From: Longimicrobiales bacterium
GTDB taxonomy: Bacteria > Gemmatimonadota > Gemmatimonadetes > Longimicrobiales > Gaopeijiaceae
Direction: 5' to 3'
Assembly (NCBI GenBank): GCA_965198065.1
Contig: CBDAON010000004.1
Coordinates: 1,280,001-1,344,000 of the forward strand
DNA length: 64,000 nucleotides
Shown here: positions 1 to 64,000 of the stretch, one piece after another
Layout of the letters: the number at the start of each line of letters is the position of its first letter
Numbering within the stretch: position 1 is the stretch's first letter
Position numbers and translations under genes: made by a program
The notes under the pieces: generated by a model
The model's input: the letters and a program-made list of their open reading frames with translations, nothing else
Databases searched by the model: none
What the model was told of the DNA's origin: nothing

Positions 1-801
1 TGAGATCGTCCGATCGACCTGGTCGGCTTCGACGACCGCGTGCGCCGCGACCCATGCTTCCCTGTCCAGCACATCCACGATTGTCGGGCCCGTGATGCCG
101 GGTAACACCTTGCGAACCTCATCCAGCCGATCTCGCGGCACGTTGGCCATCAGGTAGCGGTGGCGCTTCGCGCGGAGCACCGACTCAAGGGCGGTCACGA
201 GCCGCTCTCCGCTGCGCTGGGCGCCGCCGCCATTCCAGGCCGCGCGATTCGCGATGAGGCGGGCGGACGAATCGAGAACGGTCCCGACCTCCTTGAGCCC
301 GTTCACGCGCAGGGTCGAGCCCGTCGAGGCCAGGTCCACGATCACGTCGGCCACCCCCAGGTGAGGCGCGATCTCGGCCGCGCCCGATACAGGTACGAGC
401 TGGATCCCGATCCCGAGCGACTCGAAGTGCCGGCGGGCCAGGTTGGGGAAGGAGGTGGCCACGCGGCTTCCCTCTTCCAGCTTTGCCGGATCGTCCACGG
501 GCGACTCCTCCCGGACGGCGATCACGAGGCGACACTTCCCGAATCCCAGGTCGAGGAGCTCGAAGACCTCGTCCCGTCCGGACTCCTCTACGAGGTCCCG
601 GCCGGTGATCCCGAACTCGGCCGCTCCATCCGCGACGAACTCGGGAACGTCCTGCGCGCGGACGAAGATGGCCTGAAACTCCGAGCCGAGTCGGGCCAGG
701 AGGGATCGGTCGGCCCTGAACTCGGGCTTGAGCCCGGCTTCGTCGAACAGCTCGAGCGCGCTGTTCGAGAGGCGGCCCTTGTTCGGTATCGCGATTCTCA
801 T
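1..801 (-). CDS. hisG: ATP phosphoribosyltransferase (3' end runs off the window start)
   Basis: Manual minus-strand translation from ATG 801 gives MRIAIPNKGRLSNSALELFDEAGLK...VRAQDVPEFVADGAAEFGITGRDLVEES, a typical HisG N-terminus. GGAG RBS at 807-810. Missing from the ORF track because the stop lies outside the window. Confidence 0.95.
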   Translation of the reverse strand, partial: MRIAIPNKGRLSNSALELFDEAGLKPEFRADRSLLARLGSEFQAIFVRAQDVPEFVADGAAEFGITGRDLVEESGRDEVFELLDLGFGKCRLVIAVREESPVDDPAKLEEGSRVATSFPNLARRHFESLGIGIQLVPVSGAAEIAPHLGVADVIVDLASTGSTLRVNGLKEVGTVLDSSARLIANRAAWNGGGAQRSGERLVTALESVLRAKRHRYLMANVPRDRLDEVRKVLPGITGPTIVDVLDREAWVAAHAVVEADQVDRTIS

Positions 802-823
802 CCGTGCTCCACCGTCCGCGTGT

Positions 824-858
824 AAAAAAAAGCGGCCCGTCCGGTTGGGACGGGCCGC
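824..858 (-). terminator. Attenuator terminator hairpin upstream of hisG
   Basis: Minus strand GCGGCCCGTCC-CAACC-GGACGGGCCGC-TTTTTTTT: perfect 11-bp stem plus U8, lying between the leader peptide and hisG. Confidence 0.92.
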
Positions 859-879
859 GGGGTTCGGTCGCGCTCGGTT

Positions 880-963
880 TCAGGGGCGCACGCCGACCTC
901 CACCCGTCCCGTCCGGGACCGGCGATGATGGTCGTGATAGTGGTGCGCCACGTACCGGTGCAT
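880..963 (-). CDS. hisL: His operon leader peptide (27 aa, 6 His)
   Basis: MHRYVAHHYHDHHRRSRTGRVEVGVRP*, directly upstream of the terminator and hisG. Confidence 0.88.
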   Translation of the reverse strand: MHRYVAHHYHDHHRRSRTGRVEVGVRP

Positions 964-970
964 GGCGAGG

Positions 971-999
971 AAGCTACCGGCGCGGGGAGGCGCGGTCAA
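971..999 (-). promoter_or_regulatory. Sigma70-type promoter of the his leader (probably leaderless)
   Basis: TTGACC-N17-TAGCTT on the minus strand, 7 nt before the leader ATG; no SD sequence. Confidence 0.65.
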
Positions 1000-1376
1000 A
1001 CGGCGAGGCGCGACCCCGTGTAGCGCGAACTCCGATGGCGACGCCCCGGAAACGAGGCCGGCCGGGCGGCGAAGCCAACCAACGGTGGTGCGGGACCCGT
1101 CCGTCCCGGCCCTTGGCTGCCCCCGGGCGCCGGCTCTACGTTTCATCCCGCGTTCCGACCGCCCTGTCGGTCGGCCGACGTAAGCGTAAGTGCCCACGCC
1201 ACTGGCCTTGCCGGATGAGCGTCGAGTACCGAGACGAGCGATGCGCTGCCGGGCTACGGCGAGGAGGAGTGACGAACGATCAACTGCACATCCGCCACAC
1301 GCCCAACGGCGTGTGGAACATGACGTGGGTGAGCGCGGGCCACCACACCTGTGCGAAGCATCCGTTAGTGCACTGA

Positions 1377-3722
1377 ATGGGCGCTGAATCTCCCACTGCG
1401 GGGCGCGACTTCGTCCGGCAGATCATCGACAGGGACCTGGAGACCGGGGCGACCGAGGGCAGGGTAATCACCCGCTTCCCTCCGGAGCCAAACGGCTTCC
1501 TCCATATCGGTCACGCTAAGTCGCTCGTCCTGAACTTCGGGCTGGCCCAGGATTACGCGGGGGCCCGCTGCCATCTCCGCTTCGACGACACGAACCCCGC
1601 CACGGAGGACCTCCGGTACGTCCGGGCGATCGAGGAGGACGTCCGTTGGCTGGGATACGAGTGGAGCGAGCACCTGTACTTTGCCTCGGACTACTTCGAG
1701 GAGATGTACGGTTTTGCCGAGGAGCTGATCCAGAAGGGGCTCGCCTATGTGGACTCTCAGAGCGAGGAGGCGATCCGGGAGCAGCGGGGCACCGTGACCG
1801 AGCCCGGGCGGGCGAGCCCGCATCGGGAGCGCGCCGTGGAAGAAAGTCTCCGGCTGTTTCGGGAGATGAGGGAGGGAGAGCACGGCGACGGGGAGCACGT
1901 CCTTCGGGCGAAGATCGACATGGGATCGGCCAACATGCTCATGCGCGACCCCGTTCTCTATCGGATTCGCCACGCGGATCACTATCGGACCGGGGGGAGT
2001 TGGTGCATCTATCCCCTCTACGACTATGCCCATCCGCTCGAGGACGCCCTCGAGGGTATCACGCACTCGCTCTGCACGCTCGAGTTCGCCAACAACCGGG
2101 AGCTTTACGACTGGGTGGTCGAGAACGTGAGCGTCCCGCACCGGCCGCGTCAGTATGAGTTTGCGCGCCTGAGTCTCGACTACACGGTCATGAGCAAGCG
2201 CCGCTTTCTGCGGCTGGTCGAGGAGGGCGACGTCGCGGGGTGGGACGACCCACGAATGCCGACGCTGGCGGGCCTCCGGAGGCGCGGCGTCACTCCGGAG
2301 GCGATCCGGGGATTCTGCGAGATGGTCGGAGTCGGGCGCTCGGACTCGCGGGTGGACATCGCGAAGCTCGAGTACGCGATCCGGGACGACCTGAACCGTA
2401 GGGCTCCGCGTGTCCTCGCCGTGCTTCGCCCCCTTAAGGTCACGGTGATCGGGTGGCCCAAGGCCAGGGTGGACGCCTGTGACGCTCCGTATTTCCCTCA
2501 CGATGTTCCAGGGGAGGGCAGCCGGCCCCTCCCGTTCAGCGGCGAGATCTACATCGATCGGGACGACTTCGCCGAGAACCCGCCCCCGGGGTTCCGGAGG
2601 CTCGTGCCCGGGGGAGAGGTGCGGCTCCGGTACGCGTACGTCATCCGCTGCGAGGAGGTGGTGAAGAACGAGGCGGGCAAGGTGGTCGAGCTCCGGTGCA
2701 CCTACGATCCCGAAACGTGGGGACGGAACCCGCCCGACGGCCGATCCGTGAAGGGGACCATCCAATGGGTATCCGCGGCCCACGCAGTGCCGTGCGATGT
2801 CCACCTCTACGATCGCCTCTTTACCGTGCCCGATCCCGAGGCCGAGGCGATCGAGAGGGGAGGCGACTCGACGTTTCGGGACTTCCTGAACCCTGCGTCC
2901 CTCGAGGTCGTCGAGGGCGCGCTGGTGGAGCCGTCGATCGCGGGGGATCCCGGGGATACGCGCTACCAGTTCGAGCGGGTCGGTTACTTCTGGCGGGATC
3001 CTGTGGACGGCCGCGGTGACCGACCCGTGTTCAACCGGATCGTAACGCTCCGGGACACGTGGGCTAGAGTGAAGGCCGGCGGCGTTAAGCGCGGTCCGCG
3101 TGCGCGCCCCGAGGCTCCGGCGGAGAGGCGGTCCGACGGGGACGGCGCTCGGCGCGCGCCCGTGGCGCGGGAACGGGCGGCCGAGCTTCAGGCACGGTTT
3201 GGCCTGGACCCTGCCGATGCGGAGATCCTGGCCAGAGACGCGTCCACGAGTGCCTTCTTCCTGGCCGCCGTGGACGCCTCCTCGGACGCGGGTGCCGAGG
3301 ACAACTACCGGTCGGCGGCCCTCGTTGCGAACTGGATGATCAACGTCCTTCCGTCGGTAGCCGGTGGGCGAGAGCTCGCGGAGCTTCCCATGCGACCCCC
3401 CGAGTTCGCTGCGCTCGTCTCGCTGGTGGAGGAGGGGGTGGTCTCCAGACGGGCGGGGGCAGCGGTTCTAGAAGCCATGGCGCGCGACGGCGGGAACCCG
3501 CGGGAGATCGTCGAGCGGCTGAACCTCCGACAGGTGAGCGACGCCGAGTCCCTGATCCCCATCGTGAAAGAGGTGGTCGGGGGCTACCCCGACAAAGTGG
3601 AGGAATACCGTGCCGGAAAGGTGGAGCTCGTGGGGTTCTTCATGGGCCAGGTCATGCGGCGCTCGGGCGGCCGTGCGGACCCGGGCGTGGTGAGGCGGCT
3701 CCTGGACGAAGCGTTGCGGTAG
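1377..3722 (+). CDS. glnS: Glutamine--tRNA ligase with C-terminal GatB/YqeY domain
   Basis: RFPPEPNGFLHIGH (HIGH) and VMSKR (KMSKS-like) motifs, YQFERVGYF; C-terminal GKVELVGFFMGQVMRRSGGRADP is YqeY/GatB-like. Confidence 0.95.
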   Translation: MGAESPTAGRDFVRQIIDRDLETGATEGRVITRFPPEPNGFLHIGHAKSLVLNFGLAQDYAGARCHLRFDDTNPATEDLRYVRAIEEDVRWLGYEWSEHLYFASDYFEEMYGFAEELIQKGLAYVDSQSEEAIREQRGTVTEPGRASPHRERAVEESLRLFREMREGEHGDGEHVLRAKIDMGSANMLMRDPVLYRIRHADHYRTGGSWCIYPLYDYAHPLEDALEGITHSLCTLEFANNRELYDWVVENVSVPHRPRQYEFARLSLDYTVMSKRRFLRLVEEGDVAGWDDPRMPTLAGLRRRGVTPEAIRGFCEMVGVGRSDSRVDIAKLEYAIRDDLNRRAPRVLAVLRPLKVTVIGWPKARVDACDAPYFPHDVPGEGSRPLPFSGEIYIDRDDFAENPPPGFRRLVPGGEVRLRYAYVIRCEEVVKNEAGKVVELRCTYDPETWGRNPPDGRSVKGTIQWVSAAHAVPCDVHLYDRLFTVPDPEAEAIERGGDSTFRDFLNPASLEVVEGALVEPSIAGDPGDTRYQFERVGYFWRDPVDGRGDRPVFNRIVTLRDTWARVKAGGVKRGPRARPEAPAERRSDGDGARRAPVARERAAELQARFGLDPADAEILARDASTSAFFLAAVDASSDAGAEDNYRSAALVANWMINVLPSVAGGRELAELPMRPPEFAALVSLVEEGVVSRRAGAAVLEAMARDGGNPREIVERLNLRQVSDAESLIPIVKEVVGGYPDKVEEYRAGKVELVGFFMGQVMRRSGGRADPGVVRRLLDEALR

Positions 3723-3857
3723 GGCAGAGGTCCCGGCGCGCTGCCCGGGCCCGACGGGCGAGCGCGGGGCCCTTCCGGACCCCGGTTTGGGCCCCAGGGT
3801 ACAGGCCATGCTGGAGACCGGTCCACGAACCGCCCCGTCCCGCGGGCCAGATTCCCC

Positions 3858-6785
3858 ATGGACACCCACATCCGAGTCCGCGGCGCCCGGCAGCACAACC
3901 TGAAGAACCTGGACCTGGACATCCCCCGCGGCACCCTCACGGTGATCACGGGCCCGTCTGGATCCGGCAAGTCCTCCCTGGCGCTCGACACGATCTTTGC
4001 GGAAGGGCAGAGGCGGTACGTCGAGTCGCTCTCCACCTACGCCAAGCAGTTCCTCGAGCGTATGGAGAAACCGGACGTCGACACGGTGGAGGGGATCTCC
4101 CCCGCCGTCGCCATCGAGCAGAAGAACCCCACGAAGACGAGCCGCTCCACGGTTGGGACAGCGACGGAGGTCTATGACTATCTCCGGCTTCTCTTCGCGC
4201 GAGTGGGATGGACGTTCTGCCCCCACTGCGGGCGCCGAGTGCTCCCCGACACGGTGAGCTCCGCCGTGGACCGGGTCTTCGCGCTTCCGGAGGGGACGCG
4301 GTTCATAGTGGCGTTCCCCCTTCGGCCGAGCGGACAGACATCCCACCGGGCCCTGGTCGAGAGCCTCAAGGCACTGGGTTTCGTTCGGCTGATCGCGGAC
4401 GGAGTGGCCGTCGATCTGGGCACCGCGTCGTCGGACGCCCCCGAGTCTGTGGGGCTGGACCTCGAGAACGTGGAGCTGTTGATCGTCGTTGTGGACCGCC
4501 TGAAGGTGGGGCCGGCCATTCGGGAGCGGCTTCAGGACTCGATCGGGACCGCGTTCCAGGAAGGCGAGGGAGAAGCGCTCGTGGTGCTCCACGAGGGCGG
4601 CGAGCCGACGGGCGACGGACTCGAGGAGGCCGCGAAGGCTGGTTCCGGGGAGGCCGCGAGGACTGGCCTCGGAGGGGCCACCCTCTCCTTCACCGAGCGC
4701 TTCCGCTGCCCGGACCACCTGACCGAGGAGTTCCCGGATCCCATGCCTCAGCTGTTCTCCTTCAACTCGCCGTACGGCTCGTGCCCGGAGTGCAGCGGAT
4801 TCGGGGCGACGCTCGAATACGACGAGGGCCTCATCGTGCCGAGCCCGACGAAATCCATGGAGGAAGGGGCGGTCGATCCCTGGACGATGCCGCGGTACCA
4901 CAGGGAGCGGGCGCGGCTACGGGCCTTTGCGGAGAAGCGCGGCGTCTCGGTTCACGCGCCCTGGGCGGAACTTCCCGATGACTTCCGGGAGGCCGTGATC
5001 CACGGGACGCCGAGGGGTAGGGGCCGACTCGCGGACGCCACCTTCCAGGGGGTCCTCCCCTTCCTGAGATCCCGGGAGAGGAAGCGCTACAAGCAGTACA
5101 TCCGCGTCTTCCTGCGCAGGTACCAGGCCCCCCGGGCCTGCAACAGCTGCGGGGGTGCCCGGGTGCGCCCGGGTGCGCTGAACGTTCGCGTGGCGGAGCG
5201 GACGATCGCGGACGTGTGCCGGATCCCTCTGGAGGAGCTCGGGCCGTGGCTCTCGAGCCTCGAGCTTCCCGATCAGGAGCGGGCGGTCGCCGAGACGATC
5301 CTGGAGGAGCTTCGTGCGAGGGTCTCGTTCCTCGCGGACGTGGGTCTCGGATACCTCACGCTGGACCGGCAGACCCGTTCTCTCTCCGGCGGCGAGGCTC
5401 AGCGCATCAGCCTCGCGAACTCGCTGGGCTCGAACCTGGTGGACACAATCTACGTCCTGGACGAGCCCTCCATCGGGATCCACCCGAGGGACACGGGAGC
5501 GCTCCTCGGGCTCCTCAGGCGCCTTCGGGGGCGAGGGAACACCGTTCTCGTGGTCGAGCACGATCCGCAGACGATTCGAGCGGCCGATCACGTGGTGGAG
5601 CTGGGGCCCGCGTCCGGGGAGCGCGGCGGAAACGTCGTCTTCGAGGGGAAGATCTCCGCGCTCCTCGAGGCCGACACGGCGACAGGGCGCTACCTTTCCG
5701 GAAAGGCCGCGATCCCGGTTCCGGCCCGGCGGCGCAAGACGAACGGCGCACGGCTCGGCGTTCGTGGAGCTCATCTCCACAACGTGTCCCAGGTGGACGT
5801 CGATCTCCCGCTCGGCACCCTGATCGCGGTGACGGGCGTCTCGGGCTCGGGGAAGTCCACCCTCGTCCACGACATCCTCTATCGGGCCATCGAGCGGGAA
5901 CTGGCGGGCGGCGAGACGTCCGCGAAAAAGCATCTCGGGGAGCCGGTCGGCCAGGTTCGGGCCATCACGGGGCTCGACCACCTGGAGGGGGTCGTCCTCG
6001 TGGACCAGTCTCCGATCGGCCGGACCCCGCGCTCGAACCCCGTCACCTACATCGGCGGCTGGGACGAGGTCCGGCGGATCTTCGCGGCCCAGCTCCTCTC
6101 GCAGGAGCGCGGCTACCAGGCTCGCCACTTCTCCTTCAACGTTCCGGGCGGACGCTGTGAGGCGTGCAAGGGCGCCGGGAGGGTCGAAGTGGAGATGGTG
6201 TTTATGGCCGACGTGTTCGGCCCGTGCGACGTGTGCGGGGGCCGGAGGTTCCGATCCGAGGTGCTCGAGGTCGAGGTGGGCGGGAGGCCCGTCGACGAGG
6301 TGCTCGAGCTCACCGTGGACGAGGCCATCCGGTTTTTCTACCGGGAGAGGCGACTCGGCGAAGCCCTCTGGCACCTCCAGCAGGTCGGGCTCGGGTACCT
6401 GCGGCTGGGCCAGCCGGCCACCACGCTTTCCGGGGGCGAGGCGCAGCGCCTAAAGATCGCCCGCGAACTCGCGGGGGCCGGGGGCCGACAGGGCCGCCGT
6501 ATGTACATCCTGGATGAGCCCACCACCGGATTGGCGGGTGCGGACGTCGGACGGCTCCTGGACGTGCTCCAGCAGCTCGTGAGCGTGGGCAACACCGTCC
6601 TCGTGATCGAGCACAACCTCGACGTCGTGAAGTGCGCGGATTGGGTGGTGGACATGGGGCCTGGAGCGGGGAGCCGGGGGGGCCGGATCGTGGCCGCGGG
6701 TCCCCCCGAGGCGGTCTCTACGACCCCGGGATCGGTGACCGGCCGCTTTCTCCGGGAGGTCCTCCCCGCTGCGGTCGGCGTGTGA
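3858..6785 (+). CDS. uvrA: Excinuclease ABC subunit A
   Basis: GARQHNLKN, two Walker A motifs (GPSGSGKS, GVSGSGKS), two LSGGEAQR signatures, Zn-finger CxxC pairs. Confidence 0.96.
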   Translation: MDTHIRVRGARQHNLKNLDLDIPRGTLTVITGPSGSGKSSLALDTIFAEGQRRYVESLSTYAKQFLERMEKPDVDTVEGISPAVAIEQKNPTKTSRSTVGTATEVYDYLRLLFARVGWTFCPHCGRRVLPDTVSSAVDRVFALPEGTRFIVAFPLRPSGQTSHRALVESLKALGFVRLIADGVAVDLGTASSDAPESVGLDLENVELLIVVVDRLKVGPAIRERLQDSIGTAFQEGEGEALVVLHEGGEPTGDGLEEAAKAGSGEAARTGLGGATLSFTERFRCPDHLTEEFPDPMPQLFSFNSPYGSCPECSGFGATLEYDEGLIVPSPTKSMEEGAVDPWTMPRYHRERARLRAFAEKRGVSVHAPWAELPDDFREAVIHGTPRGRGRLADATFQGVLPFLRSRERKRYKQYIRVFLRRYQAPRACNSCGGARVRPGALNVRVAERTIADVCRIPLEELGPWLSSLELPDQERAVAETILEELRARVSFLADVGLGYLTLDRQTRSLSGGEAQRISLANSLGSNLVDTIYVLDEPSIGIHPRDTGALLGLLRRLRGRGNTVLVVEHDPQTIRAADHVVELGPASGERGGNVVFEGKISALLEADTATGRYLSGKAAIPVPARRRKTNGARLGVRGAHLHNVSQVDVDLPLGTLIAVTGVSGSGKSTLVHDILYRAIERELAGGETSAKKHLGEPVGQVRAITGLDHLEGVVLVDQSPIGRTPRSNPVTYIGGWDEVRRIFAAQLLSQERGYQARHFSFNVPGGRCEACKGAGRVEVEMVFMADVFGPCDVCGGRRFRSEVLEVEVGGRPVDEVLELTVDEAIRFFYRERRLGEALWHLQQVGLGYLRLGQPATTLSGGEAQRLKIARELAGAGGRQGRRMYILDEPTTGLAGADVGRLLDVLQQLVSVGNTVLVIEHNLDVVKCADWVVDMGPGAGSRGGRIVAAGPPEAVSTTPGSVTGRFLREVLPAAVGV

Positions 6786-6808
6786 GCGGGACCGGGCAAA
6801 GACGGGGG

Positions 6809-6837
6809 TGGACAGTCCCCGAGGGGCCGAATAGAAT
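6809..6837 (+). promoter_or_regulatory. Putative sigma70 promoter downstream of uvrA
   Basis: TGGACA-N17-TAGAAT. Confidence 0.5.
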
Positions 6838-6932
6838 ACGCAGCGTTCGGGGGCCCGATCGGGCTCCGGCGGTACGTGGATCGATCACTCTAGGGCTCGG
6901 CCTCCCGGCGCGGAGGCTGGCGGGCTGGCCGC

Positions 6933-6969
6933 GACTGCGTCGGGTGATCCGTCCCGATGCGGTCTTTTT
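6933..6969 (+). terminator. Intrinsic terminator-like hairpin
   Basis: GACTGCGTCGGG-tgatccgt-CCCGATGCGGTC-TTTTT (12-bp stem including two G-U pairs). Confidence 0.7.
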
Positions 6970-7022
6970 GCTTCGGGGCTTGGCAGGTCGCTGAAGAGGC
7001 ACAGGGGGTCGCGCACCGACTG

Positions 7023-7988
7023 ATGATTGCTGTCGAAGGGGTCACCAAGCGGTTCAACGGCCTCGTAGCCGTCGAGAACGTCAGCTTCGAGATCGGAAGC
7101 GGCGAGGTGGTGGGATTCCTGGGCCCGAACGGGGCGGGGAAGACCACGACGATGAGGATGCTCACCGGAACTCTTCAGCCGGATGAAGGGAGCATCCTCT
7201 ACGACGGCAGCTCGATCGATGACGCGCTCATCGAGTCCAAACAGCGGGTGGGCTACCTGCCGGAGGCGAATCCTCTCTACGAGGAAATGCTCGTCTCAGA
7301 GTACATCGAGTTCGCGGGTAGGCTTCGCGACCTAAGGGGTAGCGCCCTCCAGGACCGCCTCCGCGACGCGGTGGACGAGACCGGCATCGGCGAGGTGTTC
7401 TTCCGCCCCATCTCGGAGATCTCCAAAGGGTACCGGCAGCGCGTCGGGCTGGCGGCCGCGATCCTGCACCGTCCGGAGATACTCGTGCTGGACGAGCCCA
7501 CCGAGGGGCTGGATCCGAACCAGCGGGTTGAGATCCGGCGGTTGGTGAGCTCCCTGGGTCGCGAACGGACGGTCCTTCTCAGCACCCACGTCATGCAGGA
7601 GGTCGAGGCGACGTGCAGCCGGCTTCTGATCATCCACCGCGGCCGGCTCGTGGCCGATGGCAGCGTGGGCGACCTCCTGGCCACCAGGAAGGGCTTTGCG
7701 GCGTACGTCGTCGAGGCCGAGGGACAGGACGTCGCGCCGGCCCTCGCCGAGCTCCCGGGCGTGGAGTCCTACGAGGAGGAGAGGGTCGAGGGCCGTAGCC
7801 GAATTCGCGTGATGGTTTCCGGGGATGAGGAGCTCCGGCCCCGCATATTTCGCCTCGCCTCCGAGCGCGGCTGGATCCTGTGGGAGCTCCACCGTGAGCG
7901 AGCCAGCCTGGAGCAGCTCTTCCACGAGATCACGGCTGAGGGGGGCGGCGACGGGAACGCAGGCTCCGAGGTGGAGGAGGACCGATGA
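7023..7988 (+). CDS. ABC transporter ATP-binding protein (GldA-like)
   Basis: GPNGAGKTT, ISKGYRQRVGLA, LDEPTEGLDP; start placed at MIAVEGVTKRF. Confidence 0.9.
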   Translation: MIAVEGVTKRFNGLVAVENVSFEIGSGEVVGFLGPNGAGKTTTMRMLTGTLQPDEGSILYDGSSIDDALIESKQRVGYLPEANPLYEEMLVSEYIEFAGRLRDLRGSALQDRLRDAVDETGIGEVFFRPISEISKGYRQRVGLAAAILHRPEILVLDEPTEGLDPNQRVEIRRLVSSLGRERTVLLSTHVMQEVEATCSRLLIIHRGRLVADGSVGDLLATRKGFAAYVVEAEGQDVAPALAELPGVESYEEERVEGRSRIRVMVSGDEELRPRIFRLASERGWILWELHRERASLEQLFHEITAEGGGDGNAGSEVEEDR

Positions 7989-10255
7989 GGCCCACGGGCA
8001 CCGTGCTTCGGGCCGAGCTGCGGGGGTACCTGGACCACCCCACGGCGTATGTGCTCGTCGTCGCGTTTCTGGGGCTCGCGCTCTTCCTCTCAATCCGGCA
8101 GATGTACCTGTCGGGGCTCGCGACTCTGAGACCCCTCTTCGATTTGCTTCCCTGGCTGTTCACGGTGTTCGTGCCGGCGGTGACCATGCGATCCCTCGCC
8201 GAGGAGCGCCGCGGACGCACCCTGGAGTGGCTCCTCGCCCAGCCGCTTGGCGAGGGTGAGCTCGTCCTGGGCAAGCTCCTCGGGAACTGGCTCATGGTGC
8301 TCATCGCCCTGGCCGGAACCGTCCCCACGGCCCTGGCCCTAGCGTTCATGACGGAGGCGGATCCCGGGATCATGGTGGGTCAGTACACCGGCGCCGCGCT
8401 CCTGGCCGGTCAGCTCTCGGCCATCGGGCTGTGGGCCTCGAGCGTGACCCGAAACCAGATCACCGCGTTCATCCTCGGCGTCAGCGTGGGCCTCTTCCTC
8501 CTGCTGCTCGGCACGCCCGTTGTGACCCTCGGGCTCCCGGGTGTCCTGTCGGGTGCAGCGACTCGACTCTCCCTCCTCGGCCACTTCGCCAATGTGACCC
8601 GGGGAGTCATCGATCTCCGGGACGTGCTGTACTTCGTGTCGGCGATGGCCCTGTTCGCGTTCCTCGCGTACGTCGCGGTGGTCCGCGAGCGACTGAGCGG
8701 CGCGAGGCCGGCGTACCGGCGTCTGCGCGTCGGTGTCGTGGCGATGGCGGCAGCGGTGGTCATGCTGAACCTCGTCGGGGGCTACATCCGCGGTCGACTG
8801 GACCTGACGCGCGGAAGCGTCTACACGCTCGCGGAGGGCACTAGGCAGATCTTGGGGGAGCTGGACGACGTCGTGTCGATCCGCTTCTTCCTTTCGAGCG
8901 AGCTTCCTCCCGAGGTTCAGGTCTCGGTGCGGGACGTTCAGGATCTGCTCGCCGACATCGAGCGAGCGTCGGACGGATTCGTCCGGGTGGAGCAGGTGAA
9001 TCCGGACGACGATCCGGATACGGCCGAAGAGGCCCTGGATCTGGGCGTCAGCGACATCGACTTCAACGTGCTCCGGAACGACGAGTTCCAGGTGCGCCGC
9101 GGGTGGTTCGGCCTGGCGCTCCTGTACGCCGACCAGAGCGAGCGCATCCCGGTGATCGACCGCACGGACGATCTGGAGTTCCGGCTACTGTCGGCGATCT
9201 CCAGGATGACCACCGAGGCCAGTCCGACTGTGACGTTCCTGACCGGGTTCGGGGCGCGGGAGCCGTCGTCGTTTGTGAACTTCTACGGCATGCTCCTGGA
9301 GCGGTACGATGTCGGGGTCATCCAGCTGGAAGGGGACTCCGTTCCCGAGCGGCTCTCGCCGGATTCGACCGGCGTCATCGTGGTCGCGGCCCCGAGTCTC
9401 ACGCTCGACACGGCCGCGGTCGAGCTGGTCCGCAACTACCTGAGCGAGGGGGGAGCCGGTCTCTTCCTCCTGGACCGAAACCAGGTCCAGGGGGAGATGC
9501 TCATCGCCCAGGAAGTCACCACCGGGCTCGAGCCGGTGCTCGAGGAGCACGGAGTGCGGCTCGTGTCCGGCATCATCTACGACCTCCGGTCGAGCGAGCG
9601 GATCAACGCGGGCCAGCAGGGTGTCTTCCAGCTCGTCCAGGCCTATCCATACTGGCCCATCGTCTTCCCGGGGGACGTCCACGCGACGAACCGGGAGCTG
9701 CAGCGCATGAGCCTGGGCTGGGCCAACCCCGTGGAGATCGTGGAGGGGGCGCCGGCGGCGGCGCTCTGGATAACGACGGACGCCGCCGGGCTCCAGCCAT
9801 CCGGCACGCCGGTCGCACCTGGACCCGATGCGCAGTTCAGCGAGGATGACCTGGGAGTGCGGATCGTGGCGGCCGCGGTGGGCCCGGAGCTCGCGGCCGA
9901 GGCGGACGAAGGCGGCGCCGCACCCTCGGCGGCTTCGTCGGGGAGCCCCCCCAGTCGTATCGTGGTGGTGGGGGACGTGGACTTCCTGAACGACAGCTTC
10001 GTCGGAGCGAGCCCCCAGAACCTCTTCTTCGCCGCGAACGCGGTGGACTGGCTCGCCCAGGACGAGGCGTTGATCTCCATCCGGTCCAAGAACCGGGTGC
10101 CCCCGCCCCTCATCTTCCCCTCAGATGGCCTGCGCGCCTCCGTGCGGTGGGGGAGCCTGCTGGGGGTGCCGTTCCTGCTCGTCCTCCTCGGCCTGATCCG
10201 CGTGGGTGGCCGGCGCCGCCGCGCCGAACGCCGCTGGCGAGAGGTCCTCAAGTGA
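7985..10255 (+). CDS. Fused ABC-2 permease (GldF-like) and GldG-family accessory domain
   Basis: N-terminal multi-TM region with PAVTMRSLAEERRGRTLEWLLAQP; then RLDLTRGSVYTL and the C-terminal NLFFAANAVDWLAQDEALISIRSK typical of GldG family; ATGA overlap with the ATPase gene. Confidence 0.85.
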   Translation: MRPTGTVLRAELRGYLDHPTAYVLVVAFLGLALFLSIRQMYLSGLATLRPLFDLLPWLFTVFVPAVTMRSLAEERRGRTLEWLLAQPLGEGELVLGKLLGNWLMVLIALAGTVPTALALAFMTEADPGIMVGQYTGAALLAGQLSAIGLWASSVTRNQITAFILGVSVGLFLLLLGTPVVTLGLPGVLSGAATRLSLLGHFANVTRGVIDLRDVLYFVSAMALFAFLAYVAVVRERLSGARPAYRRLRVGVVAMAAAVVMLNLVGGYIRGRLDLTRGSVYTLAEGTRQILGELDDVVSIRFFLSSELPPEVQVSVRDVQDLLADIERASDGFVRVEQVNPDDDPDTAEEALDLGVSDIDFNVLRNDEFQVRRGWFGLALLYADQSERIPVIDRTDDLEFRLLSAISRMTTEASPTVTFLTGFGAREPSSFVNFYGMLLERYDVGVIQLEGDSVPERLSPDSTGVIVVAAPSLTLDTAAVELVRNYLSEGGAGLFLLDRNQVQGEMLIAQEVTTGLEPVLEEHGVRLVSGIIYDLRSSERINAGQQGVFQLVQAYPYWPIVFPGDVHATNRELQRMSLGWANPVEIVEGAPAAALWITTDAAGLQPSGTPVAPGPDAQFSEDDLGVRIVAAAVGPELAAEADEGGAAPSAASSGSPPSRIVVVGDVDFLNDSFVGASPQNLFFAANAVDWLAQDEALISIRSKNRVPPPLIFPSDGLRASVRWGSLLGVPFLLVLLGLIRVGGRRRRAERRWREVLK

Positions 10256-11169
10256 GCACCCGCGCCCTCCAGGTCGTGCTTGGCACGCTCGGGGGGCTCG
10301 TCCTCGTCTACGGGCTCATGCTCCTGGCGGGGTCCATGGAGGCGCCGGCGTCCGAAGCCGAGACCGCGCTCGCCGGGGCCCTCGCGGCCGTCGGCCGGGA
10401 CAGCGTCGAGGTCATCGAGATCGTGGGGGGCGAGGAGCTGGTCACGATCCGTCGGGCGCCGGAGGGTTGGACGGTAAGCGGCTTCCCCGCGGACACGCTC
10501 GCCATCTGGAGGGTCCTCGACGCGCTCGCGGTCGGCTCGATCGGCTCCCTCATCTCGTCCAACCCCGAGAACCACGACCGCCTGGGTGTGATCGGTGAGG
10601 CTGCCCTCCAGCTCAGCGTCACGAGGACGGGCGGGGCGGACGTGACGCTCACGGTCGGGGATGCCGGTCCTGGGACGTCGTCCACCTACGTGCGCCTTCC
10701 CGACTCAAACGACGTGTTCCTCCTTCGGACGGGGCTTCGGACCGCGGCGGCGCGGGGCGGCGTGGGCTCGTGGCGCGACCGCACGGTGGCGCGCGTGGAC
10801 ACCGCCGCAGTGGCGAGGCTCGCAGTCGAGCGGGAGGGAGCGTTGACGGAGATGGTACGGGCCGACAGCGTCTGGACCGTCGACGGGGCGCCGGCCGTCG
10901 CGCTTCCGGTGCGCGATCTCCTCGGCGGGCTCTCGAGCCTGATCGCCATCGGCTTCGCGCCCGACTCGGTGACGCTCGACACGGTGACGCGGAGAGTCGT
11001 GGCGATCGGGGCCGAGGGCGACACGCTGGCGGCCATCGAGATGGGGGAGGGTTCCACGGGCGGGCAGATCCCCACCCGAACGCCGGGTGTGGACGGGATC
11101 CTCGAGCTCACGCAGTTCCAGGCCGATCGGATCACCCCGACCAGGGAACGGGTGACGGGGGAGAGCTAG
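10252..11169 (+). CDS. DUF4340-like membrane-anchored protein
   Basis: GTGA overlap with the upstream gene, N-terminal TM, TYVRLPDSNDVFL...WRDRTV pattern; usual position after Gld-type ABC genes. Confidence 0.7.
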   Translation: MSTRALQVVLGTLGGLVLVYGLMLLAGSMEAPASEAETALAGALAAVGRDSVEVIEIVGGEELVTIRRAPEGWTVSGFPADTLAIWRVLDALAVGSIGSLISSNPENHDRLGVIGEAALQLSVTRTGGADVTLTVGDAGPGTSSTYVRLPDSNDVFLLRTGLRTAAARGGVGSWRDRTVARVDTAAVARLAVEREGALTEMVRADSVWTVDGAPAVALPVRDLLGGLSSLIAIGFAPDSVTLDTVTRRVVAIGAEGDTLAAIEMGEGSTGGQIPTRTPGVDGILELTQFQADRITPTRERVTGES

Positions 11170-11214
11170 GGATGCTCTCTGCGCTGAACCGCGCCGGCCC
11201 AGTGATCTCCTAGC

Positions 11215-12655
11215 TCAGGGCACCGGCGCCGGAAGCGCGGACTCACTCATCAGGAACTCGTCCACGCCTCGAGCTGCGGAGCGACCCTCGGCGATCGCCC
11301 AAACGATCAGGGACTGCCCGCGCTGCATGTCGCCGCAAACGAATACCGCGGGCACGCTCGTCATCCAGCGCTCGTCCCGCCACACGTTGCCCCGCTCAGT
11401 GAGCCTGACGCCCAGATCGGTGAGGAGCCCCGGGCGCTCGGGCCCCACAAACCCCATGGCGAGGAGAACCAGGTCGGTGTCCAGGACGAGCTCACCGCCC
11501 GGGATCGGCTCGAACGAAACGCGCCCTCCCTCGATCACTCTCTGCACCTCGACGGCCTCGAGCGCTCTCACGCGCCCCTTCTCATCGCCGACGAAGCGCT
11601 GGGTCGAGACGGAGTAGACTCGATCGCCTCCCTCCTCGTGCGCCGGGGAGGTCCGGAAGACGTTCGGCCACTCGGGCCACGGGTTGTCGGCGGCACGCTC
11701 CTCGGGCGGCCGTGGGAGGAGCTCCAGTTGGTGAACCGAAAGGGCTCCCTGACGGTGGGCGGTGCCCAGGCAGTCGGCGCCGGTGTCTCCCCCGCCGATG
11801 ATCACCACGTGCCGGCCCTCGGCGCTGACGAACTCCGCGTTGGGTATGACGTCGCCCTCGCACCGGCGGTTCTGGAGCTTCAAGTACTCCATCGCGAAGT
11901 GAATTCCGTCGAGCTCCCGGCTGGGAGTCTTCAGGTCGCGGGGCTCTAATGCTCCCCCCGCCAGGACGATCGCGTCGAAGCCGTCCTGAAGCTCGCGCAC
12001 GGGCACGTCTCCCCCGACATCCGCGTTGGCGCGGAACACCACTCCGTCCTCCTCCATGAGCGCGAGCCGGCGATCGAGCACGCGCTTCTCCATCTTGAAC
12101 TCGGGGATGCCATAGCGAAGCAGGCCGCCGATGCGGTCGTCGCGCTCGAAGACGGTGACGAGGTGGCCCGACCGGTTCAGCTGCTCGGCGGCGGCCAGAC
12201 CGGCCGGTCCCGAGCCGACGACCGCGACCCTCTTGCCTGTGCGTTCCCCGGGCGGCTGGGCGCTGACCCAGCCCTCCTCGAAGGCGCGGTCGATGACGGA
12301 GATTTCCACCGCCTTGATCGTGACCGGATCGTCGTTGATCCCGAGCACGCACGACCCCTCGCAGGGAGCCGGACAGAGGGTCCCCGTGAACTCGGGGAAG
12401 TTGTTCGTCGCGTGAAGCCGCTCGATCGCTTCCTTCCAGTGATCCCGGTAGACGAGGTCGTTCCAGTCCGGGATCAGGTTCCCGAGTGGGCAGCCCTCGT
12501 GGCAGAACGGGATGCCGCAGTCCATGCAGCGCGCCGCCTGCTTCTTGAGCTCCGGCTCCGGATAGGGTAGATAGGCTTCCTTCCAGTCGCGGATGCGCTC
12601 GGCGACCGGCCGGGTAGGCCACTTCCTGTACTTGATCTCTATGAAGCCGGTGACC

Positions 12656-12663
<8 letters not shown>
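11215..12663 (-). CDS. gltD: Glutamate synthase small subunit
   Basis: MGKVTGF start, [11 protein letters not shown]e-S motif, GSGPAG and GGGDTG dinucleotide motifs, [14 protein letters not shown]. Confidence 0.96.
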
Positions 12664-17236
<4,573 letters not shown>

Positions 17237-17414
17237 CTCCCCTCCATTCTCACTCGATCGGGCCTCGCCGCGTGCGGACATCGACGGTCCCCTCGATGTC
17301 GCCACGGGGTCCCTCGTTCAAAGGGCCATAGAGGCCCCGGCCTCCGTAAAGCGGGACGAGGCCATTCGGGTACCCCTCTGTCGTTAAGAGCGCCGGACTT
17401 CGGCCCGAGCTTCG

Positions 17415-18332
17415 CTAGGCGGCCGGTGCGGTCATCCGACTCCCCTCTTCGGGGAGGTCGTGGTCCCTCAGGTAATGCACGAATGCGTCCACGACGGGCG
17501 GAAGCGCACGGTCCCGCCGGTGCACGATCGCGAGCGGCCGGATCAGGGTGGGCTGCAGATCCGCGGTGGCGAGCACGCCCCGCGCGACCTCGACCCGGAC
17601 AGTCCGCCGTGGAAGGATCCCGACGCCGTCCGTCTCCGAAACGGCGGCCTTGATCGTGTCGATGTTGTCGAAAGAGCTCTCCACGGTGGGCTGCACACCG
17701 TGACGCCTCAAGTACGATCGAATCTCCCGTGAAATGCGAAGGCTTGCGTCGAAGCCGATGAGCCGCTCGTCGGCGAGGTCCGCGGGACGGTGCCGCGTCC
17801 GGCCGTGCAGCCGATGCCCCACACGAAAGACCGCCACCATCCGCTCGTCCCGGAGCGGGATGTGGGCCAGGTCGGGCCAGCGGTCGGGATACGACAGAAT
17901 GCCGAAGTCGCTCTTCCCCTGACGCACGGACTCCTGGACGCCCTGCGGCTGGAGATACTGGATCTGGATCTTCACCTCGGGATTCAGCTCCTGGAACCCT
18001 TCGCGGATCTCGTTCAGGTGCGCGACGTCGGCTGAGTAGATCGACGCGACGTTCACGGTGCCGCGGAACGGCCCGACGCTCCCCACCACCTCCCGCTGGA
18101 GACGGTCGTAGCGGTCCAGGATCTCGCGGCAGCCCTCGTAATAGACCTTCCCCACGTGCGTGAGACCGCAGGGCCGCGTGGAGCGGTCGATGAGCTCCAC
18201 CCCGAGATCGTCCTCCAGGCCGCGGATCCTCTGGGACGCCGCAGATTGGGTGATCCCGTGCAGCTCCGCCCCCTTCGAGAAGTTCCCGTTCTGGGCGACG
18301 TCACAAAACAGCTTGATCGTGGCCAGGGACAT
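17415..18332 (-). CDS. LysR-family transcriptional regulator upstream of gltBD
   Basis: NFSKGAELHGITQSAASQRIRGLEDDLGVELIDRS HTH plus a substrate-binding domain. Confidence 0.92.
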   Translation of the reverse strand: MSLATIKLFCDVAQNGNFSKGAELHGITQSAASQRIRGLEDDLGVELIDRSTRPCGLTHVGKVYYEGCREILDRYDRLQREVVGSVGPFRGTVNVASIYSADVAHLNEIREGFQELNPEVKIQIQYLQPQGVQESVRQGKSDFGILSYPDRWPDLAHIPLRDERMVAVFRVGHRLHGRTRHRPADLADERLIGFDASLRISREIRSYLRRHGVQPTVESSFDNIDTIKAAVSETDGVGILPRRTVRVEVARGVLATADLQPTLIRPLAIVHRRDRALPPVVDAFVHYLRDHDLPEEGSRMTAPAA

Positions 18333-18340
18333 GGGGGCCA

Positions 18341-18400
18341 ATACTAAGATGATTTTTTGTAATGTCAATCCTGTTGACAAGTATTCAGTCTAATACTTGA
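18341..18400. promoter_or_regulatory. AT-rich control region with back-to-back TTGACA hexamers and an 8-bp inverted repeat
   Basis: Minus strand TTGACA-N16-TAGTAT, 8 nt before the lysR ATG; plus strand TGTCAA-N5-TTGACA and CAAGTATT-cagtct-AATACTTG. Confidence 0.6.
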
Positions 18401-18582
18401 CTTCCGAAGGTGCTCCCTCAGGACGGGGGCGCCACGGGCCCTCCGGACCGTTGCCGCGATCCTCCGTTTTTCGTTATTTTTCAAGGGTTATCGAGGGTTT
18501 CTCACTCTCGCAGGACTGATCGTCCCCGACCCGGCCACGGGGATCCCCGCGGGGGCCCACTTTATCCAATCGAGCTGACTTC

Positions 18583-21051
18583 ATGGAATCGGAAAACGGG
18601 CAGAAGATCCTTTCCCGCCTGCTCGAAGACGAGATGCGGGAGTCGTTCATCGACTATTCGATGAGCGTGATCGTCCAGCGCGCCCTGCCCGACGTCCGGG
18701 ACGGCCTCAAGCCCGTGCACCGGCGCATCCTCTACGCGATGAACGGGCTCGGGCTCACTCCCGGACGGGCGTACAAGAAGAGCGCGACCGTGGTCGGAGA
18801 GGTCCTCGGCAAATTCCACCCGCATGGGGACGCCGCCGTCTACGACTCCATGGTCCGCATGGTCCAGGGCTTCTCGCTCCGCTATCCGCTCGTGGACGGG
18901 CAGGGGAATTTCGGCTCGATCGACGGGGACTCGGCAGCCGCTTACCGGTACACGGAGGCCCGGCTCACCTCGATTGCCGTCGAGTCGCTTGAGGACATTG
19001 ACAAGGAGACGGTCTCATTCGTCCCGAACTTCGACGGACGGATCGACGAGCCCACGGTGCTCCCGTCCAAGTTCCCGAACCTGCTGGTGAACGGGTCCTC
19101 CGGGATCGCGGTCGGGATGGCGACGAACATCCCACCCCACAACTTGCGTGAGGTCGCGGCCGCGCTCACGGCACTGATCGACGATCGGGAGCTCGCTCAG
19201 GAGAGGCTCGAGGCGCTGGTCCTGGGGCCGGACTTCCCCACGGGCGGGTTCATCTGCGGGTGGTCCGGGATCCGGGATGCGTACCGCACCGGGCGGGGGC
19301 GGATCGTGATGCGGGCGAAGGTCGAGGAGGAGGAAACGGCGAACGGCGCGCCGCGCATCGTCGTGCGTGAGATCCCGTTCATGGTGAACAAGGCGCGACT
19401 GCTCGAGCAGATCGCCCAGCTCGCCCGGGACAGGAAGGTACCCGAGATCTCGGCCTTGAGGGACGAGTCCGATCGAGACGGGATGCGGATCGTCGTCGAG
19501 CTGAAGAGGGATGCGATTACCCAGGTGGTGCTGAACCAGCTCTACAAGCACACGCAGATGCAGTCCACGTTCGGCACGATCCTCCTCGCTCTCGTGGACG
19601 GCGTGCCCCGCGTGATGTCGCTCCGGGAGATGCTCCTCCACTTCATCGACCACCGGCACGAGGTGGTCGTGCGGCGGAGCGAGTTCGATCTCCGGCAGGC
19701 ACGGGAGCGGGAGCACATCCTGGAAGGGCTCAAGGTCGCCGTCGACGACATCGACGAGGTGATCAAGATCATCCGGGGCTCGAAGGACACACCCACGGCC
19801 GCGGCGGCGCTGCAGGAGTCGTTCTCCCTCTCGGATCGGCAGGCGGACGCGATCCTGAATATGCGGCTCGCCCGGCTCACGGGGCTCGAGATGGAGAAGC
19901 TCAATGAGGAGCTCGCACAGGTGCGGACCGCCATCGCCGAGCTGGAGAAGCTCCTCGGGGACCGCTCGCTCCGCATGACGGTCATCAAGGACGAGCTCGG
20001 GGAGCTGGCCCGGAAGTACGGAGACGATCGCCGGACGAACGTCCTAGAGCACGAGTTCGACCTCCAGATGGAGGATCTGATCGCGGACGAGGAGATGGTC
20101 ATCACGGTGAGCCATCAGGGCTACGTGAAACGGATCCCGATCGCGACCTATCGCTCCCAGCGCCGCGGGGGCCGGGGGCTCCGGGGGATGGAGACGAAGG
20201 AGGAGGACTGGGTCGAGCACCTTTTCGTCGCGGCCACGCACGACGTCCTCATGATCTTCACGCGGGACGGGCAGTGCCACTGGCTCAAGGTGTGGCAGAT
20301 CCCGCAAGGAAGCCGGCAGGCCAAGGGGAAGCCCGTAGTGAACCTCCTGAGCATCGCCTCCGAATCGCGGATTGCCTCGGTCGTGCCCGTGCGGGAGTTC
20401 AGAGAGGACCGCTACCTCCTCTTCTGCACCCGACGGGGCGTTGTGAAAAAGACCGCGCTGTCGGCCTATGGGAACGTGCGCTCCGTGGGGCTCAACGCGA
20501 TCAACGTGCGGGCGGGGGACGAGCTGATCGACGTTCAGATCACCGGGGGTGACGACGAAGTGATCCTCGCGACCAGCGCGGGGACGGCCATTCGCTTCTC
20601 CGAGGCGGACTGCCGCCCCCTAGGTCGGGCCACCGAGGGCGTGAAGGGGATCACGCTCAGGAAGGCCGACGAGGTCGTCGGCATGGTCGTCGTGCGACCG
20701 GGCTCGACCCTCCTCGTGGTTACCGAGGGAGGGATGGGAAAGCGTACGGAAGTGGATGCCTACCGGCTCCAGAAGCGGGGCGGGATGGGCGTCATCAACA
20801 TGAAGCTATCGAAGCGCACGGGTCGGGTCGTCACCATCAAGTCCGTCGTGCCGGGCGAGGAGCTCATGCTGATCACGCGAAACGGGGTCGTGAATCGGCA
20901 GGGAGCGGACGCGATCCGCTTGATCGGGCGGGCCACGCAAGGCGTGAGACTCGTCAGCCTGGACGAGGGGGACGCGATCATGGACGTCGCGCGGATCGTC
21001 CAGGAGAACGGTGAGGAGGAGCCGGCAGCCGGTGAGGGAGGGGAGGGGTAG
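18583..21051 (+). CDS. gyrA: DNA gyrase subunit A
   Basis: [26 protein letters not shown] active-site Tyr, GyrA-box QRRGGRG. Confidence 0.97.
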
Positions 21052-21059
21052 GGCTGCTC

Positions 21060-21739
21060 GTGAAACGGCTTGTCCTCTTCGACATCGACGGGACGCTCCT
21101 AACCGGAGGGCCCGCGAAGGAAGCGTTCCACCTGGCGCTCCTGGAGGTGTTCGGGACGGCGGGGCCGATCGACAAGTGGGACTTCTCCGGAAAGACGGAT
21201 CCGCAGATCGCGCGTGAGCTCCTCACCGAGGCCGGTCTCGAGTGCCACCGGATCGACTCTGGGCTTCTCAGCCTGTGGTCCCAATATGTGTATGAGCTCG
21301 AGACGCGCCTTCCCAGCCTGCCGCCCAGGGCGCACCCTGGCGTGGTGGCCCTCCTCTCGCACCTCGGCGAGGTTGAGGAGACACCGCTCGGCCTCCTGAC
21401 CGGGAACGTTCGAGAGGGTGCCCGGCTCAAGCTGACGGCGGCGGGACTTCACTCCTGGTTCGCGGTCGGCGCGTACGGATCGGATCACGAGAGCCGGAAC
21501 GAGCTTCCGCCCATTGCCCTCCGGAGGGCCCGGGACCACTGGGGCATCGAGTTCCCGGCGGCGAGCATGGTCGTGATCGGGGACACGCCCAGGGACGTAG
21601 CGTGCGGCCGGCTGGCGCGCGAACGATCGCGGTTGCCACCGGGCGGTTCGACACAGAGGTTCTGGAGAGGGCGGGTCCCGACCATGTGCTTCCCGACTTC
21701 CGTGACACGGGCCGCGTGCTCGAGGCGATTGTGAACTAG
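21060..21739 (+). CDS. HAD-superfamily hydrolase (1-nt frameshift near 21615, probably a sequencing error)
   Basis: LFDIDGTLL motif I and IGDTPRDV motif IV; the expected C-terminus ARTIAVATGRFDTEVLERAGPDHVLPDF continues in another frame to TAG 21739. Confidence 0.85.
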
Positions 21740-21816
21740 CGGTTCTGAGTCCGCCGTTCCGCCGGCGGGACTCCCGGTGCCCTAGCGGTTCGAGAAGCCC
21801 AACAGGAGTGCGGAGC

Positions 21817-22590
21817 GTGACCAAGAGAGCAGAACGACGGAGAGAGCAACGGAGAGAGACGTCGGAGACCCCGATGAGCCGGGCCCCATGGATCGTGGGC
21901 GGCGTGGTTGTGGCCGGGGTCCTCATCGTCGCCTGGAATCTGGTGTCCTCGATCCTGGACGACACTGTCCGGGCTCCGGTCCCGGTGGCGTACGGGAGCC
22001 CGCAGGAGCTTCTCGAGCTGGCTCAGGGAGTCGAGGCAGGGAACCCGGACGCCGCCGTCACGATCTTTGAGTTCGGCGATTACCAGTGCCCGAGCTGCCG
22101 GAACTTCTTTCAGATGACGAAGCCTTTCCTGGACCTGACGTACATCGAGGAGAACCAGATCCGGTTCGTCTTCCACGACTTTCCGCTCCTCGATGCCCAC
22201 CCGAACGCCTTCCTCGCTGCGCGCGCGGCTCGTTGCGCCGGGGATCAGGGCGCGTACTGGAACTTCCACGACCGGCTTTTCCAGATGCAGAACGAGTGGG
22301 CGTTGATGGCGGATCCAAGCGGCGAGTTCGAGGGATACGCGGAGGAGATCGGCCTTGACGGCGGCGGGTTCCGGTCGTGTCTGGCGGGTGATCGGCACGC
22401 CGACGTGGTTAGCGCGAACATGCAGCTCGGAGTCGAGCTCGGGGTGCAGGGAACTCCCACGGTCATGATCGACAGCGGAGAGGGCCGCGCGATCACGCTC
22501 TCGGACTGGTCGATCGAGAGCATTCGGGCCGTCGTGGACGAAGCGCTCGGCCCTGAGGTGCCCGCTGAGCCGGAGGCGCCCACGCCGTGA
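21817..22590 (+). CDS. Membrane-anchored DsbA/thioredoxin-like oxidoreductase
   Basis: TM helix, FGDYQCPSC (CxxC), GVQGTPT cis-Pro motif. Confidence 0.9.
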   Translation: MTKRAERRREQRRETSETPMSRAPWIVGGVVVAGVLIVAWNLVSSILDDTVRAPVPVAYGSPQELLELAQGVEAGNPDAAVTIFEFGDYQCPSCRNFFQMTKPFLDLTYIEENQIRFVFHDFPLLDAHPNAFLAARAARCAGDQGAYWNFHDRLFQMQNEWALMADPSGEFEGYAEEIGLDGGGFRSCLAGDRHADVVSANMQLGVELGVQGTPTVMIDSGEGRAITLSDWSIESIRAVVDEALGPEVPAEPEAPTP

Positions 22591-22784
22591 CGGGCGGCAC
22601 GGTCGGCGTTCGGCTCCTCCTCGTGGACGACGGTGAGTATCGGACCGTAGAGATCCAGGTTCCGGCGGCGGCGTTGGACCGTTATGAGCGTCTGATCGAT
22701 CTCCTCCAGGAGGAGCCGGAGGTGCTGAAGACGACGTACATCGACTTCGGGCGTCTCTGCACGGCCCAGTTGGTGGAGGGATAG
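22587..22784 (+). CDS. Small hypothetical protein (65 aa)
   Basis: GTGA overlap with the dsbA-like gene, globular composition, coding-like codon use. Confidence 0.65.
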   Translation: MTGGTVGVRLLLVDDGEYRTVEIQVPAAALDRYERLIDLLQEEPEVLKTTYIDFGRLCTAQLVEG

Positions 22785-22821
22785 CGGGTCGGCGAGGAGG
22801 GGGTGGCGTCCGGGTGGTACG

Positions 22822-23394
22822 TCACGCACTCACCGCTCCGAGGGCACGCTCCCGGGTCCACTCGCCGACCACCGGAGGGGGCCACCGGCCAGCCCGCGCC
22901 TCCTCGATCAGTCTTCGAGCCTCGTCCCTCCCACACGATGCCAGCGCCGGATCCACCCACCCCCGGTGCTCGGCGTAAATCAGCTCGTCCTCGTCCAGGA
23001 GGAGCGGCCTCGACGCGACTCCGGCCGTCCACTCCTCGCCGGGCAGCCATAGGTCCAAGAAGAGGTCCGTCGTGTGCCACACGCCGCCCGGCTCGAAGAC
23101 GCAGGGGACGAGCACGTTGGCGTAGATCCCCGTGAACGTGCCGTCCGCGAGGTGAAACCTTCCGATGTCGTGCCAGGCTCCGGGAAAGGTGAACCAGACG
23201 GCGTCCGAGCCCGACTCCAGGATGATCTGGTCGCCCACGCGCAGCGGCCGATCCAGACGCACGGCGCGGGCGAAGGTCACCTTCACGTCGCCCGGGTCGT
23301 AGACCAGATCCTGGACATACACGTCCGTCCGGTTCGGCGGACGCAAGTAATGGATTTGCACGGTCGGAGGGCCCCCGCCGGGAAGGCTGGGCAT
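22822..23394 (-). CDS. DUF402-like protein
   Basis: AVWFTFPGAWHDIGRFHLADGTFTGIYAN, TDLFLDLW, LLDEDEL; only the C-terminal part of the 502-aa ORF looks protein-like. Confidence 0.75.
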   Translation of the reverse strand: MPSLPGGGPPTVQIHYLRPPNRTDVYVQDLVYDPGDVKVTFARAVRLDRPLRVGDQIILESGSDAVWFTFPGAWHDIGRFHLADGTFTGIYANVLVPCVFEPGGVWHTTDLFLDLWLPGEEWTAGVASRPLLLDEDELIYAEHRGWVDPALASCGRDEARRLIEEARAGRWPPPVVGEWTRERALGAVSA

Positions 23395-23411
23395 CGTCCG
23401 GACCCCTGTTC

Positions 23412-25628
23412 CTAGCGGCCGCCCGGGCCAAGCGGGCGTGAGCTTCCTTCGGGGAACGCGTCGTAGAATCCGCGCTCCGAGCGGGCGAGCTCGTCCAGCA
23501 GGGGAGCGGGAGAGAATCGGGGGCCGGCCTCTTGCTCGTACTTCCGCAGCCGCTCGATGAGCGCGCGGGGGTGCTCCTCGTCCGCGAGCTTGAGGAGGCC
23601 GCCGCGGAACGGTGGGAACCCCGTGCCCATGACCATGGCGAGATCCACGTCGGCGGCGGAGGCGGCGATTCCCTCCTGGAGCGCCCGTGCGGCCTCGTTG
23701 ATCATGGAGAGGATCAGCCGGTCGCGAATCGCCTCCGCGGAGGGCTCCGGCCCCCGCTCCCTTGCGCCGCCCAGTCCGAGGGCGGCGTACACGGAGGGGT
23801 CCACTCCGGCCTCGTGGTCGTCTTCGTACCGGTAGAATCCCGACGCCCCCTTGCGGCCCAGCCTCCCAGCCTCCCCGATCGCGACGAGCGAGCGGGCCGG
23901 CTGGAGCCGGTCGCCGAACGCCCCGTGAAGGGCCGCTCCCGCGTGCTGCGCGACGTCGATCCCGATCTCGTCCACGAGCCGGAGCGGGCCCATGGGCATC
24001 CCGAAGGCGACGGCCACGCGGTCCACGTCTTCGATGGCCGCCCCACCGTCCAGGAGGTGGCCGGCCTCGTTCAGGTACGGACCGAGAATCCGATTCACGA
24101 GGAAACCGGGCCCGTCCCGGACCACGACGGGGACCTTCCCCAGCCGCAAGGCGAGCGCGTGGACGGTGGCCACGGCCGTGTCCGAGGTCGCCCGTCCGCG
24201 GACGATCTCCACCAGCGGCATGCGGTGGACCGGGTTGAAGAAGTGCATGCCGAGGAATCGTTCGGGATGCCCGAGCTCCCCGGCCAGGGCGTCCACGGCG
24301 AGGCTCGACGTGTTCGTCGCGAGGATGCACTCGTCCGATACGACGGCTTCGAGCTCGTGGAGCACGGACATCTTCACGTCGAGGCGCTCGACGACGGCCT
24401 CTACCACGAGCCCGACGGCGCCGAACCCCGAGTAATCCAGCCCGCCCGAGATGCGATCCATGGCCTGGGCGGCCGCCCGCCGGGAAAGCCTCCTCCGCTT
24501 CACCGCGGACTCGAACAGCCCCGATGCGTGCCGAAGCGCCATCCCGATTGCCTCGTGACGCACGTCCTTCACTCGGGCGCGTATCCCGCTGTACGCGGCG
24601 AGCTGCGCAATTCCACCCCCCATCACCCCTGCGCCGACGACGCCCACGGCCGCGAGCTCGGAGGGCCGGATCCCGCTCCCGCGGAACGGTCCCTTCTTTG
24701 CCGCTTCCCTCAGGCGGAACACGTGGACCAGGTTCTTCGACACCCTCGAGACGATCAGCTCACCGGCAGCCGTGGCCTCGATCTCGAGGGCCTGCTCCAC
24801 GCTGCCACCGCGAGAGCTCCGGAGGACCTCGAGGATGCGAAGGGGGGCGGGGTAGTGCCCGCCGGTGCGCTGGAGGACCCGCCGGCGCGCTCCTCTGAGG
24901 AGCACGCTCCGTCCCGGTGGAGTCTTCTCAAGAAGGAGGCCGCCGATGCCTCCCCGGGGCCGTCCGTTGGGGGCGCTCTCCACCGCCCTCCGGAGGAAGG
25001 TCATCGCTGTAGCGTGAAAGCCGCCGTAGGGCAGGACGTCGTCGGTCAACCCGACCCGGCGAGCCTTCCGGGGCCGGACCGGGTCGCCCGTCAGGAGCAT
25101 CTCGAGCGCCGCCCTGAGCCCGACGATGCGGGGAAGCCGGGTCGTGCCGCCCCACGCGGGAAGGATGCCCAGCTGAACCTCGGGAAGGCCGATCCGCGTC
25201 GACTCGTGATCCGATGCCACCCGGTAGCGGCACGCGAGCGCCAGCTCGGTGCCTCCCCCGAGGCACGGCCCGTGAATCGCCGCCACCGTGGGGATGGGCA
25301 GCCTCTCGAGCTCGAGATATATCGCCTGGCCCAGGCGCGCGGCTTCGGCGCCCTCGTCCGGGCTCTCGATCGCGGCAATCGCGTCGATGTCGGCGCCCAC
25401 GATGAAGGAGGCGGGCTTGCCGCTCGCGATGAGGACTCCTCGGATGGAGCCCTCTCGCGCCCGGGCGTCGAGCTCATGGACCAGCTCCGCCAGGCGAGCC
25501 ATCGCCGGCTCGTCCAGGACGTTTACGGAACGGTCTGGGGCGTTAAAGAGGACGGTCGCCAGCCCGTCGGTGTCGATCGAGAGGCGAGGAGAGGATCCGG
25601 GAGTGGGAACGCTCCCGGGGGGCAGCAA
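23412..25628 (-). CDS. fadJ: Fatty-acid oxidation multifunctional enzyme (enoyl-CoA hydratase / 3-hydroxyacyl-CoA dehydrogenase), FadJ/FadB-like
   Basis: FIVGADI, CLGGGTELALAC, GLPEVQLG, GAGVMGGGIA, GMHFFNPVHRMPLVE. Confidence 0.88.
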   Translation of the reverse strand: MLPPGSVPTPGSSPRLSIDTDGLATVLFNAPDRSVNVLDEPAMARLAELVHELDARAREGSIRGVLIASGKPASFIVGADIDAIAAIESPDEGAEAARLGQAIYLELERLPIPTVAAIHGPCLGGGTELALACRYRVASDHESTRIGLPEVQLGILPAWGGTTRLPRIVGLRAALEMLLTGDPVRPRKARRVGLTDDVLPYGGFHATAMTFLRRAVESAPNGRPRGGIGGLLLEKTPPGRSVLLRGARRRVLQRTGGHYPAPLRILEVLRSSRGGSVEQALEIEATAAGELIVSRVSKNLVHVFRLREAAKKGPFRGSGIRPSELAAVGVVGAGVMGGGIAQLAAYSGIRARVKDVRHEAIGMALRHASGLFESAVKRRRLSRRAAAQAMDRISGGLDYSGFGAVGLVVEAVVERLDVKMSVLHELEAVVSDECILATNTSSLAVDALAGELGHPERFLGMHFFNPVHRMPLVEIVRGRATSDTAVATVHALALRLGKVPVVVRDGPGFLVNRILGPYLNEAGHLLDGGAAIEDVDRVAVAFGMPMGPLRLVDEIGIDVAQHAGAALHGAFGDRLQPARSLVAIGEAGRLGRKGASGFYRYEDDHEAGVDPSVYAALGLGGARERGPEPSAEAIRDRLILSMINEAARALQEGIAASAADVDLAMVMGTGFPPFRGGLLKLADEEHPRALIERLRKYEQEAGPRFSPAPLLDELARSERGFYDAFPEGSSRPLGPGGR

Positions 25629-25630
25629 GG

Positions 25631-26560
25631 TCAGGGAAGGGCCCCCGTGAGCACGAACGGCTCTGGGTTCACCGGGCGGTCGTTCACCCGCACCTCGTAG
25701 TGGAGGTGGGGGGAGGTCGCGATGCCGGTGTTTCCGACCTGGGCGATCGCGTCGCCGCGGTTTACCACCTGGCCGCGTGAGACGAGGGACCGGGACGCGT
25801 GCCCGTAGAGCGTCATGTAGCCGTACCCGTGATCGATCTGCACGGTGAGCCCGTAACCCACCCGCGGCCCGACGAAGCTCACCCGCCCCTTGGCCGCGGC
25901 AAGGATGGGCGTCCCCATGGGCGCGGAGACGTCGATCCCCTCGTGCGGCAAAAGCTCGTGATGGATCGGGTGCAGGCGGGCGTTCGAGAAACCGGAGGTG
26001 AGGAGGCCGTCCGTCGGGAGGATCGAGGGGGTCGATTCCAGCAAGTCGCGGTGCGCCGCCAGCGAGTCCGACGCCTCGCTAAGGCTCTCGCTCAGGAGAC
26101 GCGAGCGGCGCTCCAGCGCGTTCAGGTCGTAAGTGATCGCGAACGCTCGAGCCCCCAGCTCGGGGTTTAGCCTGTAGAGGGGATGCTCGTCCAGGATCGG
26201 GGATCCCGGTCCACCGATCCCCACCTGGAGGACCTCCTCATCGATCCTCTCCAGACCAGCCAGGGTTCGAGTCTCGGCGTCCCGCTCCGCCACGAGCCGA
26301 AGCTGCCCCTCGAGCTGTTCGACCCGACCCTGGATCAGCCCGAGCTCCTCGATGAGGACAGAGTTCTCTCGTTCCAGCTGCGCGCTTCGAAGCGTGCGGC
26401 TCCCGTGGAACCCAATCAGGCCGATGCCGGTGAGGAGCCCGAGGCACGCGAGACCGACAGCTGCAACGGCGATGCGTGCGGTGCGGGTCCGGAACGTAAG
26501 CCGGCGGAGGTCGTCTCCTCTCTCCGAAACCAGGAGAAGCGTCCACTTGTCTCGAAGCAT
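25631..26560 (-). CDS. M23-family metallopeptidase with TM and coiled coil
   Basis: HEGID and PHLHYEV Zn motifs, TPSILP linker. Confidence 0.92.
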   Translation of the reverse strand: MLRDKWTLLLVSERGDDLRRLTFRTRTARIAVAAVGLACLGLLTGIGLIGFHGSRTLRSAQLERENSVLIEELGLIQGRVEQLEGQLRLVAERDAETRTLAGLERIDEEVLQVGIGGPGSPILDEHPLYRLNPELGARAFAITYDLNALERRSRLLSESLSEASDSLAAHRDLLESTPSILPTDGLLTSGFSNARLHPIHHELLPHEGIDVSAPMGTPILAAAKGRVSFVGPRVGYGLTVQIDHGYGYMTLYGHASRSLVSRGQVVNRGDAIAQVGNTGIATSPHLHYEVRVNDRPVNPEPFVLTGALP

Positions 26561-26734
26561 GGATCCAGCCGCTGTGCGGTGAACGGGCAAACCCCAGCGT
26601 CGGCGCGTTTCCCGACCTACTAGCGACACGCCCCGCCGCTCGGAGGTTGAGAAGCTACCGAGGCGCGGGATCAGGTGTCAACCGCGGCACGAGGCTCGGG
26701 TAGCGAGGTCCACTTGCCGGGGCCCCGAGTCTCG

Positions 26735-28291
26735 TCACGTCTCTTCGGTGCCCTGCCGGGATTTCGGGAACAGGGGCGGCATTTTCTGCACTCGGCGCCC
26801 CGCCGGAGCGAGCCCGGTGGCCTCGGCGAGCGGGAGGGCGCCCTGGAGCCCCAGGCCCACGGACAGCTCGTCCATCTTCCGTGGCATCGCGGGAAAGAAC
26901 AGGGCCGAGAGGACCGCGAGGGCGCGAGTGAGCGAGGCCAGGACCCCGTCCAGCTCCCCCGCCCGAGCCGGATCCTTCGCAAGGGCCCACGGCTCGCTCG
27001 TCTCCACGTACCCGTTCACCAGGCGCGCCAGGTCCATGGCCGCATCCAGAGCTTCGTGGACGCGGAGGCCGGACATGGCCCTGTGGAACCGCTCGAGCGC
27101 GGAGCGGATCGGTCCGTCGAGGCCGGTCGGATCGCCGTTCGGCACCACTCCGTCCCGGTACCGGACGACCATCGACAGCACCCGGCTCGCCAGGTTTCCC
27201 AGCACGTTGGCGAGCTCATCGTAGCGGGCCAGGAAGCGCTCCGGAGTATACGACGCGTCCGAGCCCGTGGGCATCTCCCTCAAGAGATACCAGCGGAGCG
27301 CGTCGGTCCCGTATTCCTCCCGAAGGTCGAGCGGGTCCACCACGTTGCCGAGCGACTTAGACATCTTGTCCCGCCCCACGACCCACCACCCGTGCGCCAG
27401 GATCCTCCGCGGGAGGGGAAGCCCCGCGCCCATCAGGAGGGTGGGCCAATTCGCGGCGTGAAAAGTGACGATGTCCTTTCCCACGATGTGCAGGTCTGCC
27501 GGCCAGCGAGAGCCCGATACGTCGTCGAACCCCCGGTCGTCTGGCGGGGCCTCCGGGTGGATCGCCCCCGAAGCCGTTACGTAGTTGATGAGGGCCTCCA
27601 CCCAGACGTAGATCGTCTGGTCCGGGTCGAACGGAAGCGGGATCCCCCAGCTCACGCGCGCCCGCGGACGGGAGATCGACAGGTCCGAGAGGGGCTTCTG
27701 GAGGAAGCCCAGGATCTCGTTCCTCCGCGACTGCGGGACGATCCAATCCGGGTTCGCCTCTATGTGCCGGACGAGGTCGTCCTGGAATCGGCTCATGCGG
27801 AAGAAGTAGTTCTTCTCCTCGATCTCGCGAACCGCCCGCCCGCAGCTCGAGCAGGTGCCGTCCGGACCCAGGTCCTTCTCGGTCCAGAACCGCTCCTCGT
27901 GGACGCAGTACCACCCCCGGTACGTGTCCGCGTACACGTGCCCGCGCTCGTTCAGGCGGTCGAGGAACGCGGCGACAACGGCGCGGTGATCGGCGTCGGT
28001 GGTCCGGATGAAGCGATCGTACCCTATGTCCAGCCGCTCCCAGGCGCTCCGGAAGCGGGCGGCCATCTCGTCGCAGAGCTGGATGGGGGTAAGCCCCCTC
28101 TTCTCCGCCTCCTCCTGGATCTTCTGACCGTGCTCGTCCGTGCCGGTCAGGAGGAGGACGTCGGCTCCGGCCTGTCGATGGTATCGGGCGACAGCATCCG
28201 CGAGGAGGGTCGTATACGCGTGCCCGATGTGGGGCTCGCCGTTCGCGTAGTAGATGGGGGTGGTGATGTACCTCCGATCCGGTGGGATCAC
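26735..28291 (-). CDS. metG: Methionine--tRNA ligase (short form without C-terminal OB domain)
   Basis: YITTPIYYANGEPHIGH, GTDEHGQK, KMSKSLGN; GTGA overlap with the upstream gene. Confidence 0.95.
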   Translation of the reverse strand: MIPPDRRYITTPIYYANGEPHIGHAYTTLLADAVARYHRQAGADVLLLTGTDEHGQKIQEEAEKRGLTPIQLCDEMAARFRSAWERLDIGYDRFIRTTDADHRAVVAAFLDRLNERGHVYADTYRGWYCVHEERFWTEKDLGPDGTCSSCGRAVREIEEKNYFFRMSRFQDDLVRHIEANPDWIVPQSRRNEILGFLQKPLSDLSISRPRARVSWGIPLPFDPDQTIYVWVEALINYVTASGAIHPEAPPDDRGFDDVSGSRWPADLHIVGKDIVTFHAANWPTLLMGAGLPLPRRILAHGWWVVGRDKMSKSLGNVVDPLDLREEYGTDALRWYLLREMPTGSDASYTPERFLARYDELANVLGNLASRVLSMVVRYRDGVVPNGDPTGLDGPIRSALERFHRAMSGLRVHEALDAAMDLARLVNGYVETSEPWALAKDPARAGELDGVLASLTRALAVLSALFFPAMPRKMDELSVGLGLQGALPLAEATGLAPAGRRVQKMPPLFPKSRQGTEET

Positions 28292-29118
28292 GATCCGGCC
28301 TTCACCTCCGCCGTAAGCTCGTCGAGCGGCACGGTGCGGCGCTCCCCGTCCCCTCCTCGCAGGGTGACGGTCTCGCCCCAGATGTCCACCAAGACCACGT
28401 TCTCCTCCCCTCGCCCCGTTCGGAGTGTCTTCCCCTCCCTGGGGAAGCGCCTCCGGGCCTGTACGTAGGTTTCGTGCTCGTACATCAGGCAGCACATGAG
28501 GCGCCCGCAGCAGCCCGAGATCTGCGCCGGGTTCAGGGAAAGCTTCTGGTCCTTTGCGAGCTGGAGGGAGACGGGCTTGAGCTCAGGAAGCCAGGTCGAG
28601 CAGCAGAGCTCCCGGCCACACCGCCCCACCCCTCCCAGGAGCGCGGCCTCCTCCCGGGCGCCGATCTGCCGCAGCTCGATCCGGGTCCGGAAGGCCTTCG
28701 CCAGCTGCCTCACGAGCTCCCGGAAATCCACCCTGCGATCCGCCGTGAAGTAGATCGTGAGCTTCTTCCGATCGAACTGCCACTCCGCCTCGGTGACCTT
28801 CATGTTGAGCTGGAGCTTTTGGACGTGCGCGCGGGTCTCGGTGCGGACGCACTGCTCGTCCCTGCGGAGGCTCTCGATCTGGCGCACCTCCTCGGCCCGC
28901 GCCGTGCGGAGGATCTGCTGGGCGGGGACCGGTGTCGAGCACCTGCTGGATGAGGCGCACTTGCGCTCCGCCACCTGGCCCAGGGCGAGGACCTCGCCGA
29001 GATCCTCGCCGCGCTCCACTCCCACGATCACGTGCTCCCCCACCCGGAGATCCAGGTCCGTCGCCGTGAAACACTCCTTGCGTGTCCCCTTGAACCCGAC
29101 TTCGGCAAAGGTGCGCAT
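28288..29118 (-). CDS. ricT: PSP1-domain / RicT (YaaT) family protein
   Basis: RVDFRELVRQLA, RIELRQIG, CGRELCC, ISGCCGRLMCCL. Confidence 0.9.
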   Translation of the reverse strand: MRTFAEVGFKGTRKECFTATDLDLRVGEHVIVGVERGEDLGEVLALGQVAERKCASSSRCSTPVPAQQILRTARAEEVRQIESLRRDEQCVRTETRAHVQKLQLNMKVTEAEWQFDRKKLTIYFTADRRVDFRELVRQLAKAFRTRIELRQIGAREEAALLGGVGRCGRELCCSTWLPELKPVSLQLAKDQKLSLNPAQISGCCGRLMCCLMYEHETYVQARRRFPREGKTLRTGRGEENVVLVDIWGETVTLRGGDGERRTVPLDELTAEVKAGS

Positions 29119-29181
29119 CTCGATATCTCCGCTGCGGCCGGGCGCTGAACGCGCGCGCCGCCGTATTGGTGCAAGGCATCT

Positions 29182-30162
29182 CTACTGAGACCGCCCGCCG
29201 CCCCCGTCCGTCCACGCGCCCAGGGCCTCGAACTTGCGCCAGCGCTTCTGCCTCCGGTCCTGCGCCTCCATACCCTTCAGCTGCTCTAGGTGCGGGGCAA
29301 GCGCCACCCTGACGGACGCCGCCGTACCTGCCCAGTCGGTGTGAGCGCCCCCGGGGGGCTCGTCGATCACCTCATCCACGACCCCGAGGCGGAGCAGGTC
29401 GCCGGACGTGAGCTTCAGGGCCTCGGCCGCCTGATCGCGGTACTCCGCCGACCGCCACAGAATCGCGGCGCACCCCTCCGGGGAGATCACGGAGTAGATG
29501 GAATGCTCGAGCATGAGGATCCGGTCGGTCACGCCGAGCGCCAGGGCCCCCCCTGAGCCCCCTTCCCCGATCACGACCGAGATGGTTGGGACCCGAAGTC
29601 GGGCCATCTCCCGGAGGTTCGTGGCAATGGCCTCCGCCTGTCCCCGCTTCTCGGCCCCGATCCCGGGGTAGGCGCCCGGCGTGTCGATGAGCGTCACCAC
29701 GGGACGGCCGAACTTCTCGGCGGTTCGCATCAGACGGAGCGCCTTCCGGTATCCCTCGGGGTGGGGCATCCCGAAGTTCCGATGGAGGTTCTCCTTCATG
29801 TCCCGGCCCTTCTGGTGCCCGATCACCATGACAGGGCTCCCCTCCAGGCGTGCCCACCCGCCTACGATCGCGGCGTCGTCCCTGAAGGAGCGGTCCCCGT
29901 GGAGCTCGATCCAGTCCGTGAACGTTCGGACGACGTAGTCCAGGGTGTAGGGCCGACGAGGGTGCCTGGCAACCTGAACCTGCTCGATCGCGGAGAGGTT
30001 CCGGAAGGTGTCCTCCTGGAGCCTCGCCAGCCTGGAGCGCAGGTCTCTGAGCTCGGCCGACACGTCGACTCCCTTCTTCTCGGCGAGATCGAGTAGGTGC
30101 TCGATCTTGTCCTGGACTTCGACGATGTCGCGCTCGAACTCGAGGTAGGGGGTGCCGGGCAA
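29182..30162 (-). CDS. accA: Acetyl-CoA carboxylase carboxyltransferase alpha subunit
   Basis: YLEFE, ARHPRRPY, FGMPHPEGYRKA, GEGGSGGAL, YSVISPEGCA; start uncertain (TTG after GGAGG chosen). Confidence 0.94.
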   Translation of the reverse strand: MPGTPYLEFERDIVEVQDKIEHLLDLAEKKGVDVSAELRDLRSRLARLQEDTFRNLSAIEQVQVARHPRRPYTLDYVVRTFTDWIELHGDRSFRDDAAIVGGWARLEGSPVMVIGHQKGRDMKENLHRNFGMPHPEGYRKALRLMRTAEKFGRPVVTLIDTPGAYPGIGAEKRGQAEAIATNLREMARLRVPTISVVIGEGGSGGALALGVTDRILMLEHSIYSVISPEGCAAILWRSAEYRDQAAEALKLTSGDLLRLGVVDEVIDEPPGGAHTDWAGTAASVRVALAPHLEQLKGMEAQDRRQKRWRKFEALGAWTDGGGGRSQ

Positions 30163-30188
30163 CGCGCCTCCACGGTTTCCGGGAATCG

Positions 30189-31342
30189 CTATACTAACTT
30201 GCTCTCCTCGGCCGGGAGAAGGGAAACGGCCCCCAGCCACGAGGGTGGATCCCCGCGGATGACCTCGAACGGCTCGGCGGGGCTCCCGTCCTCGAACCTT
30301 CCCCAGAACCGGGCGCCCAGGGCCACCCGGTCGGCCGAGAGATGCGCTCCCCCGGACGCGTCGAACGAATCCAGGGCCTCGAGCTTCTGATCCAGCGTCG
30401 TCGCGATCCGCACGAAAGCCGTCGGGTGAAAGTCCGGGGTCGAGTCCCCCGGGTCGTACGCGTAGACTGCGGGCGCCCCCGTTGCCTCCGACATCACGTC
30501 TTCCTGGATCAGCTGGAGCGAAGGCTCGGGGTGATTGAGCGTGGGAACGTAGACCAGGTCGGGCCGGATCTCGGTCAGCGCCCCCCTCACCAGGCGCCGG
30601 AGATCGTCCTCGAGGGGTTCATCTCCCGATCCTGCGTTCCCCACGAAGAAGCGGATCCCCATCGCGCGTCCAGCGGCCTTGGAATGGTCCCTCCGACTCA
30701 CGCCGGGCGGCGCCGGGTGCCCGTGCGTGAGGGTGAGAAGGATCACGCGGTCTCCCCGGTCGCGGTGGCGGAGGAGCGTCCCCCCGCAGCCGGCTTCCGC
30801 GTCTCCCGGTCTCACGCTCACCGCCAGGACGCGGAGCTGCCGGGGACCCTGGTCGGCGCTACGCTCCTCAGGAGGTGAACGGCTCGCCCGCGGGGACGTC
30901 GGGATGGGCGTGACCGGGGGGGCCGGAGGTCCCGATCCGTCTGGGAGAGGCCCGCGACGCCTCACGAGGGCCTCGACCTTCGCGAGGAGCTCGTCCTTCT
31001 CCAGGGGCTTGATCAGGACGTCCGTGGCTCCCTTCCGGAGCGCTTCCTCCGCGTACTGCGGACCCGAGTACCCCGTCGTGGCGAGAATGGGCGTGTCGGG
31101 CTGGGTGGTGCGAGCGGCCTCGACGACCGCCATCCCGTCCACGCCGGGAAGATTCAGGTCGGTGATCACCAGATCCCAGTCCGAATCCCGCACCAGGAGG
31201 GAGCCACGGAGCCCGTCCTGGGCGAGGGTGACCGCATAGCGTCCCTGGTCCTCAAGGAGGAACTTGACAGGTGGGCCTGATCGAGGTCGTCCTCCACGAG
31301 GAGGACCCTCTGGCATTGATTCGAGGTGCGACCCTGCTGCAT
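30189..31342 (-). CDS. Response-regulator receiver fused to a PIG-L/LmbE-like deacetylase domain (1-nt frameshift near 31268)
   Basis: Correcting the frame gives MQQGRTSNQCQRVLLVEDDLDQAHL-VKFLL...DLVITDLNLPGVDG...IKP; C-terminal VLAVSVRPGDAEAGCGGTL...KLEAL has PIG-L-like spacing. Confidence 0.8.
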
Positions 31343-31418
31343 ATGTCCCGCGCGCTGGAGGCTCAGCCCGTCGACCGGTAACCCGGGGGGACTAATCTAC
31401 CGGGAGTCGCGCCGGCGG

Positions 31419-32699
31419 TCACTCCATCCGGCTTTCGGGGCCACCCGCCAGCCCGAGGGCGCCGTCGGGGGGAGGGGTGGCGTCGGGCGCTTCCGGCTCG
31501 GAGACACGCCGTCGCAGCGCGGGCTCCGGGACGAGGAACCAGACGAGAAGCCCCATTCCCAGCACGGAAGCCCCTGCGAGCAGGGTGGTGGACGCGTACC
31601 CTCCTCCCGCGTACAGGAGGCCCGATCCGCCGCCGCCGACCGCGAACCCCACCTGACCGAGAGCTACCGTTAGCGAGAGGAGGATCCCACGCTGTTTCTC
31701 GCTCACGAGCGCGGTGAGGAGAGCGGAGAAGGGGCCGATCCGCATCGCGACGAGACCCATGATCAGGAAGAAGTAGGGGTAGGCCACCCAGAAGTCGCGA
31801 ATGACCACGGTGGTGAGCGCCATCACAATCGAGAGGCACGCGCAGGACCAGAGGATGATCCCCTTTCGTCCCACCCGGTCCGAGATGCGGCCCGCCTGGG
31901 GTCCCACGAGAACGTTCGCAACTCCGCCGACGAGGAAGAGTGACGCGATCTGGTTCGCTGTCGCACCGATGTCCCGCTCAAGCCACGTGGGGAGGTAGAC
32001 CACGTAGAGCGAGATGCCGAGAAACATGAGAAAGAACGCGAACGCCGCCGCTGAGACCTCGGGCCGCCGAAGCATTCCGAGGTAGGAGCGCAGCGCCCCC
32101 CGCACCGTTACCCGCTCCGCGCTCCGCTCCACATCCGGCTGGGGGAGGCGCAGAAGCACCAGTACGAAGGTGGCACCCATGGCGGCGCTGTACAGGTAGA
32201 AGGGGGTCCGGAAGCCCAGGCCTCCCGCGAGCACGATCCCGAGTGGAATCCCCAAGATCTGCCCGGCCGCCGCGCCGCTCATGATCCAGCCGGTCGCCCA
32301 TCCTCGCCGCTCGTACGGGAAGTAGTCGCCGACGTACGACACGGCGGCTCCGCTGAGCACGCCGCCCGCGATGCCGGCCGCGATCCGCACCGCGATGAAG
32401 GAGGCGTAGCCTACCACGAGGCCGTGCAGGGCGAGTGCCGCGGTCATGAGCCCCGAGCCGATGAGTAGGATGCGCCGCCGGCCGATCCGGTCCGAGAAGG
32501 GGCCCGCGATCACGGCGAAGAGCCCGACCATGGCCGAGTACGCCGAGACGAGAGTGCCTAGTAGCGCGTCGCGGATACCGAGCGCGTCACCGATCAACGG
32601 GAGGATCGGGGCGATGACCATGGTCTGGCTGCTGGCCGAGAACACCAGAAGCCAGAGGGCGAAGACCACCATCCAGGGACGGGGGCGGGAAACGTTCAC
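31419..32699 (-). CDS. MFS transporter
   Basis: About 12 hydrophobic segments; motif A GPFSDRIGRR and GRISDRVGRK. Confidence 0.92.
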   Translation of the reverse strand: MNVSRPRPWMVVFALWLLVFSASSQTMVIAPILPLIGDALGIRDALLGTLVSAYSAMVGLFAVIAGPFSDRIGRRRILLIGSGLMTAALALHGLVVGYASFIAVRIAAGIAGGVLSGAAVSYVGDYFPYERRGWATGWIMSGAAAGQILGIPLGIVLAGGLGFRTPFYLYSAAMGATFVLVLLRLPQPDVERSAERVTVRGALRSYLGMLRRPEVSAAAFAFFLMFLGISLYVVYLPTWLERDIGATANQIASLFLVGGVANVLVGPQAGRISDRVGRKGIILWSCACLSIVMALTTVVIRDFWVAYPYFFLIMGLVAMRIGPFSALLTALVSEKQRGILLSLTVALGQVGFAVGGGGSGLLYAGGGYASTTLLAGASVLGMGLLVWFLVPEPALRRRVSEPEAPDATPPPDGALGLAGGPESRME

Positions 32700-32835
32700 G
32701 GGGACGAGGTGGCCATGACCGGGGGGGGAAGTATACGCGGGGTCCTGCGGCCGGCAACATTCAGGCGTTCGTGCTTGCCCGCCTCGGGAGGGGCGTCCAG
32801 CTTGGGTTAGGACCCCAGCACTCACGAGGAACGCC

Positions 32836-34431
32836 ATGCGAACTGCAAGGAAGGAGCCGACCGTCGCGCCGCTCGCGGCCCTCGCTCTCAGCACCGTCGC
32901 CCTCCTGGGCACCGCTCCGGTGGCGGCGGGGCAGGCGACGATCCGCACCCAGGCGGAGCCTCTCGCGTTTCGCGGAAGACACGAGCTACGACGGCATGAT
33001 GGAATACCTGGGCCGTCTCCAGGGAGCGAGCACGGAGATGCGCCTCGGAATCTACGGGCAGAGCCGCGAGGGGAGAGCCCTGCCGGTGGCGATCTTCTCA
33101 CGCCCGGCCGCCACGCGACCCTGGGAGGCGTGGGCGCTGGGGAAGCCCATCCTCGTGCTTGCCACAAACGTTCACGGGGGGGAGCGGGTCCTTCGGGAGT
33201 CCGTCCTCATCCTGGCTCGTGAGCTCTCGACCCCGGGGACGTTGATGAACGACGCGCTCGACGAGCTCACGATCCTGGTCGTTCCCCAGATCAATCCGGA
33301 CGGCTTCTCGGCGCTCCCGGTGCCGACTCGGGGGAACCTCTGGGGGGTCGATCTGAACCGGGACTACATGAAGCTCGAGCAGCCCGAGATCCAGGCCTAC
33401 GTCCAGGACATCCTTCTCGCGTGGGCGTCTCACCTCGTCGTGGACGGTCACAGCGGAGGGGCCCAGCCGTACAACCTGAACTACCAGTGCCCGTCGCACT
33501 CTACCCCCGACCCGCGGATCACGACGCTGTGCGACGAGCGCATCTTCCCGGCCGTCCAGAGGCGGCTCGCGTCGGAGGGTTACGCTGCCTGGTACTACTT
33601 CCGGGGGAACGAGACCCGCTGGGACGTGGGCGGCCCGGAGCCACGGGTCGGGAGAAACTACGGCGGCTTCGCGAACACGATCGCGATCCTGTTCGAGTCC
33701 CCGGACGGGCAGCGGGCCACGGACGCGGTCCGAAGCGGGCTCCTCGGCTACCAGGCGGTCATCGAGTGGGCGATGGAGAATCCGGCCCTCCTGCTCAGCA
33801 CGGTCCGCGAGGCCCGGCGGGAGGCGATTGCCCTGGGAGAAGGTCCTACGGGCGACGTGGCTATCGAGGTGGAGTACGAGCCGGAGCCCTACCGGGTCGA
33901 GTATTTGCTCGCGAGCGGGCCGCCCGGCGCCCGCCAGATCCGGGAGATCGTGAGTGACTCGCTCATGAAGCGACCCGTCGCCGCGCTTGCCCGCCGACGA
34001 CCGTGGGCCTACGTGCTGCCCAGGGACGCAGCGGCCGCCGTAGAGCTCCTGGGCCGCCACGCCGTGCAGGTCGAGGAGCTCCGGGAGCCCGTCCAGATGA
34101 CAGTGGACGCTTACACGATCGGAAACGTGACGTACGAGGACTCGCACAGTCACAGTGCGGCGACCAGGCTGGAGGTGGTGGGGAGCGTCACTCGCACGGT
34201 CACCCTTCCCGAGGGCACGTACATCGTCCGCACCGGTCAGATGCAGGGCCGGGTAGCGGCTCACCTCCTCGAGCCCGAGACGCGGGACGGAGTCGTCTAC
34301 TGGAACCGGATGGACGCCTGGATCCCGAAGGCGGACGTGGACGCTTACCGCGCGGGCCGCGGCCAGCCCCGATCTTCCCGATCTACAAGATCATGGAGCC
34401 GACGCCGCTTCCGACGTTCCTCCTGCCCTAG
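32836..34431 (+). CDS. Secreted M14 zinc carboxypeptidase (frameshifts near 32960 and 34363)
   Basis: Signal peptide in ORF 32836, core HGGE / DLNRD / VVDGH in ORF 32771, and C-terminal PIFPIYKIMEPTPLPTFLLP* in a third frame. Confidence 0.8.
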
Positions 34432-34470
34432 GGACGCTCCGCGCAAGCCGGGTCGAGTGGAGGGTGGGGG

Positions 34471-35418
34471 CTACTTCCGCTGGTCCTCGAGCGAGGGCCC
34501 GTCTCCCGGCTCCCCCGTCCAGAGCAGGTGGCGGATCCCGTCCCCACCCCCCTCCTTGGCCTCGTACATGAGGCCGTCCGCGACGCGGATCGCGTCGTCT
34601 GCGGTGTCCACCGGGGCCTCGAATGTCACGGCCCCCATCGAGACGCTCACGGGCCAGCCGCCCTCGCCCATCGCCTCTCCGATCTCCTGGCGCAGCTTTT
34701 CTAACGCCCCTTCAGCCCTGCCGAACGGTGTCTCCGGGAGGAGAATGCCGAACTCGTCCCCGCCCAAACGGGCCGAGAGGTCCGTGGTCCGCATCGTGCT
34801 CCGCATGGTTTCCGCGACCCTCCTGAGCACCTCGTCACCCTCCGCGTGACCGAGGGTGTCGTTCACCTCCTTGAAGTGATCGAGGTCCATGTACGCGAGC
34901 GTGAAGATCGTTCCGTAGCGGAGGGCCCGGTCAATCTCGGCCGACATGCTATCGAAGAAGGCGCGGGTGTTCGCGAGCCCGGTCAGGTGATCCGAGAGCG
35001 CGAGCTGCTTCTGCGCGGCGAGGGACTCCTTGAGGCGAACGGTGAGGGCCACCACCACGAGGAAGGTCGTGAGCCGCACTCCCGTGTTCCACGCGTTCGT
35101 CCAGATCGGGAGGGGATCGGCGTGCGAGAAGTGGTCGGCGGCGAGCCAGACGATGGCCGACAGAACGCAGGCGAAGTATCCGGCCCGCTCGGCCCCGTAC
35201 CAAGAGGTGACGGCGATCGGGAGGAGGTAGAAGGCCGAGAAGCGAAAATCGAACTGGAGCGAGAGGTCTACGATCCCCAGCGCCAGGATCACGACGACGA
35301 CGATGCGCTCGAACGCGGCGGGAGAAAGGCGGGACAGGATCCGGTCCAGGCCGCCGATGAGGCTGCCCGGCCCAGACTCCGGTGGTGCGATCGGGGGGAG
35401 CTCCGGTGGGGTGGTCAC
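34471..35418 (-). CDS. Membrane-bound diguanylate cyclase
   Basis: N-terminal TM helices, DHLTGLAN, DLDHFKEVND, I-site RTTD, intact GGDEF. Confidence 0.93.
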   Translation of the reverse strand: MTTPPELPPIAPPESGPGSLIGGLDRILSRLSPAAFERIVVVVILALGIVDLSLQFDFRFSAFYLLPIAVTSWYGAERAGYFACVLSAIVWLAADHFSHADPLPIWTNAWNTGVRLTTFLVVVALTVRLKESLAAQKQLALSDHLTGLANTRAFFDSMSAEIDRALRYGTIFTLAYMDLDHFKEVNDTLGHAEGDEVLRRVAETMRSTMRTTDLSARLGGDEFGILLPETPFGRAEGALEKLRQEIGEAMGEGGWPVSVSMGAVTFEAPVDTADDAIRVADGLMYEAKEGGGDGIRHLLWTGEPGDGPSLEDQRK

Positions 35419-35461
35419 GCGGGCGACGGTGCGCCGGGGAGGGATCCGGTGGGGGACGGGG

Positions 35462-35642
35462 TCAGGTGGGGGCTTCAGTGGGGCTTTCCCTGGGTCCCCT
35501 CACGGGGTGCTTGATGACCACCCCCTCGACCATGAAGACCACGTCCTCCGCGATGTTCGTTGCGAGGTCCGCGATCCTCTCGAGGTTCCTCGAGAGGAGG
35601 AGCAGCGACATCGGCGGTCCGATCCAGCGGGGGGTCCTCCAT
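35462..35642 (-). pseudogene. phoU: C-terminal remnant of a PhoU phosphate-signalling protein
   Basis: Reads MEDP(R)WIGPPMSLLLLSRNLERIADLATNIAEDVVFMVEGVVIKH with one extra C, matching the PhoU C-terminal motif; no room for the N-terminal part. Confidence 0.75.
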
Positions 35643-35659
35643 CACTGGAGGTCACGAGG

Positions 35660-37729
35660 CTACGCCGCCTCCCCGAGATTCCTTCGGATCAGGGCGTCCG
35701 GGTCGGGCCCTCGGCCCATGAACTCCCGGAAGAGCAGCGCCGGATCCTCCCGGTCCCCCGCCGAGAGGATCGTCTCCAGGTAGCGGCGGCCCGTCTCTCG
35801 CTCGAAGATCCCCTGTTCCTGAAAGACCGTGAAGAGATCGGCCTCGAGCACCTCGCTCCACATATACGAGTAGTACGAGGCCGCGTACCCCCCCGAGAAG
35901 ATGTGGAGGAACGAGGGGAGTGGATTCGCGGCGGCGAAGCTCGGTCCGGGCGAAAAGGCCTGGAGCTGCTCGGTCACCCACGCGACCACGTCCCCGTGCC
36001 GATCCGGCCGATACTTGGTGTGGAGTGCCAGGTCCAGCGTCCCGAATCCGAGCTGACGCATCTGGCGCCAGCCTCCCAGGAACCGGCGCGCCCGCTGCAT
36101 GCGTTGGAAGAGCTCATCGGGAAGCCGTTCCTCGGTTTGCCAGTGGCGCGCGAAGAGGTCGAGGGACTCCCTCTCCCAGGTCCAGTTCTCGAGAAGCTGG
36201 GAGGGGAGCTCGACCCAATCCCACGCGACGCTCACGCCCCCCCGCCTCGGGATCGGAACGCGTGAGCTGAGGTGATGAAGGAGGTGCCCGTACTCGTGGA
36301 AAAGGGTTTGGACGTCCCGATGCGTGAGGAGCGCCGGACGCTCCTTCGACGCTGGCGGGAAGTTCGCACAGATCACCCCGAGGTGCGGTGGCACCCGGCC
36401 GTCGGGCTCGGGCGTGCCATAGCTCAGGTCGTTCATCCAGCCGCCCTGCTGCTTGTTCGGGCGAGGGAAGAGATCGATGTAGAAGCCCCCGAGAAACACC
36501 CCGTTTTCGTCGGTCATCTCGAAGTAGCGAACGTCCGGATGCCACGTCTCCTCGACGTTCTGCTCGACGACAGTGAGCCCGAACAATCGCCGTCCGGTCT
36601 CGAAGAGGCCTTCCAGGACCGAATCCAGCGGGAAGTAGGGGCGGAGCTCCTCGTCGTCCAGCTCGTAGCGCTCCCGCTGGAGGTGCTCGGCTACGAACGC
36701 CACGTCCCACGGCTCGAGGGGCTCGATCCCCAGCGTGCGGGCGTGGCTCTCGAGCGCCCCGAAGTCCCGCTCCCAGAAGGGGCGGGTCCGTTCGACGACC
36801 TCGGCCACGAAATCGCGCGCTTGTTTTCCCGAACCGGCCATCTGCTCCTCTAACCGGTAGTCGGGAAAGTCGGGGTATCCCAGGAGCTCGGCCTTTTCGC
36901 GCCGGAGCTCCAGGATCTTCGGGATGAGGGGACGGTTGTTCCACGGGGCCTCCCTCCCCCGCGCGAAGAACGCCTGGTGGATCTCGGCACGGAGGTCCTG
37001 GTCATCGCAGCTCTTTATGACGGCCTCGAACGAGGGATGGTCGAGCGTAAGGACCCAGCCCTCCTTCTCCGAGCTCTCGGCCTTGGCGCGGAACCGCTCC
37101 ATCGCGTCGTCCGGGATGCCGGCGAGCCGCTCGGCATCCGTGACGTGGAGCTCGTACGCCGCCGTGGCGTCCAGCACGTGCTCCGAGAAGGAGCGCTGGA
37201 GCTGGGCCAGCTCCACGTCGATCGCCTCGAGCCGCCCACGCCCCTCCGGATCCAGATCGGCTCCGGCGCGCCGGAAGTCCCGGAGCGTGTGGTCGAGGTG
37301 CCGCCTCTCGAGTCCCTCGAGACCCGCGGCCTCACTGGACTCCCCGTAGCTACGCACCCGACGCCAGAGCCCCTCGTCCAGAAAGAGCGTGGACCAGAAG
37401 CGCGAGACGTCCGGGAGCACTTCCGCCCAGGCCTCCCTGAGCTCGGGCGTCTCGGCCACGCCCAGGAGGTGATGCGCCGCGTTCGTCCGCCGCCGGAGCC
37501 GCTCCATCAGGTTGTCGAGCGGCTCGATCGTGGTCGCCCACGTGAGGGACTTCGTGCTCGAGGCGAGCTGGGCGACCTCGACGCGAGCCTCCTCGATCGA
37601 CTGCCTCACGCCCGGCACGACGTGCTCGGGCCAGATCCGGTGGAAGGGAATTCGGAAGCCGACGTCGAGCATGGGATTCGGGATGTCGGGCTCGGCTGCC
37701 GCGCTCGGGCCCGGATTCGCTTCAGTCAC
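35660..37729 (-). CDS. prlC: M3-family oligopeptidase A
   Basis: LFHEYGHLLH (HExxH), WDWVELPSQ, HIFSGGYAASYYSYMW; GTGA overlap with msrA. Confidence 0.9.
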   Translation of the reverse strand: MTEANPGPSAAAEPDIPNPMLDVGFRIPFHRIWPEHVVPGVRQSIEEARVEVAQLASSTKSLTWATTIEPLDNLMERLRRRTNAAHHLLGVAETPELREAWAEVLPDVSRFWSTLFLDEGLWRRVRSYGESSEAAGLEGLERRHLDHTLRDFRRAGADLDPEGRGRLEAIDVELAQLQRSFSEHVLDATAAYELHVTDAERLAGIPDDAMERFRAKAESSEKEGWVLTLDHPSFEAVIKSCDDQDLRAEIHQAFFARGREAPWNNRPLIPKILELRREKAELLGYPDFPDYRLEEQMAGSGKQARDFVAEVVERTRPFWERDFGALESHARTLGIEPLEPWDVAFVAEHLQRERYELDDEELRPYFPLDSVLEGLFETGRRLFGLTVVEQNVEETWHPDVRYFEMTDENGVFLGGFYIDLFPRPNKQQGGWMNDLSYGTPEPDGRVPPHLGVICANFPPASKERPALLTHRDVQTLFHEYGHLLHHLSSRVPIPRRGGVSVAWDWVELPSQLLENWTWERESLDLFARHWQTEERLPDELFQRMQRARRFLGGWRQMRQLGFGTLDLALHTKYRPDRHGDVVAWVTEQLQAFSPGPSFAAANPLPSFLHIFSGGYAASYYSYMWSEVLEADLFTVFQEQGIFERETGRRYLETILSAGDREDPALLFREFMGRGPDPDALIRRNLGEAA

Positions 37730-38268
37730 GTATAGAGCTCCTGGAAGGCAAGCCGTGCCTTGGCCACCTTGGGCGTGATCACCGCCGAGCAGTACGGCTG
37801 GGACGGATTTCGCCGGTAATAGTCGTGGTGCTCCCTCTCCGCGGGAAAGAAGGTCTCGAGCGGCTGGATCTCCGTCACCACGGGGGCGTCCCAACGTCCC
37901 TCGGCCTTGAGCGCACGGACTGCGGCCTGGGAAATCCGCTCCTGCTCGGGGCCATCGTAGAGAACGATGGAGCGATACTGCGTGCCGACGTCGGCGCCCT
38001 GGTGGTTCAAGGTCGTCGGGTCATGGACCGCGAAAAAGATGTCGAGCAGCGTCGCGTACGAGATCGCGTCGGGGTCGAACGTGACCCGGACTACCTCTGC
38101 GTGCCCGGTCGCCCCCGAGCAGACCTCCCGGTAGGTGGGCGAGGGATGGGTCCCTCCGGCGTAGCCCGACACGACTGCCTCCACGCCCTTCAGGCTCTGG
38201 AAGACCGCCTCCAGGCACCAGAAGCACCCGCCTCCCAGCACGGCCGTGTCTCGCTTGCCTGCCGTCAT
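37726..38268 (-). CDS. msrA: Peptide-methionine (S)-S-oxide reductase
   Basis: GGGCFWC, TGHAEVV, DVGTQYRS, FFPAEREH. Confidence 0.96.
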   Translation of the reverse strand: MTAGKRDTAVLGGGCFWCLEAVFQSLKGVEAVVSGYAGGTHPSPTYREVCSGATGHAEVVRVTFDPDAISYATLLDIFFAVHDPTTLNHQGADVGTQYRSIVLYDGPEQERISQAAVRALKAEGRWDAPVVTEIQPLETFFPAEREHHDYYRRNPSQPYCSAVITPKVAKARLAFQELYT

Positions 38269-38295
38269 CGCGTTTTCCCCACTCGAGGCCGCGTG

Positions 38296-41200
38296 TCACG
38301 ACTCCACCCGGACGAGCCGCACATGCGCCGGGCCGAAGAGCTCGCGTAGCTGAGACAGCGCTTCGCGCTCCGGAGCCACCCGGAGCGTCCGCGAGCGGAG
38401 CCGGGGCGGCTCCCCGGCTCCCTCCTCGCGATCCCCCGCCCCGTTCCCGATCCAGATCTCCACGGGCGCGGGCCCCGGGTGGGCCGAGAGGATCTCGCGG
38501 GCGCGTCCAAACACCTGGCGCTCGACCTCGGTTCCCGGCAGGAGCTCGATCGCGAGGGCGATCTTCCCGCTCTCACCCACGGCCCCGAGCGATTCCGCGG
38601 TGTCCAGGAAGATCGGCGGGTCCTCCTCGTCCCGCTCCCGATTCGACACCGTGCCCCGGAGCAGCACCGCCGCGTCCTGGACGAGCACGCCCTTCGCGCG
38701 CTGCCACGCTTCGCCGAAGGCCAGCACGGTTGTCGTTCCGTGGAAGTCCTCTATCGTGATCTTCCCCCACTCGGAGCTATCGCGGCGGAGCACCTGCCGC
38801 TGAACCTTCGTCACGACGCACGCGAGCTCGATGTCCTGCCCGGCAAACTCCGCCAGGCTCGCCGTGTTCGCCGGCCCGAACGCGTGAGACAGGTCGCTGA
38901 ACCGGTCGAGTGGGTGCCCCGAGATGAAGAAGCCGAGAGCCTCCTTCTCTCTCGCGAGCCGTTCGTGCTCGTCCCACTCGGGGACGTCGGGAAGCTCGGA
39001 GGCGATCCGCTCCATCGCGACATCCCCGGCGTCGAAGAGCGAGGCCTGTCCCGCGGCGGCCTCCGCTTCGCGGGCCTGCACCTCGCCGTACGCGGCGTCG
39101 AGCCCGGCGAGAAGCTGCGCGCGGTGCCCGAACGAATCGAGGGCGCCGGCTGCGATCAGGGCCTCGCACGCTCGCTTGTTGAGGGCCCTGAGGTCGACTC
39201 GCTCGAGGGAGTCGAAGAGGCTCTGGAAGGGGCCGCCCTGGTCGCGGCCGGCCAGAATCGAGGAGACGGCTCCGGCCCCCACTCCCCGCACCGCCCCGAG
39301 CCCGAATCGGATCCGATGGTCGTCCACGACCCGGAACTTCCAGCGGGATTCGTTCACGTCGGGGGGGAGGACCTCGATCCCGTCCCGGAGCTCCGGCAGC
39401 ACCCTTCCCAGCTCCCGGCAGTCCCCGATGTACTTCACGACATCGTCCGTCCGGTCCAGGACCGTGGAGAGGAGCGCGGCCATGTACTCGGCCGGGTAGT
39501 GCGCCTTGAGCCACGCGGTCTGGTAGGAGAGGATGGAGTACCCGACGGAGTGCGCCTTCACGAACCCGTAGCGGCCGAACTTCTCGATAAGCCCGGCCAG
39601 CTCCTGCGCCACGCGCCGGCCCACCCCGCGCTCGACGGCCCGCTCGACGAACGCCTTCAGCTCCCGGACGATCAGCGCGGCGTCCTTCTTCCCCACGGCC
39701 TTCCGGAGCACGTCCGCCTCGCCCAGCGTGTAGCCGGCTAGAATGTGGGCGATCGCCATCACCTGTTCCTGATAGACGATGACCCCGAACGTGGGGGCAA
39801 GCGCCTTCTCCAGGGCCGGATGCAGGTAGCGGACCGGCTCCTGGCCCAGCTTCCGCCGGATGTAGACGTCTGTCATTCCCGAGTCGAGCGTTCCCGGGCG
39901 GATGAGCGCGTTCACGGCGACCAGGTCCTCGAACCGGTCGCACCGCACGGCGCGGAGCTTGTCCGACGCGAGCGCCGACTCGAACTGGAACACGCCCGAC
40001 GTCCCACCCTTCGCGAGCATCCGGTACACGTCCGGATCGTCGAGCGGGACGTCGTCCATCGTCTCGTATGTCTCCCCGGTCCCGGGATGCCTCAGCGCTC
40101 CCACACGTTCCCGCACCATCTCGACCGCTTCCTGGATGACCGTAAGGGTCTTGAGCCCCAGGAAGTCCATCTTGAGCATCCCGGTGTCCTCGAGCGCGTT
40201 CATGTCGAACTGCGTGACCACGACGCTCTCGCCCTCTCCGTCCCCCCCCCCTCCTCGGGTCTGCTGCAGGCACACCGGCACGTAGTCGTCGAGCGGCCCC
40301 GGCGCGATCACGATCCCGGCCGCGTGCACGGACGCGTGGCGAGACAGTCCCTCCAGGGTCATCGAATAATCGAACAGCTTGCCGTGACGCTCGTCGCTCT
40401 CGTAGAGATCGCGGACCTCGGGGAGCCTTCGGATGGCTTCGCGCACCGTGTAGCTCTGTCCCGGCTGGTTCGGGATCAGCTTCGCGATGCGATCCGTCTC
40501 GGAGGGCTCGAAACCCAGGGTGCGCCCCACATCTCGGATGACGGCACGTGACTTCAGCGTCCCGAACGTGATGATCTGCCCGACCGCGTCCCTCCCGTAC
40601 TTCTCCCGCACGTAGTCGATCACCTCGCCCCGGCGCTCGAAGCAGAAATCCACGTCGATGTCGGGCATGGACACGCGCTCAGGATTCAGGAAGCGCTCGA
40701 AGAGGAGATCGAACTGGAGCGGATCGAGGTTCGTGATGTGGAGCGAGTAGCTCACGACCGAGCCGGCCGCGGATCCCCGACCGGGACCGATCGGGATTCC
40801 CTGCTCCCGGGCCCAGCGGATGAAGTCCCAGGTGATGAGGAAGTAGCCCGCGTACCCGGTCTTCAGGATCACGTCGAGCTCAAAGTCGAGCCGCTTCTGG
40901 ACCTCGGGCGGAGGTGGGTCGCCGTAGCGCTCCCTCGCGCCCACGTTCGCGAGGTGGACTAGGTAGTCCCCCTCCGTTGCGTATCCCTCCGGCAGGGAGA
41001 ACGCGGGCACGTGGTAGCTCTTCTCGAAATCGAGCGCGACCTCGTCTGCGATCCGGAGCGTGTTCTCGATGACGTCGGGACGGTCCGCGAAGGCCTCCCG
41101 CATCTCCGCGGGGGACTTGAGATAGAGCCCGTCGTCATATCGCATGCGGGCCGGATCGTCCTTGTCTTTGCCGAGCCCGATGCAGAGGAGGGTGTCGTGG

Positions 41201-41850
41201 GCCTCGTGGTCGCTTCGGCGGAGGAAGTGCGCGTCGTTCGTGGCTACCACGGGAAGGCCGAGCTCCCGGGCGAGCGCGAAGATTTTCTCGTTCAACTCGG
41301 CCTGTCCCTCGGTGCCGTGGGCCTGGACCTCCAGGTAGTAGCGGTCAGGAAACAGGTTTGCGTACCAGGACGCGGTTTCGCGCGCGGCCTCGGGGCGACC
41401 CTCGAGCAGGTGTCTCGCGACCTCTCCCGCCAGGCACGCCGAGGCCACGATGAGCCCCCCGGAGTGCCCGGCGAGTAGCTCGCGGTCCATGCGGGGGCGG
41501 TGGTAGAACCCCTCGGTGAACGCGAGCGAGGAGAGCTTCACCAGGTTTCGATACCCCTCCTGGTCCCGCGCCAGGAGCAGGAGATGGTAATACGCTCGGT
41601 CCGATGCCCCTGCGCGCGTCCGGTCCCGCCGATCCCCGGGAGCCACGTAACCCTCCATCCCGATGATCGGCTTGAGCCCGCCGCTCTTCGCGAGCTTCTG
41701 GAACTCCCACGCTCCGAACAGACAGCCGTGGTCCGTGAGCGCCAGCGCCGGCATCTCGAGCTCGACGGAGCGCTTCACCAGATCGGTCAGGCGGTTGGCG
41801 CCATCCAGCAGAGAGTACTCGGAATGTGTGTGTAGGTGGGCGAAGGACAC
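38296..41850 (-). CDS. dnaE: DNA polymerase III alpha subunit
   Basis: HLHTHSEYSLLDG PHP domain, GPGRGSAAGS, MPDIDVDF, KMDFLGL. Confidence 0.97.
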   Translation of the reverse strand: MSFAHLHTHSEYSLLDGANRLTDLVKRSVELEMPALALTDHGCLFGAWEFQKLAKSGGLKPIIGMEGYVAPGDRRDRTRAGASDRAYYHLLLLARDQEGYRNLVKLSSLAFTEGFYHRPRMDRELLAGHSGGLIVASACLAGEVARHLLEGRPEAARETASWYANLFPDRYYLEVQAHGTEGQAELNEKIFALARELGLPVVATNDAHFLRRSDHEAHDTLLCIGLGKDKDDPARMRYDDGLYLKSPAEMREAFADRPDVIENTLRIADEVALDFEKSYHVPAFSLPEGYATEGDYLVHLANVGARERYGDPPPPEVQKRLDFELDVILKTGYAGYFLITWDFIRWAREQGIPIGPGRGSAAGSVVSYSLHITNLDPLQFDLLFERFLNPERVSMPDIDVDFCFERRGEVIDYVREKYGRDAVGQIITFGTLKSRAVIRDVGRTLGFEPSETDRIAKLIPNQPGQSYTVREAIRRLPEVRDLYESDERHGKLFDYSMTLEGLSRHASVHAAGIVIAPGPLDDYVPVCLQQTRGGGGDGEGESVVVTQFDMNALEDTGMLKMDFLGLKTLTVIQEAVEMVRERVGALRHPGTGETYETMDDVPLDDPDVYRMLAKGGTSGVFQFESALASDKLRAVRCDRFEDLVAVNALIRPGTLDSGMTDVYIRRKLGQEPVRYLHPALEKALAPTFGVIVYQEQVMAIAHILAGYTLGEADVLRKAVGKKDAALIVRELKAFVERAVERGVGRRVAQELAGLIEKFGRYGFVKAHSVGYSILSYQTAWLKAHYPAEYMAALLSTVLDRTDDVVKYIGDCRELGRVLPELRDGIEVLPPDVNESRWKFRVVDDHRIRFGLGAVRGVGAGAVSSILAGRDQGGPFQSLFDSLERVDLRALNKRACEALIAAGALDSFGHRAQLLAGLDAAYGEVQAREAEAAAGQASLFDAGDVAMERIASELPDVPEWDEHERLAREKEALGFFISGHPLDRFSDLSHAFGPANTASLAEFAGQDIELACVVTKVQRQVLRRDSSEWGKITIEDFHGTTTVLAFGEAWQRAKGVLVQDAAVLLRGTVSNRERDEEDPPIFLDTAESLGAVGESGKIALAIELLPGTEVERQVFGRAREILSAHPGPAPVEIWIGNGAGDREEGAGEPPRLRSRTLRVAPEREALSQLRELFGPAHVRLVRVES

Positions 41851-41866
41851 GGGCAGGGGCGGTTCG

Positions 41867-42880
41867 CTACGACACGCAGCGGAACGAGTCCAGGATGGTC
41901 TGGAGCTGGATCATGTACTCGTATTTATCCCGGTTCGGCGCGTAGAGCCAGGCGTCCATCAGATAGAGCCGATCCTGCTCGGGGCAGGGCAGCGCGCGAG
42001 CGATGAAGGGACCGCCTCCGGGCCACGCTCCCGGAAGGCTCGCCCACGCGGACTGGTATTCCACCCCCCGGAGGTCTCCGACGGCGACGGGCCCGTACGA
42101 GACGATCGCGGTGTCGAGCCGCTGGGGATCGATGTAGTACGCTTCCGTGAACGACCGGCGCCAGTCGGCGAGGTCGCTCCGGGTAGGGAGCTCGTCCGGA
42201 ATCGGCGAGGTCCAAGTGAGGCCGAGCTGTCGAATGAGCTCCGAGGGGCTGGGGTTATCGTTCCGGAAGCGATAGACGGAGTCGCGAACCAAGTACCGGT
42301 ACACCGCGGGCAGCCGCAGAGAGAACCCCGCGGTCCGAGCGAGCGAATCCGCGAGCGCCACGTTCTCGCCGGAAACGAACATACGGTCGCGCGCATACTG
42401 GCGGAACTGGGAATCCAAGAGGTCGTGGAGCTCGTCTACGAGCGAGGCGACGGCATCGGCCTGGCCCGTTCGGGGAAGGAGGAGGAGCGAGACCAGCTGG
42501 CCGCTCGCCCAGACATCATGCGTCTGCACGATGTCCGCGGGAGTCGGCACGACCTCCTCCTCGAGAGCCGCGAGCACTTCGTCTACCCACGGGTCGCCCG
42601 CGCTTCCCAGCACGAGCACCTGACGGAAGCGGCGGAGACTGCTCCAGCCGCCCGGCTCCATGGGATCCTGGTGCGTGATGCGAAACGGCCGCTCGTTCGT
42701 CACGGCCTGAATCGTCGGCGCCATCGCGTCGCGAAAGCGCGGCTCGACGTCGGCCCAGAGCGCGGGATCCGCGGCCACGATCAGGGCGTTCGCGTCTCCT
42801 TGGGCCATCGGGGGTGCGCACGCGGAAGCGAGCAGGACGGCACTCGAGCCGAGCAGGAAGGTGATCAGGCGTCGGGACAC
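41867..42880 (-). CDS. Lipoprotein, DUF4837-like
   Basis: Lipobox LASAC; GGGPFI and DAWLYAPNRDKYEYMIQL C-terminus. Confidence 0.65.
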   Translation of the reverse strand: MSRRLITFLLGSSAVLLASACAPPMAQGDANALIVAADPALWADVEPRFRDAMAPTIQAVTNERPFRITHQDPMEPGGWSSLRRFRQVLVLGSAGDPWVDEVLAALEEEVVPTPADIVQTHDVWASGQLVSLLLLPRTGQADAVASLVDELHDLLDSQFRQYARDRMFVSGENVALADSLARTAGFSLRLPAVYRYLVRDSVYRFRNDNPSPSELIRQLGLTWTSPIPDELPTRSDLADWRRSFTEAYYIDPQRLDTAIVSYGPVAVGDLRGVEYQSAWASLPGAWPGGGPFIARALPCPEQDRLYLMDAWLYAPNRDKYEYMIQLQTILDSFRCVS

Positions 42881-43039
42881 GATCGTGCCGTGAGCGGGAC
42901 CGCGGAGGCTTGGGGGTTCGAAGTATCGGATAGCCCCGGACGGCCCCATGCGTTCCCCCCTGGAAGCGACGGTTGGGGCGTGGGTCGGCCCCCCTGGAAG
43001 GTCTTTACGGGCGCCCTCTTCCGCCAGCGGAAACCGTTC

Positions 43040-43067
43040 TTGACTTTCCCCCACCCACCTCTAGAAT
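43040..43067 (+). promoter_or_regulatory. Putative sigma70 promoter
   Basis: TTGACT-N16-TAGAAT upstream of the acidic small ORF. Confidence 0.6.
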
Positions 43068-43133
43068 TGCCCCGAACTGGGAGCGCGTCTTCCCGGATTC
43101 CGCGCGCACGGAATCAGTGGAGGAGGAAAGTCC

Positions 43134-43379
43134 ATGACGGACCGTGGGGTCTGGCTCTTAGAAGAGTCCTGGGCGGAGCCCGAGCTCTTTACCCAAGACG
43201 AGGGCGACGACGTCGAGGACGAGGATTGGGAAGACGACGAGGGGTGGGACGACGAAGATGAAGAGGACGAGGACTGGGAGGACGAGGACGACGATTGGGA
43301 CGATTGGGGGGACGACGACGACGAGGGCACGGACGAGGGTGGAGGCGGTCGCATTCTGTGGAATCTGCGCGTTGCCTGA
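43134..43379 (+). CDS. Small, extremely acidic Trp-punctuated protein (81 aa)
   Basis: Strong GGAGGA RBS and upstream promoter; D/E tract with recurring W. Confidence 0.7.
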   Translation: MTDRGVWLLEESWAEPELFTQDEGDDVEDEDWEDDEGWDDEDEEDEDWEDEDDDWDDWGDDDDEGTDEGGGGRILWNLRVA

Positions 43380-43466
43380 CCCAGGCGCGCCCCCCTCCGA
43401 GCCTTTCTCCGGTCTTGTCCGACCCTGACTTATCCCTATCGCGTCCCCGAGGGTCCGCTATACCGC

Positions 43467-44042
43467 GTGGCGGAAGTCGTCCGCCGAAGCCGGTTCATCG
43501 CCTCGCTCGGCCCCGCCCCAGACCCCGAGGAGGCTCAGGCCTTCATCCGTTCCGTGCGACAGTCCTTTCCAGATGCGACGCATCACGCCTGGGCGTACGT
43601 GGTTGGGCCGCCGGCGAGCACCGCCCAGGTGGGCATGAGCGACGACGGGGAGCCGCACGGAACCGCCGGGCGCCCGATTCTGAACGTCCTCCTGCACTCG
43701 GGAATTGGTGACGTCGTGGCCGTGGTCACGCGCTACTTCGGGGGCGTGAAGCTCGGGACGGGCGGCCTCAGCCGCGCGTACGCCGGGGTGGTCAGCCGCG
43801 GCCTCGAGGCACTCCCGACGGCCGAGCGAGCCCGGCTGATCGACGTAACGGTCGAAGTTCCCTTCGCGTCGGCCGACGCCCTCTTTCGGCTCCTGGAGGA
43901 GCTGGGAGCGCGGGACCGGACGGAGAGCTACGGATCGGGAGTCGTCGTTAGGGCCAGGATTCCCGAACGGGCGCTGGAGGAGCTGCGGGCAGGTGTGGCG
44001 ACGTTCACCTCCGGCAGGGGCCGGGTCGTCGAGTCCGCCTGA
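43467..44042 (+). CDS. yigZ: YigZ / IMPACT family protein (true start probably about 40-50 nt upstream)
   Basis: RSRFIA, DATHHAWAY, SDDGEPHGTAGRP, VTRYFGGVKLGTGGL. Confidence 0.92.
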   Translation: MAEVVRRSRFIASLGPAPDPEEAQAFIRSVRQSFPDATHHAWAYVVGPPASTAQVGMSDDGEPHGTAGRPILNVLLHSGIGDVVAVVTRYFGGVKLGTGGLSRAYAGVVSRGLEALPTAERARLIDVTVEVPFASADALFRLLEELGARDRTESYGSGVVVRARIPERALEELRAGVATFTSGRGRVVESA

Positions 44043-44091
44043 AGGGACCCTGGGGCCGCACTCGCGGCCAGCTCGCGGGTAGGGACAGCGC

Positions 44092-44850
44092 GTGACCCCT
44101 CGTCGGAGAGGAGCCCGTGTCCCCACGGGGGCACATCGGGCTCTCGGAAGGCTCTTCAGCACCGCGGCGTTTGTCTCGCTGGCGGCCTCGGCACCCGCAT
44201 GTGCCCAGGGGGACGAGCATCGAGACCGCCGTCTCGAGATGGTGCGAACCCAGATCGAGGCCAGGGGAGTGGAGGATCCGGGTACGCTCGGCGCGATGCG
44301 CTCCGTTCCCCGGCACGAGTTCGTGCCGCCCGCGCTCGTAGAGCAGGCGTACTCCGATCGTCCGCTGCCGATCGGCGAGGGGCAGACGATCTCCCAGCCC
44401 TACATCGTCGCTTTCATGACCGAGCAGCTGGCGCTCGGCCCGGGCGACAGGGTCCTGGAAGTGGGCACCGGGTCCGGGTATCAGGCCGCGGTGCTGGCCG
44501 CCCTAGGCGTCGAGGTGTTCACGATTGAGATTGTGGAGAGCCTGGCCCGCTCTGCCGAGGCCCGGCTCGCCCGCCTGGGGTACGATGTGACCGTACGGCA
44601 TGGGGACGGCTATCTGGGCTGGCCCGAGGAAGCACCTTTCGACGCCGTTGTCGTCACGGCGGCGCCGAACGACATCCCCCAGCCGTTGATCGATCAGCTC
44701 CGTCCGTTGGGACGAATGATCATTCCGGTGGGACCGGCCAACGGGGCGCAGCAATTGGTCCTCCTGAGGAAGGAGGAAGACGGGTCCTTTCGGGCGGAGG
44801 CCGTCTTGCCGGTCCGGTTCGTTCCGTTCGTTCGGGATTCGCAGCGCTGA
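44092..44850 (+). CDS. pcm: Protein-L-isoaspartate O-methyltransferase
   Basis: VPRHEFV, GQTISQPY, VLEVGTGSGYQAA, PVRFVPF. Confidence 0.94.
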   Translation: MTPRRRGARVPTGAHRALGRLFSTAAFVSLAASAPACAQGDEHRDRRLEMVRTQIEARGVEDPGTLGAMRSVPRHEFVPPALVEQAYSDRPLPIGEGQTISQPYIVAFMTEQLALGPGDRVLEVGTGSGYQAAVLAALGVEVFTIEIVESLARSAEARLARLGYDVTVRHGDGYLGWPEEAPFDAVVVTAAPNDIPQPLIDQLRPLGRMIIPVGPANGAQQLVLLRKEEDGSFRAEAVLPVRFVPFVRDSQR

Positions 44851-44858
44851 GGCGAACG

Positions 44859-44887
44859 TTGAGGCAGGAGAAGTCCCTGGTTAGACT
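44859..44887 (+). promoter_or_regulatory. Putative tRNA promoter
   Basis: TTGAGG-N17-TAGACT, 12 nt upstream of the tRNA. Confidence 0.55.
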
Positions 44888-44899
44888 TGCAGGTTCTTG

Positions 44900-44973
<74 letters not shown>

Positions 44974-44998
44974 TTGAACTTACGGTAATCGCGGGCCG

Positions 44999-45029
44999 GA
45001 TTCCCTCCATTTGATTCCCTCCAATTGAT
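44999..45029. repeat. Tandem 14-bp repeat, candidate integrase arm-type sites
   Basis: GATTCCCTCCATTT-GATTCCCTCCAATT-GAT between the tRNA and the integrase stop. Confidence 0.6.
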
Positions 45030-45030
45030 C

Positions 45031-46194
45031 TCAGGAGCGAACCCTCCGGCGCTGCTCAAGGGCGTTCCTGAGTTGCTCCTCGTCAGCCCGCTGGTAGCAC
45101 TGGAGGACCGTCTGCGTGGTCTTCCAGCCGCCGAGTTCGCAGAGCACCTTGAGCGGCTGGTCCATGAGGTCGGAGGCGAACTTCCGCCTCAGGGAGTGCC
45201 AGCCTCTGCCACGCACGGGCTCCAGTCCCGCGAGTTTCTGGGCCTTCTTCCACCAGTCACGCGCCAGTGAACGGCTAACGCTCTTTGAGGGGTCCTTCGG
45301 AGCGGGTAGTACGGGAGTGTCCCCGATCCCGGGGTTCGTCTTTCGCGCCTCTTCCAAGACGGCGATCGCCTCGGCGGTTGCCGGCGTCCGGTGTTCGTAG
45401 CCTGTCTTCTCGTGTTCCCCACGCCATCGGATCACTCCGCCTTCCAAGTCGATGTCCGACCATCGAAGCTGTCGGATCGCACCGATGCGGTGTCCCGTAT
45501 CGTGGGCGAGGACCAGAGCGACGTGAAAGCGCCAGTCCAGCTCCAGATATACTTGGAGCAGGGCTTGGTATTCCGCCTCGGTAAGCACCACCCGCGTCGG
45601 GTTTTTTTCCGTGGGTGTCTTCAGGCCCCTCAGCGGGTTTGCGTCGAGGAGCAGCTCACCCTGCTCGTCCCTCGATTGCGCGGCCCAGTTGAGGACCGCG
45701 AGCAGGAACTTCAAGTCGCATTCGATCATTCGATCGGACACGGGTTTGCCGCTCGGGCCGACCTTGCCCGACCGCCGTTCCCGGATGAACCGATCCCAGT
45801 CTCTCTTGGACAGTGTTGCGGGGTCGCGATCCGGGCCGAAGACCCCGAGGAACATCTCCATTGTGGCCCCATCATACCTCTGGGACTGTCGAGCCTTGGT
45901 GGGCGTCACCTCATTACCGTAGATGTCAAAAAGCGTATCCAGTGTGAGTGGCTCGGGCGCGGCGTCCGCTCCGTCTTCGATCTCCGGCCCGACGTAGCCT
46001 GCGGCGACTTCGTCCGCCTGCTTCTTCGCCCGCGCCCAGTCGCGATGCTTGAGCGACCTGCTCAGCTTACGTCCGCCCTCGCGCCACTGGATCTGGAACA
46101 GACCGGTCTTGGGATCGGGGAATACCCGTACCCGGTTCCGGCCCCATTCGCCGGCGCTGTAGCTGCGCCGACTTCGTTTCGTGCGTGCCATCAT
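45031..46194 (-). CDS. Tyrosine recombinase / integrase of the ICE
   Basis: TGHRIGAI (R), HEKTG (K), WHSLRR (HxxR), LGGWK and LQCY (Y). Confidence 0.92.
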   Translation of the reverse strand: MMARTKRSRRSYSAGEWGRNRVRVFPDPKTGLFQIQWREGGRKLSRSLKHRDWARAKKQADEVAAGYVGPEIEDGADAAPEPLTLDTLFDIYGNEVTPTKARQSQRYDGATMEMFLGVFGPDRDPATLSKRDWDRFIRERRSGKVGPSGKPVSDRMIECDLKFLLAVLNWAAQSRDEQGELLLDANPLRGLKTPTEKNPTRVVLTEAEYQALLQVYLELDWRFHVALVLAHDTGHRIGAIRQLRWSDIDLEGGVIRWRGEHEKTGYEHRTPATAEAIAVLEEARKTNPGIGDTPVLPAPKDPSKSVSRSLARDWWKKAQKLAGLEPVRGRGWHSLRRKFASDLMDQPLKVLCELGGWKTTQTVLQCYQRADEEQLRNALEQRRRVRS

Positions 46195-46577
46195 CAGGCT
46201 CCTTGCTCGATGACGGACTGCACGATCTGCGCGGTGGAAACCTCGCGAAGCGAGGGCTTCGCCGCCAGACGCGGGGTAGCCGCTCCGGTCTTACGGGGGA
46301 GGTGCCTCAGGGCGATCCTGGGCGCGCCGGGCCTTCCGGCGTTCGGGATCCTGCCGTCGCGCACGAGGCGGCCGAGATGGTCCGCGGAGTAGCCGCTCTC
46401 CCTGGCGGCGTCGGTCAGCGAGAGGGTGGTCTCGTCCCTCTCCCTGAGCGTGGCCTCGAGCTGTGCCGCGCACGCCTCGAGGGCCACGGCCGGTGTCTCG
46501 CCCCCGTATTGGCGGAGCGTCTTGGCCTGCGTCCGCCAGGCGCCGGGCAAGGTCTCGACGGATGCGCGGCCAGTCAT
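46194..46577 (-). CDS. HTH DNA-binding protein, excisionase-like
   Basis: LSLTDAARESGYSADHLGRLVRDGRIP Xis/MerR-type HTH; stop overlaps the integrase start. Confidence 0.7.
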   Translation of the reverse strand: MTGRASVETLPGAWRTQAKTLRQYGGETPAVALEACAAQLEATLRERDETTLSLTDAARESGYSADHLGRLVRDGRIPNAGRPGAPRIALRHLPRKTGAATPRLAAKPSLREVSTAQIVQSVIEQGA

Positions 46578-46626
46578 GTGCGCATCTCCGGATCCTGGCG
46601 GCCTGCGTCCGGCCAGGTCTCCGCGT

Positions 46627-46941
46627 TCACTCCCACTCGCCCTCGGCATCTCTCTTGAGAGCGCGGGCGAGCTCGGGATCGCCCTCGCCGCGCCGGACTG
46701 AGCGTTCGACGAGATCGACGCGGCGTCCCAGGTCGGAGAGCCCGGCAGCTCGCGCGACGGCGTAGATGGCGGCCGCAACGGCTGCGAGTGCCAGCCCGGC
46801 GTGTACTGCGATCAAGATGCCGTGGTTGGCGAGGATCACCGTCCAGAACGGCGCGAGGAATTCGAGGCGCGGACCGGCGAGCAGCACGGCAGACCCCGCG
46901 ATCGCGGCGGTGAGTCCCGCGCTGATCTTCCAGGGTTGCAT
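46627..46941 (-). CDS. Small membrane protein
   Basis: Two to three hydrophobic segments with a charged tail; in the ICE operon. Confidence 0.65.
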   Translation of the reverse strand: MQPWKISAGLTAAIAGSAVLLAGPRLEFLAPFWTVILANHGILIAVHAGLALAAVAAAIYAVARAAGLSDLGRRVDLVERSVRRGEGDPELARALKRDAEGEWE

Positions 46942-46950
46942 GGGGGCGGG

Positions 46951-47838
46951 CTAGAGTTCAAGCGCGGCGGGATCCCGGTCGGTCGGCCCTCGCAGGGAGG
47001 AGCGATCTCCGCCGTCGCCCACGCCGAGTGAGCGAAGCAGGCGCGCGGCGGCCGGTCCGTTGGCGTGCATCCGGAACCCGGCGGCCACCTTGGCACGTAT
47101 GGAGCGAGCCCGGTAGTTGCCCGATGCGACCTCAATGTTGACGCGTCCGGTGCGCCCCTCGGAGTCGGTGTACTCGATCTGCGCATCCGGGTAGAGCACG
47201 CGTCCCCGCGCATCGATCGGCAAGCCGAGCTCCTCGGCCACGCGGTGCCGCTCGGCGTCTGCGGCCCGCCGGCCGTCTTTCGCCCGCGCGAACTCGCTCT
47301 TGCGTGCTACGGCGCTCTTGAACTCGCCGTCGAGCCGCACACGGCGGACGGTGGCCCCCTGCTCGATCAGGCGTTGGTGCTCCTGGCGGCAGGCCCGATA
47401 GATGGCGGTGTCGTGCGCGGCTTCGGCGGGCCGGGTACGTGCGAACCCGATCTCCTGGCCGGGATCGATTCCCCGCTCGGCGGCCAGCTTCCGGGCCTCG
47501 GCCACGCCTTTCCGCGTGAGGGTCAGCACCTTGAACGGGTTGCCGTTGGGTCCAGTGGCTCGGGTTTCTTGGGCGAGCCCCTCGCGGATCCAGGCGTTCA
47601 CGGCCCGCCGCGTGGTGTAGGGATGGCCGCCGAAGTGAGCCTCGGCGAGATCGCGGTACGAGACGGCGCCGTAGATGCCGATGTCGGCGAGCGCCCCACG
47701 GCACCGTTCGCGGAAGGAGATGGACCCGCGGTCCCGGCTCGCGTCGTATTCTCGGCGATGGCCGTCCCGCATGCGGTAGATAGCGCGGCTTTGCGGCGCG
47801 GCGGGACGCGGGTCCAATCCGATCGTGCGGTCGAACAT
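46951..47838 (-). CDS. Winged-helix plus PD-(D/E)xK-like protein, candidate Replic_Relax/MOBC-like relaxase
   Basis: wHTH-like N-half (LTLTRKG), AHD motif, YPDAQIEY...NIEVASGNY nuclease-like motif; AAGGAG RBS. Confidence 0.55.
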   Translation of the reverse strand: MFDRTIGLDPRPAAPQSRAIYRMRDGHRREYDASRDRGSISFRERCRGALADIGIYGAVSYRDLAEAHFGGHPYTTRRAVNAWIREGLAQETRATGPNGNPFKVLTLTRKGVAEARKLAAERGIDPGQEIGFARTRPAEAAHDTAIYRACRQEHQRLIEQGATVRRVRLDGEFKSAVARKSEFARAKDGRRAADAERHRVAEELGLPIDARGRVLYPDAQIEYTDSEGRTGRVNIEVASGNYRARSIRAKVAAGFRMHANGPAAARLLRSLGVGDGGDRSSLRGPTDRDPAALEL

Positions 47839-47861
47839 CTCCTAGGGCTCCTTCCTTGACC

Positions 47862-48890
47862 TCAGCGGCTGGGGCTGAAGCTCCGTTTCGGGACCGGCAG
47901 CGGGAGCTCCGGCCTTGCGGCGTGCAGCGGGTCGGGAGCGCGGGTGGCGGCCACGGCCACCGGCTCCCGTTCGGCCTGTCGATCGCGGTTTCGGGCCAGC
48001 ACGAAGTCGGAGATCTTCTGTGCGTCGGCCGCGGCGCGGCGGATCTCCCTTGGGTCCTCCTCGAGCGCCGCGACCCACCCCTCGACATAAGCGGCCCCCC
48101 GGCTCGGGTCGTGGCCGACGCCCACGCGCTCGCCCGTCATCATTGCGCTGATCTCCGCGCGGAGCTCCTCCTTCGCATAGGCCGGTGAGCCGAACCCTTC
48201 GCCGATCCCTTCGATCAGCGTTGCGCGGTTCATCCGCTCGGGATGGCCGGTGCTGTGCCCCAGCTCGTGGAGCGCGGTCTGGTAGTAGTGGTTGGCCGAG
48301 GGGAACTGCACCCGCTCGGGGAGCACGATCTCGTCGTGGTTCAGGTTGTAGAACGCCCGGTCCCCCGCCACGTGACGGACGGTGACCCCGCTGTCCTCGA
48401 GGACGCGTTCGGCCTGCTGGTGCACCTTCCAGAGCGGCTCGGCCGTTGGTGTGGGCCGGGCCGGCAGCCCGTCGGCCTGCCCGGCGTTGAAGACGTTGTA
48501 CTGCCGGACGACGGGCGTGGGCAGGCGCTCGTGGCGGTAGATGCGCTTGCCTTCGTTGTCCCTGACCGGCCGCCCGCGCTCGTCGGTCACAGAGATCTTC
48601 CGGTGGTCCTGGAAGGAGAGGATGCGGGTGCCCTGCTCGCCTTTTCTGACTTGGCCGCCCCGGGCCTGGATCTGACGGTAGGTTCCCCAGCGGACGTCGG
48701 CGTAGCCGCGTGACTGTGCGACGGCCGCGAGATGCAGGCTGTTCCCTCCCGAGTAGGAGCGTCCAGTATCGACGTTGGCGGGAAGCACACGCTCGCCCGG
48801 CCCCCAGGGCTTCTGCCAGGGCGCAGTGCCCTGGCGGATCTGCTCGATGACCCGGTCGGCGAACTGGCGGTGATATTCGTCGTGTTTCAT
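47862..48890 (-). CDS. ardC: ArdC-family antirestriction protein (ssDNA-binding plus zincin-like domain)
   Basis: GTAPWQKPW, YSGGN, WGTYRQ, VRKGEQG, LHELGHSTGH, YAKEELRAE. Confidence 0.9.
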   Translation of the reverse strand: MKHDEYHRQFADRVIEQIRQGTAPWQKPWGPGERVLPANVDTGRSYSGGNSLHLAAVAQSRGYADVRWGTYRQIQARGGQVRKGEQGTRILSFQDHRKISVTDERGRPVRDNEGKRIYRHERLPTPVVRQYNVFNAGQADGLPARPTPTAEPLWKVHQQAERVLEDSGVTVRHVAGDRAFYNLNHDEIVLPERVQFPSANHYYQTALHELGHSTGHPERMNRATLIEGIGEGFGSPAYAKEELRAEISAMMTGERVGVGHDPSRGAAYVEGWVAALEEDPREIRRAAADAQKISDFVLARNRDRQAEREPVAVAATRAPDPLHAARPELPLPVPKRSFSPSR

Positions 48891-49087
48891 CGGTCTTCCT
48901 CCTCGGGGCCGTGCGGATCCTCCGAGGCGTCTCGGATCTCGTCCTCGGTGCCCACGTCCTCGGGGAAGAGGCCGTACTGCTGGGCCAGCGATGCCGGCAC
49001 CTCGAGGGCCTCGCCGCCGTCCCATGCGAGCTCGCGGTCGAAGTCGTCGAGCGTCTCGACGCGGACGATCTTCTCGTCGCTTTCCAT
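48887..49087 (-). CDS. Small acidic protein (66 aa) coupled to ardC
   Basis: AAGGAG RBS before MESDEK; stop overlaps the ardC ATG (ATGA). Confidence 0.65.
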   Translation of the reverse strand: MESDEKIVRVETLDDFDRELAWDGGEALEVPASLAQQYGLFPEDVGTEDEIRDASEDPHGPEEEDR

Positions 49088-49091
49088 GGGT

Positions 49092-50075
49092 TCACTCCTT
49101 GGCTGTTGGTTCTTCATCGTGCTTCCTCCAGACGGTGTCGGTGAGCCAGCGGTTGGCAGCCGAGTCGTAGCTCCGGACCCTGATCGCCTCCTCGACGAAG
49201 CGTCGGCCCCCTCGCCGGGTCATGTGAACGACGAGATGGATGCCGTCGACCACGCCCCTGCAGGTGACCTCCCAGGGGAGCGCCCCTCCTGCCTGCATGG
49301 CGCAACTCGCCAGGCGCGATAGCGCGGAGCGGGCATTGTTGGCGTGGACGGTGGTGAGCGATCCGCCGTGGCCGGTGTTCAGCGCCTGCAGCAGATCGGC
49401 GGCCTCGCCGCCCCTGACCTCGCCGACGACGATGTGGTCGGGCCGATGGCGGAGAGCGTGGCGGACCAGGTCGCGGATCGACACGGGCGCCTCGGAACCC
49501 GCCGCTCCGGCCTCGAAGCGCAGGCAGTTCGCGCGCTCGATCCTGAGCTCGAGCGTGTCCTCGATGGCGACGATGCGCTCCTCCTCTGGGAGCAGCTCGA
49601 TCAGTGCGTTCAAGAGCGTGGTCTTGCCCGAGCCGGTGCCTCCGGAGACCAAGATGTTGCGCCGCGAAGTGAGAGTGTCGCGGGCGACGAGGAACACCTT
49701 TTCCGGCAGGGCGCCCTGCCGCACGAGGTCTTCGGCCGAGAACGCGCGGCCCCCAAACCGGCGGATCGTCATGGCCACGTGGGGGCTCGCGGGCGGCGTG
49801 CATATGGCGACCCGCGAGCCGTCGTCGAGCCGCGCGTCGAGGATGGGGCGCGCGGCCGGATCGAGCCCGAGCGGCCGCGCGATGTGGATGGCCGCCCGGT
49901 AGAGCGCGGCGGCGGTGAGCGCCGGTGCCTCGAGGGGCTCGAGCTCTCCGCCGCGCTCGACCCAGACGTTGCCGGGGCCGTTGATCATCAGCTCGGAGAC
50001 CTCCAGGTCCTCGAGCACGCCCTCGAGGCCCGGCAGGAACGGCTTCAGGTGGCCGATTCCGCTTGCGCGCTTCAT
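49092..50075 (-). CDS. virB11: VirB11/TrbB/CpaF-family secretion ATPase
   Basis: GGTGSGKTT, AIEDTLEL, LRHRPDHIVVGEVRG, NTGHGGSLTTVHA. Confidence 0.9.
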   Translation of the reverse strand: MKRASGIGHLKPFLPGLEGVLEDLEVSELMINGPGNVWVERGGELEPLEAPALTAAALYRAAIHIARPLGLDPAARPILDARLDDGSRVAICTPPASPHVAMTIRRFGGRAFSAEDLVRQGALPEKVFLVARDTLTSRRNILVSGGTGSGKTTLLNALIELLPEEERIVAIEDTLELRIERANCLRFEAGAAGSEAPVSIRDLVRHALRHRPDHIVVGEVRGGEAADLLQALNTGHGGSLTTVHANNARSALSRLASCAMQAGGALPWEVTCRGVVDGIHLVVHMTRRGGRRFVEEAIRVRSYDSAANRWLTDTVWRKHDEEPTAKE

Positions 50076-52111
50076 ATCCGGCCCTCCTCGCGGAGCCGCC
50101 AGTAGCCCACGTCCCTCGGCAAGTAGTGGGGCTTCAGGTAGACGCGCCGGGCAGGGAGCGACTTCGTGCCGTCGTAGGGCAGACAGATCGCCTGGTAGTT
50201 GGCCAACAGCGCGAACTCGCGCGGCGTGAACACGGGCTCCCTCTGCTGCCGGAACGACTTGCTCGCGCCGATCGTGCCGCGGCCCCCTCCGGCGCGTCCC
50301 GACAGCAGCGAGAACTCCGGGCGGCCCGTGGTCTCGGTGAACGTGTAGGAGGGCTGCGTCTTCATGACGCTCCCGCACATCTCGGACGCGATCCGGGCCG
50401 ACGACTCGTCGCTCAAGGACAGGAAGATCCGGGTGCGGAGCGTCTGGACCAGGGTGCGCCAGGCCTCCGTGCCCGACAGCACGGAGCGGAGCGAGGAGAT
50501 CGACTGCGTGGCCACGATCGGGATGCAGCGGCACTGCCGCGTCAGCGCGAACGCCTTCTCGTCTCCGGACGGATCGTCCTGGCCCACGGTGGCGAACGCC
50601 TGGTACTCGTCGCAGATGAACACTGCGGGCCGGAGGTAGCGGCCGGGCTGGCGGGCGGCCTCGGCAGGCCGCCGGAGCAACGCCTGTATCCAGGCATTCT
50701 TCAGCAGCACGCCGATAGCGCGTCCGAGCGCCGGGTTGGCGCCCGCGGGCATGTTGAGGGCGAGGACCCGGCCCTCTTCGATCAGCTCGGCGAGCGGTGG
50801 CAGCCGGCGGCGGAGCCCCGGCATGGGCCGGACGGCCTCGGGGTCTTCGTCCGGCGCAGCACTATACATATGTATGGATTCATCCGGCTCCGGAGGAGGC
50901 GGACAGAACATGCTCGCGACCTGCGGCTGGTCGAAGAGGGACAGGAAGACCGAGATGCCCTCGACGATGGAGGTGCGGAGCTTGGGGTCGAGCGCCATCC
51001 AGTCGTTCAGGTACCAGCGCTCGATCGCCTCCACCTGCTCCCTGAGCTCGCTGCCCGCGCCGCCCTCGCTCTCCTCGGTCTCGAACGGGATCTCGAGCTC
51101 GGCGAGCCGATCGCTCAACCCGGGATCGAGCTGGCAGGTGGCCTTATCGGTGCCGGCCACCGGCTCCCAGGCCCAGTCCTCGAGAGACTCCTTGTGCGTG
51201 AACAGATCGCTGCCGGCGACGGTGACCCGGACCGGGCAGAGGCGGGCGACCAGATCCCGGGCCGCGCCGATCTTTCGCGCGAACAGCTCCGCGTCGATCG
51301 TGCAGCGGTAGATGTCCTGGAGCGTGACCCAGCCCCCCGGCAAGAGCCGGTGCAGTTCGATGATCCAGCGCACGAGGTTCGTGTAGGCTTGCTGCCAGAA
51401 CGGTTCGCGACTCTTGCCGAAGAGCTGGTTGATCAGGGAGGCGACGCTGTAGGCGAGCGAATAGGTGTCGAGCAGCGGATCGTCGAGTGGGTTCCACTGC
51501 CAGGCGCCGCCGAGGCCGATCTCCAGGTAGTCGTCCCCGCGCCCGGCGCCTTCGAGGATCCGGCGCACGCTATGACAGAAGTCGCCCTTGACCTCTAGCA
51601 CCAGGGCGCTGGCCCGTCGTGCGGGCCGGTCGGCCTGCCAGGAGAGGAGCTGCTGGGCGAACGGATACATGCAGGCTGAGGTCTTGCCGGAGCCGACCGC
51701 CCCGACGATGAGCACGCCCGTATACAGCCCCGTCTCGGGGATCACGAGCCAGGAGGGCCGCTCGCTCTCGCGCGGGACGACGGGATGGTGGAGCTCGCCG
51801 ATCACGAGCGATGGTGTCTCGTCCTCGGGCGAGGCGGGCCAGGGTGGCAACGTGCCCCGGCGCCCTCCTCCCGCTCGTGGCTGGAGCCAGACTCTCCAGA
51901 CCGAGAGGCCGAGGCTGCCGAAGAGCACCACGGCGACGGCGGGCGCCACGTAGTACCAGACGCGGATCACCGTGTGGAAGCCCGGATCGTGGTAGGCGAT
52001 CAAGTCCAGCACGGGGTTGCCGCCGGGGCCGGGGAACGGCGCCCGGAACGCGTGAGCGATGGCGGCCGCCGAAGCGAGGCCCACGAGTACGAGCGTCGCG
52101 GGCTTCAGCAT
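50072..52111 (-). CDS. virD4: Type IV coupling protein (VirD4/TraD-like)
   Basis: Two N-terminal TMs, Walker A GAVGSGKT, LEVKGDF, Walker B FICDEYQ, IVATQS; start uncertain. Confidence 0.85.
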   Translation of the reverse strand: MLKPATLVLVGLASAAAIAHAFRAPFPGPGGNPVLDLIAYHDPGFHTVIRVWYYVAPAVAVVLFGSLGLSVWRVWLQPRAGGGRRGTLPPWPASPEDETPSLVIGELHHPVVPRESERPSWLVIPETGLYTGVLIVGAVGSGKTSACMYPFAQQLLSWQADRPARRASALVLEVKGDFCHSVRRILEGAGRGDDYLEIGLGGAWQWNPLDDPLLDTYSLAYSVASLINQLFGKSREPFWQQAYTNLVRWIIELHRLLPGGWVTLQDIYRCTIDAELFARKIGAARDLVARLCPVRVTVAGSDLFTHKESLEDWAWEPVAGTDKATCQLDPGLSDRLAELEIPFETEESEGGAGSELREQVEAIERWYLNDWMALDPKLRTSIVEGISVFLSLFDQPQVASMFCPPPPEPDESIHMYSAAPDEDPEAVRPMPGLRRRLPPLAELIEEGRVLALNMPAGANPALGRAIGVLLKNAWIQALLRRPAEAARQPGRYLRPAVFICDEYQAFATVGQDDPSGDEKAFALTRQCRCIPIVATQSISSLRSVLSGTEAWRTLVQTLRTRIFLSLSDESSARIASEMCGSVMKTQPSYTFTETTGRPEFSLLSGRAGGGRGTIGASKSFRQQREPVFTPREFALLANYQAICLPYDGTKSLPARRVYLKPHYLPRDVGYWRLREEGRI

Positions 52112-52195
52112 CGCGCTGGCACCCTTCCCGGAGGGATACATGGCCGGGAGCGACCCCGCCGGGGGCAGAGCGTGTGAAAACACGCACGCCCCCAC

Positions 52196-52387
52196 GCCAT
52201 CACTAGGGCGTCCGCGGGCGGGGTCGCTCCCATATCCGCCTCATCGGCCCGTCTGGCCACGTCCGGCCGGGCAGCTGAGGCGTAAGACGCAGTGGCGTCG
52301 GCGCATATGCGGTGGGCCGCGTGTGAATCAGGGCCGGGCCATTCTGTGAATCGACCCCCCGCGTCGTTTTCACGTCCTAGTGGTGGC
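52196..52387. repeat. Intergenic inverted repeats, candidate ICE oriT or promoter region
   Basis: GCCATCACTAGGGCGT (52196-52211) versus ACGTCCTAGTGGTGGC (52372-52387), 14/16 complementary; TGTGAATC occurs twice. Confidence 0.4.
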
Positions 52388-52403
52388 ATGACACGCAGGC
52401 CGG

Positions 52404-53338
52404 TCATCGGAAGTGCGCCCCGGAGAGGCGCACCGTTTGCCAGGTGCGGCCGGTGTGGATCGGCCCTCGGCCGCGCTGCCGACGTGCCTGCTTCGTCAGC
52501 GTGACGCTGCGTTTCAGGGCGGCTTGCAGGCCTCCGAACTCGTCGAGGATCTGGATCGCACCTTGAAGGATGGCGCGCTCGATGCGGTCGATCTCTTCAC
52601 GGATCCCGGCGTCCGGTTCGGCCGGGCCGGAGGCTTCTGCCCAGCCGCCGAGTATCGCCCGGGCCCGAGCAAACTCCTCGAGGGTGCGGACGACGGCCAC
52701 GACCTCGACGGATCGGCCGCGCTCGCTGAGCGCTTTCCAAAGGCCGCGGTGCGCTTCGCCCCAGGAGCGGAGCGCGGTCGTGGTATCGTGTCCGGGATCG
52801 ACGTAGACGAACACGGCGCGCTCGGCTTCGAGCGCGACCGGCAGCTTGACTGGGAAGTAACGCCGCGTGTTACCGGCCGCTCCGCGGTAGAGCCGCGAGG
52901 GCAGGATCCGGCGTTCGATGCCGAGCGCCTCGAATGCGCCGACCTTCTCGGACTCGGTCGGCAGCCACGGCAAGTCGGGATGCTCGAGCACGTAGTCGAG
53001 CGAGAGCAGGCGACGCATGAGCACCGCCTCGGAAGCGGCCCGGCGGTGGCGGATGTCCTCGGCGCCGAGCGCTCGGTAGATGCGCCGGCTGAAAATCCTG
53101 CACACGCGGCCGATGCCATTGATGCCGGGCACGGTCTCTTCGGTGGCCGCGCCTTGCGCGATCAGGGCGTGGACGCCGCGCCGCACCTGTTCGGGATGCG
53201 CATCGAGGAACCGGGACCACTGGGCGCGGATGAACACGCCGCTGTGGAGACAAGCCAGCGCGATCCATTCGGGGCCTGGCGTCCCGTCCAACCGAACGGC
53301 TCAAGGGCCGCTTCCCGTCCCCGCAGATGGGCGATCAC
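52404..53338 (-). CDS. ICE hypothetical protein (frameshift near 53272)
   Basis: GTGA overlap with the virB8 stop; MIAHLRGREAALEPFGWTGRQA continues as EWIALACLHSGVF after correcting a C-run. Confidence 0.7.
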
Positions 53339-53804
53339 CTGGGCTGCTCCGTGACCAGGGCACGGTCGGCCTGGAGGTAGGTGATGAGGATGCCCATCGG
53401 GTTGTAGACGACGAACTCGGAGGGAATGACGGTGAGGAACGTGAACCGGAGCGTGATCGACCACCGCTCCCTCAGGGTCTCCTGCCCCTGCCGGAGGTGG
53501 ACTAGGTCGAAGTCGGCGGTCGCGCCGTGGGGTGCCTCCGGTGCGGGGTGGATGCGGAGCACGGCCTGCTCGACCTGGAGCTCGGTGTCGGCGGTGCCGG
53601 CCGCCATGGCGGCGACCTCGGCGCCGTCCCTCGTGAACGCGGCGTTCGCCAGCTCGGTCGAGAGGAAGCGTAGGCTCCGGGTCCAGTGCTCCTCGACCGT
53701 CGCCTGGCGCCTGGAGTAGAAGTCGGCGATGAACCGGTTCAGGAAATACTTGGTCGTGGGATCGAGCGGATCCGCCTGCGCCGTTGCGGCCTCGTAGGCC
53801 ACGG
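53335..53804 (-). pseudogene. virB8: virB8/TrbF C-terminal (periplasmic) segment, separated by the nested element
   Basis: KYFLNRFIADFYS...YNPMGILIT VirB8 signature; begins within the 19-bp repeat (VAYEAA). Confidence 0.85.
53786..53804. repeat. att core direct repeat, left copy
   Basis: GCGGCCTCGTAGGCCACGG, identical to 58777-58795. Confidence 0.95.
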
Positions 53805-53913
53805 ACATCCAGAATCTACCGGTGTCCAGTGCCATCCAGATAGATTGCTAAATTACTGTAGTTAAAGGGCTTTATCTACCTTATCCGGCATCTTGCGCGG
53901 CTCGCTACATCCC

Positions 53914-53942
53914 TTGATATCCATCTCCATCCCCTATATTAT
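53914..53942 (+). promoter_or_regulatory. Integrase promoter (probably leaderless) overlapping arm-type motifs
   Basis: TTGATA-N17-TATTAT, 6 nt before ATG 53949. Confidence 0.6.
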
Positions 53943-53948
53943 GAGGGT

Positions 53949-55181
53949 ATGAATGCCGTAGAGAACACCGCCGATCCGCCCCGGAAGACCAAGCCCAAGG
54001 GCCGTCACCCCGACAAAGCCCTGTCCGCCGCCTTCGTGCGCACGGCCCCGCCGGGCAGATATTGCGACGGCAATGGGCTCTACCTCTTCGTTCAGCCGAG
54101 CGGAGCCCGGAGCTGGATTCAACGGCTGGTCATCCGCGGCCGTCGCCGTGACTGCGGACTCGGCAGCGTCGCGCTGGTCTCGCTCGCCGAGGCTCGAGAG
54201 AAGGCGCGGGCCAACCGCAAGCTGGCCCGCGAGGGCGGCGACCCGCTGGCGGAGAAGCGCCGCGCCCAAGGCGTGCCCAGCTTCGCCGAAGCCGCTGCGC
54301 GCGTGGTGCAGCAGAAGCAGGCCGGTTGGCGCAATCCGAAGCATTGCCGCGACTGGATGTCGAGCCTGAGGCGATTCGCCTTCGCGCGCATCGGCGAGAT
54401 ACCGGTGTCGCAGGTGACGAGCGCCGACGTGCTGGAGATCCTTGCTCCGATCTGGCACACGAAGGCGACCACCGCCCGGAAGTTGCGCCAGCGCATCCGC
54501 ACGGTGTTGGAGTGGGCCGTGGCGATGGAGTTCAGGACCGACAACCCGTGCGACCGCCTCGGGCCGGTGCTCGGAGCGCAAGACGCCGTGGTGCAACACA
54601 TGCGGGCCTTGCCGCATCGCGAGGTGGCATCGGCCCTCGAGACGGTGCGGGCATCGGAGAGGATGCCCGTCGTCAAGCTGGTGTTCGAGTTCCTGGTGCT
54701 GACGGCGGCGAGGTGGGGCGAGGTACGGGGGGCCGAATGGGCCGAGATCGATCGGAGGGAGGGTGTGTGGACGGTTCCAGCCACACGGATGAAGGCGAAG
54801 CGCGAGCACCGGGTGCCGCTGTGCCGCCGCGCCATGGAGATCCTCGAGGAGGCGCGGACGCTCGACGACGGCAGTCCGCTGGTGTTCACCGACGGGGCAG
54901 GCAGGCAGCTCAACGGCAAGCGGCTGCGGCGGCTGCTCCGAAAGCACGGGATCTCGGCCGTGCCGCACGGCTTCCGGTCCAGCTTCAGGGACTGGGCGGC
55001 CGAGGAAACGGACCATCCGCGCGAGGTGATCGAGGCGGCGCTGGCGCACGTGGTCCAGAACAAGGTCGAGGCCGCGTATCGGCGCACGGACCTGTTCGAG
55101 CGCCGCCGCCTGCTGATGAACGATTGGGCCGGGTATCTGGCCCGCGAGCGTCGAGACCCGGAGGCCGGTCCCAGCCGCTGA
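53949..55181 (+). CDS. P4-like tyrosine integrase with arm-binding domain
   Basis: DGNGLYLFVQPSGARSW, VSLAEARE, LTAARWGEV, RMKAKREHRVPL, PHGFRSSFRDW, LAH, AAYRR; reading frame intact. Confidence 0.95.
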   Translation: MNAVENTADPPRKTKPKGRHPDKALSAAFVRTAPPGRYCDGNGLYLFVQPSGARSWIQRLVIRGRRRDCGLGSVALVSLAEAREKARANRKLAREGGDPLAEKRRAQGVPSFAEAAARVVQQKQAGWRNPKHCRDWMSSLRRFAFARIGEIPVSQVTSADVLEILAPIWHTKATTARKLRQRIRTVLEWAVAMEFRTDNPCDRLGPVLGAQDAVVQHMRALPHREVASALETVRASERMPVVKLVFEFLVLTAARWGEVRGAEWAEIDRREGVWTVPATRMKAKREHRVPLCRRAMEILEEARTLDDGSPLVFTDGAGRQLNGKRLRRLLRKHGISAVPHGFRSSFRDWAAEETDHPREVIEAALAHVVQNKVEAAYRRTDLFERRRLLMNDWAGYLARERRDPEAGPSR

Positions 55182-55219
55182 GGCGCGAGCCGTTGAGGCC
55201 CGATCCGAGGCCGATCCAC

Positions 55220-55303
55220 GGCTGGCTCATGACCCCTTAAGGGTCAAGAGCCAGCCTACCCTTTGTACCCACAAAGGGGCTGGCGAGGGGCTCCGCCCCT
55301 TCG
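55220..55303 (-). other. oriT-like module 1
   Basis: Minus strand: AGGGGCGGAGCCCCT hairpin, GCCAG, inverted repeat CCCTTTGT-gggt-ACAAAGGG, TAGG-CTGGCTCT, then a further inverted repeat. Confidence 0.5.
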
Positions 55304-55551
55304 ATCCCGAAGGATGCCCGCGCTCTGCTGCGGTGTGCCGTGCTCGCCCAGCGTGCGAGCCGTGTCCGGTCGCGCCCGATGGAGCCTGGCCAGGCGGCTC
55401 CGCAGCGACCGCCTCAGCGTCACCGGCGCAGCTCGCGCCCACGCTCGGCGGACACCGCTCGAGGGGTTGGCCGAAGGGCCGGAGTCCCGGGGAAGGCGCC
55501 TGGCCCCGGGAGGGAAGGAGTGGCCCCCCGGTTCCGATGCCACGGGCTAAT

Positions 55552-56172
55552 TCAACTGAACGTCGCGGCCCCCGAGAACGACTCGTTGATCTGAGCGCCG
55601 CACGCCTGCCCGGCGACTGTGATGCTGAACCCGAGCAACGCGTCCGGATCATCCACCGACTCCAAATCCACATCCATCCGGCATGACCCACTCCGACCGT
55701 CGCCCGTGGCCCACTGAACCGTCCCGGCCACGGTGCCGCTGATCTCGAACATGAACTCTGTCGAGATTGACAGCTCGATGCTCATCTCCACCTCGGGCGC
55801 GCCGTCCACGGTAAAGGTGATCCCGGTCCCCGTGTGCCTCTCCATGCAATCCGCGTGAACAAGGGTCGCCGACACGCCCACGCCGGCGCCGTCGTCGCCC
55901 GGTCCTAGGGAAGGCGTGACCTGTGCGTCCACTGCCACCGTTCCACCTATCGTGCATTGGCCCGTGAACTGTAGGCTGGCGCCGCCAGGGGTCACGATCT
56001 CGTTGATTTCGTCGCCGCTCAGCAGCTGGAGGCCGGGGTTCATCGTTACCTCGAGGAGCGCGAGAGCCTCCGCCGGGGTCAGCGAGTCTTCGGGCTCCGT
56101 CGAGCTGCCACCGCCGCAAGAAGCCACGGCTAGTCCGACACTCAGAATCACCCCTGCTCGAATTCGGCGCAT
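55552..56172 (-). CDS. Lipoprotein of unknown function (cargo)
   Basis: MRRIRAGVILSVGLAVASC lipobox; acidic, beta-rich body with Cys residues. Confidence 0.8.
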   Translation of the reverse strand: MRRIRAGVILSVGLAVASCGGGSSTEPEDSLTPAEALALLEVTMNPGLQLLSGDEINEIVTPGGASLQFTGQCTIGGTVAVDAQVTPSLGPGDDGAGVGVSATLVHADCMERHTGTGITFTVDGAPEVEMSIELSISTEFMFEISGTVAGTVQWATGDGRSGSCRMDVDLESVDDPDALLGFSITVAGQACGAQINESFSGAATFS

Positions 56173-56529
56173 AAGTCACGTCCTCTGTTGTGGCAATTTC
56201 TGATTCGGGAGCGCCAACTCGCGAATCGATCCCGGCCGGTCGCCTGAGCGGGCGTGAGCGGGATCACCCGTTCCGCAACCACCGGCGAGCCCTTCTCTTC
56301 GGCACGCCCCGACCGTGTCCGGATGTGCCGTGATAACACTCCCGGAGCCTAGGAGGTCCTGTGTGGGCGCCGCCGGGTTGAGCCGGAGTGAGATCCCTGA
56401 CTCGGGCTCGGGTCGGTCACTTTGTGACGAGCGAGTACCGGCGTTCAGTAAGGCCAACAGCACGGCAGGCGGGCGAGCGAGCCGGGCGGCCGCTCGCTGC
56501 CCCGGCAGCGGCCCGGTAAGTTGGGGGTT

Positions 56530-56616
56530 CAAGGGGGGCGCAGCGTCCCCTTGGCCAGACCGCAATGTTTGACATTGCGTGGGCTGGCTTAAGCACCTTA
56601 GTGTCCGTCTAAGGTG
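56530..56616 (+). other. oriT-like module 2 with ColE1/MOBP5-type nic motif CTGGCTTA
   Basis: CAAGGGG..CCCCTTG hairpin, GCCAG, inverted repeat CGCAATGT-ttg-ACATTGCG, TGGG-CTGGCTTA (56584-56591), inverted repeat CACCTTAG-N7-CTAAGGTG. Confidence 0.6.
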
Positions 56617-56912
56617 GCGCGACGGCGGTCGGAAACGCACCCGCCGGGGGGGTGTTGGCCCCCGGCTTGCGCGTCCCCTCTGAGTTGCTGGTGAAGCTCT
56701 CGTGGGCTCACCTCCGGAGCCGGTCACGGTGCGGGGGGGTGAAGCGATCCGGCGCGCAAGCCCGCCAGGTTCGCACGTGCGGGGATCGGATCGGCGGGGC
56801 ACACGGGGCCTCCGGGGAGCTTCACCGCCGGGGGGATCGCATCGCAAGCGCTGGCGCTAGGCAGGGGCGGTCTGAAGGAAGTAGTGGTCTGATCTTCCTG
56901 TAACGAAGACGC

Positions 56913-57272
56913 TTAGGCTGGGTCTCCTTTCTTGATACGAATTCCTGCGCAGAAATAAGCGATGATCGCCCACGCCGGTATGACCAAGTACGGAAACGGG
57001 TCGGTTGCGATCTCGAAGGCAATGTCATTTCGCAGAATAATCAACAGCACTATAGACACCAGAGCCAAGGCTTCTACGGACCTCCGAAGCATCGTCTCCT
57101 TTCTCAAGCCTAGGAGTCTCCTCTTTCGAGACCGGTAGGCGAGAGCGCCAAGAATCATAATTGGTCCGGCAATGAATCCTGCCGTGTCGTCCCCGGCCGC
57201 CAACCGGGCGGGAGCTCCGAGGAAGTAGATGGCGCCAAACACAATGGCCAGAGTGGATCCTAGGAACCGCAT
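56913..57272 (-). CDS. Small four-TM membrane protein (cargo, lower GC)
   Basis: Four hydrophobic segments with a basic loop RSRKRR; start uncertain. Confidence 0.7.
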   Translation of the reverse strand: MRFLGSTLAIVFGAIYFLGAPARLAAGDDTAGFIAGPIMILGALAYRSRKRRLLGLRKETMLRRSVEALALVSIVLLIILRNDIAFEIATDPFPYLVIPAWAIIAYFCAGIRIKKGDPA

Positions 57273-57720
57273 GTCTGGCACGAACCGGTTCGCTTTCACG
57301 ACAAACGCCTCCTCACCCGTAGGATGTAGCGAGAGGCCAATCTTAGGGGATCGCATCCGGGAGCGAGCCCGCCGGGGCGGATCGGATCGCAAGCCTGCCA
57401 GGCGCGCACATGGCTGCCTCCGGACCTACTGGGAAAGGTGCACCGGGTGGTGCCGTTAGTCCGACGGTCCAAGAGAAACCGGTGTGTAGAATGCGACCAT
57501 GCGGCACGTGTGGCATACGAGAGGAATTACGGGGAACAACTCATCTTCCTCGGACTGCCCCTGGAGGAACCATAGCCTACTGCCGGGTTCCAGAGTTTCT
57601 TGGTTCCGGCAATGTAGGCAGATGATGCCATGCTGGCGCAGGTGAGCTGATTACTCTCCTCAGCTCTTCACTGGTCAGCTTATCGGACCGGGTGTACTCG
57701 ATTCTGTCCGGATCCATGCG

Positions 57721-58311
57721 TCAGCCGCAGGCTTCCTCATTCACGCGGAGGTAGTCGAGGATGAACCCGTCCAGGTACTCGGACACCGTTTGCATGATGA
57801 AGCTCGCGCTCCCGCCGTGTGTGCCGATGGTGTCCCTTTCCCATGTGGTGGCCACCCCCGATTCTCCGCTTCTGGGGTCTTGGACGGACTTAAAGAGCTC
57901 TAGGCTGATATCGAACGCCGGGCTGAACGTCCTGATATTCAGCTCCAGCATCTGGCCGCCGCCCGAATCGTACAGCCTAGCGGCCCGCAACCGGCTCTCC
58001 ACCATCGTCCAAACGCGCTCCTTGGTGAGCCCCATTTCCTCCGCCTCGTCGCCTGAGACTAGACCGACGGCATACACCGGCGCGCACTCGGTGAATAGCC
58101 CGAAGCGGTCAACGTACGTCCCGTCCAAAATCTCCGCGAACACGTTGCACGGCGGCAGTGCCTGGTCCGGGTCGGCGGACACCGGCGGAGCGCCTGACGG
58201 GTCCTGCTCCGGGGCGGGCTCCGCCCTGTCGAAGTCGTCAACCTGGCACGCGAGCGGCACGGCGAGCGCGAGGCCCGCCAGAGCGAGCTGGCAGACACGG
58301 TGGGCGCTCAC
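57721..58311 (-). CDS. Lipoprotein of unknown function (cargo)
   Basis: LAVPLAC lipobox, Pro-rich linker, globular C-terminal domain. Confidence 0.75.
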   Translation of the reverse strand: MSAHRVCQLALAGLALAVPLACQVDDFDRAEPAPEQDPSGAPPVSADPDQALPPCNVFAEILDGTYVDRFGLFTECAPVYAVGLVSGDEAEEMGLTKERVWTMVESRLRAARLYDSGGGQMLELNIRTFSPAFDISLELFKSVQDPRSGESGVATTWERDTIGTHGGSASFIMQTVSEYLDGFILDYLRVNEEACG

Positions 58312-58525
58312 GGGGCCGGGCCGGGCTCGGGGGGGCGCAGCCCGGAGCCGCGCCAGCCGTCGATCAGCCCCTCGATCCGCGCCACGCGTTCCCGCAGGTC
58401 CGCGACGTCGCGGCGGATGGCGACCGCGAGCACGATGCCCACGCCGTCCGCTCGATGGCGGCGAGGGAGCCCGCGCGGAGTCGGATCAAGACTTGTTCGG
58501 GGTACAGCGTTCGCCGCCGGGACAT
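58308..58525 (-). pseudogene. Fused remnants: RHH-like N-terminus plus a TM/coiled-coil tail
   Basis: MSRRRTLYPEQVLIRLRAGSLAAIER in one frame; GIVLAVAIRRDVADLRERVARIEGLIDG in another, whose stop overlaps the lipoprotein GTG. Confidence 0.4.
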
Positions 58526-58760
58526 TCGGCGGGGCTCTTGTCCGCCTCCAAGCGTGCGCCAAGGGACGGTTGGTCCGGTCATTGCTCGTCCTCCGTTGCG
58601 TCGGCGCGGACCTTCAATCCCCACTGTCTAACCGACGGGTTCTGCAAGGTTCCCTTCCGCGAACGTCCACTGGGGTCGAACGGATTCCCGTACGGAAAGA
58701 GGGATCTAATGAGGGGATCGGAGAGAGTTGGTCAGCAGTAAGTTATTATATATCAGTATC

Positions 58761-58994
58761 TTATAATCTTTCTGTCGCGGCCTCGTAGGCCACGGCCTCG
58801 GCGCGGCCGACCTCGTCGACCCGCACCACGATGGGCCTGGGCGGCTCGACGGTCGCGATGCGAAGGAGCAGGACGGCGAGCGCGAGGCATCCCCCTGCTA
58901 GGATGATTGCAAGAGTCCGGAGCTTTCGGTTCGCCTCGACGGTCTCGCCCCAGATCTCCGCGTACTCGCGGCCGGCATCGTGTTCTCGGTTCAT
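58761..58994 (-). pseudogene. virB8: virB8/TrbF N-terminal segment (cytoplasmic tail plus TM), truncated by the nested element
   Basis: AAGGAG RBS; MNREHDAGREYAEIWG...TM...PIVVRVDEVGRAEAVAYEAAT, then ERL* inside the element. Confidence 0.88.
58777..58795. repeat. att core direct repeat, right copy
   Basis: GCGGCCTCGTAGGCCACGG, identical to 53786-53804. Confidence 0.95.
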
Positions 58995-59005
58995 GGATGT
59001 CTCCT

Positions 59006-60016
59006 TCAGCCTCCGGGGACTGGGGGGCGGGGCGGGTTCGCGGCAGCCGTGAGGCGCCCGCCGCCGCGCACCACGAGCGCCATCATGCCCGACCCGACGG
59101 ACCCGGATCCGGAGACGAGCATCGCGGCGAGCTCGCCCACCTTCATGCCGGCCATCAGGCCGGAGACGACGAGCGGGAGGAGAACGACGACCCACAGCCC
59201 CAGCTCGGCGGGGTCGGAGGAGCCGGTGCCCATCAGGGCACCGGTATAGGTGGTGACGTAGCCCATGCCCACGCCCATGAACACACGGAGGATGGCTCCC
59301 GCCACGACGCCGTAGAGCGTGTAGACCATGAGCGTGCGGAACCATCCCCAGAACAGGAACGCGAGCGGCTCGAACAGCAGCCAGGGGATGAACACGGGGC
59401 CCAAGAGGATCACGATCGCGAGCGCCACCTGCGCCCAGATCACCTGCGCGTAGGTCAGGCAGAAGAGCGCGACTAGGCCGAGCACGAGCGGCACGCCCAT
59501 CATCAGCGCGACGAGGGCGGAGAAGAACACGCTCACGCCCTCGGTCACGAGGGTCATCAGGCTCCCGCCCGACCATGCCGCGCCGAGCCGTGCGGCGAAC
59601 GCCTGCACCAGCGCGGTCATCTCCGTGTAGCCGACCGACACGACGTCGGAGATGAACAGGTTCTGGAGCCAAATCCCTCCGGCCGCCACCGTGGCCGGGA
59701 ACGTGAACCCCACGCCCGGGATCGGGACGCTGTAGTAGTGGAGTAGCGTCCGGGGGATCGCGATCCCGAGGACGACCCGCACGAGCGCCCAAGGCTCGAG
59801 CGTGCCGCTGTAGGCGATCTTGAGGCCGGTCCAGGCGACGACGATCGCCGCGAGACCGCCCCAGAGTTGGTGGCCGAGCGTCAGCACGTCGGGCGCGGCG
59901 CCGCCGATCACCGTATCGAGCACGACGTCCAGGAACCCCTTGAAGTCCTGGAGCTGATCCGCGGGGATCTGGGCCGGGACGTTCGGATCGATCGACTGAG
60001 GGGGAGGAAGTTGCAT
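59006..60016 (-). CDS. virB6: VirB6/TrbL-like polytopic membrane protein
   Basis: Multiple TMs with LLGPVFIPWLLFEPLAFLFWGW; position in the T4SS operon. Confidence 0.85.
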   Translation of the reverse strand: MQLPPPQSIDPNVPAQIPADQLQDFKGFLDVVLDTVIGGAAPDVLTLGHQLWGGLAAIVVAWTGLKIAYSGTLEPWALVRVVLGIAIPRTLLHYYSVPIPGVGFTFPATVAAGGIWLQNLFISDVVSVGYTEMTALVQAFAARLGAAWSGGSLMTLVTEGVSVFFSALVALMMGVPLVLGLVALFCLTYAQVIWAQVALAIVILLGPVFIPWLLFEPLAFLFWGWFRTLMVYTLYGVVAGAILRVFMGVGMGYVTTYTGALMGTGSSDPAELGLWVVVLLPLVVSGLMAGMKVGELAAMLVSGSGSVGSGMMALVVRGGGRLTAAANPPRPPVPGG

Positions 60017-60035
60017 GACGGTCGCTCCCCGGGGC

Positions 60036-60947
60036 CTAGGCTTGGCCGCCCATGTAGAACGACGGGACCTTGAAGAGGAGCCCCTCCCGGAGCCGGTCGC
60101 GATTCTGGAGCGCGGCCGCCCGCATCTGCTCGTACATCGCGTTCGTACGGAGGCGTGCGTCCCTCCACTCGGCGAGCCGCTCGAGCCGGTCGATCTCGGC
60201 CTGCTGCATCTGGTTCGCCTGCTCGACGGCCTGATAGGCGAGCACCTGCGCCACGGCGGCGTTGATCCGGCCCTGCGTCAGCGCGGCAGCCACTTGCGCC
60301 TGCTGGAGCGCCGTGTTGGACAGATTGCCGTTCGCGGTCAGGTCGTCGAACGAGCCCTGTGCGCTCTCGACGGTCGAGGCGAGCGAGGCCGCGGCGTCCA
60401 TCATCGCGTAGTCGAGCACGCGCTGGCGGTCGGCGGCCTCACGGGCCTGGCGGTAGTCCTCAACCGCGCGCGACGACGCCTCGGCCGGGCGGTTGCGGAA
60501 CAGCTCGAGGATGTCCGCCTCGCTCACCTGGTCGGCCACCCCTTGGGCGCTCCGCCAGACGTCGGTGAACGAGTCGCCGCTCCCCATGTCACGCACCGCG
60601 TCGACCAGCTCGCCGGCTGCGCCGGTGAAGTCGGAACCCCAGTCGAGGCCGTCGCCGACGAGGCCGATGGACCCGGCCGCCAGCTCCGCGAACGGCTCGA
60701 TCAGCCCATCCACCTCGCCCCGCGCAACCTCCTTCATGTAGTCGAGCTGCTCCTCGAGCTCGGTGAGCTGGCGGGTCATCGTCCGCATCTGGCGGATCTG
60801 GTTCGCGATCTGGGTCGCCTGGTTCACGATCATCTGGGCACGCTGAATCGCGCCGCTGATGGCGCCCAAGAAGGCTTCGGCCGGCGCCGCGCTGGTCAGG
60901 ATCAGGATCGGGACCAGGAGGACGGCGGTAAGGGTTCGGTGACGCAT
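60036..60947 (-). CDS. TrbJ/VirB5-like secreted protein
   Basis: Signal peptide APAEA, Q-rich helical NQATQIANQIRQM; upstream of virB6. Confidence 0.65.
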   Translation of the reverse strand: MRHRTLTAVLLVPILILTSAAPAEAFLGAISGAIQRAQMIVNQATQIANQIRQMRTMTRQLTELEEQLDYMKEVARGEVDGLIEPFAELAAGSIGLVGDGLDWGSDFTGAAGELVDAVRDMGSGDSFTDVWRSAQGVADQVSEADILELFRNRPAEASSRAVEDYRQAREAADRQRVLDYAMMDAAASLASTVESAQGSFDDLTANGNLSNTALQQAQVAAALTQGRINAAVAQVLAYQAVEQANQMQQAEIDRLERLAEWRDARLRTNAMYEQMRAAALQNRDRLREGLLFKVPSFYMGGQA

Positions 60948-60964
60948 TAGAGGCTCCTTTCGTC

Positions 60965-62251
60965 TCATTGCCGTGTCCCGGGCCTGGGGACCAGGACATC
61001 GGAGGTGAACCAGATGCGCAGGCGGTGGCCCGCGCGGATCGTGATCGTGGGAAGCCGGTTCAGGAACCGGTCGAGGACCGAGGTGGCGCTCTGGCCGAGG
61101 CCCTGGCCGATGCCAGCCCTCAGGCCGAACGGCGAACCACCGGCCAGCGTGAGTCCGCTCAGGACGCCCACGGCTCCGGCGGCCGCGAACGTGCTGAAGT
61201 AGTGGCGATCGACCTCGTCCCGAAGCGCACCCTCGCCCGCCTGGTTCAGGCCGGTGAACTCGAGGCCGATCCAGCTCCCGCCGGGCAGGAGGAGCCGGTG
61301 GAAGCCGACGGCCAGCCGGCTCTGGTCCTGGTCCTGAACGGCCTGGGCCGTGCCGACGACGCGCGTGCCGCGCGGGATCAGAACCCGTTGGCGGTCGGCC
61401 GAATAGAACGGCACCGAGACCATGGCGAGCACCGGTCCGGGGAAATCGCCCGTGAGCTGCGTGAGAAGCACCGCCTCGAGGAACGAGCCCTCGTGGATCC
61501 GCTCCCAGCCCGGCGGGTCTTCGGGCCGGACGCTCCGGCCGAGCTGAATGGGGCTCGGCGTCCGACGGGAGGCTTGCTGCGGCATCGCGCTTGCCGGCTC
61601 CGGGGCCGGTGCAGCCAACCCCAGAGCTCCGAGCAGCCGCTCTTCGGCTGCCAATTCGTCCTCAAGCGTCGCGACGGACTGCTCGAAGGAGGCGAGCGCC
61701 GCTTGGACCGTGTTCTCGAGGAACGCCACATCCGCGTCGGCCGCATCGCCGGTGCGCGGGCCGCCAGCCTCGGACGACTCCAGAGTCGCGTTTGGATCGC
61801 GGTACGACTGGGCCACGGGAAGGGTGCGGAGCGAGCGTGTTCTTCGCTCCAGCTCCTCCAGCCGAAGCGCCTCCCGAAGCTCCGACTCCACCGCTCCGAT
61901 GCCGAGGGCAGCGGTGTTCGGCGCCTGGGACTCGGCCTGGATCCGGGCCATCTCCTCGGCGGCAGCGGCCTGCCGGCGCTCGAGCTCGGCGCGCGCCCGT
62001 GCGGCGGCCTCCAGAGTCTGCCGCTCGGCCTCTTGCCGAATGCGCGCCTGGAGCGACCTCCCCATCCCGTCGTCGACAGCCTGCGCCTCGGGCAGGGCTA
62101 CGAGAGTGTCGGCTTCCTGGGGACCCGTCATCGCCCAGGAGAAAAGCAGTCCACCGACGAGCACGGCGATCAACACCACGCCCGCCTTCGTCACGATGCC
62201 GCCCGGCAGCGCGCCTTCCGGGGGCCGGACCCACTGCTTCCAGCGGCTCAT
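60965..62251 (-). CDS. virB10: VirB10/TrbI-like core complex protein
   Basis: TM, coiled coil, EGSFLEAVL, LIPRGTRVVG, PTITIRAGHRLRIWFTSD. Confidence 0.9.
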   Translation of the reverse strand: MSRWKQWVRPPEGALPGGIVTKAGVVLIAVLVGGLLFSWAMTGPQEADTLVALPEAQAVDDGMGRSLQARIRQEAERQTLEAAARARAELERRQAAAAEEMARIQAESQAPNTAALGIGAVESELREALRLEELERRTRSLRTLPVAQSYRDPNATLESSEAGGPRTGDAADADVAFLENTVQAALASFEQSVATLEDELAAEERLLGALGLAAPAPEPASAMPQQASRRTPSPIQLGRSVRPEDPPGWERIHEGSFLEAVLLTQLTGDFPGPVLAMVSVPFYSADRQRVLIPRGTRVVGTAQAVQDQDQSRLAVGFHRLLLPGGSWIGLEFTGLNQAGEGALRDEVDRHYFSTFAAAGAVGVLSGLTLAGGSPFGLRAGIGQGLGQSATSVLDRFLNRLPTITIRAGHRLRIWFTSDVLVPRPGTRQ

Positions 62252-63110
62252 CGGAGCGCTTCCGCGGCGTGAACCGCCAGGCAGCCCGCTTGTCGCCGAT
62301 CTGCAGCCACCCGTCGGCCAGTACGTGGCGGGCGACGTACAGCCCGTCATCCGTCAGATCGTAGGCCACGAGCGCCGGTTCCCCGTCCCGGAGCTCATAG
62401 AGCGCGGGCGACTCCTGTGCGTGGGACCTCAGATAGGTGAACTGCCCGTCGTGCCACATCGCCTCGACCAGGAACGGTCGGTCGGCCGCGTCCCCGTCGA
62501 GCCGGTACTCGAACGCGAGACGCTCCGGATAGGCGGCACGGAACTCCTCGATCGCCGACTCAGCCTGAGTCCGGGCCTCCAGGATGCTGGCCTCGGCCGC
62601 CTCCCGGGCACTCCGCGCGGCCTCGGCCGCCTCGGCGGCCATCTGTTGGTAGGCCGCGACCTCGCTCCGCGCGACGAACGCGGGACGGCCGCTGCCTCCA
62701 GAGAGCCGCGCCGCCTCTGCTCCGGACTCTACGCGAACGACCAGATGAGGCGGCCCGTCGCTGTGCTCGGCCACCAGGAACGAGTAGATCCGCCCCGACT
62801 CGCAGACGAGCGCGATGTTCGTCGCCGCGTCCGGCCGCAGGGGTTTCAGGAACGCGACGTTCGCGGCGCCCGCCAGATGCCAGTACTCCGAGTCGCCGAC
62901 CACGAAATCCAGGATGTTCTCATCGGCGGGGAGCACGATCACCGTCGTGTGACGGACCTGCGTCCGCAGCCGGTGGATGCGGTCCTCGCCCTCCTCCGGG
63001 ACCGGCACCCGGAGGAACGCTTGGTCGTCCTCCTGCTGGGCGGTAGCCCCGGCGGGGAGGGCAGCCAAGAGAAGGGCGGTTAGAACGAGGGGTGCCATTG
63101 GTGGTCGCAT
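62248..63110 (-). CDS. virB9: VirB9/TrbG-like protein (apparent 1-nt frameshift near 62262 removes the natural stop)
   Basis: Signal peptide, TTVIVLPADE, GDSEYW, FLKP, WHDGQFTY, PALYE; adding one base gives PREALR* overlapping the virB10 ATG. Confidence 0.85.
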
Positions 63111-63116
63111 GGCGTG

Positions 63117-64000
63117 TCAGCTCCTTGCGTTGGGGGTGGGGGTGGGGGTGGGATCGTCTCGGCTCGCGAGCACCTCGAGCGCCCGGCTGAGTCCGTGACG
63201 CTCGACGGCCCGGGCCCGCTCCTCGGCGTCCAATGCGGACGAGGTGTAGAGCCAGTAGCTCTCCGGATCGACCTCGAGCCGGAGCACCGCCGCCCCGTCC
63301 GGGCGGCGCAGGTAGAGCTCGCGTTTGGGGATCAGGCCCCGGACCTGGGCCAGCTCCGACTCGTTCAGCCGGAACAGCGCTCCGACCTCGTCGGGGAGCT
63401 CCGGGTTCGCGAGGAACAGCTTGGTCGGGATCGACTCGAGGAGCGCCGCCGCGCCCGGCGTGGCCGTGACGTCCACCGCGGACTGGGTGGCGAGGATCAG
63501 CGCGGCGTTCTTCTTCCGCCACGTCTTCGCCGCCTCGGCCAGGTAGCTAAGCACCGCCGGGTCCTGCAGGTAGCGCCAGGCTTCGTCCACCACCATCAGC
63601 TTCAGCCGCGTCGCCTCGGACGGATCCTCCACCTCGAGCCGCATCCGCTCGAGCAGATAGGAGAGTGCCGCGTCGCAGAGATCCGGATGCTCGACCGCAC
63701 CCGCCAGATCGATCACCTGCCAGTCGGCGAACTCGAGGTCCGGCGCCCCGCCCGCCGGGTTGTCGAAGTAGGCGCCCCACGCGCCGCCTTGGGTCCAGCG
63801 GCTCCATGCCGGCCACGTCGCGGACGGAAGCGAGCTTGCCAAGACGCTCAGCGTGCGCCGCTCCGGCTCGAACGCGTAGAGGTCCTCGATCCGCGCCCGG
63901 ATCTCGCTCGTATCCGCCCCGCTCGCTTCCCAACCGCCGAGCTTCAGGAGCCGGAGCACCCAGCCGGTCAGGAACTGGAACGTCCGCGTGCCCGCCGGCA
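63117..64000 (-). CDS. virB4: VirB4-family ATPase, C-terminal part (5' end outside the window)
   Basis: Walker B LMVVDEAW, KTWRKKNA, LATQS, PTKLFLANP. Confidence 0.88.
   Translation of the reverse strand, partial: PAGTRTFQFLTGWVLRLLKLGGWEASGADTSEIRARIEDLYAFEPERRTLSVLASSLPSATWPAWSRWTQGGAWGAYFDNPAGGAPDLEFADWQVIDLAGAVEHPDLCDAALSYLLERMRLEVEDPSEATRLKLMVVDEAWRYLQDPAVLSYLAEAAKTWRKKNAALILATQSAVDVTATPGAAALLESIPTKLFLANPELPDEVGALFRLNESELAQVRGLIPKRELYLRRPDGAAVLRLEVDPESYWLYTSSALDAEERARAVERHGLSRALEVLASRDDPTPTPTPNARS

What the first reader, a model, noticed from the sequence alone, without database searches (positions are those of the whole stretch)
824..999. Complete ribosome-dependent histidine attenuator with a probably leaderless His-rich leader peptide
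Seen: a promoter (TTGACC-N17-TAGCTT), ATG 7 nt later, a 27-aa peptide with six His (HHYHDHH cluster), then a perfect terminator with U8 before hisG. The leader 3' half contains GGGACGGG, complementary to CCCGTCCC in the terminator 5' arm, so an antiterminator can form. Known: this is classical his attenuation as in enterobacteria. Inferred: the host appears to be a distant lineage where, to my knowledge, this is not well documented. Standard gene callers would miss the leader.
Basis: partly seen in the sequence, partly recalled or inferred. Interest (0 to 1): 0.7.

Follow-up and report, generated by a model that had tools for sequence, protein, structure and literature searches.

The report
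Leaderless histidine attenuator before hisG
A 27-codon mini-gene with six histidine codons and a stop-signal hairpin sit in front of this bacterium's histidine-synthesis operon; together they likely form the textbook stalled-ribosome switch, here as an uncatalogued, widely conserved RNA family that is probably translated from the first bases of its transcript and appears to be reused, with other sensor codons, before other amino-acid operons.

Summary
Observation confirmed exactly (minus strand): TTGACC-N17-TAGCTT, ATG 7 nt later, 27-codon ORF with six His, an 11-bp hairpin plus U8, then a full hisGDCHABF(IE) operon. The closest HisG relatives are labelled Gemmatimonadota (Longimicrobiales). 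The element is conserved: 82 of 89 distinct relative loci carry it, including Gemmatimonadales, Myxococcaceae, Acidobacteriota and Eisenbacteria records. Terminator and antiterminator both show compensatory changes (weaker for the antiterminator). Folding with a ribosome held at His codons weakens the terminator in 78 of 82 leaders. The leader start sits 5-12 nt behind a -10 box in 72 of 82 and has an SD-like motif in 5, so a leaderless transcript is likely but unmeasured. It does not match Rfam His_leader or any NCBIfam family. The scan already reported this His element on five other genomes. Added here: the same genome and its relatives carry same-architecture leaders with aromatic, Cys or Thr codons before aroF, cysH and thrA, suggesting one reusable scaffold. 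Verdict: classical mechanism, uncatalogued variant; no functional data.

The parts
994..999 (-). -35 box TTGACC (predicted promoter)
   Evidence: Sequence. TTGAC in 65 of the 72 loci where a promoter-start match was parsed.
971..976 (-). -10 box TAGCTT (predicted); 7 nt before the leader ATG, so the transcript would be leaderless or nearly so
   Evidence: spacing 5-12 nt in 72 of 82 leaders, 5-9 nt in 66.
880..963 (-). Leader ORF (hisL-like), 27 aa, 6 His
   Evidence: Relatives 21-36 aa with 3-9 His; 22% His versus 2.3% in this genome's predicted genes.
925..945 (-). Sensor codons HHYHDHH
   Evidence: Last His lies 7-11 nt before the GGG of the antiterminator strand in 62 of 82.
894..934 (-). 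Predicted protector / pause hairpin (1:2): His codons pair with the antiterminator 5' strand
   Evidence: fold. In 79 of 82 leaders the GGG box is paired upstream in the RNA ending at the stop codon. Covariation of this helix was not counted.
847..910 (-). Predicted antiterminator (2:3): GGGACGGG 910-903 with CCCGTCCC 854-847, extended by 898-888 pairing with 873-866; the leader stop codon (882-880) lies in its loop
   Evidence: folds (-38 to -40 kcal/mol); family counts.
832..858 (-). Intrinsic terminator hairpin (3:4), 11 bp, 5-nt loop
824..831 (-). U8 tract
807..810 (-). SD-like GGAG of hisG, outside the terminator
1..801 (-). hisG (long form; continues beyond the window), first gene of hisG-D-C-H-A-B-F-(IE)
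   Evidence: NCBIfam. Downstream ORFs printed; their names are read from recalled motifs, not from an HMM scan.

Best explanation
This is a conserved His-rich mini-gene with competing RNA hairpins in front of the his operon, and it likely works as a ribosome-dependent transcription attenuator on a probably leaderless transcript. Shown: the parts, their order, their conservation and compensatory base changes. Inferred: RNA polymerase starts at or within a few bases of the AUG at 963 and a ribosome loads there without an SD. With histidine, the ribosome runs to UGA 882-880, unwinding the whole 5' strand of the antiterminator (the stop codon is in its loop), so the 858-832 hairpin forms and transcription ends at U8 (a transcript of about 140 nt). 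When His-tRNA is short, the ribosome stalls on 945-925, keeps the 1:2 hairpin open and leaves 910-888 free; this strand captures the terminator's 5' arm before the 3' arm is made, and the operon is transcribed. With no ribosome, the 1:2 hairpin would sequester that strand and termination would be the default. The switch must be kinetic, because the terminator still wins at equilibrium.
For: Conservation: of 105 long-form hisG loci examined, 9 had too little upstream DNA and 6 were duplicates; 83 of the remaining 90 (this one included) carry a His-run leader. Terminator: 87.2% of cells paired, 83 double-change cells versus 28.8 shuffled, 0 of 500. Antiterminator: 79.2% paired, 25 double-change cells versus 12.8, 0 of 500; slid controls 34-46%. 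Geometry: GGG box 7-11 nt after the last His in 62 of 82, matching a ribosome footprint (recalled value). Folding: terminator gain median -6.8 kcal/mol with a His-stalled ribosome versus -18.0 at the stop codon and -16.2 naked; weaker on stalling in 78 of 82; this locus -9.3 / -20.4 / -16.3. Specificity: 28 of the 29 best non-self model hits in a 151-genome phylum sample lie directly before hisG with a His leader; some of these overlap the training set. Leaderless: SD-like motif before 5 of 82 leader starts versus 35 of 82 hisG starts; genome-wide TAnnnT ends 5-10 nt before 76 of 1856 predicted operon-first starts versus 32 at a control distance. Precedent for leaderless attenuator peptides: C. 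glutamicum ilvL (PMC11857589, passages) and mycobacterial poly-Cys sORFs (10.1101/834739, abstract).
Against: No TSS, 3'-end, ribosome or histidine-response data were obtained. The antiterminator core (GGG:CCC) is nearly invariant and so uninformative; two of five covariation measures were not beyond shuffles (34 and 38 of 500); kin are not independent. In the shuffle test this locus's own antiterminator duplex was not exceptional (-22.3 versus -21.4; 18 of 40 shuffles as good, with the region mis-delimited from His2), though 79 of 82 leaders beat their shuffle mean. In a swap test a foreign strand paired as well as the own strand in a median 28% of cases. The terminator remains favoured at equilibrium in the stalled state. 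Leader starts were partly chosen by promoter match, which is somewhat circular. Seven loci lack the leader.
Confidence: 0.9

Rival explanations
1. Same attenuator, but the leader is translated from a longer, leadered transcript (upstream promoter, or the in-frame TTG inside the -35 box giving 39 aa).
For: 414 nt of intergenic DNA lie upstream (divergent glnS starts at 1377); an in-frame TTG exists here and in a few relatives; the generic promoter scanner found nothing; no TSS measured.
Against: TTGAC-N16-18-nAnnnT sits 5-12 nt before the start in 72 of 82; the TTG frame is not conserved; SD-like motifs are depleted (5 of 82).
Confidence: 0.15
2. The ORF encodes a small His-rich (metal-binding) peptide with its own constitutive terminator, unrelated to his control.
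For: His-rich small proteins exist (recalled); the residues after the cluster (TGR..V) are partly conserved.
Against: Only 22 nt separate U8 from the hisG ATG, leaving no room for a separate promoter; the ORF is tied to hisG, including a distant hisG type at 33% identity; the N-terminal half is unconserved and two leaders change frame in the 3' half (L013, L015); the conserved residues coincide with the pairing strand; the same layout carries aromatic codons before aroF.
Confidence: 0.03
3. Control is by a protein or tRNA/metabolite-sensing RNA (T-box, riboswitch, HutP-like antiterminator), or at the level of hisG translation rather than transcription.
For: T-boxes and the HisR repressor control his genes in Firmicutes (PMC9413887, passages); mycobacterial leaderless poly-Cys sORFs act by RBS sequestration.
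Against: No Rfam match at gathering score in the region, none at E<=10 for a T-box or riboswitch, no T-box genome-wide. A U-rich tract follows the hairpin and the hisG SD lies outside it; U-tract-to-hisG distance varies from 16 to 169 nt. In-frame His codons with start and stop are conserved.
Confidence: 0.04

Closest known systems
Enterobacterial his operon leader (hisL attenuator; Rfam RF00514 His_leader)
   Same: His-rich leader ORF, alternative hairpins, intrinsic terminator, directly before hisG; mechanism as described in PMC9413887 (passages).
   Different: No match to RF00514 even at E<=10 locally or E<=0.001 genome-wide, while the E. coli control rings. Leader longer (21-36 aa), His cluster mid-ORF, stop codon inside the antiterminator loop, start directly behind the -10 box. 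The E. coli leader is shorter and SD-led (recalled).
Predicted Firmicutes His attenuators (B. cereus group, Peptostreptococcaceae, Erysipelotrichales)
   Same: Non-RF00514 His leader-peptide attenuators predicted by comparative genomics (PMC9413887, passages).
   Different: Other phylum; that paper's main text has no mention of gemmatimonads or myxococci. Sequence similarity was not tested.
Corynebacterium glutamicum ilvBNC attenuator (ilvL)
   Same: Leader peptide starting 1 nt from +1, no RBS; three-hairpin protector/antiterminator/terminator model (PMC11857589, passages).
   Different: Senses branched-chain amino acids; Actinobacteria; sequence relation not tested.
Mycobacterial polycysteine leaderless sORFs ('Cys ribulon')
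   Same: Leaderless sensor sORFs controlling operons by ribosome stalling; several loci per genome (10.1101/834739, abstract).
   Different: Act by freeing a ribosome-binding site, not by an intrinsic terminator; sense Cys only.

Membership tests
Ribosome-mediated amino-acid transcription attenuator (class) | Short leader ORF enriched in codons of the pathway's product | tested here: met
   6 His of 27; 83 of 90 loci; 22% versus 2.3% His
Ribosome-mediated amino-acid transcription attenuator (class) | Intrinsic terminator between leader and first gene | tested here: met
Ribosome-mediated amino-acid transcription attenuator (class) | Mutually exclusive antiterminator overlapping the terminator 5' arm | tested here: met
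   covariation moderate, core invariant
Ribosome-mediated amino-acid transcription attenuator (class) | Protector/pause hairpin (1:2) involving the sensor codons | tested here: inconclusive
   Predicted by folding in 79 of 82; covariation not counted, pausing not testable
Ribosome-mediated amino-acid transcription attenuator (class) | Located before the cognate biosynthetic operon | tested here: met
   hisG by NCBIfam; operon ORFs
Ribosome-mediated amino-acid transcription attenuator (class) | Read-through depends on histidine and on leader translation | not testable with these tools
   Needs reporter assay
Rfam RF00514 His_leader | Covariance-model score at or above 49 bits | tested here: not met
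   No hit
NCBIfam leader-peptide families | HMM match of the peptide | tested here: not met
   0 families at E<=10; short peptides are hard to detect; Pfam was not scanned with the peptide
Leaderless mRNA | Transcription start within about 3 nt of the start codon | not testable with these tools
   No raw RNA reads offered; contigs cannot show ends; no his entries in the searched TSS supplements
Leaderless mRNA | -10 box directly before the start codon, no SD | tested here: met
   72 of 82 with 5-12 nt spacing; SD-like in 5 of 82
T-box riboswitch (RF00230) | Covariance-model match | tested here: not met

The most novel reading that the evidence does not exclude
Gemmatimonadota run amino-acid biosynthesis with one modular family of leaderless attenuators: a single promoter-AUG-sensor-antiterminator-terminator cassette, duplicated and re-programmed by swapping sensor codons (His before two distant hisG types; Phe/Tyr/Trp before aroF, pheA and an aromatic amino-acid hydroxylase; Cys before cysH; Thr before thrA), with the His version shared with Myxococcaceae, Acidobacteriota and Eisenbacteria. 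It would show how new attenuators arise, and could be tested in Myxococcus or Gemmatimonas.
Probability: 0.4. Interest if true: 0.62.

Novelty: new variant of a known kind. Interest (0 to 1): 0.42.

Why it matters
The mechanism is textbook, so the surprise is limited. The value is in three things. It extends His attenuation to phyla for which my searches found no report, as an RNA family absent from Rfam and a peptide absent from NCBIfam. It joins leaderless initiation to an intrinsic-terminator attenuator, which asks how a ribosome loads on a nascent 5' AUG in time to decide termination about 130 nt later. And the same layout recurs with other sensor codons in the same genomes, a natural series for studying how attenuators are born. 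Myxococcaceae carry the His version, so a genetically tractable host is available.

Tried and rejected
Rfam: whole window at gathering score gave only a tRNA; region 700-1100 at E<=10 gave nine sub-threshold matches, including Thr_leader at 15.4 of 55 bits, none His_leader. NCBIfam: nothing for the peptide. RNA evidence: one run search with a Myxococcales homologue (L154) returned 24 runs, all contigs, no raw reads; four were laid and cannot show starts or ends, so nothing is concluded. The M. xanthus Cappable-seq paper PMC8844925 (passages, and a search of its 4 supplements) has no his-gene entries; its full TSS table is in a repository I could not reach. PMC11980068 and PMC10783764 (passages) gave nothing on this element. 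My first ribosome-stall simulation mis-placed the last His for this locus and its 'fraction sequestered' measure was confounded; it was replaced. Distances were likewise replaced. L083 was mis-parsed and left out of the 82-row analyses; its leader was confirmed. Five short-form hisG loci (L026-L030) were excluded and show no His leader. No attenuator-like leader was found before trpE or ilvB in this genome, nor an Arg-rich one before an argJ-like gene. The own-genome model search found only this locus as a strong hit (107 bits; next 24.8). 16 of 40 weak phylum hits could not be assigned to an amino-acid gene. No tree was built, so no direction of transfer is claimed.

Full report
Observation. 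On the minus strand the window reads TTGACC (999-994), 17 nt, TAGCTT (976-971), 7 nt, ATG (963), a 27-codon ORF ending at 880 with six His, then an 11-bp hairpin (858-832), U8 (831-824), GGAG (810-807) and hisG at 801. The genome continues with ORFs that read as hisD, C, H, A, B, F and IE (names from recalled motifs). Only 2 of 13,978 ATG sORFs in the genome have 5 His in 8 codons, and only this one has a U-tract behind it. The leader folds better than all 200 shuffles.

Host. The best HisG relatives carry titles of Gemmatimonadota, many Longimicrobiales (80% to about 60% identity); the same HisG type occurs in records labelled Gemmatimonadales, Myxococcaceae, Acidobacteriota and Eisenbacteria. 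A few records titled Gammaproteobacteria fall among them; I take those as submitter labels.

Conservation. I examined 105 long-form hisG loci. Nine had under 250 nt upstream and six were duplicates. Of the 90 left, 83 (this one included) have a His-run leader; seven do not, six of them sharing one upstream gene. In the 82 analysed, leaders are 21-36 aa with 3-9 His, start with ATG or GTG, and are followed by a hairpin and U-rich tract. A covariance model from these hit 63 of 151 genomes of the phylum at E<=0.001; 28 of the 29 best non-self hits are His leaders directly before hisG, some overlapping the training set. In the order around a Myxococcus record it hit 18 of 61 genomes; 13 of 23 fetched hits are His leaders before hisG. 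These are samples, with strict filters, and kin are not independent.

Structure. Three boxes stand out in the alignment: A (GACGGG, inside the ORF), B (GGCCCGTC, terminator 5' arm) and C (GACGGGCC, 3' arm); A and C compete for B. The terminator covaries strongly (83 double-change cells versus 28.8). The antiterminator is paired in 79.2% of cells, with 25 double-change cells versus 12.8, but its core is invariant and two of five measures are not beyond shuffles. Before box B exists, box A pairs back with the His codons (934-894). Masking the RNA under a ribosome changes the terminator's advantage from a median -18.0 kcal/mol (ribosome at stop) or -16.2 (no ribosome) to -6.8 (stalled at His), weaker in 78 of 82. 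It stays negative, so read-through must rely on the antiterminator forming first (inferred). Against: this locus's own duplex was not exceptional in a shuffle test with a mis-set boundary, and the swap test was only modestly specific.

Leaderless start. A -35/-10 pair lies 5-12 nt before the start in 72 of 82 leaders, with TTGAC in 65 of them. SD-like motifs precede 5 of 82 leader starts and 35 of 82 hisG starts. Genome-wide, TAnnnT peaks 6 nt before predicted starts (76 versus 32 control, of 1856), so a minority class of such starts exists; a second peak near 36 nt and a clear SD signal show that most genes are leadered. No TSS data could be obtained.

Beyond the window. A scan of the genome found same-layout leaders before a DAHP synthase (aromatic cluster YFAYFGFW), before cysH and a sulfite reductase (Cys cluster) and before thrA (Thr-rich). 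In relatives, 22 of 29 aroF loci and 6 of 9 cysH loci have a cognate leader plus terminator, own locus included; among 27 aspartokinase loci, five have a Thr/Ile/Met-rich leader plus terminator by my parse and most distant paralogues have none. The His-built model also picks up such leaders at low score: of 40 weak hits, 9 precede hisG (mostly a distant type), 4 aroF, 3 an aromatic amino-acid hydroxylase, 2 prephenate dehydratase, 2 Thr-pathway genes, 1 a citramalate-synthase-like gene, 3 have a leader before an unnamed gene, and 16 are unassigned. CCCG stands in the terminator 5' arm of 73 of 82 His, 17 of 22 aromatic and 5 of 6 Cys leaders, against 20 of 137 background terminators of this genome. 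This suggests a shared scaffold, but convergence in GC-rich DNA is not excluded.

Comparison with what is known. It works like the enterobacterial hisL attenuator but is not a member of RF00514, and the peptide matches no NCBIfam family. PMC9413887 (passages) lists His attenuators for gamma-proteobacteria and three Firmicutes groups, with no mention of gemmatimonads or myxococci; PMC4833913 (passages and supplement search) lists the same groups. Leaderless attenuator peptides are known in Corynebacterium (PMC11857589, passages) and mycobacteria (10.1101/834739, abstract). Nine library searches (listings only, apart from papers named) showed no report of this element; the library lacks most subscription papers, and two surveys I recall (Vitreschak 2004; Lopatovskaya 2010, which I recall covering delta-proteobacteria) were not seen. 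bioRxiv supplements were closed. The scan's own index holds five earlier reports of this His element on other genomes, seen after my reading was formed; none for the aroF/cysH/thrA combination or for this genome.

Verdict. Real and conserved; ribosome-dependent His attenuator about 0.9; leaderless about 0.8; new variant of a known kind; interest 0.42.

Noticed in passing
L150 (G000:C4:2404051-2403840, minus; outside the window): Promoter-adjacent 48-aa ORF with a Tyr/Phe/Trp cluster and a U9 terminator before a DAHP synthase; conserved in 22 of 29 relatives' loci. The DAHP synthase frame ends at 252 aa here against about 338 in the family model, so it may be broken or mis-assembled.
   Followed up: partly
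L151 (G000:C4:1122989-1122855, minus): Promoter-adjacent 27-aa Cys/Met-rich ORF and terminator before cysH and a sulfite reductase; poly-Cys leaders with terminators in 6 of 9 loci. A terminator-based counterpart of the mycobacterial poly-Cys leaders.
   Followed up: partly
L152 (G000:C4:2472857-2472691, minus): Thr-rich 33-aa ORF and terminator before thrA; similar leaders before the closest orthologues (L257, L258, L277).
   Followed up: partly
L153 (G000:C4 about 2359470-2359400, minus): Citramalate synthase is preceded by a terminator and a T-box-like motif (GGTGGTACCGCG, resemblance recalled), yet RF00230 does not match; the same bases read Val-Val-Val in one frame. Unexplained.
   Followed up: partly
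L148:1470-1650; L217, L223, L254: Tyr-rich leaders with the same terminator boxes before a biopterin-dependent aromatic amino-acid hydroxylase (PF00351), not a usual attenuator target to my recall.
   Followed up: partly
L221, L250: Promoter-adjacent 24-26 aa leaders with terminator before a gene that Pfam did not name at E<=1e-12; sensor residue unclear (Cys/Met/Lys).
   Followed up: no
L149, L222, L227, L233, L240: His-rich promoter-adjacent leaders also precede a distant hisG type (33% identity for L149), with a variant terminator sequence.
   Followed up: partly
window 925-945 and relatives: Leaders use CAT more than CAC (274 versus 215), whereas this genome's genes use CAT for 22% of His; it may slow decoding or serve pairing in the 1:2 hairpin.
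   Followed up: no
window 1000-1376: About 375 nt between the his promoter and the divergent glnS-YqeY fusion (1377-3722) hold several inverted repeats (around 1093-1112 and 1158-1177); not analysed.
   Followed up: no
L018, L069, L070, L073, L074, L077; L020: Lineages with long-form hisG but no leader; in six, hisG directly follows a small ORF, suggesting loss of the attenuator by rearrangement.
   Followed up: no
window 44900-44973 (+): A tRNA gene, the only Rfam match at gathering score in the window.
   Followed up: no

Follow-up and report, generated by a model that had tools for sequence, protein, structure and literature searches.

A P4-type island that splits virB8 of a multicopy conjugative element is probably a relaxase-less hitch-hiker

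In a Longimicrobiales bacterium, virB8 of an ICE (integrative and conjugative element) is divided by an island, which raises the question of whether the ICE can conjugate only once the island has left. We analysed a stretch of 64 kb around this gene (the window; unprefixed positions refer to it). The island spans 4,991 bp and is bounded by an exact 19-bp direct repeat (53786-53804 and 58777-58795), the sole 19-mer that occurs twice on the plus strand of the window. In silico removal of the interval together with one copy of this core leaves a gene of 669 nt encoding 222 aa with no internal stops. The initial annotation had described this repeat, interval and in-frame gene, each of which recomputation returned exactly, and had called both halves of virB8 and the integrase stop-free, which agrees with the open restored frame and with an intact integrase of 410 aa. 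The parts of the gene and the repeats are:

58777..58994, minus strand: 5′ part of virB8, encoding the cytoplasmic N-terminus with the membrane anchor; identity to aa 1-74 of the intact sister copies is 90-93%
53335..53804, minus strand: 3′ part of virB8 (periplasmic domain), open up to the natural stop, 90-94% identical to intact sister copies
58777..58795, no strand: integrase-distal att core, 19 bp, from repeat comparison
53786..53804, no strand: integrase-proximal att core, 19 bp, from repeat comparison and junction contigs

The hydrophobic anchor lies at about aa 27-49, within the 5′ part, and the cut falls at codons 67-73, so that the island parts the anchor from the periplasmic domain, as had been proposed. 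When the island is in place the 5′ part reads through four of its codons and then meets a stop, giving 77 aa (ORF 58761-58994). Pfam VirB8 matches each half separately and weakly (E 2.6e-3 and 1.6e-4), and the intact sister virB8 matches NCBIfam TrbF (9.8e-8). A 3′ product lacking the anchor and starting at the in-frame ATGs at 53835 and 53808 was considered and rejected as a by-product: both ATGs lie inside a short repeat common to all island ends and lack a clear ribosome site, and a search for an outward promoter serving them found none.

The genome also has two virB8 genes without interruption (C4:461372-460707 and C4:2861891-2861226), each containing the 19-mer once, and for this reason we take the insertion to be real and not a chance arrangement. 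Among 54 distinct full-length virB8 genes, 29 contain the exact 19-mer and 50 contain its last 13 nt. Junctions at the same site were also found in sequencing runs. Two runs of one sample yielded error-free contigs across the integrase-side junction (X1, record 8; X2, record 9); these reach just 11 nt left of the core, and the sample may be the source sample. Two further studies yielded diverged junctions, one on a contig of 89 nt (X4; 53750-53838) with 4 differences and 36 and 34 nt flanking the core, the other on a contig of 68 nt (X3; 53750-53817) with 2 differences and only 13 nt beyond the core; both could be descendants of one old composite of ICE and island. X3 and X4 are in line with the expectation that integrase homologues would sit at the same virB8 codons. 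In genome collections the search returned no integrase nearer than about 81%. A scan of 400 further genomes of the phylum did not recover the junction pattern (three matches with 3 mismatches, none near ICE or integrase genes), island-end DNA had no full-length match among the best two candidates per genome in 313 genomes of the family, and the best relative in IMG/VR reached 44%. As these collections gave no close integrase or junction, the evidence for site specificity of the island integrase consists of the core and of two short contigs. As to the excision products that the initial annotation had suggested seeking in reads, the joints and loose ends listed for two contig sets, at a depth of about 3-6 and hence a weak test, included neither an attP circle joint nor an empty site of the island's own allele.

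These junctions bear on whether the insertion might be a one-off, off-target event by a promiscuous integrase, or an artefact of assembly. Sister subclades do insert off-target (for example L259, an insertion in virB9 whose integrase clade usually targets a different motif), and the virB8-island integrase forms a lone branch in our tree. However, both island ends and virB8 agree at 19 of 19 positions, whereas the off-target insertions observed share short cores only; moreover, junction contigs come from runs of three studies, and the unique cargo contigs match X1 and X2 without error. We therefore regard this explanation as very improbable and largely refuted already.

Within the island and its ends we recognise the following features:

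58656..58776, no strand: AT-rich distal island end, kept at sister-island ends
58308..58624, minus strand: two short overlapping ORFs of 84 and 86 aa, with no AlpA similarity and no Pfam match
57721..58311, minus strand: cargo, predicted lipoprotein-like protein of 196 aa without a family match above cut-off, paralog at C4:1353531
56913..57392, minus strand: cargo, hydrophobic protein of 159 aa without a family match above cut-off
56523..56591, plus strand: candidate oriT 2, a putative function; G-rich box, 8-bp stem (56561-56579), then CTGGCTTA (56584-56591)
55552..56172, minus strand: cargo, predicted lipoprotein-like protein of 206 aa with paralogs next to sister islands
55247..55308, minus strand: candidate oriT 1, a putative function; architecture as in candidate oriT 2
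53949..55181, plus strand: P4/CP4-57-type tyrosine integrase, 410 aa, intact, opposite to the vir operon
53914..53942, plus strand: sigma-70-like promoter match (10/12), ending 6 nt 5′ of the integrase start

The integrase gene, at one island end, encodes an Arm-DNA-bind_3 domain followed by central (Phage_int_M) and catalytic (Phage_integrase) domains, in keeping with its earlier assignment to the P4 type, and the protein displays the catalytic motifs R, K, HxxR, H and Y; NCBIfam PRK09692 matches it, but below that model's cut-off. Because the gene opposes the vir operon, read-through from that operon cannot drive it. The sigma-70-like element is a consensus match only, with 1 found against 0.7 expected. 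The AT-rich distal end matches eight further places on C4 and one on C3 (E<1e-5) and likely contains arm-type sites, and the two overlapping ORFs beside it are likely gene remnants. None of the genome-wide mobC and relaxase matches falls within the island and its cargo includes no relaxase family; likewise, tblastn with the Cro-AlpA protein of the ICE found no match there. An unrelated small recombination directionality factor (RDF) may be present.

The octamer that ends candidate oriT 2 is the nic-containing octamer of ColE1 (PMC5703827), and the candidate is 85% identical over 95 nt to DNA directly before the mobC and relaxase genes of another island, in virD4. In candidate oriT 1 the nic-like octamer departs in its last two letters. 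By blastn, 9 of 37 matches to candidate oriT 2 and 15 of 69 to candidate oriT 1 have mobC or relaxase genes no more than 700 nt away, and the 8-bp stem covaries, being kept across many differing sequences. The sequence, its placement in relatives and the covariation are in line with a putative oriT of a relaxase-less integrative and mobilizable element (IME), or iOriT. A blastn search of the island for a mimic of the intergenic hairpin region of the ICE gave no match. Two 20-nt look-alikes of that region occur at 56815 and 57359.

The surrounding ICE (ICE1) is represented in the window by:

59006..64000, minus strand: upstream transfer genes (virB4 3′ part, virB9, virB10, virB5/trbJ, virB6)
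45031..53338, minus strand: downstream genes, including virD4, virB11, ardC, an HTH gene, the ICE integrase and an ORF of 295-311 aa without assigned family (orf295), with the intergenic hairpin region
46951..47838, minus strand: Replic_Relax-like candidate relaxase (by its Atlas features, which score 0.90 for likeness to Replic_Relax)
44900..44973, plus strand: tRNA-Ile, likely the ICE integration site

ICE1 thus has an integrase, a type IV secretion system (T4SS), VirD4 and a candidate relaxase assigned by Atlas feature likeness only; its far att end was sought and not located. Just past the window lies another P4-type island, 4,302 bp in length (C4:1344959-1349261), which divides virB4 of the same ICE and has an integrase of 411 aa. 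A TAG flagged in this integrase is its natural stop, and we rejected the idea that the identical virB4 islands in two ICEs of the genome are independent insertions, since their near-identity runs about 7 kb into the flanks. The virD4 island of the genome encodes MobC and a relaxase, and in silico excision of the virB4 and virD4 islands restores long open frames.

It had been proposed that the virB8 island is an obligate gate, such that the channel is built only after the island leaves virB8 and the island is always circular by the time transfer starts. On this reading both partners would be selected for the arrangement. A precise, frame-restoring core, an intact integrase, intact halves and the restorable virB4 and virD4 frames are all in line with such a gate, as is the conserved AlpA of the ICE, which offers a trigger, and the gate would hold if each cell carried a single ICE copy. 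The genome, however, holds two sister ICEs with intact virB8 (90-94% identity) and one ICE in which virB2-virB11 and virD4 are all uninterrupted, and related genomes have up to 7 scored virB8 matches each. Against this background, the data do not support the claim that conjugation of the ICE has to await excision, nor the claim that channel assembly always finds the passenger in circular form. A second intact virB8 inside the ICE had been named as a refutation; the two in sister ICEs answer to the intent of that test by making VirB8 available in trans. Nor would departure of the virB8 island alone open ICE1, because excision from virB4 is also required. Islands of this kind also occupy ardC and an intergenic region, which look non-essential, and by our own tally the two halves stand in direct order in just 10 of the 26 T4SS-gene insertions that could be inspected. 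Furthermore, a study of S. suis detected no excision of ICE-nested IMEs (PMC7168690). We consider an obligate gate quite unlikely. Although the insertion would act as a gate in a cell with a single ICE, in the source genome it would at most brake one ICE copy, and the intact sister ICEs make excision of the island likely dispensable for the cell.

We think it somewhat more probable than its converse that the island is an oriT-bearing, relaxase-less hitch-hiker at a fixed virB8 site of a multicopy ICE, that its precise excision restores virB8, and that it is moved by borrowed proteins. The ICE would serve as a conserved, multicopy landing pad that itself travels. A candidate trigger for excision lies in ICE1, which encodes a Cro-AlpA fusion ahead of virB2 (Pfam AlpA, E 1.3e-20); 26 of 27 ICE loci have a homologue upstream of virB2, at a distance of no more than 800 nt. 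AlpA/Hef proteins are excisionases for P4/CP4-57-type integrases (PMC9376610). None of the three nested islands of the genome has an AlpA match, but the nested relatives L383 and L389 encode their own AlpA, so that dependence on the ICE protein is not general. Excision of the virB8 island would need a directionality factor in trans, for which the AlpA domain of the Cro-AlpA protein that heads the vir operon is the best candidate, and which would tie excision to ICE induction. The putative sequel is that the circle would be nicked at its ColE1-like oriT by a MOBP-type relaxase of sister islands, exported via the VirD4 and channel of the ICE, and, in the recipient, reintegrated into the virB8 gene of an ICE copy. 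This scheme depends on three putative steps: cross-activity of the ICE AlpA, a nick at the candidate oriT, and a MOBP relaxase that couples to VirD4. Over time such insertions would often break the ICE.

Over a set of 14 related genomes, fixed sites in virB4, virB5, virB8, virB11, virD4, ardC and more repeatedly hold P4-type islands:

virB4 c203-206: 5 genomes
virB5 c212: 3 genomes
virB8 c86-89 (second virB8 site): 3 genomes with integrase, and a 5′ half in the source genome
virB11 c240: 2 genomes
virD4 c179, c235-242, c247-255 and c501-503
orf295 c160, ardC c251 and the intergenic region

Together with the 19/19 block and the diverged same-site copies in other studies, these relatives sustain the initial view of a site-specific satellite embedded in an ICE. 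We regard as doubtful a wider, self-timing scheme in which the onset of conjugation, through the AlpA at the operon head, evicts all nested P4-type islands from virB4, virB5, virB8, virB11 and virD4 together, repairs the channel genes, and frees oriT circles that exit by the new channel with the relaxase of a third element. If so, islands without AlpA, such as the virB8 island, would be fully slaved to their helper, and the ICE AlpA could equally be a counter-measure of the ICE against being disabled.

Alternatively, the island may be frozen: a recent site-specific insertion that has lost mobC, relaxase and alpA, undergoes no useful excision, and has disabled one redundant ICE copy that is now decaying. 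The island has no recognised RDF or mob gene and has likely remnants at 58308-58624; in 16 of the 26 T4SS-gene insertions inspected a half in order is missing, all 4 genomes with an insertion at the second virB8 site hold it in unrestorable form, and IS copies and broken ICE pieces abound in the source genome. In addition, virB5 of ICE1 has a dN/dS of 0.26, the highest of 27, and 7 private residues. On the other hand, the island retains an intact integrase, an intact pair of cores and an intact pair of oriT motifs, the other ICE1 genes tested are full length and stop-free, and other studies yielded diverged copies at this very site. We judge this reading unlikely. The dN/dS comparison suggested for the split halves gave 0.13 and 0.14, within the range of intact genes, with 0 and 2 private residues; pairwise values of this kind mostly mirror history before the insertion, and low ones are equally compatible with a recent insertion. 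We discarded the missing S24 repressor near ICE1 as a sign of decay, as the repressor is present in only 6 of 27 ICE loci.

Switches of the skin, comK and nifD type are examples of regulated gene integrity, where a needed, non-redundant gene is restored by programmed excision; at the virB8 island restoration is precise in silico, but virB8 is redundant in the genome. That concept is quoted in a study of helper-embedded PICIs (HE-PICIs; 11capE, PMC10111431), whose integrase clade, like those described here, has on repeated occasions evolved new sites in essential helper genes, brings no replacement sequence and has subclades that respect sites, the helper gene being restored by excision (shown for HE-PICI). 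HE-PICIs have a lambdoid prophage as helper, inserting co-oriented in a late gene, a single integrase clade and an int-alpA-pri backbone, whereas the virB8 island has an ICE helper, is anti-oriented and encodes no AlpA, primase or replication genes; 'conjugat', 'ICE' and 'virB' each occur 0 times in the main text. P4/CP4-57 (IntA, AlpA) islands such as GIsul2 and HPI share the integrase architecture with an AlpA-type excisionase nearby, but as described they target tRNA/tmRNA or guaA ends undisrupted and carry their own alpA (PMC9376610). Like the virB8 island with its candidate oriTs, iOriTs and the MGIs of SXT/R391 (bioRxiv 10.64898/2026.01.13.699239; PMC5704250) are integrase islands without relaxase or channel; they bear an oriT and hitch on conjugative elements, and helper-encoded factors can time their excision; the iOriT abstract does not mention integration inside helper transfer genes. 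Their oriT resembles that of the helper ICE, whereas the ColE1/MOBP-like motif here matches sister IMEs and not the ICE, which implies three tiers of dependence: an ICE channel, a sister-IME relaxase and an oriT-only passenger.

Another close system is that of streptococcal and clostridial IMEs in ICEs of the Tn5252 superfamily (traG/VirD4, maff2, snf2; Tn6104, IME_Sco1050_traG_site1/2; PMC5357655, PMC5704250, PMC7168690), which also insert site-specifically within ICE genes and disrupt them; one ICE may harbour several IMEs and one gene several sites, and the ICE is often decayed. An excision gate was published there as a hypothesis for streptococcal traG and serine integrases, the 2017 proposal being that IMEs in essential conjugation genes excise upon ICE induction (PMC5357655, PMC5704250). 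Those IMEs have serine integrases and their own relaxase and reside in Firmicutes, in contrast to the tyrosine integrase, missing relaxase and diderm phylum of the virB8 island, and in those papers the targets of tyrosine-integrase IMEs are the ICE oriT or the ends of tRNA or housekeeping genes (PMC5357655, PMC5704250, PMC7168690). Our literature search turned up no account of tyrosine-integrase elements inserted in channel genes and none of this ICE family, and supplementary TIGER, Islander or IME tables may list such sites. What is new relative to the traG case is the use of tyrosine integrases, channel genes (virB4, virB5, virB8 and virB11, besides virD4) and many sites: the habit arose again in a different phylum, at more than 10 fixed sites that include channel subunits. 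The virB8 island offers a compact test case, with its 5-kb length, 19-bp core, intact integrase, candidate trigger and same-genome empty sites. Each site has its own integrase subclade, and in a quick tree of 44 rows the label 'ICE site' needs 5 changes, at least 3 of them forced by starred branches; targeting of ICEs is, on this tree, scattered over several integrase lineages, which points to an integrase pool with rapidly changing protein-gene targets.

The virB8 gene of the window's ICE is interrupted by a passenger element lying between two copies of a 19-bp direct repeat, and removal of its 4,991 bp in silico yields an open frame of 669 nt (222 aa), exactly the anatomy that the initial annotation had described. 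Each half weakly matches Pfam VirB8, and the surrounding genes comprise virB6, virB5/trbJ, virB10, virB9, virB4, virD4, virB11, ardC and an integrase gene adjoining tRNA-Ile. The principal features in the window, and elsewhere on contig C4 of the same genome (G000), are as follows.

Window 52140-52400: intergenic region, rich in hairpins, that separates orf295 from virD4 and is conserved across the ICE copies; candidate oriT of the ICE
Window 52404-53338: orf295, a conserved gene of the ICE (product about 300 aa), no family
Window 53786-53804 and 58777-58795: 19-bp direct repeat flanking the passenger
Window 55247-55308, minus strand: candidate oriT motif of the passenger, copy 1
Window 56523-56591, plus strand: candidate oriT motif of the passenger, copy 2
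C4:1344959-1349261, just outside the window: 4,302-bp island in virB4 of the window's ICE
C4:1350497-1350988 (locus L184:7497-7988), minus strand: cro-alpA fusion gene ahead of virB2 of the window's ICE
C4:2844909-2859285 (locus L185): 14,376-bp island in virD4 of the third ICE

G000 carries two further ICE copies whose virB8 is uninterrupted and contains the same 19-mer (90-94% protein identity), which proves the insertion and also makes VirB8 available in trans. One of them, the sister ICE at C4 ~452-469 kb, has virB2, B3, B4, B5, B6, B8, B9, B10, B11 and virD4 all unbroken; its cro-alpA gene, in this otherwise intact element, is frameshifted and in three pieces. The window's ICE is also split in virB4, by an island whose core is 11 bp and whose P4-type integrase (411 aa) is intact. 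An identical island splits virB4 of the third ICE (C4 end/start), within a near-identical 7-kb tract common to both ICEs, so the two occurrences are not independent; the tract suggests recombination between ICE copies. The third ICE also has the virD4 island (20-bp core), and excision of the virB4 and virD4 islands in silico gives back long open frames in both genes. As cargo the virB4 island has an outer-membrane beta-barrel gene, and it also contains a motif resembling oriT, a remnant resembling mobC and its own copy of the intergenic hairpin region that lies upstream of virD4 in the ICE; the 14.4-kb virD4 IME contains mobC, a relaxase gene, an Eco57I-like restriction-modification gene, DUF6602 and one IS. 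The last and first bases of C4 overlap by ~18 nt, so the contig is probably circular, and the third ICE spans the joint.

The passenger's integrase (410 aa) has the P4-type three-domain layout, and its nearest named relatives are in Longimicrobiales and Ca. Palauibacter MAGs and in Acidobacteriota MAGs, which makes a Gemmatimonadota bacterium the probable host; taxa of this kind live in sponges. Sixteen matches at E<=1e-80, the passenger's own included, are present in G000. The integrase gene lies on the strand opposing the vir operon and has its own promoter-like site, so simple read-through cannot link operon and integrase here.

Of 401 genomes of the order, 63, all from one family, carry the virB8 of this ICE family, which is often multicopy and mostly full length. 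From the top full-length virB8 matches we collected 40 ICE loci in 14 other genomes, together with a further 15 loci surrounding partial matches, plus 17 extensions. In the fetched loci P4-type islands repeatedly occupy fixed codons of ICE genes.

Table. Island sites in the ICE family (G numbers, related genomes) and, where tallied, insertions that keep both gene halves in direct order.
virB4 codons 203-206; G000 x3, G273, G278, G324, G358 x3; 3/10
virB4 codons 681-684; G273; 1/1
virB5 codon 212; G261 x2, G363, G204; 0/3
virB8, passenger's site; G000; 1/1
virB8, second site, codons 86-89; G204, G273, G116, 5' half in G000; 0/4
virB11 codon 240; G278, G358; 2/2
virD4 codon 179; not tallied
virD4 codons 235-242; 1/1
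virD4 codons 247-255; 0/2
virD4 codons 501-503; 2/2
orf295 codon 160; not tallied
ardC codon 251; not tallied
orf295-virD4 intergenic region; G036, G324, G358, G369; not tallied

Among the fetched ICE loci, virB2, B3, B6, B10 and the candidate relaxase gene showed no island site. Integrase subclades segregate by site, one per site (FastTree, 141 rows), and in an IQ-TREE quick tree of 44 hand-picked rows the label 'ICE site' requires 5 changes, at least 3 of these being forced by starred branches. The integrases of the two virB8 sites are only 43% alike. The subclade closest to the passenger's targets the orf295-virD4 hairpin region. A single integrase subclade fills the virD4 codon 501-503 site in either orientation (L265, L284, L075). 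The nearest Atlas clusters of orf295 are unnamed Acidobacteriota proteins, and orf295 fragments recur inside nested islands.

The initial annotation held that the ICE can conjugate only after the passenger has left virB8. Such a strict gate is quite improbable: the two uninterrupted virB8 copies in G000 could supply VirB8 in trans, the same ICE is split a second time in virB4, and by our own tally of the stretches viewed only 10 of 26 insertions in virB4, B5, B8, B11 and D4 keep both halves in order. This tally omits three virD4-179 cases and two virB5 pieces whose other side was out of view, two of its insertions (L274, L294) are counted solely because the tblastn match breaks off at the same codon, and a 'no' in it can also reflect an island >20 kb or an assembly break. 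The ardC and intergenic sites are targeted as well; therefore the pull is the ICE as a conserved multicopy target, not only its essential genes. The split virB8 is real and was precisely described, and is part of a larger pattern than the first reading had taken in. We lean towards the passenger being an oriT-only hitch-hiker that uses the ICE as landing pad and vehicle.

Both ends of the passenger match virB8 over 19/19 nt. Of 54 distinct full-length virB8 genes, 29 contain the exact 19-mer and 50 its last 13 nt. In 61 relatives, in the genome, metagenome and viral collections and in 313 family genomes searched by island end, no integrase closer than ~81% to the passenger's was found, and a search for the passenger-virB8 junction in 400 other genomes of the phylum did not find it. 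Public sequencing runs X4 and X3, each from another study, gave diverged contigs over the junction, one of 89 nt (36 + 34 nt flanking the core, 4 differences) and one of 68 nt (2 differences, only 13 nt past the core); run X6 gave none, this comparison covering 4 of the 23 listed runs and the two read comparisons together 5 of 23. Taken together, the end matches, the conserved 19-mer and the two contigs show that the virB8 site is used by more than one island copy; descent from one old composite is also possible. A one-off insertion or an artefact is very improbable. In G278 (C3, L229), a virB8 without an island has an internal tandem duplication across the same VAYEAA region.

Compared pairwise with 30 intact genes, the two virB8 halves give dN/dS of 0.13 (intact range 0.11-0.26) and 0.14 (0.09-0.26), and their private residues number 0 and 2, respectively. 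By these measures the halves show no decay, as a recent insertion would also predict. The virB5 of the window's ICE has the highest dN/dS of 27. No circle junction was present among the matches listed from two read comparisons, which were of contigs at depth 3-6 with some matches unseen, so low-frequency excision is compatible with this result; that the passenger is a frozen parasite seems to us unlikely.

No relaxase, mobC or alpA match was found in the passenger. Each of its two candidate oriT motifs combines a G-rich box with an 8-bp stem and an octamer, and the octamer of copy 2, CTGGCTTA, is reported as the nic-containing sequence of ColE1 oriT (PMC5703827). A 95-nt stretch at copy 2 is 85% identical to the DNA immediately preceding the mobC and Pfam Relaxase genes of the virD4 island, and mobC or relaxase is no further than 700 nt from 9/37 copy-2 and 15/69 copy-1 blastn matches (self and duplicates included). 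Across 54 pattern matches, of which three are probably spurious, the stem is preserved in many sequence variants. We infer that the motif would serve as an oriT acted on in trans by the relaxases of sister islands. The ICE's own intergenic hairpin is not in the passenger, though present in the virB4 island. The virB4 codon 681 island of G273 (L221/L222) has an oriT-2 region 97% identical to the passenger's over 131 nt and an integrase only 64% identical, so modules do pass from one island to another even where their targets differ.

In the window's ICE the vir operon is headed, ahead of virB2, by a gene for a 163-aa fusion of a Cro-like domain and a C-terminal AlpA domain (Pfam E 1.3e-20); in 26 of the 27 ICE loci reaching that far, a homologue precedes virB2 by <=800 nt. 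Integrases of this type have AlpA and Hef as their excisionases (PMC9376610). No AlpA match was obtained in any of the three islands nested in G000; two nested relatives elsewhere do have AlpA, and further AlpA genes are present elsewhere in G000. The fusion is a candidate trigger, on the hypothesis that eviction of the passenger is the work of its AlpA domain.

In ICEs of the Tn5252 family, Coluzzi et al. (PMC5357655) describe 12 IMEs with serine integrases lodged within traG, maff2 and snf2, and they propose that induction of conjugation excises them, restoring the module while the IMEs ride along. Guedon et al. (PMC5704250) repeat the proposal and, in the passage concerned, state that none of the traG cases had been tested. 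In S. suis, excision of ICE-nested IMEs is reported as undetected (PMC7168690), and in a phage analogue, the HE-PICIs, it is reported as shown (PMC10111431). IMEs in ICE oriTs (PMC7563843) and oriT-only islands (bioRxiv 10.64898/2026.01.13.699239) have also been described. In literature that covered few subscription journals and no supplements, we found no account of this ICE family or of channel genes that hold tyrosine-integrase islands. The passenger works like the streptococcal ICE-nested IMEs but is not a member of that group, because it has a tyrosine integrase and no relaxase.

Other integrase subclades use non-ICE motifs, namely Vicinamibacterales gene ends, 'VTVT' repeats, IS genes and the ends of other P4-type integrase genes, the gene-family labels being our presumption. 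One large subclade (L067-L100, Vicinamibacterales) is located at the stop codon in a multicopy gene family whose members end '...FVFALP' and which we take to be PQQ-dependent dehydrogenase-like. Others (L047-L066, L247-L260) have as their target the 'VTVT'-encoding repeats in genes of probable surface proteins, and one integrase of this type has inserted off-target in virB9 (L259). The flanks of further subclades (L037, L039; L002, L005, L026; G000:C4:380407, 1364000) resemble IS genes, presumably IS21 istB and IS3-type transposase genes, and the 3' ends of other integrase genes of P4 type. The ICE-type right ends at window 45031-46194, C4:2098545 and C4:119673 adjoin different tRNA genes (Ile in the window; Ala and Pro elsewhere) and share no more than a very short motif.

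Follow-up and report, generated by a model that had tools for sequence, protein, structure and literature searches.

Two opposed MOBP-type oriT homologues of different subtypes on a relaxase-less element inserted in an ICE virB8 gene of a Longimicrobiales bacterium

A 4,991-bp integrase element, delimited by a 19-bp direct repeat, interrupts the virB8 gene of an ICE in a Longimicrobiales genome and carries two modules, M1 and M2, that are confirmed by sequence comparison as homologues of MOBP origins of transfer of the ColE1/pAsal1 kind (Table 1). Neither a relaxase nor an MPF system is encoded inside the att limits. The reading favored here, to which we assign a probability of roughly 55%, is that this passenger is nicked in trans by the MobC and relaxase of sibling elements and exported through an ICE T4SS, its two sites being what remained after decay of the mob genes. 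The oriT family and its link to mob genes hold even if the passenger is inert. "The window" denotes the whole 64,000-nucleotide stretch of DNA that was analyzed.

Table 1. Features of the passenger element and of the interrupted virB8 gene (window coordinates)
Feature	Position	Strand	Remark
Split ICE virB8, C-terminal part	53335..53804	-	Pfam VirB8, E 1.6e-4
Left att direct repeat (19 bp)	53786..53804	+	Within ICE virB8; identical to 58777-58795
P4-like tyrosine integrase, 410 aa	53949..55181	+	Pfam Arm-DNA-bind_3, Phage_int_M, Phage_integrase
M1, MOBP-type oriT homologue, class B scaffold	55220..55303	-	Class B profile, 56.8 bits
Remnant of class-A mobC pseudogene, 3' part	55325..55403	-	Alone not significant (E 0.5-0.8)
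Inverted 45-nt piece, 5' part of the same mobC pseudogene	55408..55452	+	45/45 identical to L128:7934-7978
Predicted lipoprotein, 206 aa, cargo between both oriTs	55552..56172	-	No Pfam/NCBIfam match
M2, MOBP-type oriT homologue, class A	56530..56616	+	Class A profile, 72.5 bits
Predicted membrane protein, cargo, start uncertain	56913..57392	-	No family match (Pfam, NCBIfam)
Predicted secreted protein or lipoprotein, 196 aa, cargo	57721..58311	-	No Pfam/NCBIfam match
Split ICE virB8, N-terminal part	58761..58994	-	
Right att direct repeat (19 bp)	58777..58795	+	

Direct reading of the letters bore out the description of both modules and their parts in an earlier note on this DNA, with one specification: CTGGCTTA is present in M2 only, and M1 has CTGGCTCT. 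M1, read on the minus strand, consists of a GC hairpin, GCCAG (55284-55280), the arms CCCTTTGT/ACAAAGGG (55278-55271 and 55266-55259, separated by a 4-nt loop), TAGGCTGGCT, and an imperfect 37-nt palindrome (55256-55220) overlapping the nic motif. M2, on the plus strand, consists of a GC hairpin, GCCAG (56554-56558), the arms CGCAATGT (56561-56568) and ACATTGCG (56572-56579), TGGGCTGGCT (56580-56589), and a 3' repeat, CACCTTAG/CTAAGGTG (56594-56616). Using the cleavage position CTGG^CT, which we presume to carry over from work on ColE1, nic is predicted between 55251 and 55250 in M1 and between 56587 and 56588 in M2. The palindrome 3' of the M1 nic re-forms GGCTGGCT on the other strand, so the nic motif may be able to pair with either the upstream or the downstream GCCAG; palindromes in this position are frequent among integrase-adjacent modules.

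Several statistics indicate that the scaffold is more than chance. The single-stranded DNA folding z-scores are -7.0 and -6.0, with none of 200 shuffles equally stable, and the scaffold pattern occurs at 11 places in the host genome compared with 1, 0, and 0 in three order-5 Markov copies. Class profiles built solely from relaxase-adjacent modules of other genomes, with the host (G000) left out, recover M2 at an E-value of 5e-20 (class A) and M1 at 4e-15 (class B). These profiles find 14 sites in the host genome, two of which adjoin intact operons; 5 of the 12 sites that lack one are broken or truncated at nic, as judged by eye.

The link to mobilization genes was surveyed in 67 full-length relaxase hits from 71 loci, two of them from the host, a set enlarged by 40 further top-ranked places. 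The earlier note had allowed that homologous modules might never lie next to relaxase genes; in fact a module stands head-to-head upstream of mobC in 48 of the 67 full-length relaxase loci, which upholds its assignment of the modules to MOBP-type oriTs, and in most of the 19 loci without a module, mobC is truncated or nic is damaged. Such relaxases are present in 29 of 201 genomes of the family. The family of sites comprises 111 distinct modules, 47 of them paired with their MobC and relaxase. M1 and M2 both qualify as homologues of the oriTs of these relaxase-bearing elements and both have an inverted repeat 5' of the conserved nic motif. Across 33 aligned short-arm modules, GCCAG/CTGGC is nearly invariant and the arm is 99.2% paired, with four of its eight pairs changed on both sides. 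The scaffold recurs upstream of mobC in pAsal1 and in a Methylomarinovum plasmid, and in ColE1 the GC hairpin and CTGGCTTA have the equivalent strand orientation with respect to mbeC; the nicked strand is opposite to mob transcription, a layout shared with ColE1 and pAsal1.

These observations largely refute a primary role as terminators or REP-like repeats, a reading that is now scarcely credible. Strong hairpins, 14 copies in one genome, and an M1 downstream palindrome 40 nt past the integrase stop codon are what such a role would lead one to expect, but neither module was called by a terminator scan or matched in Rfam, position and orientation upstream of mobC are fixed, and the scaffold recurs in proteobacterial mob plasmids. 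A blastn search of plasmids with M2 returned eight weak records, seven of them staphylococcal. In the one examined more closely, the Staphylococcus aureus plasmid CP030482, an intergenic stretch (L104:1490-1570) repeats this arrangement of GC hairpin, arm, and nic-like layout; the plasmid is typed as non-mobilizable, and the site is possibly an unrecognized orphan MOBP oriT, which we offer as a lead only.

The ICE that carries the passenger runs rightwards from tRNA-Ile (44900-44973) with the gene order integrase, ArdC, VirB11, coupling protein, VirB8, VirB6, VirB10, VirB9, and a partial VirB4-like ATPase; the search for its right end gave just a 12-nt tRNA match 51 kb away. Between the coupling-protein gene and virB8 the ICE has an unannotated gene for 295 aa (52404-53291, minus strand); its Atlas matches are all hypothetical proteins, and many fragments of it are scattered over the host genome. 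A third ICE copy in the host has uninterrupted virB6, virB8-virB11, and coupling-protein genes. The att site is present in single copy in three other virB8 copies of the host genome, and one such empty site, when read through, has a continuous frame. The left end of the passenger (53805-53835, minus strand) gives the C-terminal half of the split virB8 an in-frame ATG (ORF 53335-53835), and the cell could therefore still make a VirB8 fragment that lacks the TM segment.

Between its att repeats the passenger holds the integrase gene, M1, the lipoprotein gene, M2, and two cargo ORFs. The integrase gene looks intact, with all of the catalytic R-K-H-R-H-Y residues found in the translation by eye. 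Its family, which has 35 matches in the 3-Mb host genome and members within ICE virB8 and coupling-protein genes flanked by 19-20-bp repeats (in the host and at L028, L135, and L144), is one of elements aiming at ICE transfer genes. The 206-aa lipoprotein was considered as a marker of the element and rejected: homologues occur in 37 of 201 family genomes and, over 20 mapped loci, are seldom near an oriT or a passenger-type integrase. A 30-nt imperfect direct repeat (56750-56779 and 57383-57412) on either side of the membrane-protein ORF could be the mark of a cargo cassette.

The description of the element as relaxase-less also held: the whole window has no PF03432 or PF05713 match, and tblastn of the host MobC, relaxase, MbeB, and MbeD against it gave nothing significant among the matches listed (E of at least 0.007). 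No insertion at the same virB8 position was found across the att junction in 201 genomes, with about three candidates scored per genome, and no junction of an excised circle was found among the listed joints of four DNA runs (contigs). Two of the runs, X6 and X8, have near-identical pieces of the spacer and lipoprotein gene, and no listed contig spans M1 or M2.

That M1 and M2 serve a relaxase of the ICE itself is very unlikely, even though the element sits in the ICE and requires its T4SS, because the part of the ICE within the window has no MOBP relaxase and the modules track MbeA-like relaxases. The one candidate, a weak one, is a conserved gene adjoining ardC (46951-47838, minus strand), for whose product a winged helix is predicted at the N-terminus and a PD...E.E-like motif is seen toward the C-terminus. 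It falls in a Replic_Relax cluster of the Atlas at 0.90, with 1083 homologues. Neither it nor its close homologues has a Pfam match, and PF13814 and PF08751 were negative for it; a fold and PDB search gave weak winged-helix similarity, with no fold match at E<=0.001 and no PDB sequence match, and an alignment-based structure model reached a pLDDT of 61. The product is possibly a divergent MOBC-type relaxase of the ICE family, a MOBC-like lead at best, and probably does not act on M1 or M2.

The two modules were expected by the earlier note to differ in specificity, and they prove to be different subtypes, associated with different clades of relaxase and MobC. Forty-eight modules were classed by sequence as A (M2-like, 18), B (M1-like with a short arm, 13), or C (long arm, 17). 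In a relaxase tree of 48 rows, class A occupies one side of a 100/99 branch, with B and C mixed on the opposite side; in a MobC tree of 46 rows, from which two rows with truncated MobC were left out, the three classes need only two changes. M2 is confirmed, as far as the trees and module classes go, to belong with one relaxase clade (class A) and M1 with the other (B/C). MobC ribbon residues also track the arm, a T at one position accompanying (G/C)ACATTG arms in two separate clades, with L095 the sole exception. Covariation of oriT and mobC is expected from linkage too, so linkage alone could yield much of this pattern. A family in which arm and MobC ribbon vary together is nonetheless a test set for the evolution of oriT specificity and for weighing gene loss against capture as the source of hitchers.

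The earlier note had supposed helpers that need not be the occupied ICE and had suggested a search of the host genome for MOBP relaxases; the candidates found are sibling mobilizable elements. Two mobC-relaxase-mbeB-mbeD operons are intact in the host chromosome, one of class A (G000:C4:2853113-2854964) and one of class C (493601-495431), and a module stands head-to-head upstream of both. The class-A operon belongs to a 14.4-kb sibling element, flanked by a 20-bp repeat, in the coupling-protein gene of another ICE copy. M2 is identical to the oriT of this operon at 49 of 57 nt, and M1 shares with the oriT of the class-C operon an identical 19 nt across nic; neither operon's oriT arm equals that of M1 or M2. 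The 19-nt arm and loop of M2 are those of two relaxase-adjacent modules (L043 and L069), and its arm adjoins an intact operon in two of seven modules. The MobC beside this arm reads TVTVAAR in its ribbon, as against TVMIAAR in the host class-A MobC, which goes with a different arm; the mismatch of ribbon and arm makes the class-A helper in the genome only near-cognate for M2. At G000:C4:1742747-1743346 the host has a third, more distant pair of mobC and PF03432 relaxase genes, with no family module detected nearby.

For M1, none of nine modules with its arm adjoins an intact mob operon. A GTDB-wide scan for this arm gave nine matches at eight loci, and one more came from a metagenome scan; an intact operon was present at none of them. 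M2 is the better candidate for a working site. The records with the M1 arm are titled Longimicrobiales, Gemmatimonadota, and, in one case, Rhodothermales; the M1-type site in this Rhodothermales genome (L154) hints that the elements cross phyla.

Relatives of the passenger bear on how it came to have two sites. In three of them (L128, L133, and L149) a mobC of class A with a frameshift forms the spacer, reaching from the A site into the B-site flank, and the L128 spacer can be aligned along an intact mobC. The window retains parts of this gene: the 3' remnant together with M1 is 97% identical (246/254 nt) to the L128 spacer, and the 45-nt piece of its 5' part is oriented opposite to the remaining cassette. 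A mobC nucleotide profile run on the window alone was not significant. The lipoprotein block is inserted between the M1-side mobC remnants and M2. Mobilization remnants are not peculiar to this locus, as mobC remnants flank most of the other orphan sites in the host, and the native layout of integrase, oriT, mobC, and relaxase is seen at L021. Since the sites flank a mobC pseudogene in close relatives, and part of it is kept beside M1, M1 and M2 are most simply explained as native oriTs left around a decayed mobC.

This origin tells against the proposal of the earlier note that the passenger collected oriT mimics. Singly acquired foreign mimics, taken up in the manner of staphylococcal plasmids and selected so that the element holds several, would account for back-to-back pairs of different class in 13 of 13 cases (described below) and for arms exchanged as blocks within one scaffold: a C arm stands in the frame of M1 at L133 and L144, and the arm of M1 stands in the frame of M2 at L149 and L167. 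Capture is nonetheless improbable, given that the cassette derives from the oriT-mobC locus of the element family itself, the idea being weakened by the pseudogene and by the native arrangement at L021, and that two sites are not strictly retained.

Pairing of different subtypes is recurrent, a point in support of the earlier note. Over 67 loci chosen by oriT patterns rather than at random, 22 pairs of neighboring modules fall within 6 kb. Thirteen have a back-to-back orientation, seven are tandem, and two convergent, and below 1.6 kb every one of the 11 pairs is back to back. The 13 back-to-back pairs come from eight other genomes, five of them from one genome, and every one joins modules of different class by best profile. 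Searches with the class-A pattern found 20 of 29 chosen genomes positive, with 64 hits in all (reversed control, 0), and 20 regions were mapped from these hits, selected for clustering or for having no adjacent relaxase. At L128 the arms of both M1 and M2 are unchanged and lie 299 bp apart. Among 314 genomes, 8 contain matches to the cassette itself, 12 in total. Eight relatives were mapped, a count that excludes the window, two duplicates, and one intact operon; seven have one site within about 1.5 kb and in the eighth the A nic is broken. The features that appear to be new are the recurrence of back-to-back pairs joining different subtypes, the swapping of arms, and the lineage; in the literature within reach, which excludes most subscription journals, no description of these elements was found.

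A more elaborate reading of the pair, which we regard as doubtful, is a retunable twin-origin cassette: two opposed oriTs for two relaxase clades, kept by relaxase-less hitchhikers in ICE secretion genes, with helpers switched by block-wise exchange of the MobC-binding arm between the invariant brackets GCCAG and CTGGC, and with MobC ribbon and arm forming a readable code. On this reading there would be a three-tier chain of parasites, in which a hitchhiker depends on the relaxase of a sibling IME and on the pilus of an ICE. Strong selection for two sites is itself in doubt, because none of the nine modules with M1's arm adjoins an operon and close relatives are often single-site.

Signs of relaxase use were sought in the 111 distinct modules, all with intact nic, whose pairs are not independent: in 93 pairs the 5' flank and arm agree but the 3' flank differs, in 53 only the 3' flank is common to both, and 16 pairs agree in 5' flank, arm, and 3' flank. 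Among the 124 pairs alike upstream, identity falls from 1.0 at nic+2, where the pattern forces it, to 0.38 at nic+4. Such reassortment matches the trace expected from relaxase-driven recombination between oriTs, a process documented in the part of PMC4902927 that is accessible (compare PMC4652767), and is likely the footprint of a relaxase acting in trans. Perfect short arms of at least 7 bp were found at 27 of 32 sites without mob genes versus 29 of 31 with them, at loci picked by oriT patterns in which kin are not independent. The spacers of cassette copies are still about 90% alike, so perfect sites may be recent instead of selected.

These results also weigh on the possibility that the passenger is an inert relic, its oriTs inherited from two fused and decaying mobilizable elements, its movement that of ICE cargo or of excision and reinsertion within the cell, and its sites under no selection. 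We consider this possible, at odds well short of even. It fits the mobC pseudogene between the sites, the mobC remnants beside most other orphan sites of the host, the many broken host sites, the seven single-site relatives among eight, and the lack of a cognate operon for the arm of M1; two convergent mob operons that lost their middle would give the back-to-back orientation as well. It sits less easily with the intact cores of both M1 and M2 beside a frameshifted and partly inverted mobC, with the recurrence of the pair in eight genomes with different spacers, and with the switching of flanks at nic even among copies of the relaxase-less cassette, which points to relaxase action after mobC was lost.

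Under the favored reading of trans mobilization, the integrase would excise a circle at the 19-bp repeat and thereby restore virB8. A class-A MobC would then bind the arm of M2 and its relaxase would cut CTGG^CT or, alternatively, a B/C relaxosome would nick M1, on the other strand. The coupling protein and T4SS of an ICE would export the nicked strand, and the integrase would reinsert the element into an ICE gene. Opposite orientation would mean that one site cannot terminate transfer started at the other, so the pair would not be deleted; directly repeated oriTs recombine out, according to the accessible part of PMC4902927.

Among known systems the closest are the iOriTs, integrative elements with an oriT and no relaxase (bioRxiv 10.64898/2026.01.13.699239, available in part). 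According to that part, a subset with iMOB-like oriTs needs the relaxase of a hitcher and the MPF of a third element, origin through gene loss is discussed, and, across six nosocomial species, 85% of islands have one oriT and the rest often have two of the same family. The passenger likewise has an integrase, att sites, and oriTs and lacks relaxase and MPF; unlike the iOriTs described in the accessible survey text, it has two subtypes back to back, belongs to the Gemmatimonadota, and is nested in an ICE T4SS gene. By its make-up it would work like an iOriT with iMOB-type origins and is best described as a variant within that class. The accessible portion of PMC10123127 offers parallels in the logic of pOriTs, and that of a report on PIMEs (10.64898/2026.01.12.698999) shows that the obvious helper may fail to serve an oriT whose repeats are altered.

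OriT mimic plasmids of the staphylococcal pWBG749 family, with two to three subtypes per element, are experimentally proven (PMC4652767 and PMC8136818, as far as their available text goes). Like these carriers, the passenger combines several oriT subtypes on one relaxase-less element, and, in the features given in that text, both systems have sites with a common scaffold and core and a variable inverted-repeat arm, recombination between sites, and a ribbon-helix-helix accessory protein as specificity factor. As there described, the staphylococcal carriers are plasmids that use the relaxase of a conjugative plasmid, whereas the passenger is integrative and its candidate helpers are MbeA-like relaxases of mobilizable elements; its sites appear to come from the mob locus of its own family rather than from unrelated helpers.

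The ColE1/pAsal1 module (mbeC-mbeA-mbeB-mbeD plus oriT) has the same gene order, oriT position, and CTGGCT motif, as well as an MbeD match, but resides on small plasmids, whereas the elements described here are chromosomal integrase elements. Host MobC and relaxase are 36-45% and 31-33% identical to ColE1 MbeC and MbeA, respectively, and the relaxase is 47% identical to that of pAsal1. In a point that does not bear out the ColE1 family named in the earlier note, the relaxases have the 3H (HxH) motif HRERxGGVHxHV, as in pAsal1, in place of the HEN motif of ColE1, whose MbeA has HQDKGRLELNF. Placement of the helper relaxases in the strict ColE1 MOB-HEN family was accordingly rejected, and they score 115 and 88 bits against an NCBIfam MbeA cut-off of 500.

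Streptococcal IMEs insert in the ICE genes traG, snf2, and maff2 (PMC5357655, in its accessible part). The passenger resembles them, as there described, in site-specific insertion into an ICE conjugation gene that excision would restore; they have serine integrases and a relaxase of their own, whereas the passenger has a P4-like tyrosine integrase, targets virB8, and lacks a relaxase. Hitchhiking on a relaxase in trans has been described until now chiefly from nosocomial species and staphylococci; on the reading favored here it extends to a Gemmatimonadota lineage, with an added layout of two different oriT subtypes on one small island that is uncommon according to the available text of the iOriT survey.
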